Of a DNA stretch of 64,000 bases, positions 1 to 64,000 are shown piece by piece (positions within the stretch are counted from its first letter, which is position 1; each line of letters begins with the position of its first letter). Location of the stretch: contig CAZPJI010000001.1 in assembly GCA_964586925.1 (NCBI GenBank), positions 63,280-127,279 on the forward strand, written 5' to 3'. Source of the stretch: an uncultured Gammaproteobacteria bacterium. Lineage in GTDB: Bacteria > Pseudomonadota > Gammaproteobacteria > JAKDMP01. The translations under genes were made by a program, and so were the position numbers. The notes under the pieces are model-generated. The model was not told the origin of the DNA and did no database searches. It saw only the letters and a list, made by a program, of their open reading frames with translations.

Positions 1-2
1 CG

Positions 3-335
3 GCCGAGAATCTGGCCGAATTCGAAAAGCGCCGTACCGAACTCGAGGCTCAGTTTGGCGAGGAGCTTAAAAAGGCCGAAGCCCGCAAGGCCGAACTCGA
101 GGGCAAGCGCTTTGAAGTTCGTGCCCGTGCCGGCGAAGAAGGCAAGCTCTTTGGTTCGGTAGGCACCACCGATGTGGTCGATGCCCTCAAAGCCGCGGGT
201 ATCGAAGTCGAACGGCGCGAGGTCCGTATGCCCGATACGGGACCGATTCATGAGCTCGGCGAGTTCGAAATCGGCATCCACCTGCATTCCGATGTCGACA
301 CGACCGTAACGATCGCGGTCGTTGCCGAGGAATAA
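3..335 (+). CDS. rplI: 50S ribosomal protein L9, 3' end only (5' end outside window)
   Basis: Frame 3 translates to ...AENLAEFEKRRTELEAQFGEELKKAEARKAELEGKRFEVRARAGEEGKLFGSVGTTDVVDALKAAGIEVERREVRMPDTGPIHELGEFEIGIHLHSDVDTTVTIAVVAEE*, a typical L9 C-terminal domain. The stop is at 333-335. It lies directly upstream of dnaB, as in most proteobacteria. Confidence 0.85.
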   Translation, partial: AENLAEFEKRRTELEAQFGEELKKAEARKAELEGKRFEVRARAGEEGKLFGSVGTTDVVDALKAAGIEVERREVRMPDTGPIHELGEFEIGIHLHSDVDTTVTIAVVAEE

Positions 336-349
336 GGACCTCCGGTCCC

Positions 350-1741
350 GTGGCCAATCCGGCCGAGGGGACTGATCCGGCCGTTGCACGGCTGAAGGTG
401 CCGCCTCACTCGGTTGAGGCGGAGCGTGCCGTGCTGGGCGGCTTGATGCTCGACAATTCCAAGTGGGAAGAAATCGGCGACCGTCTCGAGGCCGCCGATT
501 TCTATCGCCGTGACCATCAACACATCTTCGCCGCAATAGCCGATCACGCCGACCGTGCGGCCCCCTTCGACGTGGTCACGGTCGGTGACTGGCTGAAGGC
601 ACGCGACGAGTTGGAAGAGGCGGGGGGGCTGGCCTATCTGATCAGCCTGTCCCAGGACATTCCCTCGGCTGCGAACGTCAAGGCCTATGGCGATATCGTG
701 GCGGAGCGGGCAATGCTGCGTGCCCTGGTTCGTGCAGGCGGTGATATCGCCGGCGCTGCCTTCACTACGGAAGGGCGCAGCCTGGTGGAGATCATCGACG
801 AGGCGGAACGACGCGTATTCGCGATCGCCGAGCGGGGCAATCGCCGAGGGCAGGGCTTCAAGCCGATCCGTTCCTTGCTTCGCGAAGCAGTTGATCGCCT
901 CGACCAGCTCCAGCACTCCAAGAGCCACATCACCGGCGTGCCCACGGGGCTCCAGGATTTCGATGAGCGTACGGCGGGACTGCAGCCGGGGGATCTAGTC
1001 ATCATCGCGGGCCGTCCATCGATGGGCAAGACGGCGCTGGCCATGAATATCGCCGAGCATGTCGCGGTCGGCGAAAAGCTCGCCACTGCGATCTTCAGCA
1101 TGGAAATGCCGGCGGTACAGCTCACCATGCGTATGCTGTCTTCGCTCGGGCGCATCGACCAGGGCCGACTTAGAACCGGCCACCTCGAAGAAGACGAATG
1201 GCCGCGTGTCACCTCCGTGATCGAGCTGATGGACGGCGCGCCACTGTATGTCGATGATTCTCCGGGACTGTCACCCACGGAACTGCGTACCCGCGCACGC
1301 CGCCTGAAGCGGGAACAACCGAACCTGTCATTGATCGTCATCGATTATCTGCAGCTCATGCAGGTGCCGGGCACGCGTGAAAATCGCGCGACCGAAATTT
1401 CCGAGATTTCGCGCGCACTCAAGGGACTCGCCAAGGAATTGAGTGTGCCCATAGTGGCGCTCTCCCAGCTCAACCGTAGCGTCGAGCAGCGCCCCAACAA
1501 GCGTCCCGTCATGAGTGACCTGCGTGAATCGGGCAGTATCGAACAGGATGCCGACGTGATCGTTATGCTGTACCGCGACGAGTACTACAACGAAAACAGC
1601 CCCGACAAGGGCCTGGCCGAAATTATCATTACCAAGCAGAGAAATGGCCCTACGGGCACTCTCAGGGCCGCTTTCCGCGAGCGTTACACGCGCTTCGAGA
1701 ACTACATTCCGGAGGCCGCGCTGCCGGAGAGCTTCGATTGA
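350..1741 (+). CDS. dnaB: Replicative DNA helicase DnaB
   Basis: The 463-aa protein has the DnaB N-terminal domain (SVEAERAVLGGLMLDN), a Walker A motif (GRPSMGKTALAMN) and the RecA-like C-terminal motifs (SQLNRSVEQR, IITKQRNGPTG). It shows rplI-dnaB-alr synteny. Confidence 0.95.
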   Translation: MANPAEGTDPAVARLKVPPHSVEAERAVLGGLMLDNSKWEEIGDRLEAADFYRRDHQHIFAAIADHADRAAPFDVVTVGDWLKARDELEEAGGLAYLISLSQDIPSAANVKAYGDIVAERAMLRALVRAGGDIAGAAFTTEGRSLVEIIDEAERRVFAIAERGNRRGQGFKPIRSLLREAVDRLDQLQHSKSHITGVPTGLQDFDERTAGLQPGDLVIIAGRPSMGKTALAMNIAEHVAVGEKLATAIFSMEMPAVQLTMRMLSSLGRIDQGRLRTGHLEEDEWPRVTSVIELMDGAPLYVDDSPGLSPTELRTRARRLKREQPNLSLIVIDYLQLMQVPGTRENRATEISEISRALKGLAKELSVPIVALSQLNRSVEQRPNKRPVMSDLRESGSIEQDADVIVMLYRDEYYNENSPDKGLAEIIITKQRNGPTGTLRAAFRERYTRFENYIPEAALPESFD

Positions 1742-2844
1742 CTCGTGTCACTGCGACGATCGACCAGGCAGCCTTGGCCCATAACCTGGAGCTCGCAAGG
1801 CGCCAGGCGGCTGGAAGCCGGGTCTATGCGGTGGTCAAGGCCGATGCCTACGGTCATGGCTTGACCAACCTGGGCCACGCGTTCGACGCTGCGGACGCCC
1901 TGGCCGTGGCCTGCCTCGATGAAGCCCTGGAAGTCCGCGAGATCATGCCGGAGCGCCGTGTGCTCATACTGGAAGGGGTGTTCAGCGGTGCAGAGCTCTC
2001 GCAGGCTCGCCAACAGCATTTCGAACTCGTGATCCACGCTCCCTGGCAGTTGCGGCTGCTGGAGAAAGAGGGCGTGGAGGGCATCGAGAGGGTCTGGATA
2101 AAGTTCGACACCGGGATGCACCGTCTGGGTTTTGCGGCAGAGATGGCCCTTGATGTTCATAAGCGTATTGCGGCACTGGGCATTGAGCAGCCCGGAATCA
2201 TGACGCATCTGGCCTGCGCCGACGAGCCTGAACGCGAGGACACGCAAGAGCAGCTGCAAGTTCTGGAAACGGTCCGCTCGGCCTATCCTGGAAGCCCGGT
2301 AAGCTGTGCCAACAGTGCAGGCGTGCTCCTGCATTCGTCGACTCATGGCGACTGGATACGTCCCGGCCTCATGCTTTACGGCGTTTCGCCGCTGCCGGAT
2401 AGTCATGGCAGTGAGCTTGGGCTGCGTCCTGCCATGACCCTGAGTGCCAAGCTCATGGCCATTCAGGACGTGGCGGCGGGAGAGCGGGTCGGCTACGGCG
2501 CGACGTGGAAAGCCGAGAAAGATTGCCGCATCGGCATTGTGAGCATCGGCTACGGAGACGGCTATCCCTGGCGGGAGCAAGGCGTGGGCCATGTGGTTAT
2601 CCGTGGCCGGCAACTACCTCTGGCTGGCCGCATCTCCATGGACATGCTGGGCGTCGACCTGACCCAACTGCCGGAGGCCAAAGTAGGCGACGAAGTCGTG
2701 CTCTGGGGGCCGGAATTACCGGTGGAACAGGTCGCTCGCGCCGTGGGCACCAGCCCCTACGAACTAGTGTGCCGGGTCTCTCGGCGCGTGCCCCGCCGCA
2801 GCATCGAACTGGAAATGCCACACTCTGCCGAGGCATCCGCCTGA
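1738..2844 (+). CDS. alr: Alanine racemase
   Basis: The 368-aa protein carries the PLP-lysine motif AVVKADAYGHG near its N-terminus and the Alr C-terminal beta domain. It overlaps the dnaB stop. Confidence 0.9.
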   Translation: MTRVTATIDQAALAHNLELARRQAAGSRVYAVVKADAYGHGLTNLGHAFDAADALAVACLDEALEVREIMPERRVLILEGVFSGAELSQARQQHFELVIHAPWQLRLLEKEGVEGIERVWIKFDTGMHRLGFAAEMALDVHKRIAALGIEQPGIMTHLACADEPEREDTQEQLQVLETVRSAYPGSPVSCANSAGVLLHSSTHGDWIRPGLMLYGVSPLPDSHGSELGLRPAMTLSAKLMAIQDVAAGERVGYGATWKAEKDCRIGIVSIGYGDGYPWREQGVGHVVIRGRQLPLAGRISMDMLGVDLTQLPEAKVGDEVVLWGPELPVEQVARAVGTSPYELVCRVSRRVPRRSIELEMPHSAEASA

Positions 2845-4212
2845 ATGGCGAAGCAGCGGACTTACTATGTCTGTGAAGCCTGCGGCGCGCAGGCGCCGCG
2901 CTGGAGTGGCCAGTGCGCCGATTGCGGCGCCTGGAACACCTTGACGGAAACCCGGCCGGTGGTGGCGCGCCCGGGTGCCAGGGCAACACCCAAGACCGGC
3001 TACGCCGGCGACGTCAGCACGGCTCGGCTCGACGAAGTTCGCGCCGAAGGCGAGACGGCAAGGACGGCCACGGGACTGGATGAATTCGACCGGGTGCTCG
3101 GCGGCGGACTGGTAGCGGGCTCGGTATCGCTCATCGGTGGCGATCCCGGAATCGGTAAATCGACCCTGCTACTGCAGGTCATGGCAGCACTGGCCGAACA
3201 GCAGACCGTTCTTTACGTCACCGGCGAAGAATCCTTGACCCAGGTGGCGCTGCGTGCCGAGCGGCTGGGGCTGGAAAACAGCCACATCAACCTGGCTGCA
3301 GAGACCCGCGTCGAGGCGGTGCTCGAGCTGGTGGCACGAGACCGTCCCGCTGTGCTGGTGCTCGACTCCATTCAGACGATCTACACTGAATCGTTGTCTT
3401 CGGCGCCTGGCTCGGTGTCGCAATTGCGTGAAAGCACGGCGCTGCTGGTGCGCCACGCCAAGCAGATTGGCACCACGGTGCTGCTGGTAGGGCATGTGAC
3501 AAAGCAGGGGGCTATTGCGGGCCCGCGCGTGCTGGAACACATGGTCGACACCGTGCTGTATTTCGAGAACGACGCCGGCAGCCGCTATCGGGCCATCCGC
3601 GCCGTCAAGAATCGTTTTGGCGCGGCCAACGAACTCGGCGTATTCGCCATGACCGAGCACGGGCTCAAGGAAGTACGCAACCCGTCGGCGATTTTCCTGG
3701 CCCGCGATACCCAGCCCAGCGCCGGCAGCGTTGTATCCGTGCTCCGCGAGGGCACGCGCCCCTTGCTGATCGAAGTCCAGGCCCTGGTGGACGAAAGCCC
3801 GTTGTCCAACCCGCGGCGGGTGGCGGTAGGCTGCGATCCCAACCGCCTGGGCATGCTGCTGGCCGTCCTGCACCGGCATGGTGGCAGGGCATTGTACGGG
3901 CACGATGTATTCATCAATGTGGTCGGCGGCCTGAAAGTGGCCGAAACCGGTCTCGACCTAGCCTTGGCCCTCGCGCTGGCGTCGAGCCTCGCCGACAGGC
4001 CGCTACCCGAGGATCTCGTCGTTTTTGGCGAGATCGGGTTAGGGGGAGAAGTGCGGCCCGTATACGGCGGCGAGGAGCGTTTGGCGGAAGCGGCCAAGCA
4101 AGGCTTCAAGCAGGCCATCGTGCCCAATGCCAACCTGCCGCGTGGCCGCAAAATCCAAGGTTTGGACCTGAAGCCGGTGCGTACGCTCTACGAGGCGCTC
4201 GCCACCGTCTGA
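2845..4212 (+). CDS. radA: DNA repair protein RadA/Sms
   Basis: The protein has an N-terminal C4 zinc finger (CEACGAQAPRWSGQCADCGAWNT), a Walker A motif (GGDPGIGKSTLLLQ), the KNRFG motif and a Lon-protease-like C-terminal domain. It is 455 aa. Confidence 0.93.
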   Translation: MAKQRTYYVCEACGAQAPRWSGQCADCGAWNTLTETRPVVARPGARATPKTGYAGDVSTARLDEVRAEGETARTATGLDEFDRVLGGGLVAGSVSLIGGDPGIGKSTLLLQVMAALAEQQTVLYVTGEESLTQVALRAERLGLENSHINLAAETRVEAVLELVARDRPAVLVLDSIQTIYTESLSSAPGSVSQLRESTALLVRHAKQIGTTVLLVGHVTKQGAIAGPRVLEHMVDTVLYFENDAGSRYRAIRAVKNRFGAANELGVFAMTEHGLKEVRNPSAIFLARDTQPSAGSVVSVLREGTRPLLIEVQALVDESPLSNPRRVAVGCDPNRLGMLLAVLHRHGGRALYGHDVFINVVGGLKVAETGLDLALALALASSLADRPLPEDLVVFGEIGLGGEVRPVYGGEERLAEAAKQGFKQAIVPNANLPRGRKIQGLDLKPVRTLYEALATV

Positions 4213-4213
4213 G

Positions 4214-4615
4214 TCAGGCCTCGTTACCCTGCGGAATGGGAGCGGGGCGCCTGTCCTTGCCGACGTGTACGTACGTCAGCGTAGCGGTCGCCACCCGGCG
4301 GATATCTTCGCCGCCCCAGTCGCTTTCCGCAAACATGGTTACGTCCACGGCGCAGGAGGTCCGACCCACGCGGCGTATGTCGGTGTAGAAGCTCACCAGG
4401 TCGCCGACAACCACGGGCTTGATGAACACAAATCCATCCACGGCTACGGTGACGACGCGACCACCCGCGCGGCGATAGGCGAGGATCGCCCCGGCGATAT
4501 CCGCGTTGGACATCAGCCAGCCACCGAAGATATCCCCCAGGGCGTTGGTGTCACGCGGCATGGCCACGGTGGACACGGATGCGTGACGATCATTCGGCGG
4601 TGTCTCAAAATGCAT
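4214..4615 (-). CDS. Acyl-CoA thioester hydrolase, hotdog fold (YciA-like)
   Basis: The 133-aa protein resembles the 4HBT/YciA thioesterase family (NALGDIFGGWLMSNADIAGAI...DGFVFIKPVVVGDLVSFY). It is convergent with radA and lies in an apparent operon with the fadB-like gene. Confidence 0.7.
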   Translation of the reverse strand: MHFETPPNDRHASVSTVAMPRDTNALGDIFGGWLMSNADIAGAILAYRRAGGRVVTVAVDGFVFIKPVVVGDLVSFYTDIRRVGRTSCAVDVTMFAESDWGGEDIRRVATATLTYVHVGKDRRPAPIPQGNEA

Positions 4616-4652
4616 TAGATAGTCCTTATAACCACATGAAATATTGAGTTAT

Positions 4653-6707
4653 TCAAAGAGTGTTCCAGCCGTCATCGGGCGTATACAGCGGTCCGTGCTG
4701 TTTCGCCAGCTCGGTCAATTTTGCTTTGACGTTTGCTGCACCGGTATGGCGTGCATAGTGCAGGGGGCCGCCACGGAAAGGCGCGAATCCTGTGCCGAAG
4801 ATGACCCCGGCATCGATGAGATCGGCCTCGGCCACAACGCCTTCACGCAGGCACCGGACGGCTTCGTTCAACATGGGCAGGATGAGTCGGTCTTGTAATG
4901 TCTGGTCGGCAACCCCGGCCCGGCTTTGCTGTTTCCGGGCCTTGCCGTTTTCCCAGGTATAGAGGCCCTGGCCGCTCTTGCGTCCAACGTGGCCCTGGTC
5001 GACCATTTGGCGGGTCTTGTCGGGCGGGCTCACCTTGATCACGTCTTTCAGTTCTTCCGCTACGGCAAGGGCGATGTCCAGACCTACGGTGTCGGCCAAC
5101 TCGGCCGGCCCCATGGGCATGCCAAAGTCCTCGGCAGCCTGGTCGATGGCCTCGAGCGCGATACCGTCGTTCCAGGCCATCAGTGCACCCATCATGTAAG
5201 GCGCCAGGATGCGGTTGACGAGAAATCCCGGGCCGCTACTGACCGGTACGGGCAGCTTGCCCATGGCACGCACTGCGGCGAGTGCGCGCTCCCTGGTTTC
5301 TTCTCCCGTATGCTCGGACGACACCACTTCCACCAGCGGCATGCGCGTTACGGGATTGAAGAAATGAAGGCCAACCAGGCGTGACGGCGACTGCAGGCTG
5401 GTGGCCAGGGTTTCGAGCGGGATGCTCGAGGTGTTGGTGGCCAAAAGAGCCTGTTCGGTCAGCTTTGGTTCGATGGACTTGAGCAGCGACTGTTTGGCCT
5501 CCCGGTTCTCGATGATCGCTTCGATCACGAGTTCGGCGTCGGGCAATGATTTGCCCTCGAGATCCATGTGCAAGCGGGCCACGGCATCTTTTACTTTTTC
5601 CGGGGTCTTGAGTTTCTTTTCAAAGAATTTGCGGGCTCGCCCGAAGGCCTTTTCAACATACTTCGCTTCCTGGTCCTGGACGCTGACTTCCATCCCTCGG
5701 GACGCGCACCAGGCTGCGATATCCCCGCCCATGGTGCCCGCACCGATGACATGCAGTCGGCGCGGCTTGAAGCGGGCCTTGCGGCCCAGTCCCTTGAGCC
5801 GGTCCTGCAGGAAAAAGACCCGGACCAGATTGCGCGCGGTATCTCCGCACATCAAGTCGGCGATGGAGCGCGCCTCGAGTTCGTAACTCCGGGGGCGGTC
5901 CGCCCCGCCATGGCGCTGCCAGAGGCGCACCATGGCGTAGGGTGCGGGATAGTGCTCTGCGCGGACTTTGGCCTGGAGTTGGCGCCGGAGCATGATGGCA
6001 ACCAGGGGGCGTAGCGGGGCCAACGAAAGCAGCTTCTGCAGCAGGGGGGCTTTGCGCGGTGTCGGGGCCGACAACGCGAGATTGCAGGCGCGTTCCCGCA
6101 ATTCGTCCGGTGAAGCGAGGCGGTCGACCAGACCGCTGGCCAGTGCCGGCTTTGCCCGCATCGACTTGCCGGTCAGCATCAGTTGCATCGCAGGCAATAC
6201 GCCCATCACGGCAACACTGCGCACCGTGCCGCCGAAGCCGGGATGGATACCCAGTTTCACTTCGGGCAAACCTAATTGCGTGCTCCCAGCTTCGCTGGCA
6301 ACGCGGTACCGACAGGCGAGTGCCAGTTCCAGGCCGCCGCCGAGGGCAAATCCATGGATCATGGCCACCGTGGGGCAGGGCAGAGCCGCCAGGCGTTCCA
6401 GAACCTGCTGTCCGCCGCGGATCAGCTCATAGGCCTGGTCCGGCGTCTCCAGGGCGGTGAATTCCTTGATGTCGGCGCCGGCCACAAAGCCCTTTTCTTT
6501 GCGGGAGAACATGATCAGAGCCTGCGGCATGTCCTGTTCGATCTCGTCAAGCACGCGTCCCAACTCCTGCATCACCTCGGAACCCAGCGTGTTGGTCGAA
6601 GCTTCGGCCTGATCCAGCCCCAGCCACGCGATGCCTTTTTCGTCGCGTGTGAGTTGCCAATGCTTGTAATCGGTCTCAGCCATCGTGTTCATTAATGTCA
6701 TCCTCAT
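4653..6707 (-). CDS. Multifunctional fatty-acid oxidation enzyme (enoyl-CoA hydratase plus 3-hydroxyacyl-CoA dehydrogenase), FadB/FadJ type
   Basis: The N-terminal part is a crotonase-fold hydratase (KGFVAGADIKEF). The C-terminal part has an NAD-binding Rossmann motif (HVIGAGTMGGDIAAW) typical of 3-hydroxyacyl-CoA dehydrogenase. The ORF is 684 aa but the start is more likely the third Met (MAETDYK, about 6683). Confidence 0.85.
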   Translation of the reverse strand: MRMTLMNTMAETDYKHWQLTRDEKGIAWLGLDQAEASTNTLGSEVMQELGRVLDEIEQDMPQALIMFSRKEKGFVAGADIKEFTALETPDQAYELIRGGQQVLERLAALPCPTVAMIHGFALGGGLELALACRYRVASEAGSTQLGLPEVKLGIHPGFGGTVRSVAVMGVLPAMQLMLTGKSMRAKPALASGLVDRLASPDELRERACNLALSAPTPRKAPLLQKLLSLAPLRPLVAIMLRRQLQAKVRAEHYPAPYAMVRLWQRHGGADRPRSYELEARSIADLMCGDTARNLVRVFFLQDRLKGLGRKARFKPRRLHVIGAGTMGGDIAAWCASRGMEVSVQDQEAKYVEKAFGRARKFFEKKLKTPEKVKDAVARLHMDLEGKSLPDAELVIEAIIENREAKQSLLKSIEPKLTEQALLATNTSSIPLETLATSLQSPSRLVGLHFFNPVTRMPLVEVVSSEHTGEETRERALAAVRAMGKLPVPVSSGPGFLVNRILAPYMMGALMAWNDGIALEAIDQAAEDFGMPMGPAELADTVGLDIALAVAEELKDVIKVSPPDKTRQMVDQGHVGRKSGQGLYTWENGKARKQQSRAGVADQTLQDRLILPMLNEAVRCLREGVVAEADLIDAGVIFGTGFAPFRGGPLHYARHTGAANVKAKLTELAKQHGPLYTPDDGWNTL

Positions 6708-7347
6708 GATGCAGATGCAAAAGTTGTCGCAGACGGGTCCTCAGGCTGCGGTGGGTGAGTGCGCGACCGGGCGGCATTTGTAGCAATCGTAACCGTATTG
6801 CAGCATTCAATCCCCGAATCGCTGCGTCGCGATTGTTCTCTACTACGTGGACAGGCAGACCGGCAATCCGTTCCAAATCCCGCCCGATACTGCTCATGCG
6901 CATCTCAGCAGCCCTGAAATAGACGTCATACCAGTCGCCGCGTGCGCGATCCCCGTAATAAAGGCCCGTCCAGGTACGCAGCAGATCCATGCGCAGCTTC
7001 TCGGCTGCGAGTTGTCGTTCCTGGTTTTGATCGAGCTGCCGGAACTCCGGCAGCCGTTCGGAGACCTGTTCACGCGTGTGCGGATCCAAGGCGGATAGCG
7101 CACGGCGCAAACAGATCCGTTCCATACTGTTCATGAGTTCAGTGCGGCAGCCCAGGCGCCCCTGTTCGGCGTCCCTTTTGACCCATACGCCGATGTGATT
7201 CAGCACGTCTTCACGCACCATTTCGAGTGCCCCGGGGTCGAGCGGGCGGCGTGCGGTCTTGCATCTGCACCAGGCGCGATCGAAGTCTTTTCGCCAGCTA
7301 CCCGGCCGTTGCCGTCCACGGAAGAAATTGGGCATCTTGGGACGCAA
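6676..7347 (-). CDS. Hypothetical protein, no domain recognised
   Basis: This 223-aa ORF is the only long frame in this interval. Its 3' end abuts or overlaps the fadB-like start, suggesting co-transcription. An AT-rich putative promoter region lies upstream at 7348-7460. Confidence 0.45.
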   Translation of the reverse strand: MRPKMPNFFRGRQRPGSWRKDFDRAWCRCKTARRPLDPGALEMVREDVLNHIGVWVKRDAEQGRLGCRTELMNSMERICLRRALSALDPHTREQVSERLPEFRQLDQNQERQLAAEKLRMDLLRTWTGLYYGDRARGDWYDVYFRAAEMRMSSIGRDLERIAGLPVHVVENNRDAAIRGLNAAIRLRLLQMPPGRALTHRSLRTRLRQLLHLHHEDDINEHDG

Positions 7348-7460
7348 ATTCTCAGGGCGTGGCGGGATGCTAACATCCAGTTAGCAACTCCCGCCTGTTT
7401 CCTTCTGTTAAATTACTTTAAGATATGTATTTAACTAATTAATAAATATCACTAATCAGC

Positions 7461-8027
7461 CTATTTTCCGATGCGAAATATCCTTGCGATAACGTGATCT
7501 CCCCGGGCCTCGTGGATGGTGGCGAGCAGCACGTGTCCGCACCAGTAGACGATGAGGAACCAGGCGAACGTCGTATGCAGGTCTTCGATGGTCTCACCGA
7601 GTTCGCTGCGCGACATATGCAGTTTGATGAGGATGAACAAGGTAGTGCCCAGTGCTGCTACCGCGGTGAGCGCAAGCAGTCCGAGCCCGTGAACCAGGCC
7701 CGCCAGGCTCGACCCCGAAGGGCCCGATTGCGGAAGTTTCCCGCCTATGGCAGCACGGGCGTCGGTCACGGCTTGGCCGAGACGCCGGGGGGACCAGGGA
7801 AACAGGTGATGCAGGAGCGGGCGCTCGCGGGTCAGAATCCAGAACCAATGCCAAAGCACCAGTGCGGAAATGGTAAGGCCCAGGTAGAAATGCGTCCAAA
7901 CCAGATTCGGTGTGTGGCGGTCCATGGTCAGTCCGATGATGATCTGGACCGTCACCAGCAGGGCGACGGTCAAATGCAGACGACGTATGGACTGGCTCCA
8001 GCGGGCCGGTATTTGTTCGTTCATCAA
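7461..8027 (-). CDS. Cytochrome b561 family membrane protein (CybB-like)
   Basis: The 188-aa protein has four predicted TM helices with conserved His pairs (WTHFYLG, LHTTFAWFLIVYWCGH). Its size and topology fit the di-haem b561 family. Confidence 0.65.
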   Translation of the reverse strand: MMNEQIPARWSQSIRRLHLTVALLVTVQIIIGLTMDRHTPNLVWTHFYLGLTISALVLWHWFWILTRERPLLHHLFPWSPRRLGQAVTDARAAIGGKLPQSGPSGSSLAGLVHGLGLLALTAVAALGTTLFILIKLHMSRSELGETIEDLHTTFAWFLIVYWCGHVLLATIHEARGDHVIARIFRIGK

Positions 8028-8073
8028 GTCGTTCTCGGCGTAGGGCGGAGCCCTTAGTGTACTGGCAGGCGCG

Positions 8074-9420
8074 ATGCAAGTGAATTACCTTCCGGTAATG
8101 GCCCGAATCGTAGAAAGCACGTTGCATCCTGTACCATTGGGGTGTTTTCCGAACGGAGTGCCCATGGCGGAAAACCTGCAACGCATTTCGGCGAAGGTGC
8201 TGATACCCGGATCGGGTGATCCCATTCACAATGCCACCGCAATCATTCGGGACGGCGTGATCGACTGGGTCGGGCCTGCTTCCAAGGCGCCCGCGACCAA
8301 CGACAATACCTGCAGCTTCGAAGTCCCCGTGCTCATGCCGGGTATGTGGGATTGCCATGTCCATCTCACCGGACTGCGCGGCACCAATCTCGACCTCGCC
8401 ATGCAAGTACCGGTACCGGTGGCGGCCGCACGGGCCGCTGACGATGCGGCACGCGCACTGGATGCGGGCTTTACCACCGTGAGGGAAGTCGGTGGCTACG
8501 GCGTCTACCTGTCCCGGGTCATTGCCGAGGGCCAGGCACGCGGGCCCCATGTTTACGCGGCCGGCGATCTAATTTCCCCGACCGGCGGGCATGCCGACCT
8601 GCACAGTTATTCCATCGGCTGCGTGGCCGACTATGCCGCGCGTGACGGCTGGCTGCACACCTGTGACGGGGAAGCTGAGTGCCTGCGGGCCGTGCGCCTG
8701 CAACTGCGCAAGGGCGCGAAACTGATCAAGATTTGTGCTTCGGGCGGTGTGCTGACCGAATACGACGACCCGATGCACCAGCAGTTCACCGATCATGAAC
8801 TGCGCGTCATAGTTGAAGAAGCCGCGCGGGCCGAGCGCATCGTCGCGGCGCACTGCCACGGCAAGGCGGGAATCATGGCCGCACTCAAGGCGGGCGTGCG
8901 CACCGTCGAGCACGGCACTTTCCTGGACGAGGAAGCCGCTGAGGCGATGAAAGAGTGCGGCGCAGTCCTCGTCGCGACACGTTTCGTGAAAGTGCGTATG
9001 CACGAACACGGACAGCGCAACGGTATGGCCGGGTATGCCTGGAAAAAGCTGCTCGAAACCGCGGACCGGCATCGCGAAGCGATCGCCCTGGCGATCCGTT
9101 CAGGCGTGACCGTGGCCTGTGGCACGGACACGCTGACGTCGGGCCCGGATTCGGCCCTGGCTTGGGGTTTGCACGGCCTGGAACCCGTACTGCTGGTCGA
9201 GGCGGGCATGACGCCGCTGCAGGCGATCGAGGCTGCTACCGCGACCGGACCGTTGACCCTGGGTCCCCAGGCGCCCAAGGCGGGACGCCTGGAAGTCGGT
9301 TGGGATGCCGATCTGTGTGCGCTCTCACGCAACCCCCTCGATGACATCGAAGTCTTGTCCAAACCCGTCAATGTGACCCACGTCTGGAAATCAGGACGGC
9401 TGGAAAAACAGCCGCATTGA
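8074..9420 (+). CDS. Metal-dependent amidohydrolase family protein
   Basis: It has the HxH metal-binding motif (MWDCHVHL), GGHADLHS, the His pair AAHCHGKAG and VACGTDT, typical of the amidohydrolase superfamily. The likely start is the internal Met at about 8164 (MAENLQRISAKVLIPGSG). Confidence 0.75.
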   Translation: MQVNYLPVMARIVESTLHPVPLGCFPNGVPMAENLQRISAKVLIPGSGDPIHNATAIIRDGVIDWVGPASKAPATNDNTCSFEVPVLMPGMWDCHVHLTGLRGTNLDLAMQVPVPVAAARAADDAARALDAGFTTVREVGGYGVYLSRVIAEGQARGPHVYAAGDLISPTGGHADLHSYSIGCVADYAARDGWLHTCDGEAECLRAVRLQLRKGAKLIKICASGGVLTEYDDPMHQQFTDHELRVIVEEAARAERIVAAHCHGKAGIMAALKAGVRTVEHGTFLDEEAAEAMKECGAVLVATRFVKVRMHEHGQRNGMAGYAWKKLLETADRHREAIALAIRSGVTVACGTDTLTSGPDSALAWGLHGLEPVLLVEAGMTPLQAIEAATATGPLTLGPQAPKAGRLEVGWDADLCALSRNPLDDIEVLSKPVNVTHVWKSGRLEKQPH

Positions 9421-9498
9421 CGGACGCCGGCAGCCGTGTCCCGGACAGGGAGACGGCTGCCATGACCGCTATTTCGAGTTCGCAACCGAGGAGCGCTA

Positions 9499-10869
9499 AT
9501 GCCGACAGTGATCAATCCCGCTACCGGAAAAACGATTCGTGACCTGCCGTGGCATACGGCAGCGGAGGTCGAAGCCAAGCTCAAGTCCGCGCGTGACGGC
9601 TACAACGAATGGCGGGACTACGGTTTCAAACAGCGTGCCGAATGCCTGAAGGCCGTGGCCACACAACTGCGCAAGGATCGCGAGCGCCACGCCGCACTGA
9701 TGACCGAGGAAATGGGCAAGCCGGTCCGCGAGGCACTGGGCGAAGTGGAGAAGACGGCCTGGTGCTGCGAGCACTTCGCGGAGCATGCCGAGAACTATCT
9801 CGCCCCGGAAGAGCTTGCTTCCGACGCCACACGCAGCTGGGTCCAGTACCTGCCGCTCGGCACCGTGCTCGGTATCCTGCCCTGGAATTCCCCGTATTGG
9901 CTCGCTGCACGGGTGTTTGCTCCGGCACTGATGGCCGGCAACACCGTCGTGATCAAGCATGATCCGCATGTGCCCGGCTGCGCTGCTGCCATCGAAGATG
10001 CTTTCCGGGAGGCCGGCGCGCCGAAAGGACTGCTGCAAACGGTGCGCATCGACAACGAGGCTACCGGTAACGTGCTGCGTGATCACAGAGTTCAGGCCGT
10101 GTCCTTTACCGGTTCGACCCGGGGAGGGCGAGCGGTCGCGGCCCTAGCCGGCGAACTGGTCAAGCCTGCCGTCTTGGAACTCGGGGGCTCGGATCCGGCC
10201 GTGGTGCTCGCCGACGCCGATATCCCGGCTGCGGTCGATACGATCGCTACTTCCCGCTTCATCTGCGCGGGCCAATCCTGCATCGCCGCCAAGCGCATCC
10301 TGGTCGAACAGCCCGTGTACGATCAATTCGTCGACGCCTTTCGCAAGCGTCTCGAAAGCTTGAAGGTCGGCGATCCGACGCGCGAAGACACCGACATCGG
10401 CCCGCTCGCACGTGCGGAAATCCGCGACCAGTTGCATCGCCAGGTGCGCGACTCGATCGAAAAGGGTGCGCGTTGTCTGCTGGGCGGCGACTTGCCGGAA
10501 GGGCCGGGTTGCCTCTATCCGGTTACCTTGCTCGCGGATGTTCCCCGAACGGCGCCGGCCTTCAGCGAAGAAACCTTCGGCCCAGTCGCTGCGGTCGTAT
10601 CGGTCGCTGACGTCGAAGAAGCCCTGGAAGTAGCCAACGACACCGAATACGGATTGGCCGCAAGCCTGTGGACCACACCCGAGCGAGGCGTGACACTGGC
10701 GCGCCGTTTCGAAGCAGGGCAGGTGGCCGTCAACGGCATCGTCAAGACCGATCCGCGCCTGCCCTCCGGCGGCATCAAGACATCGGGCTATGGCCGCGAA
10801 CTGGGTCCGCACGGCATCCGCGAGTTCGTTAACGCCCAGCAAGTGTGGCTAGGCCCTAAAAAGAAATAA
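9499..10869 (+). CDS. NAD(P)-dependent aldehyde dehydrogenase
   Basis: The 456-aa protein has the ALDH catalytic-Glu motif (ELGGSDPAVV) and the catalytic-Cys motif (FICAGQSCIAAKRILV). The C-terminal EFVN is typical of the family. Confidence 0.85.
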   Translation: MPTVINPATGKTIRDLPWHTAAEVEAKLKSARDGYNEWRDYGFKQRAECLKAVATQLRKDRERHAALMTEEMGKPVREALGEVEKTAWCCEHFAEHAENYLAPEELASDATRSWVQYLPLGTVLGILPWNSPYWLAARVFAPALMAGNTVVIKHDPHVPGCAAAIEDAFREAGAPKGLLQTVRIDNEATGNVLRDHRVQAVSFTGSTRGGRAVAALAGELVKPAVLELGGSDPAVVLADADIPAAVDTIATSRFICAGQSCIAAKRILVEQPVYDQFVDAFRKRLESLKVGDPTREDTDIGPLARAEIRDQLHRQVRDSIEKGARCLLGGDLPEGPGCLYPVTLLADVPRTAPAFSEETFGPVAAVVSVADVEEALEVANDTEYGLAASLWTTPERGVTLARRFEAGQVAVNGIVKTDPRLPSGGIKTSGYGRELGPHGIREFVNAQQVWLGPKKK

Positions 10870-10981
10870 CGTTTTGAGCGCTGGAAACCTGATGGCATTT
10901 AGATAGTGTTCCGTCGGGTGCACGCATGTCCGGTTTAATGCCAGGCGATAAACCACTTTCGATCCATTTCGACCGTAGAAG

Positions 10982-11419
10982 ATGACCAAAAACAGATGGC
11001 CAACCTTGCTGCTCTGTTATGCTCCTCGTATATCCGGGGGATATAAATTTATGAATTTGCCGCCATATAAGGCAATATCCGACATTCTCATGCAGGAGGC
11101 AAAGGCACTGGGATGGCGGGCTCAGATGATGCGGTCTGCCAGGGAGAAAAAACTGCGCAGTAGGTCGCTACACTTTGCTGAATTAAGGGGTGAGATAGAG
11201 AATTTACGGAGTGCCCCAGGTCGTGCCGAAAGATTTACTTCGCATTCATACTCGGCCACAAAATTTATCTGCCCATATTGTTGGGTCATGAAAGGCGTGG
11301 TCAGCTACATAAGTTCCTTGGAAGTTGAACCCGCAACAGATCGGTTGAAGTGCCCAGAATGTGGTCACGGACATTGGTCTAGCTACCTTCAAGTCCTCAA
11401 CGATCGAGAAGATAAATAG
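10982..11419 (+). CDS. Hypothetical zinc-ribbon protein on an AT-rich islet
   Basis: The ORF is 145 aa; the probable start is MNLPPYK at about 11051. It has two CxxC pairs (CPYCWV...CPECGH) forming a putative C-terminal Zn ribbon. Local GC is far below the flanking genes. Confidence 0.4.
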   Translation: MTKNRWPTLLLCYAPRISGGYKFMNLPPYKAISDILMQEAKALGWRAQMMRSAREKKLRSRSLHFAELRGEIENLRSAPGRAERFTSHSYSATKFICPYCWVMKGVVSYISSLEVEPATDRLKCPECGHGHWSSYLQVLNDREDK

Positions 11420-11567
11420 CAATACCGGCTGGTATGCCCCGAGATTTACAGATGCCTGAAATATCGCTTTAGGATCAATTAACGCCTAGGGACCCGGGAT
11501 CTCCGGCATCTTGTGCATCTCATGCAGTGGAGTTGATGCGATGAGCGTATAGTGTTAGGCAATACCT

Positions 11568-11894
11568 ATGAGGATGTCAGAAACCATGATAATTAAGGGC
11601 GGATTCCGTGCATTCTCTAAGAATGATGTCGCTAATGCCCCGGATTCAGAGGGTGTCTATGCGCTCTTTGACCACGAAACCCTGATCTATATTGGGCGCT
11701 CCTATGGGCGTGATAAAACGATCCGTACCCAACTTCAGCACCATAAGGATGGACTCGGCGAGAAGGGTACACGTAGAGCGACTCTTTATTGGCGGGAACT
11801 CTGCGATGATCCGGTAGCGAGAGAGCAGGAATTGCTCGATGAGTACCAGGCCTCAAATGGTGAAATGCCACCTTGCAATGTATTTATGTCATAA
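11568..11894 (+). CDS. Small GIY-YIG-like domain protein
   Basis: GVYALFDHETLIYIGRS followed by RTQLQHH and a downstream Glu match the GIY..YIG, R..H, E spacing of GIY-YIG nuclease cores. The protein is 108 aa. A palindrome TGCATCTCATGCA sits about 50 nt upstream. Confidence 0.5.
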   Translation: MRMSETMIIKGGFRAFSKNDVANAPDSEGVYALFDHETLIYIGRSYGRDKTIRTQLQHHKDGLGEKGTRRATLYWRELCDDPVAREQELLDEYQASNGEMPPCNVFMS

Positions 11895-11999
11895 AGAGAA
11901 CCAGAAAACTTGACAAAAGGGCGATTCAAAATTCGAACGGGGCGCAATTAAGAGTTCAAGATACAGCATGTGTTGCCTCTAAGAGTTTATTTGCCCCCA

Positions 12000-13160
12000 T
12001 TACTTGACTGTGAAGTGGCGGTCTAGGGTGAAGAACGATTCGCAGCCGTCTTCGGTTACGTGCACTGTGTCGGAGATGCCACAGGTCTTGTCGCCGTCTA
12101 TGCCCCACATCCAAGGGATGATGTGCAGAGTCATGCCGGGTTTGAGGATTTCGGGTGAGCCTTGCTTGAGGCTCAGCATGTAGCCCTCGTCCCAGGCCGG
12201 AGCGAAGGCGATGCCGATGGAGTAACCGGCTCGGGTGATCAGGCTTGCGCCGAAGTCGTTGTCGTTGATGATGCGCCGCACCAGCCCGTCGACATCGGAG
12301 ACCGTGACCCCGGGCCGGATAAACGCCTCGACCTCGTCGAGTGCTTCAAGCATGATGCCCTCGGCCTTGCGCATCGAGCGGCTCACCTCGCCGAGCACCA
12401 CGGTGCGCATCATCGCGGTGTGATAGCGCTGCACGCATCCGGCCATCTCCAGGAAAACGTGTTCGCCGGGCTGTACCGTGCGGCCTTCCCAGGTGGCATG
12501 GCCGATCATGGTGCGCGGCCCGGAGGTGATATAGGGCAGCACGGCGGGATACTCGCCGCCGGCGCGGAACATGGCGTCGCAGGCAGCCGCGGCAATATCG
12601 TTTTCGGTCACGCCTTCGGCAGCGGCATCCAGGCCGGCCTGCATCCCGGCTTCGGTTGCTTTTGCAGCATTGCGCATTAGATCGATCTCGGCCTTGGACT
12701 TGCATATCCGGCCTTCCTCGACGATGCCGTAGCAGTCGAGTAGGTTGCCGTTGGTGAAAAGGGTGTGAAATCGATCCTGCTGGTAGGCGGGGAAGAAGTA
12801 GCTGTTACGTTCGTAGCCGACCTGGTTCCCGCCGAGACCCAGGTCGGTGAGTACGCTGTAGAGCATTTGCAGCGCGTCTCCGGTATCGCTGTAGTAGCGC
12901 GCGTCCTCGACCCAGGTGCGCTTTTCGATATTGGAGGCTTCCATCTGGCGGGTGACCGAGACCGGCTCGTCCTCGAGCGGCACGACCAGCGCCTGAAAGA
13001 ACGAGTAGCCGGTGGTCTGATGCCCGCACAGATAGGCCAGGTTCTCCGGATCGGAAATCACGACCGCATCGAGCAGACGCTCCTGCATCCGTTCGCGCAA
13101 TTCGCCCAGGCGGCGTTCGTACTCGGCGATGGGGAAGGCCAGTCCGTCATGCTCTCTCAT
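12000..13160 (-). CDS. M24 family hydrolase (creatinase/prolidase fold), ectoine-hydrolase (DoeA)-like
   Basis: The 386-aa protein has a creatinase-type N-terminal domain (ERMQERLLDAVVISDPENLAYLCG) and a pita-bread C-terminal domain with a conserved HxxE/E metal-ligand pattern. It overlaps and is co-oriented with the DABA aminotransferase gene. Confidence 0.7.
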   Translation of the reverse strand: MREHDGLAFPIAEYERRLGELRERMQERLLDAVVISDPENLAYLCGHQTTGYSFFQALVVPLEDEPVSVTRQMEASNIEKRTWVEDARYYSDTGDALQMLYSVLTDLGLGGNQVGYERNSYFFPAYQQDRFHTLFTNGNLLDCYGIVEEGRICKSKAEIDLMRNAAKATEAGMQAGLDAAAEGVTENDIAAAACDAMFRAGGEYPAVLPYITSGPRTMIGHATWEGRTVQPGEHVFLEMAGCVQRYHTAMMRTVVLGEVSRSMRKAEGIMLEALDEVEAFIRPGVTVSDVDGLVRRIINDNDFGASLITRAGYSIGIAFAPAWDEGYMLSLKQGSPEILKPGMTLHIIPWMWGIDGDKTCGISDTVHVTEDGCESFFTLDRHFTVK

Positions 13161-14404
13161 GATTCCGCCCCCTTGGCGACGGCCTGCTTAAGCAGGTCAA
13201 GGCCTTCTTCAAGGGTATCGTCTTCTATCGTCAGCGGCGGGGTCAGTTTCACCACGCGGCCGCCGGGCCCACAGCTCGGTATCAGCAGACCGTTCTCGAA
13301 GCCGTGCTTTACGACCTTGCTGACGCGTTCACCGGAGCCCATATCAAGTCCCTGAATCATGCCGCGTCCGCGCACTTCGGTTTCAATCGGCAGGCCCTTG
13401 GCGATCTTGTCCAGCCGTGCATGGATGCGCTTGCCTTTCTGATTCACCTCGTCCATGAATTTCTTGTCGGCCAGATAATCGAGTCCCTCGGCCCCCGCCA
13501 CGAAGGACAAATCCTGGCCGCGGAAGGTGCCGGTATGCTCGCCGGGTTTCCACTGGTCGTGTTCGGGTTTGATGAGCAACAAGCCCAGTGGAGTGCCATA
13601 ACCACCGATCCCCTTGGCCAGGCACACCAGGTCGGGATCGAGTCCCATGGCTTCGAAGCTGAAGAAGTCGCCGGTACGGCCGCAGCCGACCTGGATATCG
13701 TCAACGATGAGCAGGCTGCCGTGCTCGCGGGCGAGTTTCTGCAATGATTGCAGCCACTCACGGCTCGCCACGTTTACACCGCCCTCGGCCTGAATCGTCT
13801 CTACGAGGAACGCGGCCGGTGGCGTCATGCCGCTGGAGCTGTCCGCGAGCGCCCGGCGCAGTGGCTCGAGTGTATCCACTCCGGCGCCGAGATAACCGTC
13901 GTAAGGAATCCGCACGACATCATTGAGTGTCACTCCGGCTGCAGAGCGGAAATGCTCGTTGCCGGTGCAGGCCAGTGAGCCTAGCGTCATGCCGTGAAAA
14001 CCGTCCGTGAATGCCATGATCGTGTTGCGGCCGGTGACCTTGCGCGCGAGCTTGAGGGCTGCTTCCACCACGTTGGTGCCGGTAGGGGCGGGAAATTGCA
14101 ACTTGTAATTCAGTTTGTGCGGCTTGAGCGCCACCTCCTCGAAATGTTCCATGAAGTGTTGCTTGGCTCGCGTGTACATATCGAGGCTGTGGCTGACGCC
14201 GTCGCGCATCATGTAATCGATCATGGCTTGGCGCAGCCGCGGGTTGTTGTGGCCAAAGAGCAGCACGCCTGCACCGCCGAAAAAGTCGATGTACTCCTTT
14301 CCATCCACATCCTTCTGGCGGGCGTTGACTGCTGTGTCGAATACGGCCGGCCAGGCACGGCAATAGGCGCGTACTTCGGATTCAAGTCGCTCGAAAATAT
14401 TCAT
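13157..14404 (-). CDS. Diaminobutyrate--2-oxoglutarate aminotransferase (EctB/DoeD type), class III PLP enzyme
   Basis: Its N-terminus MNIFERLESEVRAYCRAWPAVF...YIDFFGGAGVLLFGHNNP and the PLP-lysine region (LAKGIGGYG) closely resemble EctB/DoeD proteins. It is 415 aa. Confidence 0.75.
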   Translation of the reverse strand: MNIFERLESEVRAYCRAWPAVFDTAVNARQKDVDGKEYIDFFGGAGVLLFGHNNPRLRQAMIDYMMRDGVSHSLDMYTRAKQHFMEHFEEVALKPHKLNYKLQFPAPTGTNVVEAALKLARKVTGRNTIMAFTDGFHGMTLGSLACTGNEHFRSAAGVTLNDVVRIPYDGYLGAGVDTLEPLRRALADSSSGMTPPAAFLVETIQAEGGVNVASREWLQSLQKLAREHGSLLIVDDIQVGCGRTGDFFSFEAMGLDPDLVCLAKGIGGYGTPLGLLLIKPEHDQWKPGEHTGTFRGQDLSFVAGAEGLDYLADKKFMDEVNQKGKRIHARLDKIAKGLPIETEVRGRGMIQGLDMGSGERVSKVVKHGFENGLLIPSCGPGGRVVKLTPPLTIEDDTLEEGLDLLKQAVAKGAES

Positions 14405-14700
14405 GGTGGACTCCTTGCGTCTGCGTGTTTCGCGTGTATGCAGATTGCATGGCAGATCTTGTCGTCCGGCAAGACCCCCGGACCATTGCGTGACCGGGTA
14501 GTCCCATCGTAGAACTGCAGGCAGTCGGGAGCAAGTGATAGTGATGCCTCCGGATATTTCGTCACGTGGACGATCGGAGGTGCCTGCTTCTTCTGTCGTC
14601 GGGCCTATTAAGGCGACAACGAAACTGTGGGATTGGTTCCGTGCGAATTATTCGGGTAATGCGTGTCAGGCCACAGTGGAATCGATTTTATTGCCGCGGC

Positions 14701-15378
14701 TCAGGAGGTCTTGCCCTTGACGGCTTGCTCGGTCATATCCGCAACCGTCTCGCAGATTTGTTCGATAATTTCGGGCGTATAGCCGTCTTTCATACCCAGG
14801 CGCCGGAGTATGACTTCGCGGTTGGCGCCGAAGGAGAGCGCCATGCCCAGGCACGCATGGGCCTGCATGATCGTATGCGGTGCATCGGCAGGCGCGCCCT
14901 GGATGAGGCCGACCAATTCACCGACCGCGCCATGCACATGGCGGAACATGCGCTCATAGAGCATCTCGAAGGCTGCGCCGGGTTGCAGTTGTTCGCGCAC
15001 GATGAAACTGCCGTATAGGGTGCGGGTCGGTGAGCGTGTGATGACGCGGATGACACCGGTTATCAGGGTTTTCAAGCGATGAGTGGCCTCCAAAGGGGTG
15101 GAGGGGCGCTCACCTTGAGGGAGTACTTCGGCGATGACATCAAGCATTTCGGTTCCGCAAGTGCTCACCACGTGCTCGGCTACAGCGGCGTAGACTCCCT
15201 CCTTGCCGCCGAAGTGGTAGGGGATCGCAGCCAGATTCACGCCGGCGGCTTCGGCCAGCGCCCGGGTGGTCACGCCATCGAAGCCATGACGGCCGAACAG
15301 CACGAGTCCAGCCTGTACCAGGCGTTCCCTGGTATCGCCGCCTTGTGCGGCGGATTCCTTCTGTTGACTCGCATTCAT
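14701..15378 (-). CDS. TetR/AcrR family transcriptional regulator
   Basis: It has an N-terminal HTH (RERLVQAGLVLFGRHGFDGVTTRALAEAAGVNLAAIPYHFGGKEG). It is 225 aa and divergent from the efflux operon. Confidence 0.85.
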   Translation of the reverse strand: MNASQQKESAAQGGDTRERLVQAGLVLFGRHGFDGVTTRALAEAAGVNLAAIPYHFGGKEGVYAAVAEHVVSTCGTEMLDVIAEVLPQGERPSTPLEATHRLKTLITGVIRVITRSPTRTLYGSFIVREQLQPGAAFEMLYERMFRHVHGAVGELVGLIQGAPADAPHTIMQAHACLGMALSFGANREVILRRLGMKDGYTPEIIEQICETVADMTEQAVKGKTS

Positions 15379-15497
15379 TGCGTTCTACTCATGGTGAGGC
15401 CTCATTCATGCAAAAGATTATAGCGCAATTCATACGATTGACTAATTCGATCGAATGAATTAACCTGCGCAGCCTCCCGAGTCGGAGCAAGTACCAC

Positions 15498-17021
15498 GTG
15501 TATTCCCAGGCAAGCCACAGAGCAGGAAACAAAGCCTTGTCGGCCCTCGTGGCTGGCGTTATTTTCGTGAGTTTGGCCGGATGTGCAGCGGGACCGGACT
15601 GGAAAAAGCCCGCGCTACCGGCCGATACGGCCTATCAGGCCGGAGCCGCTGCTACGGTCGGTGCTCGGGCCACGACCCAAAAAATCGACACCGGGAAACA
15701 GGTTGCGGCCGATTGGTATCGTCTGTTGGGGTCCGATCAGCTCGATTCACTGGTTAGCAGGGCGCTGCGTTCGAGTCCGACTTTGGCTGCCGCGCGGGCC
15801 CGTTTCCGGGCTGCCGGACATGATCTCGAGGCGGTGTCCGGTTCCCGTTATCCCTCGGTCGATGTCGGGGCAGGAGTTTCTCGGAATCGTGCGAATGGCG
15901 CTCAGATCGGTATCGATAACCCCTTGTTCAGCAATATGTTCGACTTGTACACCGCCAATGTGTCGGTGAGTTATGCGCTGGATATCGCCGGTGGCGAGAA
16001 CCGGGCCGTGGAGGAGAGCGCAGCACGGGCACGCCTTGCGCAAGATCAACTGATCGGCGCCCGTGTGTCGCTGGTCGACAACGTGGTCGTTGCAGCCCTG
16101 CAGTCGGCCACATTACAGGACGAAATCACGGCGACACGCCATATCATAGCCCTGGAAAAGAATACGCTCGAGATTGTGAAGGCCCGGGAGCAGGCCGGTG
16201 CGGTGCCCTTGTCCGACACCTTGCAAGCTCGGACAACACTGGCCAACGCGCAGGCCCGGCTGCCCACACTGCAAAAAAACCTCACGGTGGTGCAAACCCG
16301 TCTCGCAGCATTGATCGGTGATACGCCGAGTGTTTTCGATGCACCGGACTTGTCGTTGGAAGACCTGACGTTGCCGCAGGATTTGCCACTCAGTCTGCCC
16401 TCTGCATTGGTGCACCAACGGCCGGACATTCTAGCCGCACAGGCACGATTGCATGTCGCCAGTGCTGCGGTCGGGGTAGCCACCGCCAATCTCTACCCGC
16501 ACATTACGCTGACAGCGCATTACGGTTCTCAGACGAATTCCGCAAGTGACTTGTTCAAATCACCGGCAGCCGTGTGGGGTATCGGTGCCTCGCTCTTGTA
16601 TCCCCTGTTCCACGGGCAGGAACTGCGAGCCAAGCGCGATGCTGCGCGTTCTCGTTTCAATGCCGCTTATGCCGATTACCGCGAGACGGTTTTGCAGGCT
16701 TTTGCCCAGGTTTCCAATGTGCTAGGTGCCCTGGAGCAAGATGCCCGCACGCTGCACGCACGCGAGCAGGCGCTCCAGTCGGCAGCACAGAGCCGCCACC
16801 TGGTCCAAGCGCAGTATCGGGCGGGGGCCGTCGATTACATCGCAGTGCTCGACACAGAGCAGGCCTATCAGGCCGCACTTATTAACCAGATCCAGGCTTT
16901 ATCGGCGAGATACCAGGACACGGCCGCGCTGTACCAGGCGCTTGGCGGCGGTTGGTGGAATGCTGCGCCGTCTCCACATTCGACGACCGCGACAGCGGCC
17001 ACCCAGCAGGAGAAAAACTGA
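15498..17021 (+). CDS. RND/MFS efflux outer-membrane factor lipoprotein (NodT/OprM family)
   Basis: It has a lipobox (LAGCAAG) and two OEP repeats. The stop overlaps the emrA-like start (ATGA). Confidence 0.85.
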   Translation: MYSQASHRAGNKALSALVAGVIFVSLAGCAAGPDWKKPALPADTAYQAGAAATVGARATTQKIDTGKQVAADWYRLLGSDQLDSLVSRALRSSPTLAAARARFRAAGHDLEAVSGSRYPSVDVGAGVSRNRANGAQIGIDNPLFSNMFDLYTANVSVSYALDIAGGENRAVEESAARARLAQDQLIGARVSLVDNVVVAALQSATLQDEITATRHIIALEKNTLEIVKAREQAGAVPLSDTLQARTTLANAQARLPTLQKNLTVVQTRLAALIGDTPSVFDAPDLSLEDLTLPQDLPLSLPSALVHQRPDILAAQARLHVASAAVGVATANLYPHITLTAHYGSQTNSASDLFKSPAAVWGIGASLLYPLFHGQELRAKRDAARSRFNAAYADYRETVLQAFAQVSNVLGALEQDARTLHAREQALQSAAQSRHLVQAQYRAGAVDYIAVLDTEQAYQAALINQIQALSARYQDTAALYQALGGGWWNAAPSPHSTTATAATQQEKN

Positions 17022-18229
17022 TGACTGAAGAACAGGAATCGAAGCAGCAGGATCCGGGAACGGCAGCCGGGCAGGGCGGCGCGAAGAAACGCAAGAAAAT
17101 CCTGATCGGCCTCGCAGCCGTTCTGGTTGCTGGTGTTCTGGTCTATATCGGCTATTGGTTCTTTTACGGTCGCTGGCATGTGAGCACTGATGACGCTTAT
17201 GTGCATGGCAATATCGTCACGGTCACCCCGCAGGTCTCCGGCACGGTGGTTTCGATCGACACGGATGACACTGACTTCGTGCAGCAGGGGCAAGTGCTCG
17301 TCAAACTGGACAACACCGACGCGCGGTCCGCGCTGAGCCAGGCGGAGGCCGCATTGGCGCAGACCGTCAGGCAGGTACGCGGCCTGTATGCAAACGAGTC
17401 CGTGCTCAAAGCCCGGGTGGCGGCGCAATCGACAGCGCTGGCCCAGGCCCGGCGTGATTACGAACGCAACAAGGGACTGCGCCAGGTCAAAGGCGTATCC
17501 GAAGAGGTTTACCAACAATCAAAGACGGCGTACCGGAGCGACACGGCCAAGCTGGCAGCGACCCGCGCCCAGCTAAAGGCAGCCCGGGCAGCCGTGTCCG
17601 GCACGACGCTACGCACCCATCCACTGGTGCTCCAGGCCGAGGCCAAAGTGCGGGATGCCTGGATTGCACTGGCACGCACCCGCATCGTCGCTCCCGTATC
17701 GGGCTTCGTGGCCAATCGCAACGTGCAGCTTGGCGAAAGGGTGCAACCAGGCCAGTCTTTGCTGGCCGTGATACCGCTCGATGAAATCTGGGTCGATGCA
17801 AACTTCAAGGAAACAGACCTGGCCACGGTGCATATCGGTCAACCGGTGACGGTTGTCTCGGATCTTTATGGCAGCGGTGTGAAATACAACGGCCGGGTCG
17901 TGGGGCTCGATGCGGGCACCGGCGGCGTTTTTGCATTGCTACCGCCCCAGAACGCGAGTGGCAACTGGATCAAGGTCGTGCAACGGCTGCCCGTGCGCAT
18001 TGCCCTGAACGATAAACAAGTCAAGAAGCATCCTTTGCGTCTGGGATTGTCGATGACGGCGACGATCGACACACACGATCGTAACGGCCCGGTGCTGGCT
18101 CGGTCTCCTGTGACGGGTCCCGGCAACGTGACCCCGGTTTATGGGCAGGAGTCCAAGGGCGTCAATGCACTCATCGAGCGCATCGTGGATGCCAATGCAG
18201 GCGCTGCCGGAGAGGAAGCCTCCCGGTGA
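17021..18229 (+). CDS. emrA: HlyD/EmrA-family membrane fusion protein
   Basis: It has a single N-terminal TM helix, a coiled-coil region and beta-barrel domains of EmrA type. It is translationally coupled to the upstream and downstream genes. Confidence 0.85.
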   Translation: MTEEQESKQQDPGTAAGQGGAKKRKKILIGLAAVLVAGVLVYIGYWFFYGRWHVSTDDAYVHGNIVTVTPQVSGTVVSIDTDDTDFVQQGQVLVKLDNTDARSALSQAEAALAQTVRQVRGLYANESVLKARVAAQSTALAQARRDYERNKGLRQVKGVSEEVYQQSKTAYRSDTAKLAATRAQLKAARAAVSGTTLRTHPLVLQAEAKVRDAWIALARTRIVAPVSGFVANRNVQLGERVQPGQSLLAVIPLDEIWVDANFKETDLATVHIGQPVTVVSDLYGSGVKYNGRVVGLDAGTGGVFALLPPQNASGNWIKVVQRLPVRIALNDKQVKKHPLRLGLSMTATIDTHDRNGPVLARSPVTGPGNVTPVYGQESKGVNALIERIVDANAGAAGEEASR

Positions 18230-19821
18230 GCGAAGCGGCGGTCGCCGGAGCCATGCCCGCGCGCCAGGGCGTCAGCCCATGGGTGATCGCGCCCGTGGTG
18301 GCGCTCGCTGCGTTCATGGAAGTACTGGATATCTCCATCGCCAACGTGGCGCTCGATCACATTGCGGGCGCCATGTCGGTGTCGATCGACACTTCGACCT
18401 GGATTCTCACCAGCTATACAGTAACCAATGCGATCGTGGTGCCCATCAGCGGTTGGTTGTCGGAAGTAGTAGGTCGCAAGCGTTTTTTCCAGATCTCCAT
18501 CGCGGGCTTTGCGATTGCCTCGCTACTCTGCGGCATTGCGCCAACGATCGGGATGCTGGTGCTGTTCAGGGCCATCCAGGGCATAGCCGGCGGCGGCCTG
18601 CAACCGGTTTCGCAAGCGATTCTGGCCGATGCCTTCCCGCCCGCCAAGCGTGGTACCGCCTTCGCCCTCTATGGACTGGCGGTTGTGTTTGCCCCCGCCA
18701 TTGGACCGACCATCGGTGGCTGGATCACCGACAGCATCAGTTGGCGTTGGGTGTTTTTGATCAATGTCCCGGTCGGCGTAATCGTCTTCGTGCTCGTACA
18801 GGCCCTGGTGACCGATCCGGCACACCAGATCAAGGCTCGCCTTGCACGGTTGAAACGCGGCATCCGGCTCGACTGGATCGGCTTTTCGTTGTTGACCTTG
18901 GGCCTGGGCGGCATGCAGATCGTGCTCGACCGCGGGCAGCAGGACGACTGGTTCGGCTCCAGTTTCATCGTGATCCTCACGGTCGTTTTCGTGGCCTCCC
19001 TGATTGCGTTCGTGGTCTGGGAACTGGGGGATCATGATCCCATCGTCGATCTAAGGTTGCTGCGCGAGCGCAACTTCGGGATTGCCAACCTGCAAATGTT
19101 TGCCGTGGGCATCGTGCTCCTGGCGAGCACTGCACTGTTGCCGATCTTCGTGCAGAGTCGCTTGGGCTATACGGCATTCGACGCTGGTCTCGTGTTGACG
19201 CCGGGTGGCATTGCCCTGGTGCTCATCATGCCCATCATGGGGCGCCTGGTAACCAAGGTGGATTCGAAATGGTTGATCGCGATCGGGTTCCTCGTGAGCG
19301 GCACGGCTATGTTGTGGATGGGAGGGTTCAATACCCAAACTGACTACTGGACGATCGTCTGGGCACGCGCCTTCCAGGCAGCAGGGCTCGCCTTCCTGTT
19401 CATACCCATCAATACAGCGGCCTATATCAATCTGCCCCTGGAGAAATCCAGCAATGCCTCCGCGCTGATCAACATGTCGCGCAACATAGGCGGCAGCATT
19501 GGCATTTCACTGACGACGGCTTTCCTGTCTCGGCGCACGCAAGTGCACCAGAGCCGTATGGTCGAAAATGCGAGTAATTTCAACGATACCTACAAGCATG
19601 CACTGGAGAAACTGGGGCATGCCTTTGCCCAACTGCCGGGCGAGGCGGCCGATGCCATGCAGCACGGCGCCGCCGTGATCTACAACGCGATTCTGAGTCA
19701 GGCGAACATGCTCGCTTTTATCGACGATTTCCATGCCCTGGCATGGATGTCGTTTCTGCTTGTGCCGCTGGCGTTCTTCTTGAGCCGCACGGTCGGAGAG
19801 GGTGTTCACGAAGGGCACTGA
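18226..19821 (+). CDS. emrB: MFS drug-resistance transporter, DHA2 (EmrB/QacA) family, 14 TM
   Basis: The 531-aa protein has EmrB-like N-terminal motifs (ALDISIANVAL, GWLSEVVGRKRFF, FRAIQGIAGGGL). Confidence 0.88.
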   Translation: MSEAAVAGAMPARQGVSPWVIAPVVALAAFMEVLDISIANVALDHIAGAMSVSIDTSTWILTSYTVTNAIVVPISGWLSEVVGRKRFFQISIAGFAIASLLCGIAPTIGMLVLFRAIQGIAGGGLQPVSQAILADAFPPAKRGTAFALYGLAVVFAPAIGPTIGGWITDSISWRWVFLINVPVGVIVFVLVQALVTDPAHQIKARLARLKRGIRLDWIGFSLLTLGLGGMQIVLDRGQQDDWFGSSFIVILTVVFVASLIAFVVWELGDHDPIVDLRLLRERNFGIANLQMFAVGIVLLASTALLPIFVQSRLGYTAFDAGLVLTPGGIALVLIMPIMGRLVTKVDSKWLIAIGFLVSGTAMLWMGGFNTQTDYWTIVWARAFQAAGLAFLFIPINTAAYINLPLEKSSNASALINMSRNIGGSIGISLTTAFLSRRTQVHQSRMVENASNFNDTYKHALEKLGHAFAQLPGEAADAMQHGAAVIYNAILSQANMLAFIDDFHALAWMSFLLVPLAFFLSRTVGEGVHEGH

Positions 19822-19876
19822 AGCATATCCATGCCTTATATGTCAGCATGGGGAAAGACTCGCTCGGGAGAGACGG

Positions 19877-20746
19877 ATGCAAACGATAGGATTCGTTGGT
19901 TTCGGTTCGATGGGCCATCCCATGGCTCAACGCCTGCTGGAGGCCGGTTACCCGGTCTACGGTTACAACCGCACCAAAGAGAAGGTGAGTGATCTGCAGA
20001 AGCAGGGCTTGAAGTGGTGTGACAGCCCGCGGCGCGTAGCCGAAGCGGCCGATGTCGTCATCAGTATGGTGAGCGACGACAATGCGCTGGAAGCTGTGGC
20101 CACCGGTGATGACGGCATCCTGAAAGGGTTGGCTGAAGGCAACATTTATGTCGACATGAGCACGGTAAGTCCCGATACCAGCCGCCGGTTCGCGAAGCAG
20201 GTTGCGGCGCGAGGCGCGAAGATGCTCGATGCTCCCGTGTCAGGCAGCGTACCTCAGGCCGAGAAAGGTATTTTGACCATAGTGGTTGGCGGCGATCGAG
20301 GCGCGTTCGATGAGGTAACGCCGATTCTTGAAACCTGGGGCACACCGCATTACATTGGATCGAATGGGCAGGGAGAGTTATTGAAGCTTGCGATCAATAT
20401 CAGCCTTGCGGCCCAGATGCTTGCCTTCAGCGAAGGGGTCTTGCTGGCCGAGCGGGGTGGCATAGACCACGAGACAGCCGTGGACGTCATGGCGGGCAGC
20501 GCCATCGGTTCGCCGCTGCTCAAAGCCCGAGGACAGCTACTGCAGGAACTGCCCGAGCAGAACTGGTTTACGCTCGATTTGCTGCACAAGGACATTCGAC
20601 TGGCGCTGGATAGCGGCAGAAAGCTGGGCACGCCACTGCCTTCGGCACATGCCTCGGATGAAACCCTGGCTAAGGCCCATGAGGCAGGCCATGGTCAGTT
20701 TGATATTGCCGCCGCTTTCAAGGCACTGTCCGAGATGCCTGGCTGA
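19877..20746 (+). CDS. NAD(P)-dependent 3-hydroxyisobutyrate / 2-hydroxy-3-oxopropionate reductase family oxidoreductase
   Basis: It has a Rossmann motif (IGFVGFGSMGHPMAQRL) and the 6PGDH-like C-terminal domain. The start is taken at MQTIGF (19877) rather than the extended ORF start at 19802. Confidence 0.8.
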   Translation: MQTIGFVGFGSMGHPMAQRLLEAGYPVYGYNRTKEKVSDLQKQGLKWCDSPRRVAEAADVVISMVSDDNALEAVATGDDGILKGLAEGNIYVDMSTVSPDTSRRFAKQVAARGAKMLDAPVSGSVPQAEKGILTIVVGGDRGAFDEVTPILETWGTPHYIGSNGQGELLKLAINISLAAQMLAFSEGVLLAERGGIDHETAVDVMAGSAIGSPLLKARGQLLQELPEQNWFTLDLLHKDIRLALDSGRKLGTPLPSAHASDETLAKAHEAGHGQFDIAAAFKALSEMPG

Positions 20747-23700
20747 ACCGGGAGCGCTCCGCGAATATCGTCGCGAGCTTGTGCAAACGCGGATCCGTAG
20801 CCAGATCATCCAGGCTCACTGGTAAACGGCGTCTCCAGTTTGGTGTCTCGTCGCCCAATCCGGGCAGGTTGGCCTGGTGTTGCAGGCCGAGCACGTCCTC
20901 GATCTGAACGATAATCAGGCGGCTGGCCGTGGCGGCCAGGAAGCGGTGGGCGGAATCGGCAAACAGATGTAAAGCGTTCTCGCCGCCGTACGAGACCAGC
21001 AGTGACTCCAATGCCCGCAAGGCTAGCTGGCGTTCTGCGCGCATGGCATGTGCTTGCGCGGTGGAGGCATACAGGCCGTATGCTTCGCGGTCGTCGATGT
21101 CGGTGCCCGCCAGGAAACCGTTGAGTGTCGGCAGGTCATGCGTGCTCGCCGTCGCCGCCGCAAGTTCCGTGTACGCTTCTGGCGGAATAAAGCGGCCTGA
21201 TCGGTCGCGTTCGAAATAGAGCACCCGATAACCGAGCATGCCCGCAGCAGTGATGTGCTCGCGCAAGCCGGCCGGCGGATTGCCCAGGTCTTCACCGATG
21301 ACCATGCAATTAAATTGTTTGCTCGCTTCTGCTACGCAATCCAGCAGTGCATGGAACGGATAACTTACGTAGGCGCCTTGGCCAGGCGTATCACCGCGTG
21401 GTATCCAGAATTGCCGCATTAAACCCATGACATGATCCATGCGCACGGCGCCGGCGTCTCGCATCACGACTTTGAGCAGGGCGGCGAAAGGTGCGTACTT
21501 CCTGTCGACCAGGCTGTGTGGACGCCAGGGCGGTGCTCCCCAGGCTTGCCCGCGCGGCGCGAAAGCATCCGGCGGTGCACCCAACTCGGCGTCCAGCGCC
21601 ATCAGTCCGGGCCATTGCCAGGCTTCTGCGCTGTCCAGGTCGGTGCCGAGCGCCAGGTCGGTCATCAAGCCGATCTCCATGCCGGCATTCCGCGCTCGCT
21701 GTGCCGCCGTCTGCCACTGGTTGCGAGCCAGCCATTGGAGATAAACGTAAAATTCGACCTGTTCGGAATGTTCCTGCTCGAACCTCTCGACGGCTCCGGT
21801 GTTAGGCTCACGAAATTCCGCCGGCCAGCACATCCAGGGCAAGGGTGCTGCCTGTCGTTCGGCAAACCAGGCACTCAAAGTCTCGAACACTGCGTAATCC
21901 CGCAAGGGACCGCCTTCCGTCTCACGAAAGTACAGAAATGCTTCGCCTAATGCGCTGGGCGTGGTGCCCAGATGACGCTTGCGGAATGCCCGGTGAAGGA
22001 CGTGCAGCGCCCGCAACTTGATGTTTGAAACCGCTGTGTAATCGATCGTTTCGGCTGCATTCAGCCGCTCAATCTTGTCACGGAGCGGGGTGGTTCCAAG
22101 TAATTTATCCAGAGCGCCACCATCCATTTTTGCTGCCTCGGGGACGGAGATCAGCAAGGGGTTCAACATCAAGCGCGAACAGGGAGCATAGGGTGAAGCC
22201 CGTTCCGGATGGCATAGTGAGGGCGCATGAACGGGGCTCAGCAGCACGCCGGCCGCACCGGTTGAAGCAGCGATGTCAATCCACTGCGCCAGATCGGCAT
22301 AGTCCCCAATTCCCCAACTGTTGGCCGAGCGCAGGCTGTAGACCTGTGCCGACAGCGCCCAGAGCCCTGGCGGTTTGCGGATCGCCTCCGGCAGCCAGCA
22401 CCGCGGTTGACGCTGTACGGTGGGCTCGGACTCCGTGATTGCTTTACCGCCGACGGATTTGATCAGTGCCTCCAGTGCAGAAGCCGGCACTTGCCGGCGC
22501 ACGCCGGAAATATCGCGGTATTCGGTAGCGATGCCCGCGGCATTTGCCCGTGTGTGCAGGCTTTCCGGTACGCCCAGGCCGGGTGTTCTGCTCGGGACCA
22601 GCGCAAGCAGGCTTCCGGGCAGAACGGTTACGGTGCTCTGTACTGCATGGAGCGCATCGGCCAGGTCGTCAGACAGTGCGCTGCTGTCCAGAACGCACAG
22701 CCAGTCGCCGTCAACAACAGGGGGCAGCGTGAAGTCGAGCGCCGTATGCCCCGCGTTCACCGCCAGATACAGTTGCCCATGGAGCGGACCCCGGATATCG
22801 TTCATGAAGATGCCGAGGGCTGAGCGGTCCGGCTCTTCCCATTGCGAGGGTTTCAGTTCGCAGGCATCCGGGTTCAGCCAGGCAATGTCTTTCAAATCGT
22901 GTTCAGTGTCGATGGTGTTGCCGTCGAAGAAGCGGTTGTCGCACAGCAGAGGCAACTGCTTGCGCAGAGTCACGGTGCGGTGCACGAACGCCACCAGGTC
23001 GCGCCATGCGTCGCCTTGTGCCGACCAGTCCAGCCAGGAGATTGCATTGTCCTGGCAGTAGGCATTGTTGTTGCCATGCTGGGTCTGGGATAACTCGTCG
23101 CCGGCCAGCAACATGGGGGTGCCGCGCGAAAGGAGCAAAGTCGCTATCAGGGATCTACGCAGGCGCCGCCGGCGTTCAAGAATGTCCGGATTCTCCGTTG
23201 GACCCTCGGCTCCGGCATTGCTGCTCCAATTGGCATCGTTGCCGTCCCGGTTGTTTTCACCGTTGGCCTCGTTGTGCTTGTTCGCATAGGCCGTCAGGTC
23301 GGCGAGAGTGAATCCGTCGTGGGCGGTTACGAAATTGACACTTTCCGACGGACGTTTTCCGTTGTGTTGATAGAGGTCGCCGGAGCCGGCGAATCGTGTG
23401 GCCAGTTCGCCAAGTGTGCCGCTGTCTCCGCGCCAGAAGCGCCGGACAGTATCGCGGTATCGGTCGTTCCATTCGACGAAAGGTTCGGGAAAGGCGCCGA
23501 GGAAATGACCGGGCATTCCCAGGTCCCAGGGTTCCGCGATCAGTTTTAGGCGATTCAGTTCGGGATCGGAGCGGATAGCTTCCAGGAGTGGGGCTTGCGG
23601 GTCGAAGTTGCCATCGCGGTCACGGGCAAGGGCGGCCGCGAGATCGAAGCGGAATCCGTCCACGCCCACTTCGACGGCCCAATAGCGCAATGCGCCGTGG

Positions 23701-24686
23701 ACGAGTTCGACTACGGGGGGTTGGGTGAGGTCGAGCGTGTTGCCGCAACCCGTGAAGTCTTCATAACGATCGGGGCGATCGGCGTGGAGGCGGTAATAGA
23801 CGACATTGTCCAGGCCCCGGTAGGCCAGAGTAGGGCCGAATTCATCGTTTTCTGCGGTGTGATTGAAAACCACGTCGAGAACCACCTCCAGACCGTTCTC
23901 ATGCAAGCGATCTATGGCATGCATGAATTCCCCGATATCGTCGCCGGCCAGGTAGGAGGGTTGCATGACAAACGGTGCCAAGGGGTTATAGCCCCAGTAA
24001 TTGCGCAATCCACGCTGAACCAGATGCCATTCGTCGACGAAGGCCGTTATCGGTAATAGTTCAATCGTTGTTACACCGAGCCTGTGCAGGTGATCGATAA
24101 CGGCCGGGTGTCCCAGGGCGGCCGCTGTGCCGCGCAGGTGTTCAGGAATGTCCTGGTGCTGCATCGTGAAGCCGCGCAGATGCATTTCGTAGATGATCGT
24201 GTCCGGCCAGTGGATATCCGGCCGCGGCGGACGATTGCCCATCTTCGGCGCAGCGATAACGCATGCTTTGGGGACATATGGCGCACTGTCGCGGTCATCC
24301 GGCCGAGCCTGGCCGTCTTTTCCGTTGCCATGATAACCGCAGACGGCATCGTTCCAGGTCAGCTTTCCCTGTATCGCCCGCGCCCAGGGATCCAGGAGCA
24401 ATTTATGTGGATTGAAGCGGTGGCCTTCCGCAGGCTCATAGGGGCCGTGGACCCGGTAGCCATAGATCAGGCCGGGGGCGGCAGCTTCCAGGTAGCCACA
24501 CCAGACATCTTCGTGGCGTGTCGGTAGTGCGAAACGTCTAAGTTCGCGTTGACCGGATTCATCGAAAAGACATAGTTCGACTTTTTCGGCATGCCTGGAG
24601 AAAACCGCGAAATTGACGCCGCGGCCGTCCCAGTGTGCACCCAGGGGCGCGGGTGATCCCTGGGTGAGAGCAGGCGCTGCGGACAT
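20718..24686 (-). CDS. Bifunctional glycogen debranching enzyme (GlgX/isoamylase, GH13) fused to 4-alpha-glucanotransferase (MalQ, GH77)
   Basis: This is a single uninterrupted 1322-aa ORF. The N-terminal about 700 aa is GlgX-like (MSAAPALTQGSPAPLGAHWDGRGVNFAVFS..., catalytic region YRGLDN, FRFDLAAALAR, EPWDLG). The C-terminal about 620 aa is amylomaltase-like (GIGDYADLAQWIDIAASTGAAGVLLSPV..., RMDHVMGL). Confidence 0.85.
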   Translation of the reverse strand: MSAAPALTQGSPAPLGAHWDGRGVNFAVFSRHAEKVELCLFDESGQRELRRFALPTRHEDVWCGYLEAAAPGLIYGYRVHGPYEPAEGHRFNPHKLLLDPWARAIQGKLTWNDAVCGYHGNGKDGQARPDDRDSAPYVPKACVIAAPKMGNRPPRPDIHWPDTIIYEMHLRGFTMQHQDIPEHLRGTAAALGHPAVIDHLHRLGVTTIELLPITAFVDEWHLVQRGLRNYWGYNPLAPFVMQPSYLAGDDIGEFMHAIDRLHENGLEVVLDVVFNHTAENDEFGPTLAYRGLDNVVYYRLHADRPDRYEDFTGCGNTLDLTQPPVVELVHGALRYWAVEVGVDGFRFDLAAALARDRDGNFDPQAPLLEAIRSDPELNRLKLIAEPWDLGMPGHFLGAFPEPFVEWNDRYRDTVRRFWRGDSGTLGELATRFAGSGDLYQHNGKRPSESVNFVTAHDGFTLADLTAYANKHNEANGENNRDGNDANWSSNAGAEGPTENPDILERRRRLRRSLIATLLLSRGTPMLLAGDELSQTQHGNNNAYCQDNAISWLDWSAQGDAWRDLVAFVHRTVTLRKQLPLLCDNRFFDGNTIDTEHDLKDIAWLNPDACELKPSQWEEPDRSALGIFMNDIRGPLHGQLYLAVNAGHTALDFTLPPVVDGDWLCVLDSSALSDDLADALHAVQSTVTVLPGSLLALVPSRTPGLGVPESLHTRANAAGIATEYRDISGVRRQVPASALEALIKSVGGKAITESEPTVQRQPRCWLPEAIRKPPGLWALSAQVYSLRSANSWGIGDYADLAQWIDIAASTGAAGVLLSPVHAPSLCHPERASPYAPCSRLMLNPLLISVPEAAKMDGGALDKLLGTTPLRDKIERLNAAETIDYTAVSNIKLRALHVLHRAFRKRHLGTTPSALGEAFLYFRETEGGPLRDYAVFETLSAWFAERQAAPLPWMCWPAEFREPNTGAVERFEQEHSEQVEFYVYLQWLARNQWQTAAQRARNAGMEIGLMTDLALGTDLDSAEAWQWPGLMALDAELGAPPDAFAPRGQAWGAPPWRPHSLVDRKYAPFAALLKVVMRDAGAVRMDHVMGLMRQFWIPRGDTPGQGAYVSYPFHALLDCVAEASKQFNCMVIGEDLGNPPAGLREHITAAGMLGYRVLYFERDRSGRFIPPEAYTELAAATASTHDLPTLNGFLAGTDIDDREAYGLYASTAQAHAMRAERQLALRALESLLVSYGGENALHLFADSAHRFLAATASRLIIVQIEDVLGLQHQANLPGLGDETPNWRRRLPVSLDDLATDPRLHKLATIFAERSRFSQASRTVP

Positions 24687-24693
24687 GGGGCCG

Positions 24694-26973
24694 TCAGGAA
24701 TCGGGCGACAGAAAGATCAGCGTCGCCAATGGCGGCAAGTCGAGGACCAGCGATTGGGACTCGCCGTGCCAGGGAACCGGCACGGTGCCGGCATGCCCGC
24801 CGTTGCCGACGTCGGAACCGCCGTATATACGCGCGTCGCTGTTGAAAAGTTCGCGGTAAGTCCCGGCAACCGGCGCGCCGACGCGATAGCTGGAGCGGGG
24901 TACGGGCGTGAAATTGCTCATGATCAGTGCAAAGCGTTCCCCACTGCGGCCCATGCGGCACCAGGACAGAACGCTTTGCTCGCTGTCGTTGCAGTCGATC
25001 CAGCGAAAGCCATTGCCCTCGCAATCGTAGCGATGGAGGCAATCGAGTGTGCGATAGAGGTTATTGAGATCGCGGACCATGTCCCGGACTCCGCGGTGGG
25101 CGGGATCACCCAGTAGCCCCCAGTCCAGTTCGCGATCATGATCCCATTCGCGTTCCTGAGCTAATTCTCCGCCCATGAACAACAACTTCTTCCCCGGTTG
25201 CGTGTATTGAAACGACAGATACAGGCGCAGGTTGGCAAATGCCTGCCAGCGATCGCCGGGCATTTTGCCCAGCAGCGATCCTTTGCCGTGCACGCTCTCG
25301 TCATGCGAAAGCGGCAGGATGAAATTTTCGCTGTAAGCGTAAAGTTGGCCGAAAGTCAGTTTGTCGTGATGGAAGCGGCGATGGACTGGATCGTGACGCA
25401 TGTAGTCCAGCGTGTCGTTCATCCAGCCCATGTTCCACTTGTAATCGAAACCCAGACCGCCCACGTAAGTCGGACGGGTCACCATCGGCCAGGCGGTTGA
25501 CTCTTCCGCAATCGTCAGTGTGCCCGCGGGCGCTTCGCGGTGCACGATTTCGTTGAGTTTTTTCAGGAAGGCCACGGCTTCCAGGTTCTCGCGCCCGCCA
25601 TAGGCATTGGGCAACCATTCGCCGGGCTTGCGGTTGTAGTCGAGGTAAAGCATCGAGGCGACGGCGTCAACGCGCAGACCGTCGATGTGGAATTCACGCA
25701 GCCAGTAAAGCGCGTTGGCAATGAGAAAATTGGCGACCTCGCGGCGGCCATAGTTGTAGACCGAGGTGTCCCATTCCGCGTGATGTCCAAGGCGCGGGTC
25801 TTCATGCTCGTACAGGTGGGTGCCGTCGAACGTGGTCAAGCCGTGTTCATCGGTGGGGAAATGGGCCGGAACCCAATCGAGCAGGACACCGAGCCCTGCC
25901 TGATGGCATCGGTCGACAAAGCGCCGGAACGCGTCCGGCGTTCCCCATCTTGCGGAAGGCGCGAAAAGAGCGGTGGGCTGGTAGCCCCAGGAGCCGGAAA
26001 AGGGGTGCTCGTTGATCGGGAGCAGCTCGATGTGCGTGAAGCCCAGGTCACAGGCATAGGGAATCAGGGCATCGGCCATTTCCTCGTAGGTGTAATAACG
26101 TCCGTCGGGATGGCGCCGCCAAGACCCCAGGTGCAGTTCGTAGATCGAAAGCGGCGCATCCAATGCCTGTACCTGTGGTCGTCGCGCCATCCACTCCTGG
26201 TCGTTCCAATGGAAATCCGGATTCAAACAGACCCGGGAGGCCGTCGCCGGCGGTACTTCCGTCAAAAAGGCATAGGGGTCGGACTTGAGGGTGATGTCTC
26301 CGTTAGGCGCGCGCACCTCGAACTTGTACAAGGTGCCGTCAGCAATGGCGGGCAGGAATATTTCCCAGACCCCGCATTCGAGGCGCTTGCGCATCACGTT
26401 TACCCGGCCGTCCCAATGATTGAAGGGACCGACGACACTGACGCGCTGCGCGTTGGGTGCCCAGACGGCAAAAGCCACGCCCGTCACGCCATCCAGCGTA
26501 CGCGGATGGGCGCCCAGCACTTGATAAGCGTGCCAGTGAGCGCCTTCGGCCAGAAGGTGGCAGTCGAGTTCGCCCAGCAGGGGCGGGAAGGCATAGGGGT
26601 CTTCGGCCTCGTACACGCCGTGGTCGTCGGTGACTCGCAGACGATAAGGAAAGCGTTCCCTGATCTGGTTCAACTCCAGCGAAAAACAGCCGGCCGAATC
26701 CAGTTTGCTGAACGTGCCGAGAGCACGTCCGCTGCCTCGCTCCAGAAGTTCGACCCGATTGGCCCCGGGCAGGAAGCAACGTACGGCCAAGCAGTCCGTC
26801 TCCCGGATATAGTGCATGCCGAGCACGGCATAAGGGTCGTCATGCTCGCCGCGCAGCAAGCGCGCCCAATCGTTCCGCAGAGTCACCTCTGCCACGGATT
26901 GTGAAGATCCGCCCCAACGCGAGTGCAGGGCGCGCTCAGCCCGGGCGGTGCGGTAGGTAGGCTTCTGCGGCAT
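24694..26973 (-). CDS. glgB: 1,4-alpha-glucan branching enzyme
   Basis: The 759-aa protein has CBM48 plus GH13 catalytic motifs (DWVPAHF, GFRVDAVASMLY, GEL...QE) and the GlgB N-terminus. Confidence 0.92.
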   Translation of the reverse strand: MPQKPTYRTARAERALHSRWGGSSQSVAEVTLRNDWARLLRGEHDDPYAVLGMHYIRETDCLAVRCFLPGANRVELLERGSGRALGTFSKLDSAGCFSLELNQIRERFPYRLRVTDDHGVYEAEDPYAFPPLLGELDCHLLAEGAHWHAYQVLGAHPRTLDGVTGVAFAVWAPNAQRVSVVGPFNHWDGRVNVMRKRLECGVWEIFLPAIADGTLYKFEVRAPNGDITLKSDPYAFLTEVPPATASRVCLNPDFHWNDQEWMARRPQVQALDAPLSIYELHLGSWRRHPDGRYYTYEEMADALIPYACDLGFTHIELLPINEHPFSGSWGYQPTALFAPSARWGTPDAFRRFVDRCHQAGLGVLLDWVPAHFPTDEHGLTTFDGTHLYEHEDPRLGHHAEWDTSVYNYGRREVANFLIANALYWLREFHIDGLRVDAVASMLYLDYNRKPGEWLPNAYGGRENLEAVAFLKKLNEIVHREAPAGTLTIAEESTAWPMVTRPTYVGGLGFDYKWNMGWMNDTLDYMRHDPVHRRFHHDKLTFGQLYAYSENFILPLSHDESVHGKGSLLGKMPGDRWQAFANLRLYLSFQYTQPGKKLLFMGGELAQEREWDHDRELDWGLLGDPAHRGVRDMVRDLNNLYRTLDCLHRYDCEGNGFRWIDCNDSEQSVLSWCRMGRSGERFALIMSNFTPVPRSSYRVGAPVAGTYRELFNSDARIYGGSDVGNGGHAGTVPVPWHGESQSLVLDLPPLATLIFLSPDS

Positions 26974-28684
26974 ATCGGCGCATCATGCGATGTGAGTTGA
27001 ATATGGTTCCGATCTTGCTGATGGCCTGGCGCATCATCCAGATCCAGCGTTCGCGATCGTTGTAATACAAAGGCAGCACGACGCGTTCGAGCTTGTCGTA
27101 CAGGTGCTCGGCGTCGGCCGCCGCCAGCCTTTGGTCGCTATGCCCGATCCCCCATCCGGTGACATCCTCGATGCAACCTTCTATCCACCACCCATCGAGG
27201 ACGCTGAGGTTAAGGACACCATTGATGGCAGCCTTCATGCCGCTGGTCCCCGACGCCTCGAGCGGAGGCTCCGGCGTATTCAACCAGACATCCGATCCAC
27301 TGATGACGGTACGCGCGATGCTGATGTCGTAGTTGGACAGGAAAACAACGCGCAGGGTCGGTCCCAGTTCGTCGATCAGCTCATGGATGCGGTGAATCAT
27401 GTCCTTGGCCGGATGGTCGTGGGGGTGAGCCTTGCCGGCCATGACGATCTGGAAGGGGTGCTCGGCATGAATAGCCTTGAGTTTTTCGAGATCACTGAAC
27501 AGCAGCGTGGCGCGCTTATAGGCCGCGAACCGGCGGGCAAAACCCAGAATCGGCAGCTTCGGATCGAGTTCTATGCCCACACTACGGTGTATCAAATTAA
27601 TCAGGTCGGACTTCGCGTTCTGATGGGCGCTCCAGATCCCCGCACTGGGCAATTGATCGAATCGCGCCATGACCTCGGGCGAATAGCCCCACTCATGTGA
27701 ATGGCGGTTGAATACTTCGCTGAACGCGGGATGGATCCAGGTGGGCACATGGATGCCATTGGTAATCGCACGAATCTCGTATTCCGGAAACATCCGGGTC
27801 GTGGTTTCCGCGTGGCGCGTCGCGACGCCGTTGATGTAGCCGCTGAGATTGAGTGCAAGCCGCGTCATGTTGAGGCGATCCTCTCCGCCGAGCTGCCTGA
27901 CCTGGTCCAGCGCAATGTAGCCTTTCAACAGATGACCGAACAGCTCGTAGGAAAATCGATCGTGGCCGGCTTCGACCGGCGTGTGTGTCGTGAAGATACA
28001 TGCGGAGCGCACCCGCGAGACATCGTACTTGAGTTCACCGGGAGCGATGAGATCGGCCGGGCGCGGATGGCGGCGCAACAGGTCGAGGGCCAGCAATGCG
28101 GCATGGCCTTCGTTGAGGTGGAAGGTCGTGATCTGGAAGCCCAGCGCAGGCAGGAGGCGCAGGCCGCCGATGCCCAGCACGATCTCCTGCTTAAGCCGGT
28201 AGACTTCGTCGCCGCCATAGAGCACATCCGTGATCGAGCGATCTTCGGGACGGTTTTCGGGCAGGTCGGTATCCAACAGAAGCACCGGAACGGTGTTGCC
28301 CTTGGGGCTCACCAAGGGATAAAGCCAGGGGCGTACCCAGACCTCATGCCCTTCGATGATGACGGCGACTTTTGCGCGCAGAGGCGTGGCATAGTCCTCC
28401 GGCGACCAGGGATCGGGATGATCGACCTGCCGGCCCGATTCATCGATCTCCTGGCGCAGGTAACCCTGACGGCAGAGCAGGGTTACGAACACCATGGGCA
28501 GGCCCAGGTCGGCACTGGCCTGGACGGTGTCCCCGGCCAGCACGCCGAGGCCGCCGCTGTAGGTATGGATCTCGGGGCGTAGCGCGATTTCCATGGAAAA
28601 GTAAGCGATGCGGGTGCCTCTCAGGTAGGGACCTATCGTCGCCCCGGAACTCTGTCCATGGGGTGAATTGTACGAGCTTGTCAT
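26936..28684 (-). CDS. Alpha-glucan family phosphorylase (GT35), short form without N-terminal DUF3417
   Basis: It has the GT35 motifs SMEIALRPEIHTYSGGLGVLAGD and EASGTSGMKAAINGVLNLSVLDGWW. It is 582 aa. Confidence 0.85.
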   Translation of the reverse strand: MTSSYNSPHGQSSGATIGPYLRGTRIAYFSMEIALRPEIHTYSGGLGVLAGDTVQASADLGLPMVFVTLLCRQGYLRQEIDESGRQVDHPDPWSPEDYATPLRAKVAVIIEGHEVWVRPWLYPLVSPKGNTVPVLLLDTDLPENRPEDRSITDVLYGGDEVYRLKQEIVLGIGGLRLLPALGFQITTFHLNEGHAALLALDLLRRHPRPADLIAPGELKYDVSRVRSACIFTTHTPVEAGHDRFSYELFGHLLKGYIALDQVRQLGGEDRLNMTRLALNLSGYINGVATRHAETTTRMFPEYEIRAITNGIHVPTWIHPAFSEVFNRHSHEWGYSPEVMARFDQLPSAGIWSAHQNAKSDLINLIHRSVGIELDPKLPILGFARRFAAYKRATLLFSDLEKLKAIHAEHPFQIVMAGKAHPHDHPAKDMIHRIHELIDELGPTLRVVFLSNYDISIARTVISGSDVWLNTPEPPLEASGTSGMKAAINGVLNLSVLDGWWIEGCIEDVTGWGIGHSDQRLAAADAEHLYDKLERVVLPLYYNDRERWIWMMRQAISKIGTIFNSHRMMRRYAAEAYLPHRPG

Positions 28685-28894
28685 TGACGGGTAATCTCCC
28701 CAATGCTGTTACACGATCGCTTTCCGTTCCGTTTCAGGATACTCTCGGCATAGCGTGAGGATTCTTGACTTCGGTCAACTCCGGCACTTCGGCCAAGTCA
28801 TAACATCGGCTGTACACGCGAATCGGTTATGCGAGGCCTGGAGGACGGGATGACAGCCAATCCCGAAAAATGTCGGGAAGGCGTAAGCCCGCAA

Positions 28895-30493
28895 ATGCAT
28901 CGAAACGATGGCTTGCGGGTTTTGTTTACCGCATCGGAAATTTACCCGCTGGCCAAGACCGGCGGTTTGGCAGACGTGAGCGCTTCGTTACCCGTCCAGC
29001 TTGTCCGTCAGGGCGTTAACGTCAGGCTTTTGATGCCGGGTTACACCTGCGCGTTGGAGCAGATATCCAAGCCCCAGGTCGTGGCTGATCTGGGCGAAAT
29101 CCTGCCCGGAGCTTCGGTTCGGCTGGTGGCCGGCTGGACACCGGATTCCGGGTTGCCGATCTGGCTGGTCGACTGTCCGTCGCTATTCCAGCGCCCGGGA
29201 ACGGTCTATCAGGATCCGGATGGGAGAGATTGGGAAGACAACGCCCTGCGATTCGGGTTGTTGAGCCACGTCGCGGCCCGCATCGGGCTCGGTCAAACGG
29301 CATTGGGCTGGCGCCCGGATATCGTGCATGCTCACGATTGGCATACGGGATTGGTGCCACTCTTGTTGAAGCAAGCAGGCCAGCAGCGGCCCCGTACGGT
29401 TTTCACGATACATAACGCAGCCTTCCTGGGCTGTTTCCCCGTCGAAAGCCTCAATCATCTCGGTTTGGCCACCGGAGCCTTGTCCGCGAGCGATATCGAG
29501 TTCTACGGACAGGTTTCCTTCCTCAAGGCGGGGGTGGCTTTTGCGGACAAACTGACTACGGTCAGTCCGAGCTATGCCTGCGAAATCCAGACGCCCGAGT
29601 ATGGGGCTGGGCTCGATGGGCTGTATCGGGCCCGTTCGAGTGATCTGTCCGGCATCATGAACGGGATTGACTCATCGTTGTGGAATCCGGCATTGGATCC
29701 GATGTTGCCCCGTACCTATTCCGCGGATCATATCGAAGGCAAGCAGATCTGCAAGGCCAGTCTGCAGCATCATTCCGGTCTCCACATAGATCGTTGCGCT
29801 CCCCTCGTAGCCTTCGTGAGCCGCCTGGCCCAGCAAAAGATGGCTGACATCGTCCTTGAGCATTTACCGCAGATTCTTGAACAACATCCGCGGTTGCAAT
29901 TCGTCGTGCATGGCCGCGGGGAAAGGAGTCTGGAGGAGGGTTTCAGTCGGCTTGCCCTGGAATATCCGGGCCGTCTGGCGGTCAGGATCGGTTATGAGGA
30001 ATCCTATGCCCATCGTCTCCAGGCAGGCGCAGATATCCTTCTCCACGGCGCGCGCTTCGAGCCGTGTGGCCTGACCCAGTTATATGCCATGCGCTATGGG
30101 ACGATTCCCGTGGTCCGCCGGGTTGGAGGCCTGGCGGACAGCGTCGTCGATGCTGCGATGCAGGACGCGACCGGTTTTGTCTTTGAAGAGCCCAACGGCG
30201 CCTCGATGTGTCAGGCCTTGGAGCGTTGCATCGATTTCTATCGGAATTGCTCGCAGGATTGGGTGCGCATGCGTATACGTGCGATGAGGATGGACTTCAG
30301 CTGGGCACGGTCTGCCGACAAGTACATCCAGCTCTATTCCGAACTCGTGCCGGAATTCCAGCCCGGTTACGCATCGGAGACGGAAACGCAGCCGACAAGC
30401 AAGGTAATAACGGGACACGGGCCCTATGGGAAAGCCATGGTTCCCCTCGCGGGCGCGAGAGATCAATTGGCAATCATGCCGAATTTCGGGTAA
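28895..30493 (+). CDS. glgA: Glycogen synthase (ADP-glucose type) with about 50-aa C-terminal extension
   Basis: RVLFTASEIYPLAKTGGLADV is the classic GlgA N-terminus and the fold is GT5/GT1. The start is taken at 28895 rather than the ORF-track start at 28829. Confidence 0.9.
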   Translation: MHRNDGLRVLFTASEIYPLAKTGGLADVSASLPVQLVRQGVNVRLLMPGYTCALEQISKPQVVADLGEILPGASVRLVAGWTPDSGLPIWLVDCPSLFQRPGTVYQDPDGRDWEDNALRFGLLSHVAARIGLGQTALGWRPDIVHAHDWHTGLVPLLLKQAGQQRPRTVFTIHNAAFLGCFPVESLNHLGLATGALSASDIEFYGQVSFLKAGVAFADKLTTVSPSYACEIQTPEYGAGLDGLYRARSSDLSGIMNGIDSSLWNPALDPMLPRTYSADHIEGKQICKASLQHHSGLHIDRCAPLVAFVSRLAQQKMADIVLEHLPQILEQHPRLQFVVHGRGERSLEEGFSRLALEYPGRLAVRIGYEESYAHRLQAGADILLHGARFEPCGLTQLYAMRYGTIPVVRRVGGLADSVVDAAMQDATGFVFEEPNGASMCQALERCIDFYRNCSQDWVRMRIRAMRMDFSWARSADKYIQLYSELVPEFQPGYASETETQPTSKVITGHGPYGKAMVPLAGARDQLAIMPNFG

Positions 30494-30541
30494 TCACGAT
30501 TGATCGCCATGAATCATGAAAGCTATTCATGAGTCAAAGAG

Positions 30542-30829
30542 GTGTTAATGATGAAACAGACGAGCACAGGCAGTAGTACTGCAGGCAGGAAGGGGACCCG
30601 AATCCCCGTCGCAGCCCGCAAAAAGGCATTAGCCAAGAGTTCAACCACACGCAAACCGGCAACGGCCAGATCGCCCACCTTGGAGCATCCCATTGACGAA
30701 GATGCAAGGCACGCGATGATTGCACAAGCGGCCTATTTTCGTGCAGAGCACCGAGGTTTTGCTCACGGTGAGGAATTGAATGATTGGCTGGAGGCAGAGC
30801 GCGAGATATCGCGCATCATTGAAAGCTGA
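30542..30829 (+). CDS. DUF2934 family small protein with basic low-complexity N-terminus
   Basis: The C-terminal AYFRAEHRGFAHGEELNDWLEAEREI matches the DUF2934 signature. The N-terminal 45 aa are Lys/Arg/Thr/Ser-rich. It is embedded between glgA and the long phosphorylase. Confidence 0.7.
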   Translation: MLMMKQTSTGSSTAGRKGTRIPVAARKKALAKSSTTRKPATARSPTLEHPIDEDARHAMIAQAAYFRAEHRGFAHGEELNDWLEAEREISRIIES

Positions 30830-30834
30830 TCATT

Positions 30835-30864
30835 CCGGGGTTATGTGCTTCGCGGTAACCCCGG
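30835..30864 (+). terminator. GC-rich hairpin (CCGGGGTTA-N12-TAACCCCGG) immediately after the DUF2934 gene stop
   Basis: It is a perfect 9-bp stem seen directly in the sequence. There is no downstream T-tract, so it may be an intra-operon attenuator or stability element rather than an intrinsic terminator. Confidence 0.4.
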
Positions 30865-30966
30865 CACACGCTAATCCGGACGGGTCGTGTCGCCGACCGT
30901 CAGGCGATTCGAAGAGTCGCTTGGGCTTGTGACGAGTAGAGGGCGACTGATCCAGGAGAAGCGGGT

Positions 30967-33468
30967 ATGTTTGCATTTCTGCCTCGAACCCTGCCGGAAA
31001 AGCTTTCGGTTCTCACGGAATTGGCCCTGAACCTGCACTGGACGTGGAATCATGGGCTGGACACTTTATGGGAGATTATCGATCCCGAGTTGTGGGAACG
31101 CAGTCATAATCCCTGGGTGATCCTGCAGAACGCGTCCAAGCAGCGTCTGGACGAGCTCGAAGGGAACAAGGATTTTCTGAGAAAACTCGATCAGGCGCTG
31201 GAAGATCATAGGTGCTATCACAGCGAGCCCAGTTGGTACGAACAACACTCCTCGGGTGATGATCCCGCGGTTATTGCCTATTTCAGCATGGAGTTCGGCC
31301 TGAGTGAAGCCTTTCCGCTCTATGCGGGTGGGCTGGGCGTGCTGGCGGGCGATTATCTCAAGACCGCCAGTGACATGGGCGTGCCGTTGATTGGCATCGG
31401 CCTGCTTTATCAGGAAGGTTATTTTCGCCAGATCATCGACGCCGGTGGTATGCAGCGCGAAGCGTATCCATTCAATGACCCGACCAGCTTGCCGATCCAG
31501 CCCGTCATCAGCAGCGACGGAAGCTGGCTCAAGTTGGAGCTTCCGTTACCCGGCCGGACGTTGTACCTGCGCGTATGGCAGGCGATCGTCGGGCGGACGA
31601 AGCTCTATCTGCTGGACAGTAATGATCTGCGCAACGGTGCCACTGACCGCGGTATTACAGCCAAGCTTTATGGCAGCGGGTCTGAAATGCGTTTGCTTCA
31701 GGAGGTCGTGCTCGGGATCGGCGGCTGGTCGATGCTCGAGGATCTCGGTTTGAATGTGGATGTCTGTCATCTCAATGAAGGACACGCAGCACTGGCTGTC
31801 GTCGAGCGGGCGCGACGTTTCATGTCGAAGCGGGACACGAACTTCCATGAGGCGTGGTGGGGCGCGCGCGCCGGCAACGTTTTCACAACGCATACGCCGG
31901 TACCCGCCGGTTTCGATGAATTCCCGCCCTCCCTGATATACAAATACGTCCACGAACATTTAAATGAATTCAGGATTTCCTTGCGTGAATTCCTGGCGCT
32001 GGGACGCCGCGATCCATTCGATGACGATGAACCATTCAATATGACTTTTCTGGCCTTGCATGGCTGCGCGCAATCCAATGGTGTCAGCCGGTTGCACGGA
32101 GAAGTCAGCCGTCGCCTGTTTTCGCGGCTATATCCGCGTTGGCCCCAACAAGAAGTCCCCATTAGACACGTGACCAACGGTATTCATGTGCCGTCTTGGG
32201 ACTCCATCTGGTCCGATAATCTGTGGACCAGCGCCTGCGGCAAACAACGTTGGCTTGGAGAGATAAGAACACTGACTGAAAATATGTCGCAGACGGACGA
32301 TGAATCGTTATGGGCCTTGGCCGCCGAGCAACGCCGGGATCTGGTGCACTACACCCGTGACCGCCTTTCCTGGCAACTCGGCCAGCGTGGCGAATCCCCG
32401 GCGAAGGTGGAAGTGGCTTCGCAAGTGTTGGATCCAAACTGTCTTACCATGGGCTTGGCTCGCCGATTCACCGATTACAAACGCCCGAACCTTCTGTTGC
32501 ATGACCCTCAACGTCTTGAGCGCCTGCTGACTTCGGAGCAATGGCCCGTGCAATTGATTGTCGCCGGCAAGGCACATCCGCAGGACGAGCATGGGAAGCA
32601 AATGATCCACGCGTGGTTCGAATTCTCCCACCAATCCGCTCTGCGAAAACGTGTTGTTTTTCTTGAAGATTACGATATGGCGCTGGCGCAACAACTGGTG
32701 CAAGGTATAGACGTCTGGATCAATACCCCACGCAGGCCCTGGGAGGCTTGCGGAACCAGCGGCATGAAAGTCATTGCCAATGGAGGGCTGAACCTGTCCG
32801 AATGTGATGGCTGGTGGGCCGAAGCTTATAAACCCGCTTATGGTTGGGTTATCGGGAATGGTGATCCCAGCAACGACAAAGATGACGCGAATCGTCTCTA
32901 CGAGTTGCTGGAACAGGAGGTGGTGCCGACGTTTTATGCACGTGATGCACAGGGTATTCCGCGTCAGTGGGTACAGCGAATGCGCGACAGCATGTCCGAG
33001 TTGGGTCCCAGGTTCAGCAGCAATCGCATGTTGATCGATTACCTGGACCATTTCTATCGGCCGGCCACGCATGCCTACCGATCACGGGAAAATGACAAGG
33101 CACGGCTGGCGCGCGAACTGCGTACCTGGAACAAGGCACTCGATACGCAATGGGATGAACTCCATTTTGGCGAAAAGCAGACAGATCGCGAGGGCAACCA
33201 ATGGCGTATCAGCGTTCAGGTCTATCTTGGAGAAATCGCACCGGAGTGGGTGCGTGCTGAATTGTATGCCGATGCCGACGAGAATCATCCTGCCGAGATT
33301 CTCCCAATGACTACGGAGGGCACCATGCCAGGGGCTTTCGAGGGTTATATATTTTCGGTCACTTTTAATTCAGACAGGCCGGCTGAGGATTACACACCCA
33401 GGGTTCGTGCCTGGCACGAGGCAGCGTTTCTACCCGCCGAATGCCATTTGATCGCCTGGCAAGGTTAA
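30967..33468 (+). CDS. Alpha-glucan family phosphorylase (GT35), long form with N-terminal DUF3417
   Basis: The 833-aa protein has an N-terminal LALNLHWTWNH (DUF3417-like), plus YFSMEFGLSE..GGLGVLAGD and ACGTSGMKVIANGGLNLSECDGWW. Confidence 0.88.
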   Translation: MFAFLPRTLPEKLSVLTELALNLHWTWNHGLDTLWEIIDPELWERSHNPWVILQNASKQRLDELEGNKDFLRKLDQALEDHRCYHSEPSWYEQHSSGDDPAVIAYFSMEFGLSEAFPLYAGGLGVLAGDYLKTASDMGVPLIGIGLLYQEGYFRQIIDAGGMQREAYPFNDPTSLPIQPVISSDGSWLKLELPLPGRTLYLRVWQAIVGRTKLYLLDSNDLRNGATDRGITAKLYGSGSEMRLLQEVVLGIGGWSMLEDLGLNVDVCHLNEGHAALAVVERARRFMSKRDTNFHEAWWGARAGNVFTTHTPVPAGFDEFPPSLIYKYVHEHLNEFRISLREFLALGRRDPFDDDEPFNMTFLALHGCAQSNGVSRLHGEVSRRLFSRLYPRWPQQEVPIRHVTNGIHVPSWDSIWSDNLWTSACGKQRWLGEIRTLTENMSQTDDESLWALAAEQRRDLVHYTRDRLSWQLGQRGESPAKVEVASQVLDPNCLTMGLARRFTDYKRPNLLLHDPQRLERLLTSEQWPVQLIVAGKAHPQDEHGKQMIHAWFEFSHQSALRKRVVFLEDYDMALAQQLVQGIDVWINTPRRPWEACGTSGMKVIANGGLNLSECDGWWAEAYKPAYGWVIGNGDPSNDKDDANRLYELLEQEVVPTFYARDAQGIPRQWVQRMRDSMSELGPRFSSNRMLIDYLDHFYRPATHAYRSRENDKARLARELRTWNKALDTQWDELHFGEKQTDREGNQWRISVQVYLGEIAPEWVRAELYADADENHPAEILPMTTEGTMPGAFEGYIFSVTFNSDRPAEDYTPRVRAWHEAAFLPAECHLIAWQG

Positions 33469-33540
33469 GGGGCACAGGCCGCACGGGAACTAATCGGTTT
33501 CCGCGGCCACTAAAGCTGTACTTGTGCGAGCGGAGAGGGC

Positions 33541-34494
33541 GTGAGATCCACTACCTTATTCTTGGGCACCTTGCTCGCAAGCACCCTTCCTCTCGCGGCA
33601 GCACATGCAGGCATCCGATCTCGTAAATGGCTTGAATCCGACTGTAGTCTTTCGTCTTACGCGGAATGCTCGTTCGAATATAAAAATCATCAACAATTCT
33701 CATATTCCAATGCCTCTTCCACTAGCCAGTTGAATGAACACCCGACTCGCCGTTTTGATGGCCGACTTGCCCTGAATTTCCACGCGGCGCAACAACGCAG
33801 GCCGGACGCTGCGCCTTATCCTGGCACCTCAGGAAGTTCAGAACGATCCGATCTCGCTAAATTTTCGCCGGGTGAATCGACGGCGTTTGGCCGGCACACG
33901 GTCGAGTGGACATTAGTGACGGCACCTCTGGCCGCCTTCGCCTTGAGCCCGGTTCTCGACCGCCGTCTCCATTACCAGGACAACGGAATATGGCAACGCA
34001 AACGCCAGCTCGATTTCGAATATGCAGTCATCCTGGGGGAAGTCGGCGGCGGTTTGTGGTTCGGTGGACAAAGCCGTATCGGTAAGACTTTCTGGCGATC
34101 GATGGATGCGTCGTTATATACCGCAATTACGGTCCAGGGCATGAAATACATTTTCAGCCGGGCGCGCCCCCGCCAATCCTCCAGTCCCAATCACTGGTTC
34201 CAGGGTAGCTGCTGTCAGAGTTTCCCAAGCGGTGAAGTGTCATTCCAAGCCAGTGCCGTTACCCCCTTTATCGTCGAGTACCACAAACAGTACCCCTGGG
34301 TCTGGGCATTGGAAGCACTTCCTGCCTACGATGCCTTGGCTCGCATGAAAGCCCACGGCCATTGGCAGACCGATGTTCTGGCTGCGTGGGCCATCGGTAC
34401 CGCATGGGGCATTTATGCGCAATACGAGCCGAAACCGCTCATTCTCAGCATCATGCCGCATGGCATCCTGATAGGTATTCACACCAAATTCTAG
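33541..34494 (+). CDS. Secreted PAP2-superfamily phosphatase
   Basis: It has a signal peptide (MRSTTLFLGTLLASTLPLAAAHA) and the PAP2 motifs KYIFSRARP, PSGE and ARMKAHGHWQTD. It is 317 aa. Confidence 0.7.
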   Translation: MRSTTLFLGTLLASTLPLAAAHAGIRSRKWLESDCSLSSYAECSFEYKNHQQFSYSNASSTSQLNEHPTRRFDGRLALNFHAAQQRRPDAAPYPGTSGSSERSDLAKFSPGESTAFGRHTVEWTLVTAPLAAFALSPVLDRRLHYQDNGIWQRKRQLDFEYAVILGEVGGGLWFGGQSRIGKTFWRSMDASLYTAITVQGMKYIFSRARPRQSSSPNHWFQGSCCQSFPSGEVSFQASAVTPFIVEYHKQYPWVWALEALPAYDALARMKAHGHWQTDVLAAWAIGTAWGIYAQYEPKPLILSIMPHGILIGIHTKF

Positions 34495-34925
34495 CGGGCT
34501 TCGGTGTGTCCCGTTGACCTGTATTCTCAGTGGCTGCTGCGGTCTATTCTGGAATGAACTCGTTGGGTTTGATTCAGTGAGCCTTCAGATGATTCGCTAA
34601 CCAGGAGTTGTAGCATTCCATAAGGCTGATGGTAAACTGCTCCGTATCAGTATTCACCAGCCTTGGGGATTACTTGCATGAATCATCATGCCTGCCGCAG
34701 ACTGCCAGGCATGGATATACGCTGCAGATTACGGCACGGTTCATAAAGTCCATTAAGCCGTCTGGGAGGGTGGCAGTGTGAGAGACGGAACTGGTTATAC
34801 GTTTTCGCTATAATATTTAGTATTTTCTGTCACGCGTTGACGGCTACCGGTACGTTCATGATGCGCCTGTCTGTTTTTATGGAAAGCGAAAAACCGATAA
34901 GCACACGTCTTATATCTACTGCGGC

Positions 34926-35834
34926 ATGAAGACGGCGTTGTCCAGTCCTCTCGACATGATAGACATCGCGACTGGCGCGATCCATCTTTGGCTTGCCGAT
35001 CCAGATGCAGTGGATGCAAAGTTACAGGCCACATACCTTTCTCTTTTGAGTGCTGAAGAAAGAGACCAACAACGACGTTTTCATTTTGAACCGGATCGAC
35101 GCCGGTATCTAGTTACAAGAGCGCTTGTACGCACGGTGCTGTCCCGCTATGCACCGGTGGCACCGTGCGATTGGTCCTTCGCCAAAAACAAGTACGGATG
35201 CCCGCGGATCGACGATACGCACGGAGCGGCCACTCACATCCGTTTCAACCTGTCGCATACGCACAGCCTGATCGTCCTTGCGGTAGGTAAAGGTAATGCG
35301 CTCGGCGTCGACGTTGAGAACGTTAGCATTCGCGATATTTCAATCGATCTTGCGGACCAATTTTTTGCGCCTGACGAAGTCGAAGCTCTGCGTAGAACAG
35401 AAACGAATCGTCAGAAGGATAGATTCTTCGAATATTGGACGTTCAAAGAGTCCTACATTAAGGCCCGCGGCATGGGCCTGTCGCTTCCCCTTGATCAATT
35501 CAGCTTCGAACTTTTGCAAGCGGGCGCGGTCTCTTTTCGAGTGGCCCCAGAATTGGAGGATCGGGCCTCGCGATGGCGATTTTGTCAGCTTCGCCCGAGT
35601 TCCGACTACATCGTGGCTCTGTGCGTGGAATCCGTCGGTGAGCAGGTTACTCCAGTGAGTCTCATACGGACTATGCCGCTGGTGTGGTACAAGCAGCAGC
35701 AACTCTCGCTTTCAAGGATTTCAATGCGGCCGGATTCAGTGCCGAATTTCAAGTCATCTGAGCGAGGCCTGCAACTGGATGGGCGAGGCGGGAATCTGAC
35801 TGGTTTCGCTGCCACGCCTGCTGGATGGATGTAA
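34926..35834 (+). CDS. 4'-phosphopantetheinyl transferase, Sfp/EntD type
   Basis: It has the motifs FNLSHT, GVDVENV and FFEYWTFKESYIKARG (W/FxxKEAxxK). It is 302 aa and sits in a lower-GC region flanked by about 400-nt and about 170-nt non-coding stretches. Confidence 0.8.
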   Translation: MKTALSSPLDMIDIATGAIHLWLADPDAVDAKLQATYLSLLSAEERDQQRRFHFEPDRRRYLVTRALVRTVLSRYAPVAPCDWSFAKNKYGCPRIDDTHGAATHIRFNLSHTHSLIVLAVGKGNALGVDVENVSIRDISIDLADQFFAPDEVEALRRTETNRQKDRFFEYWTFKESYIKARGMGLSLPLDQFSFELLQAGAVSFRVAPELEDRASRWRFCQLRPSSDYIVALCVESVGEQVTPVSLIRTMPLVWYKQQQLSLSRISMRPDSVPNFKSSERGLQLDGRGGNLTGFAATPAGWM

Positions 35835-36002
35835 TTCCCAAAACGCTATTCGAAGCCTGCTGGCGCCGAGGGATTAGATGCCTCATCCGTTTGGTGGCAC
35901 TAGGTCAGACTAAGAAAATATCTCGATATATGGGATATTTTCAGTCGATTATCTGGTAATGTTAACTTGATTCATACCGTAGCCGCATAGGCTGCTATAG
36001 CC

Positions 36003-38963
36003 ATGAAACCTGAGCTCGGGCGGCACAAGCGGTTACCGCGTCTACGATCTCTTCGATTGCGACTGTTCCTGATTTTTCTTGCTATCGGAACGGGCGCAAT
36101 GGGAATGGTTGTCTGGGGATTTCTCACGAACCTCGAAGAGATTGATATCGCTGCTCGCAGCAGATTGATTAATAATGTTCGTGCAGTCCAGAATGTATAC
36201 CTAGAAAGGGAATTGCGCGCCCAGGCTCATTTCTGGAGAGTCTTCGGTAAACGCTCCGAGCTGCTGGATACTGCCCGATGTCCTGCCATGCTCAAGGCTG
36301 AGATTGGGAATAATCCCGAAATCGTGAATGCCGGACTTGTAGATCCGCAGGGTCATATCATCTGTTCGATACTTCCCATTCCAGCCGATCATCTAAACCT
36401 CAGCGGGGATCCATATTTCGATGCCGCGTTAAATTCCGAAGAACTGGTGAGAGGAGGGTTTTTCATAGGCCCCATATCTCACCGACCCGTCATACTTTTG
36501 GCCGCCCGTATCAGACTAGATAAATTAGCAGCCGACCCTGTCGGTTTTCTCAGCATTCAAACCAATGGATTGAATGCGCTGGAAAAAATGCATGAATTAT
36601 CGAACACGGATGTGCTGACACTCTTGAATTCTCAAGGAACAGTTGTCGCAACATGGCCCTCTAGTGCGAGTGCAATCGGTAAACGTTTTGCTCCAAGAGA
36701 TGCAGACGGTGCTGCTTTCGATCTCAATGGATTGCCTCAAGCCGCTATCAGTATAATTCGCATTGATGGCAAATATTTCGGGATAGGGCGGGTCGCCGGG
36801 CTTGGTTATGTCGTATTGCAATCCACACAAAGCACGCTTTACGGAACAACCTATAAGAACTTCCTGACGAATTCATTGATTGCTGCGTTTCTGGTACTTG
36901 CTGGAGCGATTATTATTTGGCGGCTATTTATGGTTCCGGTAATTCGGAGAAGTCATCTGCTTCGCACGGTCGCAAACGACTTGACGCATGGCAATAGTGA
37001 AGCACGCACCGGAATGAAATCGGGTCGTGATGATCTGGATGAGGTCGGTTATGCGTTTGACAAAATGGCTGATGCATTAGGCGATAGGGCTTCTCAGCTG
37101 GAAGAAAAAACGCGACAAATAGAGGCGAATCGAGACAAGCTGGAAAAACTGAATAGGATCCATCGAATACTTACCTCGGTATCTCGCATGCTTGTGGGCG
37201 TGCAGGATAGAAGCGATTTGTTCCTGGCCGTATGCCGTATAGCGGTCGAGCAAGGATTATTCAAAGTAGTTTGGATCTCGCGAATAGCTGATGACGGCAC
37301 GACGGCGACGTCGGTTGCGTGGGCAGGACAGGGCGCGGAATATCTTGAAGACTTTACTCTGAATATTGCGACACTCCCTGATCGCGAAGGCATTGTGGGA
37401 AGGGCGCTGAGGTATGAAGCACCGGCTATTAGTGACGATTTCGTGAATGATCCGAGATTGAGCTCCTGGAAAGAGATCGGGTTGAGACTCAAATACGGAG
37501 CAGGAGCAGCCTTTCCTATCGTTCATCAGGACAGAATCGCCTACATGCTTTCAGCCTATGCGGAGAAGGGTTTTTTCGATGACGAAGCTCTTTCGCTACT
37601 GGAATCCCTGGTAGGGGACATCGAACATGGCCTGCGCAGAATAACAGCGGAGAGCAAAGCAGACTTTCTAGCCACCCACGATGCAGCTACGGGACTTCCA
37701 AACGTTCGCAATCTTGAAGACAAACTGGACGCCTTAATTCAAAGAGATCGCAATAGCAATCAAGCAACCGCATTATTGTGTATCGAGGTCTCGAACTACG
37801 AAAAAATCATAGACGATCACGGACTTCTAATTGGAGCTGAAGTAATACGGAAAATCTCTCAGAACATCGAAAGAGGGGAGCACGACAGAGATTTGATGGC
37901 TCGGCTTTCAGGGAACAAAATCGGCATCGCGTTGACCAACGTGCAAAGTATTCAGAATATGAGCCAGATAGTACGAAAGATTTCAGACTCGCTCCCCGGA
38001 AAAATCGTGGCGGCAAAAGAACAAATTTTTCCGACCTATCGTTGCGGCGTGTCGATTAGTCCGAATGACGCAGATTCAGCGGCAGGGCTGGTGGGCAATT
38101 CACAACGCGCCTGTGTCCGTGCAGATCCTGGCGCAGTGCGCTTTTTCGAAAAAAACATCGATACAGAGGCCCAGGAAGTCAGACGACTGGAACTTGCAAT
38201 GCGTGCCTCAATTCAAGCGAAAGCATTCGTGTTGCATTATCAGCCGATCATTGATGTCGAAAAAATGCAGATTGTCGGATTCGAGGCATTGGCACGTTGG
38301 CCCGAGGGGCCTGATGGGGTGCCCGTCCCGCCAGCACGCTTTATCCCTATATTGGAGCGTGCTGATCTGATCCCATCGTTCGGGCAATGGGTCCTGGAAG
38401 AGGCTGCAAACCAAGCTGCGCGCTGGGCGGCCAAGGGGCATGAAAACATATATTTGGCGGTGAACGTATCGGCACTCCAACTACAGGAAGCCACGTTTTC
38501 CGATGATGTGCGGAGGGCACTGGAGGAAGCAGGTGACCTGGGAGCAAATAGCCTCATGCTGGAAATCACCGAAAGTATGCTGCTCGAGGCCCAATCAGCC
38601 ACACGCCTGCACTTGGATCGGTTGCAGGAAATGGGAGTCAATTTGATCCTGGACGATTTTGGAACAGGCTATTCCTCTCTATCGTATCTTCACACATTGC
38701 CGTTTACAGTCCTCAAAATAGATAAGAGCTTCATCGCCACGATATGTGACAGCAGCCGAAGTATGGCGCTAGTGAAGGCGATCATGGGTTTCGGCGAGGC
38801 ATTGAAGTTGCGCATCATAGCTGAGGGAATCGAAACCGCCGAGCATAAGAACCTGATGCAACAATTGGGGTGTCGGTATATGCAAGGATTTTATTTTGCA
38901 AAACCTATGGCCGCCGGAGAGGCCGAGGCACTTCTCAGCAATCGCAGCCCATTCACTTCATGA
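36003..38963 (+). CDS. Membrane sensor protein with periplasmic sensor, HAMP, GAF, degenerate GGDEF and EAL domains (probable c-di-GMP phosphodiesterase)
   Basis: The 986-aa protein has two TM segments flanking a periplasmic domain of about 270 aa, a coiled coil/HAMP and a GAF-like region. Its GGDEF position reads SGNKIG (degenerate). An intact EAL domain follows (ELLEITESMLL, DDFGTGYSSLSYL, QGFYFAKP). Confidence 0.85.
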   Translation: MKPELGRHKRLPRLRSLRLRLFLIFLAIGTGAMGMVVWGFLTNLEEIDIAARSRLINNVRAVQNVYLERELRAQAHFWRVFGKRSELLDTARCPAMLKAEIGNNPEIVNAGLVDPQGHIICSILPIPADHLNLSGDPYFDAALNSEELVRGGFFIGPISHRPVILLAARIRLDKLAADPVGFLSIQTNGLNALEKMHELSNTDVLTLLNSQGTVVATWPSSASAIGKRFAPRDADGAAFDLNGLPQAAISIIRIDGKYFGIGRVAGLGYVVLQSTQSTLYGTTYKNFLTNSLIAAFLVLAGAIIIWRLFMVPVIRRSHLLRTVANDLTHGNSEARTGMKSGRDDLDEVGYAFDKMADALGDRASQLEEKTRQIEANRDKLEKLNRIHRILTSVSRMLVGVQDRSDLFLAVCRIAVEQGLFKVVWISRIADDGTTATSVAWAGQGAEYLEDFTLNIATLPDREGIVGRALRYEAPAISDDFVNDPRLSSWKEIGLRLKYGAGAAFPIVHQDRIAYMLSAYAEKGFFDDEALSLLESLVGDIEHGLRRITAESKADFLATHDAATGLPNVRNLEDKLDALIQRDRNSNQATALLCIEVSNYEKIIDDHGLLIGAEVIRKISQNIERGEHDRDLMARLSGNKIGIALTNVQSIQNMSQIVRKISDSLPGKIVAAKEQIFPTYRCGVSISPNDADSAAGLVGNSQRACVRADPGAVRFFEKNIDTEAQEVRRLELAMRASIQAKAFVLHYQPIIDVEKMQIVGFEALARWPEGPDGVPVPPARFIPILERADLIPSFGQWVLEEAANQAARWAAKGHENIYLAVNVSALQLQEATFSDDVRRALEEAGDLGANSLMLEITESMLLEAQSATRLHLDRLQEMGVNLILDDFGTGYSSLSYLHTLPFTVLKIDKSFIATICDSSRSMALVKAIMGFGEALKLRIIAEGIETAEHKNLMQQLGCRYMQGFYFAKPMAAGEAEALLSNRSPFTS

Positions 38964-39069
38964 ATTCAGTTGATGAGCGATGCATTTGACTCCGATTTTC
39001 ACCCTATATGGAATATATAGTTAATCCAACGAGCATCGTTATAGATAATATCGGCTGTGACTGACGGCA

Positions 39070-39446
39070 GTGCCTGAACTCCTGTCGGTTCAAACGGATT
39101 ACCCGCGTCCGCCGGTACTAAGCCGTGAACTGGGAGTTGTGACGTTCTTCTACGCCACAGCCATGAAAGAGGGGCTTGAAGAGCGGGAACGGGGAACCAC
39201 GGAATAACGCGGCACACAGCGCTTCTGGCCGGGTGGGCCGCGTTACTTGGGCGCATTTCGTGCCAGGACAATCTCGTCGTTGGAACGTTAATGCCCGTGT
39301 CTGATCGATCGGAAGACGTGGCCAGAGAGCCAACTGCCCAGACGTTTCCGGTACGACTGGATCTTGCGGGGCGACCGTCTGTAGCTGAACTTGTGAGACG
39401 CGTAAAACAATGCACTAGCCAAGCCCTTGTCGGTCGTCATAACTAA
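39070..39446 (+). pseudogene. Remnant of a non-ribosomal peptide synthetase condensation domain (frameshifted fragment)
   Basis: Two adjacent frames translate to PELLSVQTDYPRPPVLSRELGV... and ...TALLAGWAALLGRISCQDNLVVGTLMPVSDRSEDVAREPTAQTFPVRLDLAGRPSVAELVRRVKQCTSQALVGRHN*. These match the conserved NRPS C-domain stretch (L.LP.DRPRP....G..; LLAAF..LL.R.SGQ.D..VGTP.A.R...E.E..IG.F.N.L.LR.DL.G.P.F.EL..RV...). It is disrupted by a frameshift near 39205-39215. No intact ORF is present and the flanks are very AT-rich. Coordinates are approximate (plus or minus a few nt). Confidence 0.6.
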
Positions 39447-39655
39447 TGTCAAAAAATAGAAAATTACAATATAACAGCTACTAATAGAGATATTTTAATA
39501 ATCTAGATTAGAAATACGCGAAAAAATGACATGAACTTTGACAATTGGTAGCTTCGCCAGAAAGCCCGAATTACATCGTGAACGTGGTCGTGGTTTCTGT
39601 TCAATACGTCCTTTAACCTGAATAATGAGCGGGAGCACCGGCATCCCAAGGCTTT

Positions 39656-40681
39656 TTAGAATCTGATGTTGGGCCAGACAGCTCCGGCTGCCAAGCCCAG
39701 AATGTAGAGCCATCCGAAGAACCGGTTATGGAGCAGGCACGCGCGGTGATACCACAGCGGCCAACCTATGTAGCCCTCTGGCGGAGATGCCGGTCTCGGG
39801 TGCGTGAATCGCGCAACCGCCCGCACTGCGCGCGGGGCAGCTACCAGGACAATAAGGCAGAACGGGCTAAGTACGCCGGATGCGACCAATACTGTCATTA
39901 CGGCATACATGCCAACGATCGCGGCTATTTCGAGCCTGCAAGCCGCGCGTATACCAAGGAGCACAGGAAGGGTATGGATTTTCCTGCTCCTGTCGAAGTC
40001 GATTTGATCGATATGCTTGCCGACCAGGATGGACATGACACCCAGTCCATACGGAACTGACGCGAAGAAAACGGTCAGCGATAGATGGCCCGCGATCATG
40101 GCGTACCCGCCACCTACCATGAGTGGCCCCCAGACCAAAAACACGGCCACTTCACCCAGGCCTATGTTTTTGAGAGGAATCGGTGCCGCGTCATAAGCGA
40201 AGAGCAAGGTTACGCCAGCAATCAGAAAGCCCGCGGCAAGCCAGCCGTATTCGATTATGAAGAAGGCCGATATCGCTATTCCGATCATGGCTAGAATTGC
40301 CAAACCGATGCCCAGTGCGGCCGGATCTATAATGCCGCTTGTCAAAGGGTGCAACGTATAGCGCATGCGCGGAGAGTCCGGCGTATCGTCACCGCGTCTG
40401 TAACCGAAGTAATCGTTGCTCAGATTGCTGATCATATGAGCGGTGAGGTACCCGACAAGTACGAGGATAAAGCCGTCCCAGCGAAAATGTCTGGAAGTGG
40501 CAGCAAGTAAGCCCGAGATCAACGCAGCCTGTGCCGAGATAACCAGAATCACGCTGCGTGCCGCGTATAGAAAACGCGAAACAATATCGAGAGAACTTAT
40601 TTTGTCGGGATTGGGCCTGTAGAAACCGGTAAATGCTCCTAGCCAGCGGGCCATTGTCAAGCGGAGGATGGATGTCGGCAT
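39656..40681 (-). CDS. UbiA-superfamily prenyltransferase, MenA-like (DHNA octaprenyltransferase family)
   Basis: The 341-aa protein has about 8-9 TM helices and a first Asp-rich motif NDYFGYRRGDD of MenA type (NDYxDxxxGxD with G at the second position). Confidence 0.7.
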   Translation of the reverse strand: MPTSILRLTMARWLGAFTGFYRPNPDKISSLDIVSRFLYAARSVILVISAQAALISGLLAATSRHFRWDGFILVLVGYLTAHMISNLSNDYFGYRRGDDTPDSPRMRYTLHPLTSGIIDPAALGIGLAILAMIGIAISAFFIIEYGWLAAGFLIAGVTLLFAYDAAPIPLKNIGLGEVAVFLVWGPLMVGGGYAMIAGHLSLTVFFASVPYGLGVMSILVGKHIDQIDFDRSRKIHTLPVLLGIRAACRLEIAAIVGMYAVMTVLVASGVLSPFCLIVLVAAPRAVRAVARFTHPRPASPPEGYIGWPLWYHRACLLHNRFFGWLYILGLAAGAVWPNIRF

Positions 40682-40892
40682 GAATTCTTTCCTGATCCGT
40701 GCGGTTGTTCAGCGAGTTTTTTATTGGGCGCTGAAATTATCAGCAGTTAAAAATATTCCTTGTCTCTTGTATCCATAGAGTAGCGTTACAGCAGAGCGAT
40801 TCAATTCATGGCCCAAGTGAGTAAACCGGTATCACAGTTTCTATATACGGGGTAATTCCGAAATGCTCTGTCCTGACTATCAACAATCATTA

Positions 40893-41426
40893 TTAGCCAT
40901 GTTCGACAGGCGTGAGTATAAGCTCATCATGATCATCGATACTAGCGCTCATGAGTTTGTCATCCAGATAGATTGCAACATCCCCGTAGCCGCCGGAACG
41001 TAATTGCCGGGCCGATGCAACCTCCAGGATGGCTGCGGCCTTACGGCGGTCACTCGCCGGCACCCGGTATATGCCGAATGTCTTACGCTGACCGTCGGGT
41101 TGAACATAATACTCATGAATGCTGATCGTATGATCGGATACCGGCTTGGAAGAGGTGTCGGCCAGTGTGGCGTCGCCCGCATTCTGCGGCCTTTTCGACC
41201 GAGTAATATTGAGTTTGTTATGGCTGTCAACGAATACATCTACCGGCGTATCGTCCAGGTATACGGCAGTTTTCAGATAGCCGCCGGCGCGAAGGCCTTC
41301 CGCCGAGAGCACATCGAGGAGTGCTGCGACTTTGTCGGTCTCAGTGTCGGGTATGCGGTATGAACCCAGAAGCTCCCTGGTTCCGTCGGGACGCGGATAG
41401 TATTCTTCAATGCGGAACATAGCCAT
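40893..41426 (-). CDS. Hypothetical protein built from two tandem copies of an about 75-aa domain
   Basis: Residues about 1-75 and about 100-175 are recognisably homologous. The alignable blocks are EEYYPRPDGTRELLGSYRIPDTETDKVAALLDVLSAEGLRAGGY...VYLDD versus HEYYVQPDGQRKTFGIYRVPASDRRKAAAILEVASARQLRSGGY...IYLDD. There is no signal peptide. Confidence 0.45.
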   Translation of the reverse strand: MAMFRIEEYYPRPDGTRELLGSYRIPDTETDKVAALLDVLSAEGLRAGGYLKTAVYLDDTPVDVFVDSHNKLNITRSKRPQNAGDATLADTSSKPVSDHTISIHEYYVQPDGQRKTFGIYRVPASDRRKAAAILEVASARQLRSGGYGDVAIYLDDKLMSASIDDHDELILTPVEHG

Positions 41427-41587
41427 TTGCTTACTCCATTCCGATCAACCACATATGTTTATTCAGTATTTCATCAAGATCGGACATCCGTCTTGATCGC
41501 GGTCAATCAAGGAAATCCCCGGTTCACCATCGTCCCTGAAGTAGAGTTATCATTATTGAAAGTTTTGGGTATTCCGGGAGCAGACAT

Positions 41588-41914
41588 ATGAAAGCATCTC
41601 AGATATTGTTATCGTTGGGTTTGTTGACCATACCGCTGGTTTCTATGGCCGCAGCGCCCTCCAAACAAGCAAAAAAACTGTATGGCGATCATTGTGCAAT
41701 GTGCCATGGCAGTGACGGAAAGGCAGTTATGCCGGGCGCAGGAGATATGACAGATCCCAAAGGTCCCCTGTCGAAGCCGGATAGCGTCCTGGTCGAGAAT
41801 ACACTCGCTGGGATCGGGAATATGCCCGGGTTCAAGGGACAGCTGACCAAGGATCAGATTTCCGCGATCCTTGCTTACATGCGGGCGGAATTCAAGGTAA
41901 AGGCCAAGCACTGA
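41588..41914 (+). CDS. Class I monohaem c-type cytochrome (periplasmic)
   Basis: It has a signal peptide, a single CAMCHG haem-binding site and a distal Met ligand region (GNMPGF). It is 108 aa. Confidence 0.8.
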   Translation: MKASQILLSLGLLTIPLVSMAAAPSKQAKKLYGDHCAMCHGSDGKAVMPGAGDMTDPKGPLSKPDSVLVENTLAGIGNMPGFKGQLTKDQISAILAYMRAEFKVKAKH

Positions 41915-41988
41915 AATCCACCGGTGCAGCCCATTGGAGGCATTGGCCGGAATAAAGCGGCGGGTCGAATATATTTCTGGTCTGCCAT

Positions 41989-42474
41989 TTGAATTCCGGC
42001 GCTTCGGGTGAGGGGAAAGCCGTGGAAGAATATGTGCTTGCGCGTTCTTTTCCCCAGGATCGGCGCCTTCTTTACGGCTTGATTGCAGGCATAGAAAAAT
42101 ACCCCGATTTCGTCCCCGGGTATAAGTCCGTGAATGTTCGCGGTCGTGAAGAGCGCAAGCTTTATGTAACGCAAACGGTGAGCATGCTCGGCCTGGAAAC
42201 GACATTCGATTCCATGGCCACTTTCGATCCGCCGCAGCTTCTCATTATCGACGCTTTCCCACCGGGTTTTAGCAGCATGCGGATCGAATGGAGATTTGAC
42301 GAGTTGGCGGTTGAGGCCACCCGGATTCAGATTAAAATCCGTTACGAAGCAAAGGGGTTTCTGATGAGGCGGTTTTCCCGACCTTGGATTCGGGCCTATG
42401 CGGACATGCAGGTAAGGGCTTTTCGGGAGCGCGCGAACAGACTGGACAGGGATGAGAACCGATCCGGCCCGTAG
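41989..42474 (+). CDS. SRPBCC-fold protein (Coq10/RatA-YfjG family)
   Basis: The START/polyketide-cyclase-like core (VLARSFPQDRRLLYGLIAGIEKYPDFVPGYKSV...) is typical of the RatA/Coq10 ubiquinone-binding family. The true start is probably an internal or alternative codon. Confidence 0.65.
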   Translation: MNSGASGEGKAVEEYVLARSFPQDRRLLYGLIAGIEKYPDFVPGYKSVNVRGREERKLYVTQTVSMLGLETTFDSMATFDPPQLLIIDAFPPGFSSMRIEWRFDELAVEATRIQIKIRYEAKGFLMRRFSRPWIRAYADMQVRAFRERANRLDRDENRSGP

Positions 42475-42616
42475 TGCCGGCCGGACGGTTTGGCGTGGAG
42501 GCGGGCGGCTATGCGATTGACCTGGATCAACTCGAAGCCTGTTTACAGGCCGGGAATCCGGCATGATATTCGATCAGGTGTAATCTGGTAGCGGTTCACC
42601 AGTGGGTGGTTCTGCA

Positions 42617-42859
42617 ATGGGTATCGATGGCATAAGCATTTGGCAGCTGCTTATTATTCTGCTTCTGGTCGTTGTGCTTTTCGGCACGGGTAAACTGCGC
42701 CGGGTGGGTACGGACATGGGACATGCAATCCGGGGCTTTAAACGCGGCCTCCGCGGCGACGGTGAAGAGTCCTCGGCAACGCAACAGGAAGTATCGTCCG
42801 ACACGAATGACGGAAGGAAGGGGAAAGCCCGAAAAGCAGCATCGGCCGAGCGGAAATAA
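42617..42859 (+). CDS. tatA: Twin-arginine translocase subunit TatA/E
   Basis: [44 protein letters not shown] is the canonical TatA TM helix plus amphipathic helix. The start is the internal Met of track ORF 42602-42859. Confidence 0.88.
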
Positions 42860-42874
42860 CCGCTTAGCAACGCA

Positions 42875-43165
42875 ATGTTCAGTGGCAGCTCGGGCGAGTT
42901 GGCCCTCATATTTCTGCTGATGCTGCTCGTTTTCGGACCGGAGCGGCTGCCTGGGCTTGCCCGTAATTTCGGCAAACTGGTCCGCCGCTCCCGGATCCTC
43001 GTGCAGTCGGTATGGAATCAACTGGAAGATGAAATAGACCGTAGCGAAAAAGCTCAACGTAACAAGACCGCTGCTGCAGAACTCGGACGGCAAGTACAGG
43101 TTCCCGGCTCGGACAGGCAGGCACGGTCTGCCGAAAACGTGACAAATGATGATGCACAAGCTTGA
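42875..43165 (+). CDS. tatB: Twin-arginine translocase subunit TatB
   Basis: MFSGSSGELALIFLLMLLVFGPERLPGLARNFGKLVRRSR matches the TatB N-terminal consensus. It is 96 aa. Confidence 0.85.
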   Translation: MFSGSSGELALIFLLMLLVFGPERLPGLARNFGKLVRRSRILVQSVWNQLEDEIDRSEKAQRNKTAAAELGRQVQVPGSDRQARSAENVTNDDAQA

Positions 43166-43253
43166 GTATGACCGCCACATACAGTGCAGCTTTGGCCGGC
43201 TTACAAAACAGCTTGAATACGAATATGAGCATATGGTTGGGGTCTGGTGATCG

Positions 43254-44033
43254 ATGTTGGGTCTGCATAAACGCCGCGACGATAATGAGGAAGCCACGCC
43301 CCTTATTGCGCATTTGCTGGAAATAAGACGGCGGTTGCTGATTGTTGTCGGGGTCTTTGTCGTGGTTTTGATCCCGTGCGCCCTGTTTTCCCGCCAATTG
43401 TTCGTGCTCCTGGCTCTGCCGATCATGCAGCGCCTTCCGGCCGGTTCCTCGATGATCGCAACGGGGGTTGCATCTCCCTTCCTTACGCCGTTCAAGCTTG
43501 CGGCCGGCGTGGCTGCATTCGCCTCCGTTCCCGTGGCTCTGTATCAGGCGTGGGCTTTTCTGGTTCCGGGGCTTTACAGACGTGAGCGTCACCTGCTTGG
43601 CCCATTGCTTGCCCTCAGCCTGTTACTTTTCTACCTCGGCATGGCTTTTGCCTATTTCGTAATTGCGCCCCTGGCGTTGCATTTCTTCATTTCCATGGCG
43701 CCGCCCGGTGTTAAGGTCATGACGGACATCGGAAGCTATTTGAGCTTCACTATGACGTTGTTCTTTGCTTTCGGCTTTGCCTTCGAACTCCCGATTATCG
43801 AGGTGGCCCTGGTCTGGCTGGGTGCGTTAAACGTGGAAAAACTGCGCAAATTCCGTCCCTATATGCTGATTAGCGCATTCATTTTAGGCATGTTGCTCAC
43901 GCCGCCTGACATGTTCTCCCAAACCTTGCTTGCGATTCCGCTCTACGGGCTTTATGAGCTGGGAATACTATTGTCCCGTTTCATGCTCAATCCAGATGCT
44001 GAGTTGGCGACGGAAACGGGCAACTCCGAATAG
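43254..44033 (+). CDS. tatC: Twin-arginine translocase subunit TatC
   Basis: The 259-aa protein has six TM helices and TatC N-terminal motifs (PLIAHLLEIRRRLL, FSRQLFVLLALP). Confidence 0.9.
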   Translation: MLGLHKRRDDNEEATPLIAHLLEIRRRLLIVVGVFVVVLIPCALFSRQLFVLLALPIMQRLPAGSSMIATGVASPFLTPFKLAAGVAAFASVPVALYQAWAFLVPGLYRRERHLLGPLLALSLLLFYLGMAFAYFVIAPLALHFFISMAPPGVKVMTDIGSYLSFTMTLFFAFGFAFELPIIEVALVWLGALNVEKLRKFRPYMLISAFILGMLLTPPDMFSQTLLAIPLYGLYELGILLSRFMLNPDAELATETGNSE

Positions 44034-44065
44034 ATCATCCGCTGAATATTTAAATCCCGCTCGCC

Positions 44066-45073
44066 TCAACAGATGCGGGGCAGGGGCTCGTTCTCGAGTT
44101 CTTCGAGTACTCGTTCCCCGCCAAATTCCGTACGGACGACCACTTCCGGGTAGCCTGATTGGACTTCGCCGATAATGACCGCACCAGGTGCCGCCCCCGT
44201 TTCCCGCAGCCTGCTCACCGCGGCCTCGGCTTCTTTTCCGTCCATGACGGCGACAATACGTCCCTCGCAAGCCAGATAGTAAGGATCGAAGCCCAGGATT
44301 TCACACACCGAAGCAACCGGGGGGCTCACAGGTATGAAAACTTCCGACAGGTACAGTCCGAGACCGGTCGCGCGTGCGATTTCGTTGGCGACGGTCGCGA
44401 CGCCGCCGCGCGTGGGATCCCGCATGAAGCGCAGCCCCGAAAACATGCGCAAAACACGGGCCGCGGGCAGTACGCTGGCCGCATCTGAGTGCAAGTCTCC
44501 GCTCAAGCCATAGTCTTCCCGGGCAAGCAGGACCGCGGCGCCATGATCGCCAACGGAGCCCGTCAGCACGATTTTGTCGCCGGGGCGAATCCGGTCCATT
44601 CCCAGGCTAAGTCCTTGCTGCTTGAGCCCGACGCCGGTGGTGGCGAAGTAAACACCGCCACACTCCCCACGTCCCACAACCTTGGTGTCGCCCGCAACGA
44701 TGGTCACCTCGCAGGCACGGGCGGCGGCAGACATGGAATCCAGCAGGCGTTCGAGAAGGGCAATCTCGAGCCCTTCCTCGAGGAAGGCGTTGAGAGTGAG
44801 GTATCTGGGTTCGGCGCCAGAGACGGCCAGGTCGTTGACGGTGCCGTGAATGGCTAACGAACCGATATCGCCACCGGGAAATTCCAGCGGCTGCACGGTG
44901 AAGCCATCGGTGGTGATCATCAGCTCTCCCTCCGCCGGCCAGGGTAGTTGCGCCGCATCGACGTTGACATCCAGGAGGGGGGAGGCAAGCCGGGACGCGA
45001 AAACGTTTTCGATCAGTTGCCGCATGAGTTTGCCGCCGTTACCGTGCGCAATGATGACATGGCTATCGTGCAT
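44066..45073 (-). CDS. hypE: [NiFe]-hydrogenase maturation factor HypE (carbamoyl dehydratase)
   Basis: It has the PurM-like fold, an N-terminal HGNGG and the C-terminal PRIC cysteine motif. It is 335 aa. Confidence 0.92.
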   Translation of the reverse strand: MHDSHVIIAHGNGGKLMRQLIENVFASRLASPLLDVNVDAAQLPWPAEGELMITTDGFTVQPLEFPGGDIGSLAIHGTVNDLAVSGAEPRYLTLNAFLEEGLEIALLERLLDSMSAAARACEVTIVAGDTKVVGRGECGGVYFATTGVGLKQQGLSLGMDRIRPGDKIVLTGSVGDHGAAVLLAREDYGLSGDLHSDAASVLPAARVLRMFSGLRFMRDPTRGGVATVANEIARATGLGLYLSEVFIPVSPPVASVCEILGFDPYYLACEGRIVAVMDGKEAEAAVSRLRETGAAPGAVIIGEVQSGYPEVVVRTEFGGERVLEELENEPLPRIC

Positions 45074-45085
45074 GAGCCCCCCGAA

Positions 45086-47431
45086 TCAAGTTAATCCGTT
45101 ATCCGTGCCTGGCACGGACTGAACCATGCCCGCGCGTGCCGCGGCCTCTATTATCTGACCATAAGACAAGCCGCCATCGTTAACCGGTAACTGCCGGGGA
45201 AGCAGCACTTCAAAGCCTTCCCGCTCCAGGCGTGCAATTGCGGCCTCGGTAAGGACGCGGTTCTGGAAAACGCCGCCGGTCAATGCAATCCTTGAGATGT
45301 CGTGCCGTTCACGCAGAGTCATGGCCTGATCCACCAGAGCCCGGGCCAGGGTGGCATGGAATGCCGCGGCGCGTTCCGCCGCCGGACGTGAATGGTCGAG
45401 CTGGGCGGAAAGCAACGGCTTCCAATCGGTGACGAGCAGGCCCTTTTCCGTTTCCCGGATGGGCAACGGCATGCCCTCGGCTTGAAGATCCTGCGCCAGT
45501 GCCTCCAGTTGCATGGGAGCCTGTCCGTCGTAGCTGACGGAATGGGTACCGGCGACAATGGCCGAGGCCGCATCGAAAAGCCGCCCCACGCTGCTGGTAT
45601 GGGGGCTGTTGAGGCCATCATGCCAGGCTGTGCGCAGCAGCGGATCGGCAAAAGCTTCTCCCGCTTTCCAGGCAAGACCAGCTTCCCAGCACAGTCCGAG
45701 TGCCGAACGCCAGGGTTCGGTGATGACACGTTCTCCCCCCGGCAGGCGGAATGGCCGCCAGGTTGCGACGCGCCGCCACGCGCCGGGATACCCGAACAAG
45801 GCTTCCCCGCCCCAGATCGTGCCGTCTTCGCCCAGCCCGGTGCCGTCCCAGGCAAAACACAGCAGCGGTTCGTTCAGCATGTCGAATTCGCCTGCGGCGA
45901 CACTGGCGTGGGCGTGATGGTGGAACACTTCCGTTACCGGCAGACCGCTGTTCTTTGCCCATCGGGAGTTGGGGAAGTCGGGGTGAGCGTCGCAGACGAG
46001 CGCTTCGGCACGTACGCCGTAAAGTTTTTGCAGATCGGCGCACACTTGTCGGAATACCCGGCGCGAGCGGGGGCTTGCGAGATCGCCTATATGGGGCGAG
46101 ACCACAATACGGTCTTCCCAGGCGAGCGCCACAGTAGTCTTCATGAAGGCGCCGACGGCAAGGAGCGGGCGCTGCAGGCGGAAAGGCAAATCGAGTTCCA
46201 GCGGGGCGATGCCGCGGCCGAGCCGGATCCGCAGCAGTCCGCCCGCGGCGGGCCGCAGCACCGGGTCGTCGGCAGGCCGCTCGATGGGCCGGTTGTGATG
46301 CAGGAACGCGTCGGCGACCCCACCCAGGCGTTTCTCGGCCTCGTTGGGATCGGTCAGGACCGGTTCGCCGCTGACGTTCCCCGAAGTCGCCACCACGGGG
46401 CGTTCGAAGCCCCCCAGCAATAGGTGGTGCAGCGGACTGTATGGCAGCATGAGCCCGATCTCGGTCAACGAGGGCGCGATTCCAGGGGCGAGCGGGGCAT
46501 CGTCGCGGCGCTCGACCAGCACGATGGGACGGACGGGATCGAGCAGGGCTTCGGCTTCCGTAGACCCCATGCCGGCGAGAGCGCGGGCCCACTCAAGTCC
46601 GTCATCGCCGGTCGCCGGAATCATGAGCGCAAGCGGCTTGTCGGGCCGGTGCTTGCGGCCGCGCAGCCGCATAACGGCGTCTTGGTCCGCTGCATCACAA
46701 AGCAGGTGATAGCCGCCGATGCCGCGCACGGCAACGGTTTCGCCGGCGCGCAGGGCGTCCAGGCAGGCCGCGAGGGCCGCTTCCGTATCCTCCACGGCCG
46801 GTTCGCCCGGGCGCGACCATGTCAAACCGGGACCGCATACCGGGCAGGCCAGGGGTTGGGCATGGAAGCGCCGATCCAGCGGATTTTCGTATTCCTTCCG
46901 GCAATCCGGGCAGAGCGTGAAGCCGGCGAGCGTCGTGTTGGGCCGGTCGTAGGGCATTGCGCGGATGATCGTGTAGCGTGGCCCGCACTGCGTGCAATTG
47001 ATGAACGGGTAACGGTTGCGGCGGGCGGCAGGATCGTTGAGTTCGGCAAGACAATCGTCGCAGGCGAACTGATCGGGGGGCACGTGGATGCTTGCCGACT
47101 TTGCGGTCTCGCTTTCACGGATGACGAAGCGGTCGTAACCCTTCCGCGCACTTTCTTCATCACGCAACAGATGGGGGCGTGCCAGCGGAGGCGCTTGGGC
47201 GATCAGTTCCCGGCTGAATTGGGCCAGTGCCGAATCATTGCCTTCGACGTGAATATGGACTTCTCCACCGGTATTGCACACCCAGCCGGCGAGCTGGTAA
47301 TGGTGTGCCAGACGATAGACGAAGGGACGGAAGCCGACGCCCTGCACGCGCCCGACGACCGTAATATTGCGCCCCGCCAATACCGGCATTGCGACGGTTG
47401 CCGATGTCGGGTTTGAATTGGAGCGCGGCAT
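45086..47431 (-). CDS. hypF: [NiFe]-hydrogenase maturation carbamoyltransferase HypF
   Basis: It has an N-terminal acylphosphatase domain (VVGRVQGVGFRPFVYRLA), two CxxC-x18-CxxC zinc fingers and YrdC and Kae1-like carbamoyltransferase domains. It is about 780 aa. Confidence 0.93.
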   Translation of the reverse strand: MPRSNSNPTSATVAMPVLAGRNITVVGRVQGVGFRPFVYRLAHHYQLAGWVCNTGGEVHIHVEGNDSALAQFSRELIAQAPPLARPHLLRDEESARKGYDRFVIRESETAKSASIHVPPDQFACDDCLAELNDPAARRNRYPFINCTQCGPRYTIIRAMPYDRPNTTLAGFTLCPDCRKEYENPLDRRFHAQPLACPVCGPGLTWSRPGEPAVEDTEAALAACLDALRAGETVAVRGIGGYHLLCDAADQDAVMRLRGRKHRPDKPLALMIPATGDDGLEWARALAGMGSTEAEALLDPVRPIVLVERRDDAPLAPGIAPSLTEIGLMLPYSPLHHLLLGGFERPVVATSGNVSGEPVLTDPNEAEKRLGGVADAFLHHNRPIERPADDPVLRPAAGGLLRIRLGRGIAPLELDLPFRLQRPLLAVGAFMKTTVALAWEDRIVVSPHIGDLASPRSRRVFRQVCADLQKLYGVRAEALVCDAHPDFPNSRWAKNSGLPVTEVFHHHAHASVAAGEFDMLNEPLLCFAWDGTGLGEDGTIWGGEALFGYPGAWRRVATWRPFRLPGGERVITEPWRSALGLCWEAGLAWKAGEAFADPLLRTAWHDGLNSPHTSSVGRLFDAASAIVAGTHSVSYDGQAPMQLEALAQDLQAEGMPLPIRETEKGLLVTDWKPLLSAQLDHSRPAAERAAAFHATLARALVDQAMTLRERHDISRIALTGGVFQNRVLTEAAIARLEREGFEVLLPRQLPVNDGGLSYGQIIEAAARAGMVQSVPGTDNGLT

Positions 47432-47597
47432 AAAGCGGCCTCAGGTCCGGGCGTCGGCCGGTGAGGGAATGGCGTTGAAAGAAGTCACGTTGCAGTCTCC
47501 GGCCGTGCGAAAAACACTGGTGCTCTCGCAAAGCTGCAGAACCCGCAAAAAATAATTTCTTTTCTTTGCGACTTGGCGCCTTTGCGGGAGTTTCTTT

Positions 47598-49340
47598 TCA
47601 CGTCTTTATATCCATTGGCGCAGCCTCGGGAACCTGCCACCCGAGCTGCCGGTGCCGGGCCAGGTAGAGCGGCGTCCAGGCATGGGGCACGCGGTAGACG
47701 AATTTGTAGCGGGCGACGTGATAGCTCGGATCGAATCCGTAGAAGTTGAGCCGCATCCGCTCCAACTCTTCCTCGCGGTAGGCCCTAAGCGGCTTGGCGG
47801 CCTCGTCGCGACTCCTGCGCCGGTCTTTCGCGGCGAGGCGGCGGGCGAAGTCCGCGGGATGCGCAAGCCTTTGTGCACGCGCACGCACGTCCTCCATGAA
47901 AGCGCCGGGTTCGGGGCCTGCTTCATCGTCAAGCAGGCCCCAGGATTTTGCCGCTCCGGACAGCACCGGAAGCCGGTGTTGCATGATGCGTCCCGATTCG
48001 TCCGCGCCCACGCGCCGCGGGAGCAGGTACGTCCAGTATTCCGAGCCGTACAGGTTACCCATGTTCTGGTAATGGGGATTGAGGACGATGCCCCGGCGCG
48101 CATAGATTTCATCGGCCGCCAGGGCCAGGAAAACTCCGCCCGCGCCCGCATTGCCCCTGAGCGCTGCGATTGTGAGCTTGTCCGCGGTAGTGATGATCTC
48201 CTCCGCGAGATCATCCATGGCATTGATGTTGCGCCAGGATTCATCGGCCGGGCTGGCGGCGGCCTCGATGGTATTGAGGTCGAGGCCGTTCGACCAGAAA
48301 TCCCGTCCACCCATGAGAACGATGACCCGCGTGGGGCGAGAGCACGCGTGGCGATACGCCGCCAGGAGCCGGCGGCAGCGCGCCGTGCTCATGGCGCCGT
48401 TGTAGAAATCGAAGTACAGATATCCGACCGCGCCGTCTTCCTGGTAAAGGATGTCCATGTATCCGATATCGTTCGGGGCAGCCGTTTCTGAACACGCTTC
48501 CGGCACTCCTGCAAGGCGTGAATCGCCGAGTGCGGCGACTGCCGGCAGTTTGAAAGGCAGGGCGGCTTCGCCGAGGGCGCGCAGATGACCGATCCAGATC
48601 GCACCGTCGCCTGTCGCCCGGCAAACCGCGCCGTGGTATTGGGTCAGGATATCTCCGGGTTTGCCCCGAAAACCCATGGCAGGATGTGCGTCGACGGTCC
48701 GGCAGGGCAGGCCGAGGATTTCATCCTCGACGCCGGGATTGCCGTCGCCGGCCCATATCTTGCGTAGCGCGGTGCGCGTGTCGTCGCCGGCCCAATCGAT
48801 CCTGCGCTCAGATTGGCGCATCATTGGCCGCCAGCCGCGGCCAGCGGCGCCCGGGAAATTTGCAGCAGGAATCGGTTCGAAGCCGGGTTCGCCGGCGTGC
48901 GCCACGGCCTCGAGCACCGCCTGCACGGCCGCTTCCGTTACTTCGAATCGGTAGAGACTGCTCTTTCGCGCTTCGCGCATGGGGAAACCGCGCGCTGCCC
49001 ATACCGGTCCGGCGTCCATTTCGGCCTCGGCTTGCAACACGGTTACGCCCCAGTATGCCTCCTGTTCGAGAATCGCCCGGTCCAACGCGGAAGGGCCGCG
49101 GTCGCCGGGCGGACCAGGATGGACGATGAGGCAGCGGTGCCGGCGCCACACGGCTTCGGGGATGGCACGCTTGAGGTATGGGGCAACGATGAGGTCGGGC
49201 TGAAACAGATCGACCGCTTCGATCGTGGCCGGATCGTTGATGTCGAGTTCGACCGAAAGTTCGTGCCCGCGCTCTGCCAACTCCGCGTAAATACGTTGGC
49301 TCAGGCTGTTGAATGTATGACAGAGCAGGAGAATACGCAT
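47598..49340 (-). CDS. hypX: HypX/HoxX hydrogenase maturation factor
   Basis: It has an N-terminal N10-formyl-THF transformylase-like domain (MRILLLCHTFNSLSQRIYAELAERGHEL...VHPGPPGDRGPSALD) and a C-terminal crotonase-like domain. The start chosen is MRILLL (49340), which overlaps the hypD stop (TGATG-type coupling). The track ORF extends to 49535. Confidence 0.8.
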   Translation of the reverse strand: MRILLLCHTFNSLSQRIYAELAERGHELSVELDINDPATIEAVDLFQPDLIVAPYLKRAIPEAVWRRHRCLIVHPGPPGDRGPSALDRAILEQEAYWGVTVLQAEAEMDAGPVWAARGFPMREARKSSLYRFEVTEAAVQAVLEAVAHAGEPGFEPIPAANFPGAAGRGWRPMMRQSERRIDWAGDDTRTALRKIWAGDGNPGVEDEILGLPCRTVDAHPAMGFRGKPGDILTQYHGAVCRATGDGAIWIGHLRALGEAALPFKLPAVAALGDSRLAGVPEACSETAAPNDIGYMDILYQEDGAVGYLYFDFYNGAMSTARCRRLLAAYRHACSRPTRVIVLMGGRDFWSNGLDLNTIEAAASPADESWRNINAMDDLAEEIITTADKLTIAALRGNAGAGGVFLALAADEIYARRGIVLNPHYQNMGNLYGSEYWTYLLPRRVGADESGRIMQHRLPVLSGAAKSWGLLDDEAGPEPGAFMEDVRARAQRLAHPADFARRLAAKDRRRSRDEAAKPLRAYREEELERMRLNFYGFDPSYHVARYKFVYRVPHAWTPLYLARHRQLGWQVPEAAPMDIKT

Positions 49341-50506
49341 CAGGCCGGCGACCGACATATTTTTTCGGATACAGGCTGCTCGGCAAGACCGCGGTGATGG
49401 CGGTACTTGTAGTAAGCGGCGCAGGCGCCTTCGGAGGACACCATGCACGATCCGATAGGGTTGCTCGGGGTGCAGACGGTCCCGAATATCTTGCAATCCA
49501 TGGGCTTCTTTGCGCCGCGTATGATGGCTGGGCACTGGCAGGCCTTGTTTTCGGGCACCGGCCGCGCCACCAATCCGAACCGGCGTTCGGCATCGAACGC
49601 CGCGTATGCGTCTTTAATTTTAAGGCCGCTGTAGGGCACGTTCCCGAGGCCCCGCCACTCGAATTCGGCACGCAGTTCGAACACTTCGGCCACCAGCCGT
49701 TGTGCCTTCAGGTTGCCCTCGCGCGTAACGCCGCGCAAGAACTGGTTCTCTACCGTAGCCCGGCCCGAGTTGAGCTGATCGACGAGCATGCGGATCGAAA
49801 GGAGCACGTCGAGCGGTTCGAAGCCCGAAATCACGACCGGCTTCTGGTACTCCCGGGCGAAATACTCGTAAGGGCGGCTGCCGATGACGGTGCTCACATG
49901 CGACGGGCCGATGAAACCGTCCACCTTCACGCTACCCAGGGAGCGCACTTCCGGAGAGTCGAGGATGCTCTGGATGGCCGAAGGGGTCAGCACGTGATTG
50001 CAGTACACCGTAAAGTTGCGCAGCCCGAGGCGGCTTGCTTCCAGGATGGCCAACGCCGTGGGCGGGGTCGTGGTCTCGAAACCGATGGCGAAAAACACGA
50101 CGTTGTTTTCCGGGTTCTCCTGTGCGATCCGTACCGCCTCGGTTGCGGATGTAACGACTCTGACGTCGCTGCCCCTGGAACGCGCTTTGACCAGGCTGCG
50201 CTTTCGCGAGGCGGGGACACGCAACATATCGCCGTAGCTCGCAAGTATCACGTCGTCCCGTTCGGCCAGCTCGACAGCCAGATCCAGGCGCGGGATCGCC
50301 AGCACGCACACCGGGCAGCCGGGGCCGTGCACCAGCTCCACATTCTCCGGCAACAGATCCTGGACACCATGGCGAAAAATCGCATGGGTATGGCCGCCGC
50401 AGAACTCCATCAAGTGATAGCTGCGGCGCGGATCTACCTCTTGCGCCAACTTTCCGGCGAGGGCCGCGGCCGCCTGGCCGTTACGAAACTCGCGGATATA
50501 CCGCAT
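49340..50506 (-). CDS. hypD: [NiFe]-hydrogenase maturation factor HypD
   Basis: MRYIREFRN is the typical HypD N-terminus. It has the CGxH, GPGCPVC and C-terminal Fe-S cysteine motifs. The start is taken at the internal Met (50506) of the track ORF. Confidence 0.9.
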   Translation of the reverse strand: MRYIREFRNGQAAAALAGKLAQEVDPRRSYHLMEFCGGHTHAIFRHGVQDLLPENVELVHGPGCPVCVLAIPRLDLAVELAERDDVILASYGDMLRVPASRKRSLVKARSRGSDVRVVTSATEAVRIAQENPENNVVFFAIGFETTTPPTALAILEASRLGLRNFTVYCNHVLTPSAIQSILDSPEVRSLGSVKVDGFIGPSHVSTVIGSRPYEYFAREYQKPVVISGFEPLDVLLSIRMLVDQLNSGRATVENQFLRGVTREGNLKAQRLVAEVFELRAEFEWRGLGNVPYSGLKIKDAYAAFDAERRFGLVARPVPENKACQCPAIIRGAKKPMDCKIFGTVCTPSNPIGSCMVSSEGACAAYYKYRHHRGLAEQPVSEKICRSPA

Positions 50507-50738
50507 CGGGCGATTCTCCAATGGCCTCTGCCAGCTCGGCAAAGAGCGCCAGTGTCTTTTCCGCTTCTTCGACGTCGAGCTTGTTGATGGCATGGCCTAC
50601 GTGCACGATGACATAGTCGCCCGGTTGCACGTCATCCAGGAGTGCAACGGATATATGACTGCGGATGCCGCCGGTATCCACGAGTGCGATCTCGTCCGGA
50701 AGCAATTCCACGACTTGTGCGGGCACCGCGAGGCACAT
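50481..50738 (-). CDS. hypC: [NiFe]-hydrogenase maturation chaperone HypC
   Basis: MCLAVPAQVVEL... has the N-terminal Cys2 signature of HypC/HupF. It is 85 aa and overlaps the hypD start. Confidence 0.9.
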   Translation of the reverse strand: MCLAVPAQVVELLPDEIALVDTGGIRSHISVALLDDVQPGDYVIVHVGHAINKLDVEEAEKTLALFAELAEAIGESPDAVYPRVS

Positions 50739-50741
50739 GAT

Positions 50742-51503
50742 TTAGCCCGTCCTGGACAAGTGCAGCGAGGGACGCATGCTCATTTGCTCTCCAAGCCATC
50801 CGAGCCAGGGATCAAGTGACTCAGCGAGTCGAGAGGATACCAGGAAGACAGGCGCTGCGTTGCCGATCGTACGCACGGCCTTTTCGGCTTTGTCCGGATC
50901 GAAATCGCCCTGCAAGGCTTGGAGCAGATCGGTCTTGGTCAATAGCACTAGATCCGACTCACGGAACATGACGGGATACTTGGCGGGCTTGTCATCGCCT
51001 TCGGTCGTACTCAGCAAGGTAACGTTGAGATGTTGCCCGAGATCGAAACTGGCCGGGCAAACCAGGTTGCCGACGTTCTCGATAAAAAGGACGTCGATTT
51101 CGTCGAGATCCATGCCGTGCAAGGCATCGTGCACCAGGTGGGCATCCAGATGGCAGGCCGTGCCGGTCGTGATCTGTACGGCCGGTACGCCGCAACTCCG
51201 GATCCTTTCTGCATCGTTTTCCGTTTCTAGGTCACCTTCTATGACTGCGATACGCAGATTCTTGTCCAAATTCCGAATTGTCGCTTCCAGGAGGCTCGTT
51301 TTTCCGGCCCCGGGGGATGACATCAGGTTTATTGCAAGGACACCATGGGCATCGAAATGCTCGCGGTTGTGCGCTGCCTGACGGTCGTTGACATCCAACA
51401 AGTCGGTCAACACCTCGATGGTATCTTTCCCGGAATTCGCATGAATCGCATGTGCATGCTGTTTATTTCCGGAAGTAATCGTGCAGCCGCATGTTTCACA
51501 CAT
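50742..51503 (-). CDS. hypB: [NiFe]-hydrogenase nickel-incorporation GTPase HypB
   Basis: It has an N-terminal metal-binding CxxCGC (MCETCGC), a G1 motif (SSPGAGKTSLLE) and the SIMIBI-class GTPase fold. The start is taken at the internal Met. Confidence 0.9.
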   Translation of the reverse strand: MCETCGCTITSGNKQHAHAIHANSGKDTIEVLTDLLDVNDRQAAHNREHFDAHGVLAINLMSSPGAGKTSLLEATIRNLDKNLRIAVIEGDLETENDAERIRSCGVPAVQITTGTACHLDAHLVHDALHGMDLDEIDVLFIENVGNLVCPASFDLGQHLNVTLLSTTEGDDKPAKYPVMFRESDLVLLTKTDLLQALQGDFDPDKAEKAVRTIGNAAPVFLVSSRLAESLDPWLGWLGEQMSMRPSLHLSRTG

Positions 51504-51903
51504 CTCTATGTTCCTCCACAAAGTCAGCGGATGCCGGCAGCGGTTCATACGAAGAGTCTTCGGTTTGCAGCTCCAGGCTCGCCAGTATCAGTTCATCTCC
51601 ACCCAGAAGCGTGGTGTGGTAGTCGCCGCAATTGGGACACAGCAGTTTGTTTGTCGGTACGACCGACTCCATACCGCAACCTTGGCAGCGTACCCTCGGG
51701 GGCATCTCCTCGGTCGCCAGAACCGCTTCTTCGGCCAGCGTCCCGTGGCGGGCAACAAGGAAAGTACGCTGCAACAGAACGGGTACGACGCCCGAAAGCG
51801 GACCGATCTTCAGGTCGATTCGAGTGACTCGTACAGCCCGGTTTTGCTGAGCAATTTCTTCGACTTGGGACAATAAAGCCTGGCATATGGCAAGTTCGTG
51901 CAT
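51496..51903 (-). CDS. hypA: [NiFe]-hydrogenase nickel-insertion protein HypA (with about 20-aa C-terminal extension)
   Basis: It has MHELAICQALL..., a MHE nickel-binding N-terminus and two CxxC pairs (CQGCG...CPNCG). Confidence 0.88.
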   Translation of the reverse strand: MHELAICQALLSQVEEIAQQNRAVRVTRIDLKIGPLSGVVPVLLQRTFLVARHGTLAEEAVLATEEMPPRVRCQGCGMESVVPTNKLLCPNCGDYHTTLLGGDELILASLELQTEDSSYEPLPASADFVEEHRDV

Positions 51904-51950
51904 CGGCATTCACCTCACAAAAAGTATAGAAGCAGCACAGCCGTAACCTC

Positions 51951-52051
51951 TTTGACTCAGATCAAATCCATGCCTTTCCAGTCTGTCCGGGCGTTGCGAG
52001 GCGGGTCGGAAAAGCAGATTGGATTAATTTCGCTCCTTTTGATCTGAGTCA
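51951..52051. promoter_or_regulatory. Long-range perfect inverted repeat TTTGACTCAGATCAAA ... TTTGATCTGAGTCA in the hypA / hoxM divergent intergenic region
   Basis: The sequence seen at about 51951-51966 is exactly reverse-complementary to about 52038-52051 (14-15 nt), about 70 nt apart. Each half contains a TGA-N6-TCA core. Coordinates are approximate (plus or minus 1). Confidence 0.5.
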
Positions 52052-52086
52052 GGTCACAGTCCCAACCGGCGAGCTAGCCTTTTCAA

Positions 52087-52632
52087 GTGGCTTGGCGGAG
52101 GGACAGAGGAATGCAGGCCAATAGTCTCGATTCGGAACTGGACATGGAAAGCGTGCAGGCCGAAACCGCGGTCCGCGCCACGGTATTGGGAATCGGCAAC
52201 ATCCTTCTCGGCGATGATGGTGTCGGCATAGCCGTTGTGGAAGCATTGAGGGATGAGTTGTCCGCGCAGGGCGTCAAGATCGTGGATGGCGGCACATTGA
52301 GCTATACGCTGCTTCCGCTGATTGAAGATACCAACGTGATGATAACGGTCGATGCTGGCCGCCTCGGAAGTGTGCCCGGGTCAGTCTCTACCTTCAAGGG
52401 TGCGGCCATGGACGAATACCTCGGGAGGGCTTCATCCGGCACGGTCCATGAAGTCAGTTTGCGGGACCTTATGGATATGGCCAGGTTGAGAGATTCACTG
52501 CCCGAACACCGTGCCCTGGTGGCCATTCAACCTGATAGCGTCGACTGGGGCAGCACATTGACGCCGCGGGTGGCCGAAGCGGTACCCGTTGCAGCCGATG
52601 CCGTGCGCCGGCTGCTGGAGGTGTGGCAATGA
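52087..52632 (+). CDS. Hydrogenase maturation endopeptidase (HoxM/HupD/HyaD family)
   Basis: It has LGIGNILLGDDGVGIAVVEAL (a GNxxxxDDGxG nickel-dependent protease motif). The likely start is MESVQAE (52144). Confidence 0.85.
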   Translation: MAWRRDRGMQANSLDSELDMESVQAETAVRATVLGIGNILLGDDGVGIAVVEALRDELSAQGVKIVDGGTLSYTLLPLIEDTNVMITVDAGRLGSVPGSVSTFKGAAMDEYLGRASSGTVHEVSLRDLMDMARLRDSLPEHRALVAIQPDSVDWGSTLTPRVAEAVPVAADAVRRLLEVWQ

Positions 52633-53102
52633 ACGAACCGATGGACATGGCCGGGTCCGCAGCGGCTGCCGGCCGACAACCGCCCCCGGATGAAGCGGAG
52701 ACGATAGGCGCGGGCTTCGCCGCCATTCTAGGCGAGCTGGTTCAGCTTCTCGAGCGTTTTTCAGAAACCGGCGAACGCGGCGTGATCGATCTTCACACCC
52801 TTCCCATGTCGCCGGTGGAGTACGAGAATCTGCGCGATGTCCTCGGACGGGGAGAAGTGGCCGCCGAGCTTGACATTGGCGGTCCATCGTCAATTTACGA
52901 AACGAGTTTTCACGGCGCTTGGTGGGTGCAGCACTGCACGCCGGACGGTGAGGTTGCGGCGGAATATATCGAGGTCGCCGCGGTGCCTGAAATGCTGCTT
53001 GCGGATGCCTCCGAAGCCCGCCGCGACGCACAGCGATTGAGGACCCGGATTGCGCACTGGGAACCCTTAGCGAGTAACGAGGGGGTGACAGAAGATGACT
53101 AG
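52623..53102 (+). CDS. Hydrogenase-operon protein of unknown function (159 aa)
   Basis: Its start overlaps hoxM and its stop overlaps hynS. It has an acidic C-terminus and no motif I can assign to HyaE/HybE/HupH with confidence. Confidence 0.5.
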   Translation: MAMNEPMDMAGSAAAAGRQPPPDEAETIGAGFAAILGELVQLLERFSETGERGVIDLHTLPMSPVEYENLRDVLGRGEVAAELDIGGPSSIYETSFHGAWWVQHCTPDGEVAAEYIEVAAVPEMLLADASEARRDAQRLRTRIAHWEPLASNEGVTEDD

Positions 53103-54240
53103 ATCCGAATCCGTCCAAACGGTCAATGACGCACTTGACAGGCAAGGCATCAGTCGACGGACTTTCCTGAAGAGCTGCATGCTTGCCGCTTCCGCGATGG
53201 CTTTGTCGCCGCTGGCCGGATCGGCCATGGCAAAGCAGCTGGGCAAGATGAAACGGCCGTCCGTAATCTACCTTTCGTTCCAGGAGTGTACGGGATGCCT
53301 GGAATCGCTGACCCGTTCTTTCAGCCCCACGTTGGAGCATTTGATATTCAACGTAATCTCCCTGGACTACGACGACACCCTCATGGCCGCCGCCGGCCAC
53401 CAGGCCGAAGCCGCCAAGGAGCAGGCGATGCGCGACAACTACGGCAAATACGTCCTTGTCGTAGACGGTGCCATCCCCTTGGCGTTCGGCGGAGCATGCC
53501 ATACGGCGGCGGGCAAGAGCGCGATCCAGATCCTCAAGGAGGCGGCCAAAGGAGCCAGGGCGATCGTTGCGGTGGGCACATGCGCGACCTTCGGTGGCCT
53601 TCCGCATGCCAATCCGAATCCGACCGGCGCGATAGGCGTGTCGGATCTGATCAAGGACAAGCCTGTGATCAACGTCTCGGGTTGTCCGCCCATTCCCGTG
53701 GTCATGGCGGGAACGATCATGCACTTCTTCGCTTTCGACAAGGTCCCGGAACTGGATGAGCTGCATCGCCCGAAGATGTTCTATGGCAATACGATCCACG
53801 ACCGTTGTTACCGCCGGCCTTTCTACGATGCCGGCAAGTTTGCCGAGAGCTTCGACGACGAAGGTGCGCGCAACGGCTGGTGCCTGTACAAGCTCGGCTG
53901 CAAGGGGCCGACCACGTACAACTCCTGTGCCACGCTGAAATGGAACCAGGGGGTGAGTTTCCCGATCGAGTCCGGACATCCTTGCCTGGGCTGTTCCCAG
54001 CCGAATTTCTGGGACGGCGGCAGCTTCTACGCGGCGTTACCCACGCCGAAGTGGGGCAAGGCCGGCGAAGGCAATCCTTCCAAGGCGGGAGAGATCGCCG
54101 GTGCCGCGGCCGGTATCGGGGCTGGGGTCGGGCTTGCGGCTGCGGGACTGTCGCGTTATCGCCAATACCGCCGGGCCATAAAGGCGGCGGCTGCCGCAGA
54201 AAATGGCGACGACAGCGACGGGCAATCAAAGGAGGAATGA
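53095..54240 (+). CDS. hynS: [NiFe] hydrogenase small subunit (HynS, Isp-type group 1)
   Basis: It has a Tat signal (SRRTFLKSCMLAASAMALSPLAGSAMA) and the Fe-S cluster Cys ladder (CTGC...GTCATFGG...CPP...C..C) of small subunits. It is 381 aa. Confidence 0.9.
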   Translation: MTRSESVQTVNDALDRQGISRRTFLKSCMLAASAMALSPLAGSAMAKQLGKMKRPSVIYLSFQECTGCLESLTRSFSPTLEHLIFNVISLDYDDTLMAAAGHQAEAAKEQAMRDNYGKYVLVVDGAIPLAFGGACHTAAGKSAIQILKEAAKGARAIVAVGTCATFGGLPHANPNPTGAIGVSDLIKDKPVINVSGCPPIPVVMAGTIMHFFAFDKVPELDELHRPKMFYGNTIHDRCYRRPFYDAGKFAESFDDEGARNGWCLYKLGCKGPTTYNSCATLKWNQGVSFPIESGHPCLGCSQPNFWDGGSFYAALPTPKWGKAGEGNPSKAGEIAGAAAGIGAGVGLAAAGLSRYRQYRRAIKAAAAAENGDDSDGQSKEE

Positions 54241-54243
54241 GTC

Positions 54244-54981
54244 ATGGATCTTCTGAGCATTGCACGCGGGCCGGCTCTCAAGGCGGCGTTGGCCATCTTT
54301 TTCTTCGGCATTACCTGGCGTCTGGTAACCATTTTCCTGCTGCGTCATAACTGGCAATTGAGCTTTGCCCGTGAGGGCAGGGCGGGCGCCTGGTCCGGAG
54401 CATTGAAATCGGTGTTTACTTTCCGCAGACCACGGCTCAGCCGGGCCAGGCGTAGTTCGATGGAAGCGACCGCAGACGCAGCCGTAGCGGTAGGCTCCCG
54501 ATCCTGGCCCCATCCGCCATTCGTACGCCGAACGCTCTATGGCGAGACGATCGGGTATCTCTATCACATCGGCCTGGCGCTCGTGGTCATTTTCGGTGCG
54601 CCGCATATCCTGGTGCTGAAAAGCTTCTTCGGTGTCGGATGGCCGGCTTTGCCGACGCCGATCATTACCATTATTTCCGTGCTTACGCTGGCGCTGCTCT
54701 TTGCGGCATTGATGCGTCGCTTGGGCAGCCCGGTGCTGCGCCATCTATCCAATTTTGACGATTATTTCAGCTGGAGCATCGTAACGCTGGTTTTTGCTAC
54801 CGGCCTCATGGCGCACGGACACCTTGGTGGCCCGTACCAGGATGTGCTGGCATGGCACATCCTCAGTTTTGATCTGTTGCTGGCGTGGTTCCCGTTCGGA
54901 AAACTCATGCACGCATTCTTCCTTACGCCGTCACGGGCCATCGCAGGTTATCTGCTCAAGAGAAGGGGGGCGCCGGTATGA
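54244..54981 (+). CDS. isp1: Isp1: NarI-like b-type cytochrome membrane subunit of the Hyn hydrogenase
   Basis: The 245-aa protein has five predicted TM helices with conserved His residues. It sits between hynS and the hdrD-like gene exactly as in the hynS-isp1-isp2-hynL loci of purple sulfur bacteria. Confidence 0.75.
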   Translation: MDLLSIARGPALKAALAIFFFGITWRLVTIFLLRHNWQLSFAREGRAGAWSGALKSVFTFRRPRLSRARRSSMEATADAAVAVGSRSWPHPPFVRRTLYGETIGYLYHIGLALVVIFGAPHILVLKSFFGVGWPALPTPIITIISVLTLALLFAALMRRLGSPVLRHLSNFDDYFSWSIVTLVFATGLMAHGHLGGPYQDVLAWHILSFDLLLAWFPFGKLMHAFFLTPSRAIAGYLLKRRGAPV

Positions 54982-56339
54982 CACCAGACAATCGTGTGTC
55001 GAGTGCGGCTGCCATCGCGGCCAGTGATATCCGCCAACCGCACGGTCATTATGACGAGGAGGGTGGGGCAAGCGCCCAGGCCCGAGTCAATGCCGCGGTG
55101 CGCAGCTTCGTGCTGGACGTGGGAGCCGTCTCGGCCCTGAGACTGGATTCATGCGTGCATTGCGGCATGTGCGCGGATGCCTGTCCCTTTTATGTCGCCA
55201 CGGACGATCCCCGCTATACGCCGATCCACAAGGTAGAGCCCCTGAAACAGACCTATAAGCGCGAAGCGGGACCCTTCGCGCCGTTCTTCAAGCTGTTGGG
55301 ACTCAAGCGCAAGGTTACGATCGAAGAGCTGCATGAATGGGAAGAGCTGCTATTCGACAGTTGCACCCTGTGCGGACGCTGCAGTCTGATTTGTCCGATG
55401 GGGATAGACATTACCGCGCTGATAGAAGATGCGCGCCACGGGATGTCGGAAGCCGGACTGGTGCCGAAGGCATTGTATGAGAAGGCCTACAGGCAACATC
55501 GCAGTGGCAATGTGTTCGGTCTGAGCAACGAAGAAATTACCCGCCGCCTTGCCGGGATAGGGCAGGAGCATGGGATAGATATTCCGATCGACCGTGCCGG
55601 TGCCGAGATCATGGTATGCACGACAGTCGAAGAAATGGATGCCTATCCGGCCACGGTTGCGGCCATGGTGCGGGTGCTCGAACATGTCGGTGCCAATTAC
55701 ACCTTCTGCAGCCAGGCGGTCGACGCGAGCAATTACGGTTACGTCGGAGGCAGTCTCGCATGGGAACGTGAAGGCATAGTGCGAATTGTCGAAGCGGCTA
55801 AGCGCTACGGTGTGAGAACCGTCGTCATGCCCGAAGATGCCTTTGCCTATGTTGCTTTGCGCTGGGAAGGGACCGAGCTGTATGGCAAAGCGCTGCCCTT
55901 CGAAGTGAAGCACATCAGTGAATTCATGCAGGAGGAACTGGCAGCCGGACGTCTTCGCCTGAAGAAAGGCAACGGTGCAGACGGCGGGGCCGTGGTGCTC
56001 CATGAGTCCAGCCAACTGCTTCGCCGCGGTGGTGTGGTGGGTGCGCCTCTCGACCTTTTGGAGGCGATGGGGGTGGCCTTCAAGCGGCCTGCCGATCACG
56101 GCGCCTTCGCATGGTGTTGCGGCGGAGGCGGAGGGGTTCTGGAAAACGAACGGGCTCAACCGTTGCGCTACCGGGTATTCGAAGCCCGGATGCGCGAAAT
56201 CGAGGCAACACAGGCCGACGAGATCGTTACCTGCTGCTCGGTCTGTCGGCGGACGTTTGATGATGGCGTGGACCGTTTCGGCTGGGACAAGCGCATTGTC
56301 GGACTCACGGAAATGGTGGCGGCGCACCTGGCCGGGTAA
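54978..56339 (+). CDS. isp2: Isp2: heterodisulfide-reductase (HdrD)-like Fe-S subunit
   Basis: It has two ferredoxin-type CxxCxxCxxxCP motifs (CVHCGMCADACP, CTLCGRCSLICP) and two CCG domains (WCCGGGGG). The start at 54978 overlaps the isp1 stop. Confidence 0.85.
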   Translation: MTPDNRVSSAAAIAASDIRQPHGHYDEEGGASAQARVNAAVRSFVLDVGAVSALRLDSCVHCGMCADACPFYVATDDPRYTPIHKVEPLKQTYKREAGPFAPFFKLLGLKRKVTIEELHEWEELLFDSCTLCGRCSLICPMGIDITALIEDARHGMSEAGLVPKALYEKAYRQHRSGNVFGLSNEEITRRLAGIGQEHGIDIPIDRAGAEIMVCTTVEEMDAYPATVAAMVRVLEHVGANYTFCSQAVDASNYGYVGGSLAWEREGIVRIVEAAKRYGVRTVVMPEDAFAYVALRWEGTELYGKALPFEVKHISEFMQEELAAGRLRLKKGNGADGGAVVLHESSQLLRRGGVVGAPLDLLEAMGVAFKRPADHGAFAWCCGGGGGVLENERAQPLRYRVFEARMREIEATQADEIVTCCSVCRRTFDDGVDRFGWDKRIVGLTEMVAAHLAG

Positions 56340-56386
56340 AAGGGCATCGCTTGAGCATGGGAGATGCCGGGAATCAAGGAAACGAT

Positions 56387-58132
56387 ATGAGTACGCAGAC
56401 CATAGTTGTAGATCCAATCACCCGTATCGAAGGCCATCTTCGGATTCAGGCCGAGATGAACGGAAATGCAATTGCACAGGCCTCGAGTTCGGGCATGATG
56501 GTTCGCGGTATCGAAATCATTCTTCGCGACCGCGACCCTCGCGATGCCTGGGCGTTTGCCCAGCGCGCTTGCGGGGTATGTACGCTGGTGCATGGAATTG
56601 CCTCCGTTCGCGCGGTTGAGAATGCGCTGCACTATCCGATACCCGACAATGCGCGTTTGATTCGCAATCTGATGATTGCACAGCAGTACGTGCACGATCA
56701 CGTCATGCACTTCTACCAGCTTCATGCGCTGGACTGGGTGGATGTTGTCTCGGCGTTGAAGGCCGATCCCAAGGCGACTTCTGCGCTGGCGCAATCGATT
56801 TCTGACTATTCGCGCTCTTCGCCCGGCTATTTCGCCGACGTGCAGGACAAAGTCAAACGGCTGGTGGAATCTGGACAGCTTGGCATTTTCGCGAACGGCT
56901 ATTGGGGGCATCCGGCATACAAGCTGCCGCCCGAGGCGAACCTGATGGCCGTGGCCCATTATCTGGAAGCACTTGCCTGGCAACGGGAGGCATGCAAGAT
57001 CCATACCGTGTTCGGAGGCAAGAACCCCCATCCGAACTTCGTGGTGGGAGGCGCACCAGTCGCCATCAGCGCTTCATCCGGCGGACAGTCGACCAATACG
57101 ACGGCTGTTGACATGGAAGGACTTGCACTCGTCGAGGACATCATCGGGAAACTTCGCAACTTCGTCGATAAGGTTTATCTGCCGGATACCGTTGCTATTG
57201 CTTCCTTCTACAAGGATTGGTTCAAGCCGGGTCACGGGGAAGGCACGGGCAATTTCATGACCTACGGGGAATTTCCCGGGAAAAGCATTGACGATCTTTC
57301 GAGTCTGATGATTCCACGTGGCGCGATCCTGAATCGGGATCTCACGCGCATTCACCCGGTGGATCTAGACGACCCGACTCAGGTACAGGAATTCGTCTCC
57401 CATTCCTGGTACGACTATTCGTCCGGGAAGAATACCGGTCTGCACCCTTACAAGGGCCAGACCAAACTCGATTACACGGGTCCCAAACCGCCCTTCAAAC
57501 TACTCGACACCAAGGGCAGTTATTCATGGTTGAAATCGCCGCGTTGGCGGGGACATCCCATGGAGGTGGGGCCGCTCTCGCGGGTGCTCATGCTGTATGC
57601 CAGCGGGCACGAGCAGACGAAATCGCTCGTCGACCAGACGCTCGCCAGGCTGGATTTGCCGATCGAAGCCGTCTTCTCGACCATGGGGCGCACAGCGGCC
57701 CGCACATTGGAAAGCAAGATCATTGCCGACGCGATGTCAGGCTGGTTCAGCGAGTTGATGAGCAACGTGAAGAAGGGCGATTTGAACACTTGGAACGGCA
57801 AGCTGTGGGAACCCTCTAGTTGGCCGAAGCATGCCGAAGGCGCCGGCTATACGGAGGCGCCGCGAGGTGCGCTCGCGCACTGGATCGTCATCGAAGACGG
57901 TTTGATCGACAACTACCAGATGGTGGTGCCGACTACCTGGAACGCGGGTCCGCGCGATGCGCAAGGCCAGGACGGCGTCTATGAGTCATCGATCATCGGG
58001 CAGAAGCTTTACGATACGACGCAACCGCTTGAGATACTGAGGACGATACACAGTTTCGATCCCTGCATTGCCTGCGCCGTGCACGTCAGCGACCCTGATG
58101 GCAAGGAACTGCTTCAGGTCAAGGTCTGTTGA
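56387..58132 (+). CDS. hynL: [NiFe] hydrogenase large subunit (HynL)
   Basis: It has the N-terminal RIEGH...RACGVCT motif (L1) and the C-terminal DPCIACAVH motif (L2) with the endopeptidase cleavage site. Confidence 0.93.
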   Translation: MSTQTIVVDPITRIEGHLRIQAEMNGNAIAQASSSGMMVRGIEIILRDRDPRDAWAFAQRACGVCTLVHGIASVRAVENALHYPIPDNARLIRNLMIAQQYVHDHVMHFYQLHALDWVDVVSALKADPKATSALAQSISDYSRSSPGYFADVQDKVKRLVESGQLGIFANGYWGHPAYKLPPEANLMAVAHYLEALAWQREACKIHTVFGGKNPHPNFVVGGAPVAISASSGGQSTNTTAVDMEGLALVEDIIGKLRNFVDKVYLPDTVAIASFYKDWFKPGHGEGTGNFMTYGEFPGKSIDDLSSLMIPRGAILNRDLTRIHPVDLDDPTQVQEFVSHSWYDYSSGKNTGLHPYKGQTKLDYTGPKPPFKLLDTKGSYSWLKSPRWRGHPMEVGPLSRVLMLYASGHEQTKSLVDQTLARLDLPIEAVFSTMGRTAARTLESKIIADAMSGWFSELMSNVKKGDLNTWNGKLWEPSSWPKHAEGAGYTEAPRGALAHWIVIEDGLIDNYQMVVPTTWNAGPRDAQGQDGVYESSIIGQKLYDTTQPLEILRTIHSFDPCIACAVHVSDPDGKELLQVKVC

Positions 58133-59112
58133 TGATGGCGCGGGAGGCAAAGTTCGGACACCGCCTGCTGGGGGTTGGATTGGTCGTTGCGGCCCTGAAT
58201 CTGGTGGCATTCGCCGGCTTGCTCAAGCTGGCAAGCATGGGTGCGGCCATTGGAGGCATTGGCACGCTCGCATACCTGCTCGGTGCCCGGCATGCCTTTG
58301 ATATCGATCACGTCGCTGCCATCGACAATGTGACGCGACGATTGCGCCAGAATGGACACAAGCCGACTGCCGTGGGGTTGTTCTTTTCCATGGGACATTC
58401 CACGATTGTTGTCGCGGCCACGGCTGTATTGCTTCTGGGGGGCGAGCATTTCCGCCGCTTGTTGCCGGTCTTGCAAGGGTGGGGGGGTGTCCTCGGCGCC
58501 GGGATATCGGCGGCGTTCCTCATCATGATCGGTACGGCCAATGTCGCTATCGCCCGGCAGGTATGGAGGACACGCGGGGAATCCACGGACGAGGCGGGCG
58601 CATGGGAAATCGAGGCTCTGCTCGAACGCCGCGGTTTTATGGCCCGGATCATGAGCTTTGCCTACCGGCGCATCGACAAGAGCCGGAAAATGTATCTGGT
58701 CGGCCTGCTGTTCGGTCTGGGTTTCGATACAGCCAGCGAGATCATACTGCTGGCCTTGACGGCTGCTGCCATGCACCAATACGGTCTGAGTCCCTGGTCG
58801 TTGCTCGGACTGCCCCTGCTGTTCGCGGCCGGGATGACACTGATGGATTCCGCCTGTGGTCTGGGCATATTGAGTCTCTACAATTGGTCCATTGCCGGAG
58901 GGCGGCGTACGTGGATAGTCAATATCGGCGTTACCGGGCTCTCGACACTGCTCGCGTTAGGGGTAGGGACCGTGGAGCTTTCCACGTCGTTTCATTGGTC
59001 CATGGTGCCTACCCTGGGCCTTGTTGCCGGCATCGGCGTCATGTTTACTTTGTTTACATTCAGGCGTCAGCCCGTGACCGGTCCCATCGAAGCCGAAGGG
59101 ATAAGGAATTGA
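58129..59112 (+). CDS. hoxN: NiCoT-family high-affinity nickel permease (HoxN/HupN/NixA)
   Basis: It has the signature HAFDIDHVAAIDN in TM2 and FFSMGHST. It is 327 aa with 8 TM helices. Confidence 0.85.
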   Translation: MMMAREAKFGHRLLGVGLVVAALNLVAFAGLLKLASMGAAIGGIGTLAYLLGARHAFDIDHVAAIDNVTRRLRQNGHKPTAVGLFFSMGHSTIVVAATAVLLLGGEHFRRLLPVLQGWGGVLGAGISAAFLIMIGTANVAIARQVWRTRGESTDEAGAWEIEALLERRGFMARIMSFAYRRIDKSRKMYLVGLLFGLGFDTASEIILLALTAAAMHQYGLSPWSLLGLPLLFAAGMTLMDSACGLGILSLYNWSIAGGRRTWIVNIGVTGLSTLLALGVGTVELSTSFHWSMVPTLGLVAGIGVMFTLFTFRRQPVTGPIEAEGIRN

Positions 59113-59223
59113 ATCCAGGCCACGACATGTGATAAGACTCGGTGTTTTCCCATGTCTGCCGGCTATAGAGGGATGAAATTCAGGGCAAGTGCCCATCGTC
59201 CGAATCGACAAAAGGAAGAACAG

Positions 59224-60927
59224 ATGCAGGAGAAGGGATTCGACCACGCAGCCGCACACCCATTGGCCCGATCGACCATATTTTCCATATTGACTTTGAG
59301 CGGCCTCGCCGTACTGCTGCTCGTCGGTTGCATGGCCGCTTCGGCAAGAACGCCTATGACCGCGGCTCCGGCGCCGGGTAGCACTGATACCGCGGCCGGC
59401 ATCCCGAATGCGATCTGTCTCGCCTGCCATACGCATGGACCGGGACCACACGTCGATAACAAGGCGTTCTCCCATTCCGTACATGCCAAGCTGCAATGCA
59501 CGAGTTGCCATCGCGATATCAGGGCGGTACCGCACCCGGCGAAGCCCGCGCCCGTCCAGTGCGGCACCTGCCATACCGATGTGGCTGCGGCTTATGCCAA
59601 AGGTCTGCATGGAAAACTGCACGCAGCCGGCTTAAAAACCGCGCCTACCTGTAAGACTTGCCACGGCACCCACGGTATAAAGAACGTTCACTCGCAAGCA
59701 TTTTTCCAGGCCATGCCGAAGCGGTGCGCATCCTGCCACCGGAGAGCCTACGCGAGCTATCGCAGCACCTTTCACGGCGAGGCCGGGCAATTGGGAATGC
59801 GCGGTGCGGCAACATGCTGGAACTGTCACCGCCCGCATGACGTGTTGTCGCCGGGCAATCCTCGTTCGCAGGTTGCAGCGGGCAACCTGATCAATACCTG
59901 CAGTCAGTGCCATGCCGGCGCAAACAGGAACTTCGTGCAGTTCGACGTTCATCCCGACCCCTCCGATCCTTCGCGGTCGCTGCCGGTTTACCTGACACAC
60001 GTGTTCATGGTGGGGTTGCTGATTTTCGTATTCGGATTTTTCGGTCTCCATACGATCCTCTGGCTGCAACGCAGCGCTGTTGCGTTGATTCGAGGCGAGG
60101 TGCAGAGGCATCGCAGCGATACCGTTTACGTTCGCAGATTCAATCTGGTGGCGCGCCTCATGCATATTACGGTCGTCGTCAGTTTTATGCTGCTAGCGTT
60201 GACGGGACTGCCGTTGCTCTATCACGACGCGGTCTGGGCCAGGCCAATATCGCATCTGCTGGGAGGTGAGACCGTTGCGAGGGTCATTCATCACGTTTGT
60301 GGCGTCGTCACCTTCGGCTATTTCTTCTTCCATTTGCTGTACCTGACTTATTTACGGCTTCGGAAAAAACGGCATGGATTGCTTTACGGGCCCGATTCGA
60401 TGACCCCCAGATGGCAAGACATCACCGACATGTTCAAAAACTTTCGGTGGTTCCTGTATCTGGGTAAACAGCCGCAACTCGATCGCTGGACCTATTGGGA
60501 AAAATTCGACTACTGGGCCGTGTTTTGGGGCGTTGCGCTGATCGGGCTCTCGGGCCTGGCGATATGGTTCTATGCACCGTTCACACATGTGTTCTCCGGC
60601 GCCTACCTGAACGTGGCCTGGGTTGTGCATGGCGAAGAGGCTCTGCTTGCCGTCGGATTCATCTTTATCTTCCATTTCTTCCATAATCACTTGCGGCCCG
60701 AGAATTTTCCGATCGACATCACGATTTTTACCGGCCGACTGCCGCTCAGCCGTTTTCGAGAGGAGCGCCCACTGCAATACGAACGGCTCAGGCAGGAAGG
60801 TACGCTGGACGAGGTACTTGTGCCGCCGCCTTCGCGCTTGACGGTCCTGTGGTGGCAGTTCTTCGGCTATACGGTGGTTTTTGTCGGGGTGGCGCTGATT
60901 ATCAGTGTGATCTATGCAATGATTTAG
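59224..60927 (+). CDS. Fusion of a periplasmic heptahaem c-type cytochrome with a dihaem b-type cytochrome membrane domain (CbcL-like)
   Basis: It has an N-terminal signal/anchor, then seven CxxCH sites (CLACH, CTSCH, CGTCH, CKTCH, CASCH, CWNCH, CSQCH). These are followed by about 300 aa with 5-6 TM helices bearing conserved His pairs typical of the HydC/FdnI (Ni/Fe-hydrogenase b-type cytochrome) family. The track ORF starts at 59152; the probable start is 59224. Confidence 0.75.
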   Translation: MQEKGFDHAAAHPLARSTIFSILTLSGLAVLLLVGCMAASARTPMTAAPAPGSTDTAAGIPNAICLACHTHGPGPHVDNKAFSHSVHAKLQCTSCHRDIRAVPHPAKPAPVQCGTCHTDVAAAYAKGLHGKLHAAGLKTAPTCKTCHGTHGIKNVHSQAFFQAMPKRCASCHRRAYASYRSTFHGEAGQLGMRGAATCWNCHRPHDVLSPGNPRSQVAAGNLINTCSQCHAGANRNFVQFDVHPDPSDPSRSLPVYLTHVFMVGLLIFVFGFFGLHTILWLQRSAVALIRGEVQRHRSDTVYVRRFNLVARLMHITVVVSFMLLALTGLPLLYHDAVWARPISHLLGGETVARVIHHVCGVVTFGYFFFHLLYLTYLRLRKKRHGLLYGPDSMTPRWQDITDMFKNFRWFLYLGKQPQLDRWTYWEKFDYWAVFWGVALIGLSGLAIWFYAPFTHVFSGAYLNVAWVVHGEEALLAVGFIFIFHFFHNHLRPENFPIDITIFTGRLPLSRFREERPLQYERLRQEGTLDEVLVPPPSRLTVLWWQFFGYTVVFVGVALIISVIYAMI

Positions 60928-61247
60928 GAATTTCTGATTGATTCGACATTCCGGCGAAGGTAAGGGAACATTAATCAGAGATTTCCTGGCAACAACGAGG
61001 CGGAGCCAAGCATTCCCGGAATCATAGATACGGAGCCGATTGCCGGCAAATTTAATTTGTATCAAGCAGGGTTGTTTCCACCCCGTTTGTCAAACACCCG
61101 GCGCGGATTTTCTTGGCTATACTCATATATCAATGATATCGGCTGCATAATGGCTGATTTATTCTTCATCTTCACCGTTGCGGAAACATTGACAAAAATG
61201 CTGTCGTTATTTCTTGCCCATCCAGACATGTCGAAGGGAGCCATTGC

Positions 61248-62135
61248 ATGCAATCGATACTCTCATCATTGAGAATGAATTTCCTGACCTTGACGCTCGC
61301 TTGCGTTTTCCTCGGGACGACCGTTTCCTACAGGCTGGTCGGACACCTGCAGATTGTTGACATAGTACTGGTCTTGATAGGCGCGCTGCTGGCTCATGCA
61401 TGCGTAAACCTGCTTAACGAATACCAGGACTATAGAAGCGGGCTGGATGTCATTACGGTAAAAACGCCGTTCAGCGGTGGCAGCGGCGCATTGCCGGCGC
61501 ATCCGGAAGCGGCTGGAGCAACGCTTACTGCAGCCGTCATCACATTCTCTGCAACGGCTGTAATCGGCGTGTATTTCCTTCTCTCGCATGGCCTATGGCT
61601 GCTGCCGGTTGGAATACTCGGCTTGCTTACGATCGTCTTCTATACCAACTGGATCACCCGCCATGCCTTGTTGTGCCTGGTTGCACCGGGGTTCGGCTTT
61701 GGCCCCCTGATGGTGATGGGAACTGGTTTCGTTCTCACCAATCACTATACTTGGCAAGCATTCATCGCTTCGTTGACGCCGTTTTTCCTGGTCAGCGAAC
61801 TCCTGTTGATCAATCAATTTCCCGACGTGGAAGCTGATCGGCAGGTAGGGCGGCAGCATTACCCCATTCTGATCGGGCGCCGGCGCAGTGCTCTGATCGG
61901 CGGTGCTTTTCTTCTGCTGGCTTATGCACCTATCGCTGGTGGGGTATTGACTGGTTTCTTTCCGAAGATGGCAGCGCTGGGATTGATTCCGTTGCTGTTC
62001 GCAGTGCCGCTGGCATGGAACATGTGGCGCAAATCCGAAAGCCCCAATTCGATTGTCTCTTATCTGGGTTTCAATGTGGCCGTGATCATGGCAACCATTA
62101 TTCTGTTTGCCGCCGGCTGGCTGTTCAAGTATTGA
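61248..62135 (+). CDS. UbiA-superfamily prenyltransferase, MenA-like (second copy)
   Basis: It has the motif NEYQDYRSGLD (MenA-type NDYxDxxxGxD with Glu at position 2) and about 8 TM helices. It is 295 aa. Confidence 0.7.
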   Translation: MQSILSSLRMNFLTLTLACVFLGTTVSYRLVGHLQIVDIVLVLIGALLAHACVNLLNEYQDYRSGLDVITVKTPFSGGSGALPAHPEAAGATLTAAVITFSATAVIGVYFLLSHGLWLLPVGILGLLTIVFYTNWITRHALLCLVAPGFGFGPLMVMGTGFVLTNHYTWQAFIASLTPFFLVSELLLINQFPDVEADRQVGRQHYPILIGRRRSALIGGAFLLLAYAPIAGGVLTGFFPKMAALGLIPLLFAVPLAWNMWRKSESPNSIVSYLGFNVAVIMATIILFAAGWLFKY

Positions 62136-62200
62136 AGGAATGATACGCCATGAGAGGCAAACCGGAAGCCCAAGTGTTTAAAACCTTGTGAGGAGACGAA

Positions 62201-62554
62201 ATGGGTACACAACAACGGATCAATGCTCTGTTTGCGAGTATCGACCGGAAGGATGTCCGGGGATTTTCATCCTATCTCGCCAAGAATGTGGATTTTCGTT
62301 TTGGAAACGCCCCGATGGTTTCGGATCGGGAAACGGCTTCTTCAGCAGTGCAACAGTTTTTCGAAAGCGTCAAGGCTTTGCGGCATACTATTGAAGAAAC
62401 CTGGGAGCAGGGGGATCAAGTCGTCTGCCACGGAACCGTCACCTATACACGCCATGACGACAGCCGACTATCGGTGCCGTTTGCAAACATCTTTACGCTG
62501 CGTGAGGATCAAATATCGCGTTATCTGATTTTTGCCGATCTCTCGGACCTTTGA
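62201..62554 (+). CDS. SnoaL-like / NTF2-fold small protein
   Basis: The 117-aa protein has an alpha+beta cone-fold pattern (short N-terminal helix and C-terminal beta strands) resembling SnoaL-like polyketide cyclase / ketosteroid isomerase-like domains. Confidence 0.5.
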   Translation: MGTQQRINALFASIDRKDVRGFSSYLAKNVDFRFGNAPMVSDRETASSAVQQFFESVKALRHTIEETWEQGDQVVCHGTVTYTRHDDSRLSVPFANIFTLREDQISRYLIFADLSDL

Positions 62555-62872
62555 TTCAGAGATTCCTTCGGTTCAGTTCTGCCAGTAAGCAATCCTCAAT
62601 TCGCTTTCTCGCCGACGCTTCGAACTGTACAGGCTCTGTTCAGGCAGTCGAATCCCGGCTGAAATGGCTCAACTTCAATCATATCCGCAGCAGGGCGAGG
62701 TGCTTCCGGTATTGCTTGCAGCCCGAACACATCAGTGAGGAGGCGAGTCGTCTCGTGGTTCCCCGTAGCGCTTTTGCGGCCGATCCGTGATTTGCATCAA
62801 TGGCAACTCCAGCCGTATTTGCCATAGTAAATGCTGTGATCCGACAGGGAGCCGGACGGGAAGAGGAGACGC

Positions 62873-64000
62873 ATGGAAGGAGGGCCGGCGGGCGGTAACC
62901 GCAGAGTAATAGGCCGGGAGGGACTCGGGACGCTTCTCGAAGCACTGCACAGGGACGGCTACGAGGTGCTTGGTCCCACGGTGCGCGACGGCGCCATCGT
63001 GTACGCGCGTCTCGCCGGTGTCGAGGACCTGCCGGAAGGCTGGACAGATAGCCAGGAAGCGGGAAGCTATCGCTTGGAGCGGCGCGGCGACCGGGCGCTT
63101 TTCGGCTACGCCGTCGGGCCGCATTCGTGGAAGCAATTTCTGTATCCGCCGATCCAGCGCCTCTGGAAAGCGCAGAAAAAAGGTCGCGAAGTTACCATCA
63201 CCGGCGGCGAAAAACCGGCTGACAAGAAGTACGCTTTCATCGGTGTCCGGGCCTGCGAACTGCATGCCATGTCCATTCAGGACAGAGTTTTCCTGGGCGG
63301 ACCCTACCGCGATCCCGGGTATGAGGCGCGGCGGAGAAAGAGTTTCATCGTGGCCGTCAATTGCGGCCAGGCCGCGGCTACCTGTTTCTGCGTGTCGATG
63401 AAAACGGGGCCGAAGGTTGAATCCGGCTACGATCTTGCGCTCACGGAACTGCTCGATGGTGAGCACCACGAGTTCGTGGTGGAGGCAGGCAGCAAAGCCG
63501 GCCGCGCGATGCTCCGACGGCTTCCCGCGGCTGGACCGACCGCGGCGCAGCTTACCGCTGCGGTCGCCGTTGCCCGGCGCACGGCGGAACAGATGAGACG
63601 CCGCCTCGATACCGACGGATTGAAGACGTTGCTCCAGTCCAATCCCGAGCATCCTCGTTGGGAAGCGGTCGCCGAGCGTTGTCTGAGCTGCGGCAATTGC
63701 ACGATGGTGTGTCCCACCTGCTTCTGTACAACGGTGGAGGATCACAGCGACCTTGCCGGTTCAACCGCCGAGCGGGTACGCAAGTGGGACTCCTGTTTCA
63801 CGATGGATTTTTCTTATATCCACAGCGGCAGCGTTCGCAAGACGGCGAGTTCCCGCTATCGGCAATGGATGACGCACAAGCTGGCGAGCTGGCACGACCA
63901 GTTCGGCACGTCGGGGTGCGTCGGGTGCGGGCGCTGCATCGCGTGGTGCCCCGTCGGCATCGACATTACGGAAGAGGCTGCCGCCATTCGAGCAGACTTG
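62873..64000 (+). CDS. AsrA-like 4Fe-4S dicluster protein (anaerobic sulfite reductase subunit A / sulfhydrogenase beta-subunit family), 3' end outside window
   Basis: It is not in the ORF track because it runs off the window. An ATG at 62873 is preceded by GAGGAG. Translation gives [36 protein letters not shown]... with Cys clusters [26 protein letters not shown] and [14 protein letters not shown]. The antisense 337-aa ORF 62732-63745 in the track is judged spurious. Confidence 0.7.

Follow-up and report, generated by a model that had tools for sequence, protein, structure and literature searches.

In an uncultured gammaproteobacterium, a gene for a seven-haem bc cytochrome of the CbcL/MtrH/MtoC family follows the genes of an Isp-type [NiFe] hydrogenase, and this coupling is conserved among the closest relatives of the protein. 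A neighbour-joining tree placed it in one clade of short forms with 5-7 CxxCH motifs from uncultured Gammaproteobacteria. Hyn-Isp or Hyp genes were located within 10 kb of the cytochrome gene in 10 of the 13 clade loci, compared to about 2 of the 160 listed loci outside the clade (L007 and L138). The type of protein is already known; new are the short-form subclade and its conserved hydrogenase coupling. The gene context of the clade suggests a hydrogen-fuelled electron export. The window, i.e., the whole stretch of 64,000 nucleotides analysed, presents the following genes around the cytochrome gene:

44066..51909, minus strand: hypE, hypF, hypX-like, hypD, hypC, hypB and hypA, divergent from the hyn genes (Pfam AIRS/AIRS_C, HypF domains, Formyl_trans and ECH_1)
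52087-52632, plus strand: hynD-type maturation protease, first gene of the putative operon (PF01750 HycI, 68.5 bits)
52623-53102, plus strand: hupH, second gene of the putative operon (PF04809 HupH_C, 81.6 bits)
53095..54240, plus strand: hynS, [NiFe] hydrogenase small subunit (TIGR00391, 431 bits, cut-off 179.5; Oxidored_q6 and NiFe_hyd_SSU_C)
54244-54981, plus strand: isp1, HmcE/TmcC/DsrM-like membrane b-cytochrome (NCBIfam TmcC and HmcE matches below the equivalog cut-offs)
about 54978-56339, plus strand: isp2, DsrK/HmcF-like Fe-S protein with CCG domain (NCBIfam DsrK and TmcB below the equivalog cut-offs; Pfam Fer4_8, CCG)
56387..58132, plus strand: hynL, [NiFe] hydrogenase large subunit, 581 aa (PF00374, 766 bits)
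58129..59112, plus strand: hoxN-type nickel/cobalt transporter (PF03824 NicO, 202 bits; TIGR00802, 245 bits, below the cut-off of 333)
59113..59223, plus strand: spacer of 111 nt between hoxN and the cytochrome gene, with Shine-Dalgarno sequence (3' part and start codon conserved in L082-L084)
59224..60927, plus strand: bc cytochrome of the CbcL/MtrH/MtoC family, 567 aa, the feature studied (ORF, conservation, public gene calls)
61248..62135, plus strand: MenA/UBIAD1-like prenyltransferase of the UbiA family (PF01040, 88 bits)
62201..62554, plus strand: SnoaL-like protein, 117 aa (PF12680, 57 bits)
62873..64000, plus strand: Fer4_22 iron-sulfur protein, running past the window end (PF17179, 121 bits)

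Judged from the DNA, the cytochrome gene is most likely the last, co-expressed gene of a hynD-hupH-hynS-isp1-isp2-hynL-hoxN operon. Its position behind hynS-isp1-isp2-hynL-hoxN had been stated in the earlier note and agrees with a start 111 nt past hoxN. A scan of 51.8-62.7 kb revealed neither a convincing terminator nor a convincing sigma-70 promoter in the spacer, the numbers of sites being no higher than in shuffles; terminator-like matches fell inside hoxN and were no commoner than in shuffled sequence. The GC3 of the cytochrome gene is similar to that of the hyn genes. The hydrogenase is affiliated by gene order and protein families to group 1e, the name given to this gene order in Acidithiobacillus ferrooxidans: the order is hynS-isp1-isp2-hynL, HynS is of the Tat type (motif RRTFLKS) with a hydrophobic C-terminal tail, Isp1 is HmcE/DsrM-like and Isp2 is HdrD/DsrK-like. 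Public gene calls give 245 and 453 aa for Isp1 and Isp2. For HynL, a 100%-identical public protein of 581 aa exists, and its best named relatives are from Gammaproteobacteria MAGs (75%) and Acidithiobacillus (72-73%). RadA likewise had its best matches in MAGs; among cultured relatives, Natronospira was nearest (67%). The same Hyp block is present in relatives, annotated there as HypD, HupF_HypC, cobW and HypA.

Downstream of the cytochrome gene, the prenyltransferase scored 89 bits with MenA models that have cut-offs of 264 or more, and its best solved relative was UBIAD1 (E 2.8e-4). Homologues were found in L085, L086, L089 and L173 (47-69%), weak ones in L005 and L091; the MenA-like enzyme is thus a recurrent companion of hynL-hoxN in the clade. 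The SnoaL-like protein may be part of the module. The Fer4_22 gene probably opens a second, cytoplasmic group-3-like [NiFe] hydrogenase cluster. A gene of this kind precedes genes for cNMP-binding, NAD_binding_1/DHODB and Oxidored_q6 proteins in L084, and then one further gene that is cut by the contig end.

The cytochrome gene itself lies within an intact longest open reading frame of 591 aa (59152..60927, plus strand). The earlier note had taken this whole frame as the gene; the frame is real, its start at 59152 is probably 72 nt too early. ATG 59224 is the likely start: a Shine-Dalgarno sequence (AAGGAAG, 59212-59218) precedes it, the codon and the first codons behind it are kept in three relatives (L082-L084), ATG 59152 is not, and public gene calls give a product of 567 aa with 100% identity. 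The protein is divided into these parts, all encoded on the plus strand:

59263..59337, plus strand: N-terminal signal or anchor helix, residues 14-38 (AF2 helix 14-38; hydrophobic segment 19-37)
59401..59973, plus strand: periplasmic heptahaem c domain, residues about 60-250 (CxxCH motifs, Pfam)
59980..60924, plus strand: six-helix membrane domain, residues 253-566 (PF01292 at nt 60136-60675; AF2 helices; FdnI alignment)
60487..60513, plus strand: invariant WTYWEKFDY, residues 422-430, at the cytoplasmic start of helix 4 (invariant columns; FdnI alignment)

The N-terminal helix ends with LLVGC, which could be a lipobox, its Cys being present in only some close relatives in the alignment. The c domain carries the seven motifs CLACH, CTSCH, CGTCH, CKTCH, CASCH, CWNCH and CSQCH (nt 59416-59913), which start at 59416, 59497, 59560, 59650, 59725, 59815 and 59899, respectively. 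All seven are invariant in an alignment of 26 sequences with identities down to 37%, and the same alignment shows seven further conserved histidines (87, 104, 129, 150, 184, 205 and 243) as candidate distal haem ligands. A chance origin of the motif set is excluded because only one other ORF among about 57 called in the window has any CxxCH; all key residues are conserved, which rules out a chance ORF or a pseudogene. The domain scored above the Pfam cut-offs of Cytochrome_C7, Paired_CXXCH_1, Cytochrom_c3_2 and Cytochrom_CIII. Among solved chains, the best sequence match was 28pb_A, titled "Cytochrome c" (E 3.4e-5).

A search with PF01292 (Ni_hydr_CYTB), suggested in the earlier note for the C-terminal part, passed with 40.8 bits against a cut-off of 30.1 (residues 329-508 of the 591-aa ORF). 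A profile search matched FdnI (1kqf_C, E 4e-4), and all four haem-b ligands of FdnI, His18, 57, 155 and 169, align with the invariant His314, His356, His469 and His484 (codons at 60163, 60289, 60628 and 60673). Helices 2-5 are the FdnI-like dihaem-b core. Three more histidines of the membrane domain, 276, 370 and 489, are invariant as well. The motif WTYWEKFDY aligns with Y109-F117 of FdnI, a segment containing N110, G112 and Q113, which we take to line the quinone (HQNO) site of the 1KQF/1KQG structures. The pattern YWEKFDY(W) occurs family-wide; the listed matches of a genome and metagenome scan had mostly 35-50% identity, and the close relatives described below were located through exact protein matches. 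The two halves described in the earlier note, seven CxxCH sites in a periplasmic N-terminal part and a HydC/FdnI-type dihaem b domain in the C-terminal part, are both borne out by these results.

Several CxxCH motifs, here seven behind a signal or anchor helix, in the N-terminal half, followed by a HydC/FdnI-like b domain that usually has six helices, as it does here, are the features of the CbcL/MtrH/MtoC family, to which we assign the protein by architecture; CbcL, MtrH and MtoC themselves were compared by description. Zhong & Shi (2018) surveyed this family in 15 phyla, with 3-23 haems and lengths of 416-1034 aa (PMC6295460). Among 1.84 billion representatives, 749 clusters were homologous at E<=1e-30. 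Full-length homologues at 35-50% identity occur in mtrAB(C) clusters that resemble the published surroundings of mtrH and mtoC, and distant family members adjoin MtrA/MtrB(/MtrC) and c-cytochrome genes. In CbcL, an N-terminal multihaem c domain with 9 haems is continued by a HydC/FdnI-like b domain of six helices at the C-terminus (PMC6295460). The likeness to CbcL pointed out earlier thus holds for the order of the domains, but the protein is more aptly called one of the members of a large, already surveyed family than a particular counterpart of CbcL.

The order hynS-isp1-isp2-hynL-hoxN-cytochrome recurs in L082, L083 and L084 (74-80% identity). In these three genomes and the window, the hydrogenase side is constant, while the genes behind the cytochrome vary from one genome to the next. 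L085 has the order hynL-hoxN-UbiA-cytochrome. In L086, L089 and L173, a PdsA-like cytochrome, a NapC/NirT gene and the cytochrome stand together, the NapC/NirT gene directly upstream of the latter, with MtrC, MtrA and MtrB genes beside them and Hyn-Isp and UbiA genes adjoining. In L171/L172, mtrCAB and the cytochrome adjoin hypE-hypA and hynD. Neighbouring c-cytochrome or mtrAB genes were present in L086, L089, L171-L173 and L005. MtrC, MtrA and MtrB of the relatives scored above the NCBIfam cut-offs, and the outer cytochromes are decahaem proteins of the OmcA/MtrC type. In the deeper members of the clade, the cytochrome is encoded within the mtr/NapC/PdsA-like cluster, opposite in strand to hyn and outside the hyn operon. 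In P0012, P0023 and P0035, cytochrome and HynL were co-located; P0021 had no hydrogenase on its 12,268-bp contig. Taken together, the whole 5-7-haem clade adjoins Hyn-Isp, Hyp, HoxN or a MenA-like gene. The co-occurrence survey strengthens the hydrogenase link suspected in the earlier note: the gene order recurs in three other genomes, and most loci of the 5-7-haem clade have Hyn or Hyp genes nearby. The note's author knew of no characterised pairing of this kind, and we likewise found no report of a hydrogenase paired with a CbcL-type fusion in the open-access literature. In the 11-haem sister clade, homologues of the SnoaL-like protein (38-43%) are encoded directly upstream of the cytochromes of L011, L017, L020, L027, L032, L038 and L039.

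From the anatomy of a c domain joined to a b domain, the protein would therefore wire the quinone pool to soluble periplasmic cytochromes. We slightly favour a chain from H2 over Hyn-Isp and quinone to the bc cytochrome and on to periplasmic cytochromes. The signal or anchor helix would export the N-terminal half, and cytochrome-c maturation would add seven bis-His haems c. Four of the six C-terminal helices would form an FdnI-type bundle with two stacked haems b, the quinone site being placed near the cytoplasmic face. H2 would be oxidised by the periplasmic HynSL and the electrons transferred via Isp1 (and Isp2) to quinone; this may be a naphthoquinone, with the MenA-like prenyltransferase encoded nearby taking part in its synthesis. 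The bc cytochrome would then oxidise the quinol and pass the electrons to periplasmic c-type cytochromes, from where in the relatives they may go on to MtrCAB and extracellular acceptors. [quoted passage not shown] A direct conduit from hydrogenase to cytochrome had also been considered earlier; the behaviour of the family and the Mtr-cluster context of the relatives favour a transfer via the quinone pool instead. Several observations speak against the outward chain. Isp1 is already the membrane partner of Hyn, and the b-domain class of FdnI and HyaC normally carries electrons inward to quinone. With a quinone site on the cytoplasmic side, outward flow conserves no energy, so that its benefit to an H2 oxidiser is doubtful. 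An aerobic lifestyle, to which hypX points, makes metal reduction less obvious. In the family at large, c-cytochrome or mtrAB/mtoAB genes are frequent, though not obligatory, neighbours; the window (59 kb upstream and 3 kb downstream) contains no MtrA, MtrB, MtrC, NapC/NirT or PdsA-like gene, and the one further c-cytochrome that it encodes has a single haem and is situated 17 kb from the feature, so no acceptor was identified within it.

These points bear on the alternatives. The cytochrome could be a second membrane anchor of the hydrogenase with inward flow, its c domain taking electrons from the distal cluster of HynS and its b haems delivering them to quinone at the cytoplasmic face. It would then have a cytochrome c3-like role, as for the periplasmic hydrogenases of Desulfovibrio, and form a proton-motive loop like HyaC/HupC and FdnI, parallel to Isp1/Isp2. 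The homology of the b domain to the inward-working FdnI and HyaC agrees with such an anchor, as do the conserved motif aligned with the cytoplasmic quinone-site segment of FdnI, the matches of the c domain to cytochrome c3/c7 families and a gene position behind the structural genes, the usual place of hupC or hyaC. The clade also has four haems fewer than its 11-haem sisters and is alone tied to hydrogenases, and an inward direction would conserve energy, unlike outward flow. However, the placement of the gene in the mtr/NapC/PdsA-like cluster of deeper clade members, opposite in strand to hyn, does not fit, and the anchor role is already filled by Isp1; we consider an anchor function rather unlikely. 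A more specific version is improbable: the 5-7-haem clade would be a hydrogenase-dedicated derivative of the MtrH type, with a shortened c domain docking on HynSL and a b domain reducing quinone at the cytoplasmic face, maybe a dedicated naphthoquinone made by the MenA-like enzyme, and perhaps with an extra cofactor on the three additional histidines. It would then be an undescribed c-b fusion anchor providing Isp-type hydrogenases with a second, proton-motive outlet.

Inward flow might also start from Fe(II) or another periplasmic or extracellular donor, as for MtoC, the cytochrome and the hydrogenase sharing a lithotrophy island and the quinone. Fe(II) oxidisers, too, have members of the family, the direction is not readable from the sequence, and quinol oxidases are not separated from quinone reductases by it (PMC6295460). 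MtoC homologues are known from the Fe(II) oxidisers Gallionella ES-2 and Dechloromonas, one from the sulfur oxidiser Sulfuricaulis falls into the same cluster, and hypX together with the second hydrogenase cluster suggests an aerobic lithotroph. The relatives, however, possess OmcA/MtrC-type decahaem genes and MtrAB as the reducer Rhodoferax ferrireducens does, whereas the Mto clusters of Fe(II) oxidisers are described with mtoA, mtoB and mtoD and no mtrC; in four genomes, moreover, the gene is part of the hyn operon, which favours a joint use with H2. Such a donor-driven function appears very improbable. Of similarly low probability is a general quinol:cytochrome c oxidoreductase without functional link to the hydrogenase, e.g., one that bypasses bc1 on the way to oxidases or N-oxide reductases. 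About 158 of the 160 listed family members outside the clade have no hydrogenase nearby, some relatives are flanked by ccm genes and Crp-family regulators instead of hydrogenase genes, and the 111-nt spacer could hide an undetected promoter. Yet the linkage outlasts rearrangements (same strand, divergent, convergent) across 48-100% identity and in several populations of one metagenome, and the hydrogenase side is constant while the downstream genes vary in every genome.

Isp-type hydrogenases of group 1e are widespread among bacteria of the sulfur and iron cycles. In the present clade, which consists of uncultured Gammaproteobacteria from soil and sediment, the genes of such a hydrogenase are accompanied by those of a CbcL/MtrH-type cytochrome, a nickel transporter and a MenA-like prenyltransferase, often also by those of a complete MtrCAB conduit. 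By the outward chain over quinone, electrons from H2 would have a concrete route to Fe(III), Mn(IV), humics or other extracellular acceptors; if true, this would extend H2-driven metal reduction to never-cultured lineages. In principle, a chain of hydrogenase, quinone, inner-membrane cytochrome and Mtr has been known from Shewanella and Geobacter; the advance lies in the new conserved genomic coupling and the new subclade, and involves no new mechanism. The clade also supplies a short 7-haem member of the family that is suited to expression for biochemistry.

Among the known systems, CbcL of Geobacter sulfurreducens (GSU0274) shares with the window protein the signal sequence, a periplasmic bis-His multihaem c domain and a six-helix dihaem b domain, and both lack an Fe-S, flavin or molybdopterin partner. 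The window protein differs in having 7 haems, not 9, in its gammaproteobacterial host and in the location of its gene inside a hydrogenase operon; cbcL has not been reported with hydrogenase genes. In vitro, CbcL reduces PpcA in the outward direction, and it is required for low-potential acceptors; its role as menaquinol oxidase and the -194 mV of its c domain have been measured. Within the family, electron transfer from quinol to a periplasmic cytochrome has been demonstrated for CbcL alone, while the function of MtrH and MtoC was deduced from gene context. The published identity of CbcL with MtrH/MtoC is about 35%, and mtrH of Rhodoferax ferrireducens lies with cymA and mtrCAB (PMC6295460). 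MtoC of Gallionella ES-2 is described as nonahaem. MtrH and MtoC share family and architecture with the window protein, and L089, L173 and L171 share the gene content of R. ferrireducens (NapC/NirT, cytochrome, MtrC, MtrA and MtrB). The window copy has no Mtr or Mto genes nearby, and neither MtrH nor MtoC was reported beside a hydrogenase.

With FdnI and HyaC/HupC (PF01292), the protein has in common a four-helix core with two b haems and four conserved His ligands, two of them from the same helix and the others from one helix each, and like hupC/hyaC its gene is placed after hydrogenase structural genes. Different are two extra membrane helices, the fused heptahaem c domain, the extra invariant His 276, 370 and 489 and a score of 36 bits with the FdnI equivalog, which has a cut-off of 116; in contrast to the group 1d systems of HyaC/HupC, the Isp-type hydrogenase already has Isp1 as b-type partner. 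A plain HupC/HyaC, i.e., a stand-alone four-helix subunit that is encoded after hupSL or hyaAB and binds the small subunit, is ruled out by these additional helices and by the fusion to a c domain. CymA/NapC/NirT proteins likewise link quinol at the inner membrane to periplasmic cytochromes in Mtr pathways, but have an unrelated fold: one N-terminal helix precedes a tetrahaem domain (PF03264), haems b are absent and the quinol site is on the periplasmic side; a CymA/NapC-type identity was ruled out, as no PF03264 match was obtained at E<=0.01. The Hyn-Isp hydrogenases of group 1e from Thiocapsa, Allochromatium and Acidithiobacillus ferrooxidans share the order hynS-isp1-isp2-hynL and the nature of Isp1/Isp2. 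In a published description of the A. ferrooxidans cluster, multihaem cytochromes and prenyltransferases are not mentioned. Compared to these Hyn-Isp systems, the operon of the window is extended by hoxN and, most likely, by the bc cytochrome.

The cytochrome gene lies at the end of an Isp-type [NiFe] hydrogenase operon, and the conservation of this pairing among relatives is the main new result. The position after hynSL-isp1-isp2-hoxN, which the earlier note had read from the window, was confirmed: the plus-strand order ends hynL-hoxN-cytochrome. The region holds the following features:

39656-40681, minus strand, second MenA/UBIAD1-like UbiA-family prenyltransferase, far below the MenA equivalog cut-offs
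44066-51909, minus strand, hypE, hypF, hypX-like, hypD, hypC, hypB, hypA
47598-49535, minus strand, HypX/HoxX-like gene (formyltransferase and enoyl-CoA hydratase domains) inside the hyp cluster
plus strand, divergent from the hyp genes, hynD, hupH, hynS, isp1, isp2, hynL, hoxN, cytochrome
61248-62135, plus strand, MenA/UBIAD1-like UbiA-family prenyltransferase, far below the MenA equivalog cut-offs
62201-62554, plus strand, SnoaL-like protein of 117 aa without signal peptide
62873-64000, plus strand, Fer4_22 iron-sulfur protein, cut by the window end

HynS carries the Tat motif RRTFLKS, Isp1 is HmcE/TmcC/DsrM-like, and Isp2, which has a CCG domain, is DsrK/HmcF-like. Isp-type group 1e hydrogenases are recognised by the order hynS-isp1-isp2-hynL, described in Acidithiobacillus ferrooxidans (PMC7735108), and Acidithiobacillus proteins share 72-73% identity with the window HynL. 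A scan of the 111-nt spacer 5' of the cytochrome gene found no terminator-like or promoter-like site, which makes co-transcription with the hyn operon plausible. Downstream, a 320-nt AT-rich gap is followed by the prenyltransferase, SnoaL-like and Fe-S protein genes. At the related locus L084 the counterpart of the Fer4_22 gene opens a second, cytoplasmic hydrogenase cluster, continuing with cNMP-binding, NAD-binding/DHODB-type and hydrogenase small-subunit-like genes and one more gene that runs off the contig; judged from this series, the window cytochrome is probably flanked by two hydrogenase clusters. SnoaL-like homologues (38-43% identity) adjoin the cytochrome in loci of an 11-haem sister clade from Woeseiaceae and other Gammaproteobacteria (L011, L017, L020, L027, L032, L038, L039), mostly between a PdsA-like dihaem c gene and the cytochrome gene. 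The HypX/HoxX-like gene is also present in L082, L083, L171 and L172; such proteins are usually tied to hydrogenase maturation under O2, an indication that the host is aerobic or microaerobic. Between about 30000 and 44000 the GC content is 0.49-0.55 versus about 0.60 elsewhere, in a stretch with a GGDEF-EAL-GAF protein (36003-38963), unannotated ORFs and a monohaem cytochrome c (41588-41914). It may mark a replacement or an island, since an mtrCAB-cytochrome block lies just past hypE in L171/L172.

The ORF claimed at 59152..60927 (+) is present and real, but its start is likely wrong. A Shine-Dalgarno sequence (AAGGAAG, 59212-59218) stands five bases 5' of an ATG at 59224, this ATG and the next codons are kept in three related loci where the ATG at 59152 is not, and public gene calls include a protein identical to the resulting 567-aa product; on these grounds 59224 is probably the real start. 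Residues are numbered here from 59224 and gain 24 when counted in the longer ORF. The seven CxxCH sites attributed to the N-terminal half were counted at residues 65, 92, 113, 143, 168, 198 and 226, and none varies among 26 aligned homologues with identities down to 37%. They are not due to chance, since only one other ORF of the 64-kb window has any CxxCH. Six additional histidines of the haem-c domain are invariant in the same alignment and a seventh occurs in 23 of 26; the conserved histidines would suffice to give all seven haems bis-His coordination, as measured for CbcL. The N-terminal helix closes with a lipobox-like L-V-G-C (LLVGC, encoded at 59320-59334), whose cysteine is retained in some close relatives (the homologous proteins P0002 and P0003) and absent from others, which leaves lipidation uncertain.

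The C-terminal half, assigned earlier to the HydC/FdnI type, matches PF01292 (Ni_hydr_CYTB) with 40.8 bits against a gathering score of 30.1. A profile of the C-terminal domains compared to all solved chains had E. coli FdnI as sole match (E 4e-4), and all four FdnI haem-b ligands (His18, His57, His155, His169) align with the invariant His314, His356, His469 and His484. An AlphaFold2 model (pLDDT 80.7, pTM 0.74) comprises an N-terminal signal/anchor helix, a c domain mainly of coil and short helices, and six long membrane helices; the predicted placement of the four histidines along helices 2, 3 and 5 fits one haem near each membrane face. The most conserved family motif, WTYWEKFDY (422-430), aligns with the FdnI segment containing N110, G112 and Q113, which we take to line the cytoplasmic-side quinone site in the 1KQF/1KQG structures, and may mark such a site in the cytochrome. 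The membrane domain (59980-60924) has three further histidines in its cytoplasmic half, His276, His370 and His489; these are likewise invariant in 26 of 26 and are candidate ligands of a third cofactor or residues of a quinone or proton site. H356 and H370 have a 14-residue spacing resembling a haem-ligand pair.

A survey of relatives revealed that the pairing recurs clade-wide. A neighbour-joining tree built from the b domains groups the window cytochrome and its hydrogenase-linked relatives in a single 13-leaf clade, whose members have 5-7 haems. Hyn or Hyp genes lie within 10 kb in 10 of these; one further leaf has HoxN and a prenyltransferase, one a prenyltransferase alone, and for one the contig, at 1.9 kb, is too short to tell. 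Outside the clade, a hydrogenase gene was nearby in two of about 160 loci: L007, a member of the 11-haem sister clade, and the marine metagenome contig L138, where a distant 8-haem form (29-1789, 40% identity) is directly followed by a [NiFe] small subunit (2171-3562; TIGR00391, 471 bits), which may be an independent second pairing. The order hynS-isp1-isp2-hynL-hoxN-cytochrome is retained in L082, L083 and L084 (74-80% identity), with different genes 3' of the cytochrome in each. Among more distant clade members (50-57% identity), L085 has hynL-hoxN-UbiA-cytochrome, and L086 a dihaem c gene, a NapC/NirT gene and the cytochrome gene convergent with UbiA-hoxN-hynL. In L089 a Crp-family regulator gene separates a complete hyn-isp operon and UbiA from a divergent cluster of PdsA-like dihaem c, NapC/NirT, cytochrome, OmcA/MtrC-family decahaem, DmsE/MtrA-family decahaem and MtrB/PioB porin genes, the last three scoring above NCBIfam cut-offs; L173 is arranged similarly. 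In L171/L172 mtrC-mtrA-mtrB-cytochrome adjoins hypE-to-hypA and hynD, and in L174/L175 (Steroidobacteraceae) hypF-hypE, a Crp-family regulator gene and ccm genes stand beside the cytochrome. As the linkage outlasts changes of strand and order, it argues for a functional rather than an accidental pairing. The PdsA-like gene lies 5' of NapC/NirT in L089 (8736-9347; 167 bits, under the cut-off of 330 for PdsA, a periplasmic dihaem shuttle), L086, L173 and L171, and with this gene such loci encode a complete inner-to-outer-membrane route. In L173 hynL was called as three fragments (15902-17393; 141, 49 and 207 aa), through either decay of the hydrogenase beside a Mtr and cytochrome cluster that is intact or an error in long-read assembly. 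The MenA-like gene recurs in the window, L085, L086, L089 and L173, and in these four relatives homologues of the 61248-62135 prenyltransferase accompany hynL-hoxN with 47-69% identity; this travelling gene hints at a dedicated quinone for the hydrogenase-cytochrome chain.

By its predicted sites, the cytochrome can carry electrons between a membrane quinone site and periplasmic haems. CbcL, the nearest relative that has been characterised, is a menaquinol oxidase that hands electrons to the periplasmic cytochrome PpcA (bioRxiv 2022.08.31.506072), and Rhodoferax ferrireducens, an Fe(III) reducer, has a cymA-mtrH-mtrCAB cluster (PMC6295460) with the same gene content as the cluster of the deeper clade relatives. 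For both reasons an outward chain is favoured, with a somewhat better than even chance: HynSL would oxidise H2, electrons would pass via Isp1/Isp2 to quinone, and the cytochrome would oxidise the quinol and reduce periplasmic cytochromes; in relatives the electrons would then go on through MtrCAB to acceptors outside the cell. A naphthoquinone of low potential may come from the MenA-like gene, which fits the dependence of Shewanella metal reduction on menaquinone. Weak points are that no candidate gene for the electron acceptor was found within the 64-kb window, that no energy is conserved when electrons leave through an FdnI-type domain (bioRxiv 2022.08.31.506072), and that the direction of flow is not readable from sequence (PMC6295460).

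Energetics, gene position and the clade-specific shortening of the c domain would all suit a second hydrogenase anchor, whose c domain takes electrons directly from HynS while the b domain reduces quinone at the cytoplasmic face, a proton-motive loop as in HyaC or FdnI; with Isp1 already present and the cytochrome inside an mtr cluster in deeper relatives, we consider this rather unlikely. The family shows no sequence feature distinguishing quinol oxidases from quinone reductases and occurs in Fe(III) reducers and Fe(II) oxidisers alike (PMC6295460); MtoC-like uptake, with electrons from Fe(II) or other donors entering via the cytochrome, is improbable here. That cytochrome and hydrogenase are mere neighbours without functional link has little probability, as their linkage is conserved though rearranged. 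The outward chain, with functional steps that we infer, offers a concrete hypothesis for the destination of Isp-hydrogenase electrons in uncultured Gammaproteobacteria; the pairing introduces no new principle.

Protein type, architecture and wide distribution are already published, and a 7-haem member is inside the known range. Zhong and Shi (2018) defined the CbcL/MtrH/MtoC family in 15 phyla, with 3-23 haem motifs, 416-1034 residues, mostly six helices, and genes often adjoining mtrAB/mtoAB and other cytochrome genes; their paper never mentions hydrogenase (PMC6295460). Our searches agree that the family is large: a word-indexed search gave more than 5,800 matches, a separate search of 1.84 billion representatives gave 749 clusters (50% identity) with E<=1e-30, and a genome scan had members in more than 590 genomic stretches among the matches listed. 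Haem counts of about 7, 11 and 19 in different forms reflect haem modules inserted or lost ahead of a constant core. The commonest neighbours across 170 loci were an approximately 500-aa NapC/NirT-like multihaem protein and MtrA and MtrB homologues, besides small c-cytochromes, a DUF5777 barrel, an extra PF01292 protein, Crp-type regulators and cytochrome-maturation genes. In the searchable open-access literature we found no characterised pairing with a group 1 Isp hydrogenase, as the earlier note had supposed; a distinct short-form clade tied to Isp-type hydrogenases, the cytochrome gene inside the hyn operon in four genomes, and the recurring set of Hyn-Isp, HoxN, MenA-like prenyltransferase, bc cytochrome and Mtr pathway appear undescribed there. 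Architecture, fold, conserved ligands and shared context, rather than direct alignment with GSU0274, MtrH or MtoC, place the window cytochrome in the family. The proposed likeness to Geobacter CbcL held in this architecture, a multihaem c domain followed by HydC/FdnI-like helices: CbcL has nine CxxCH (PMC6295460; bioRxiv 2022.08.31.506072) and the window cytochrome seven, and in both proteins six membrane helices follow the c domain.
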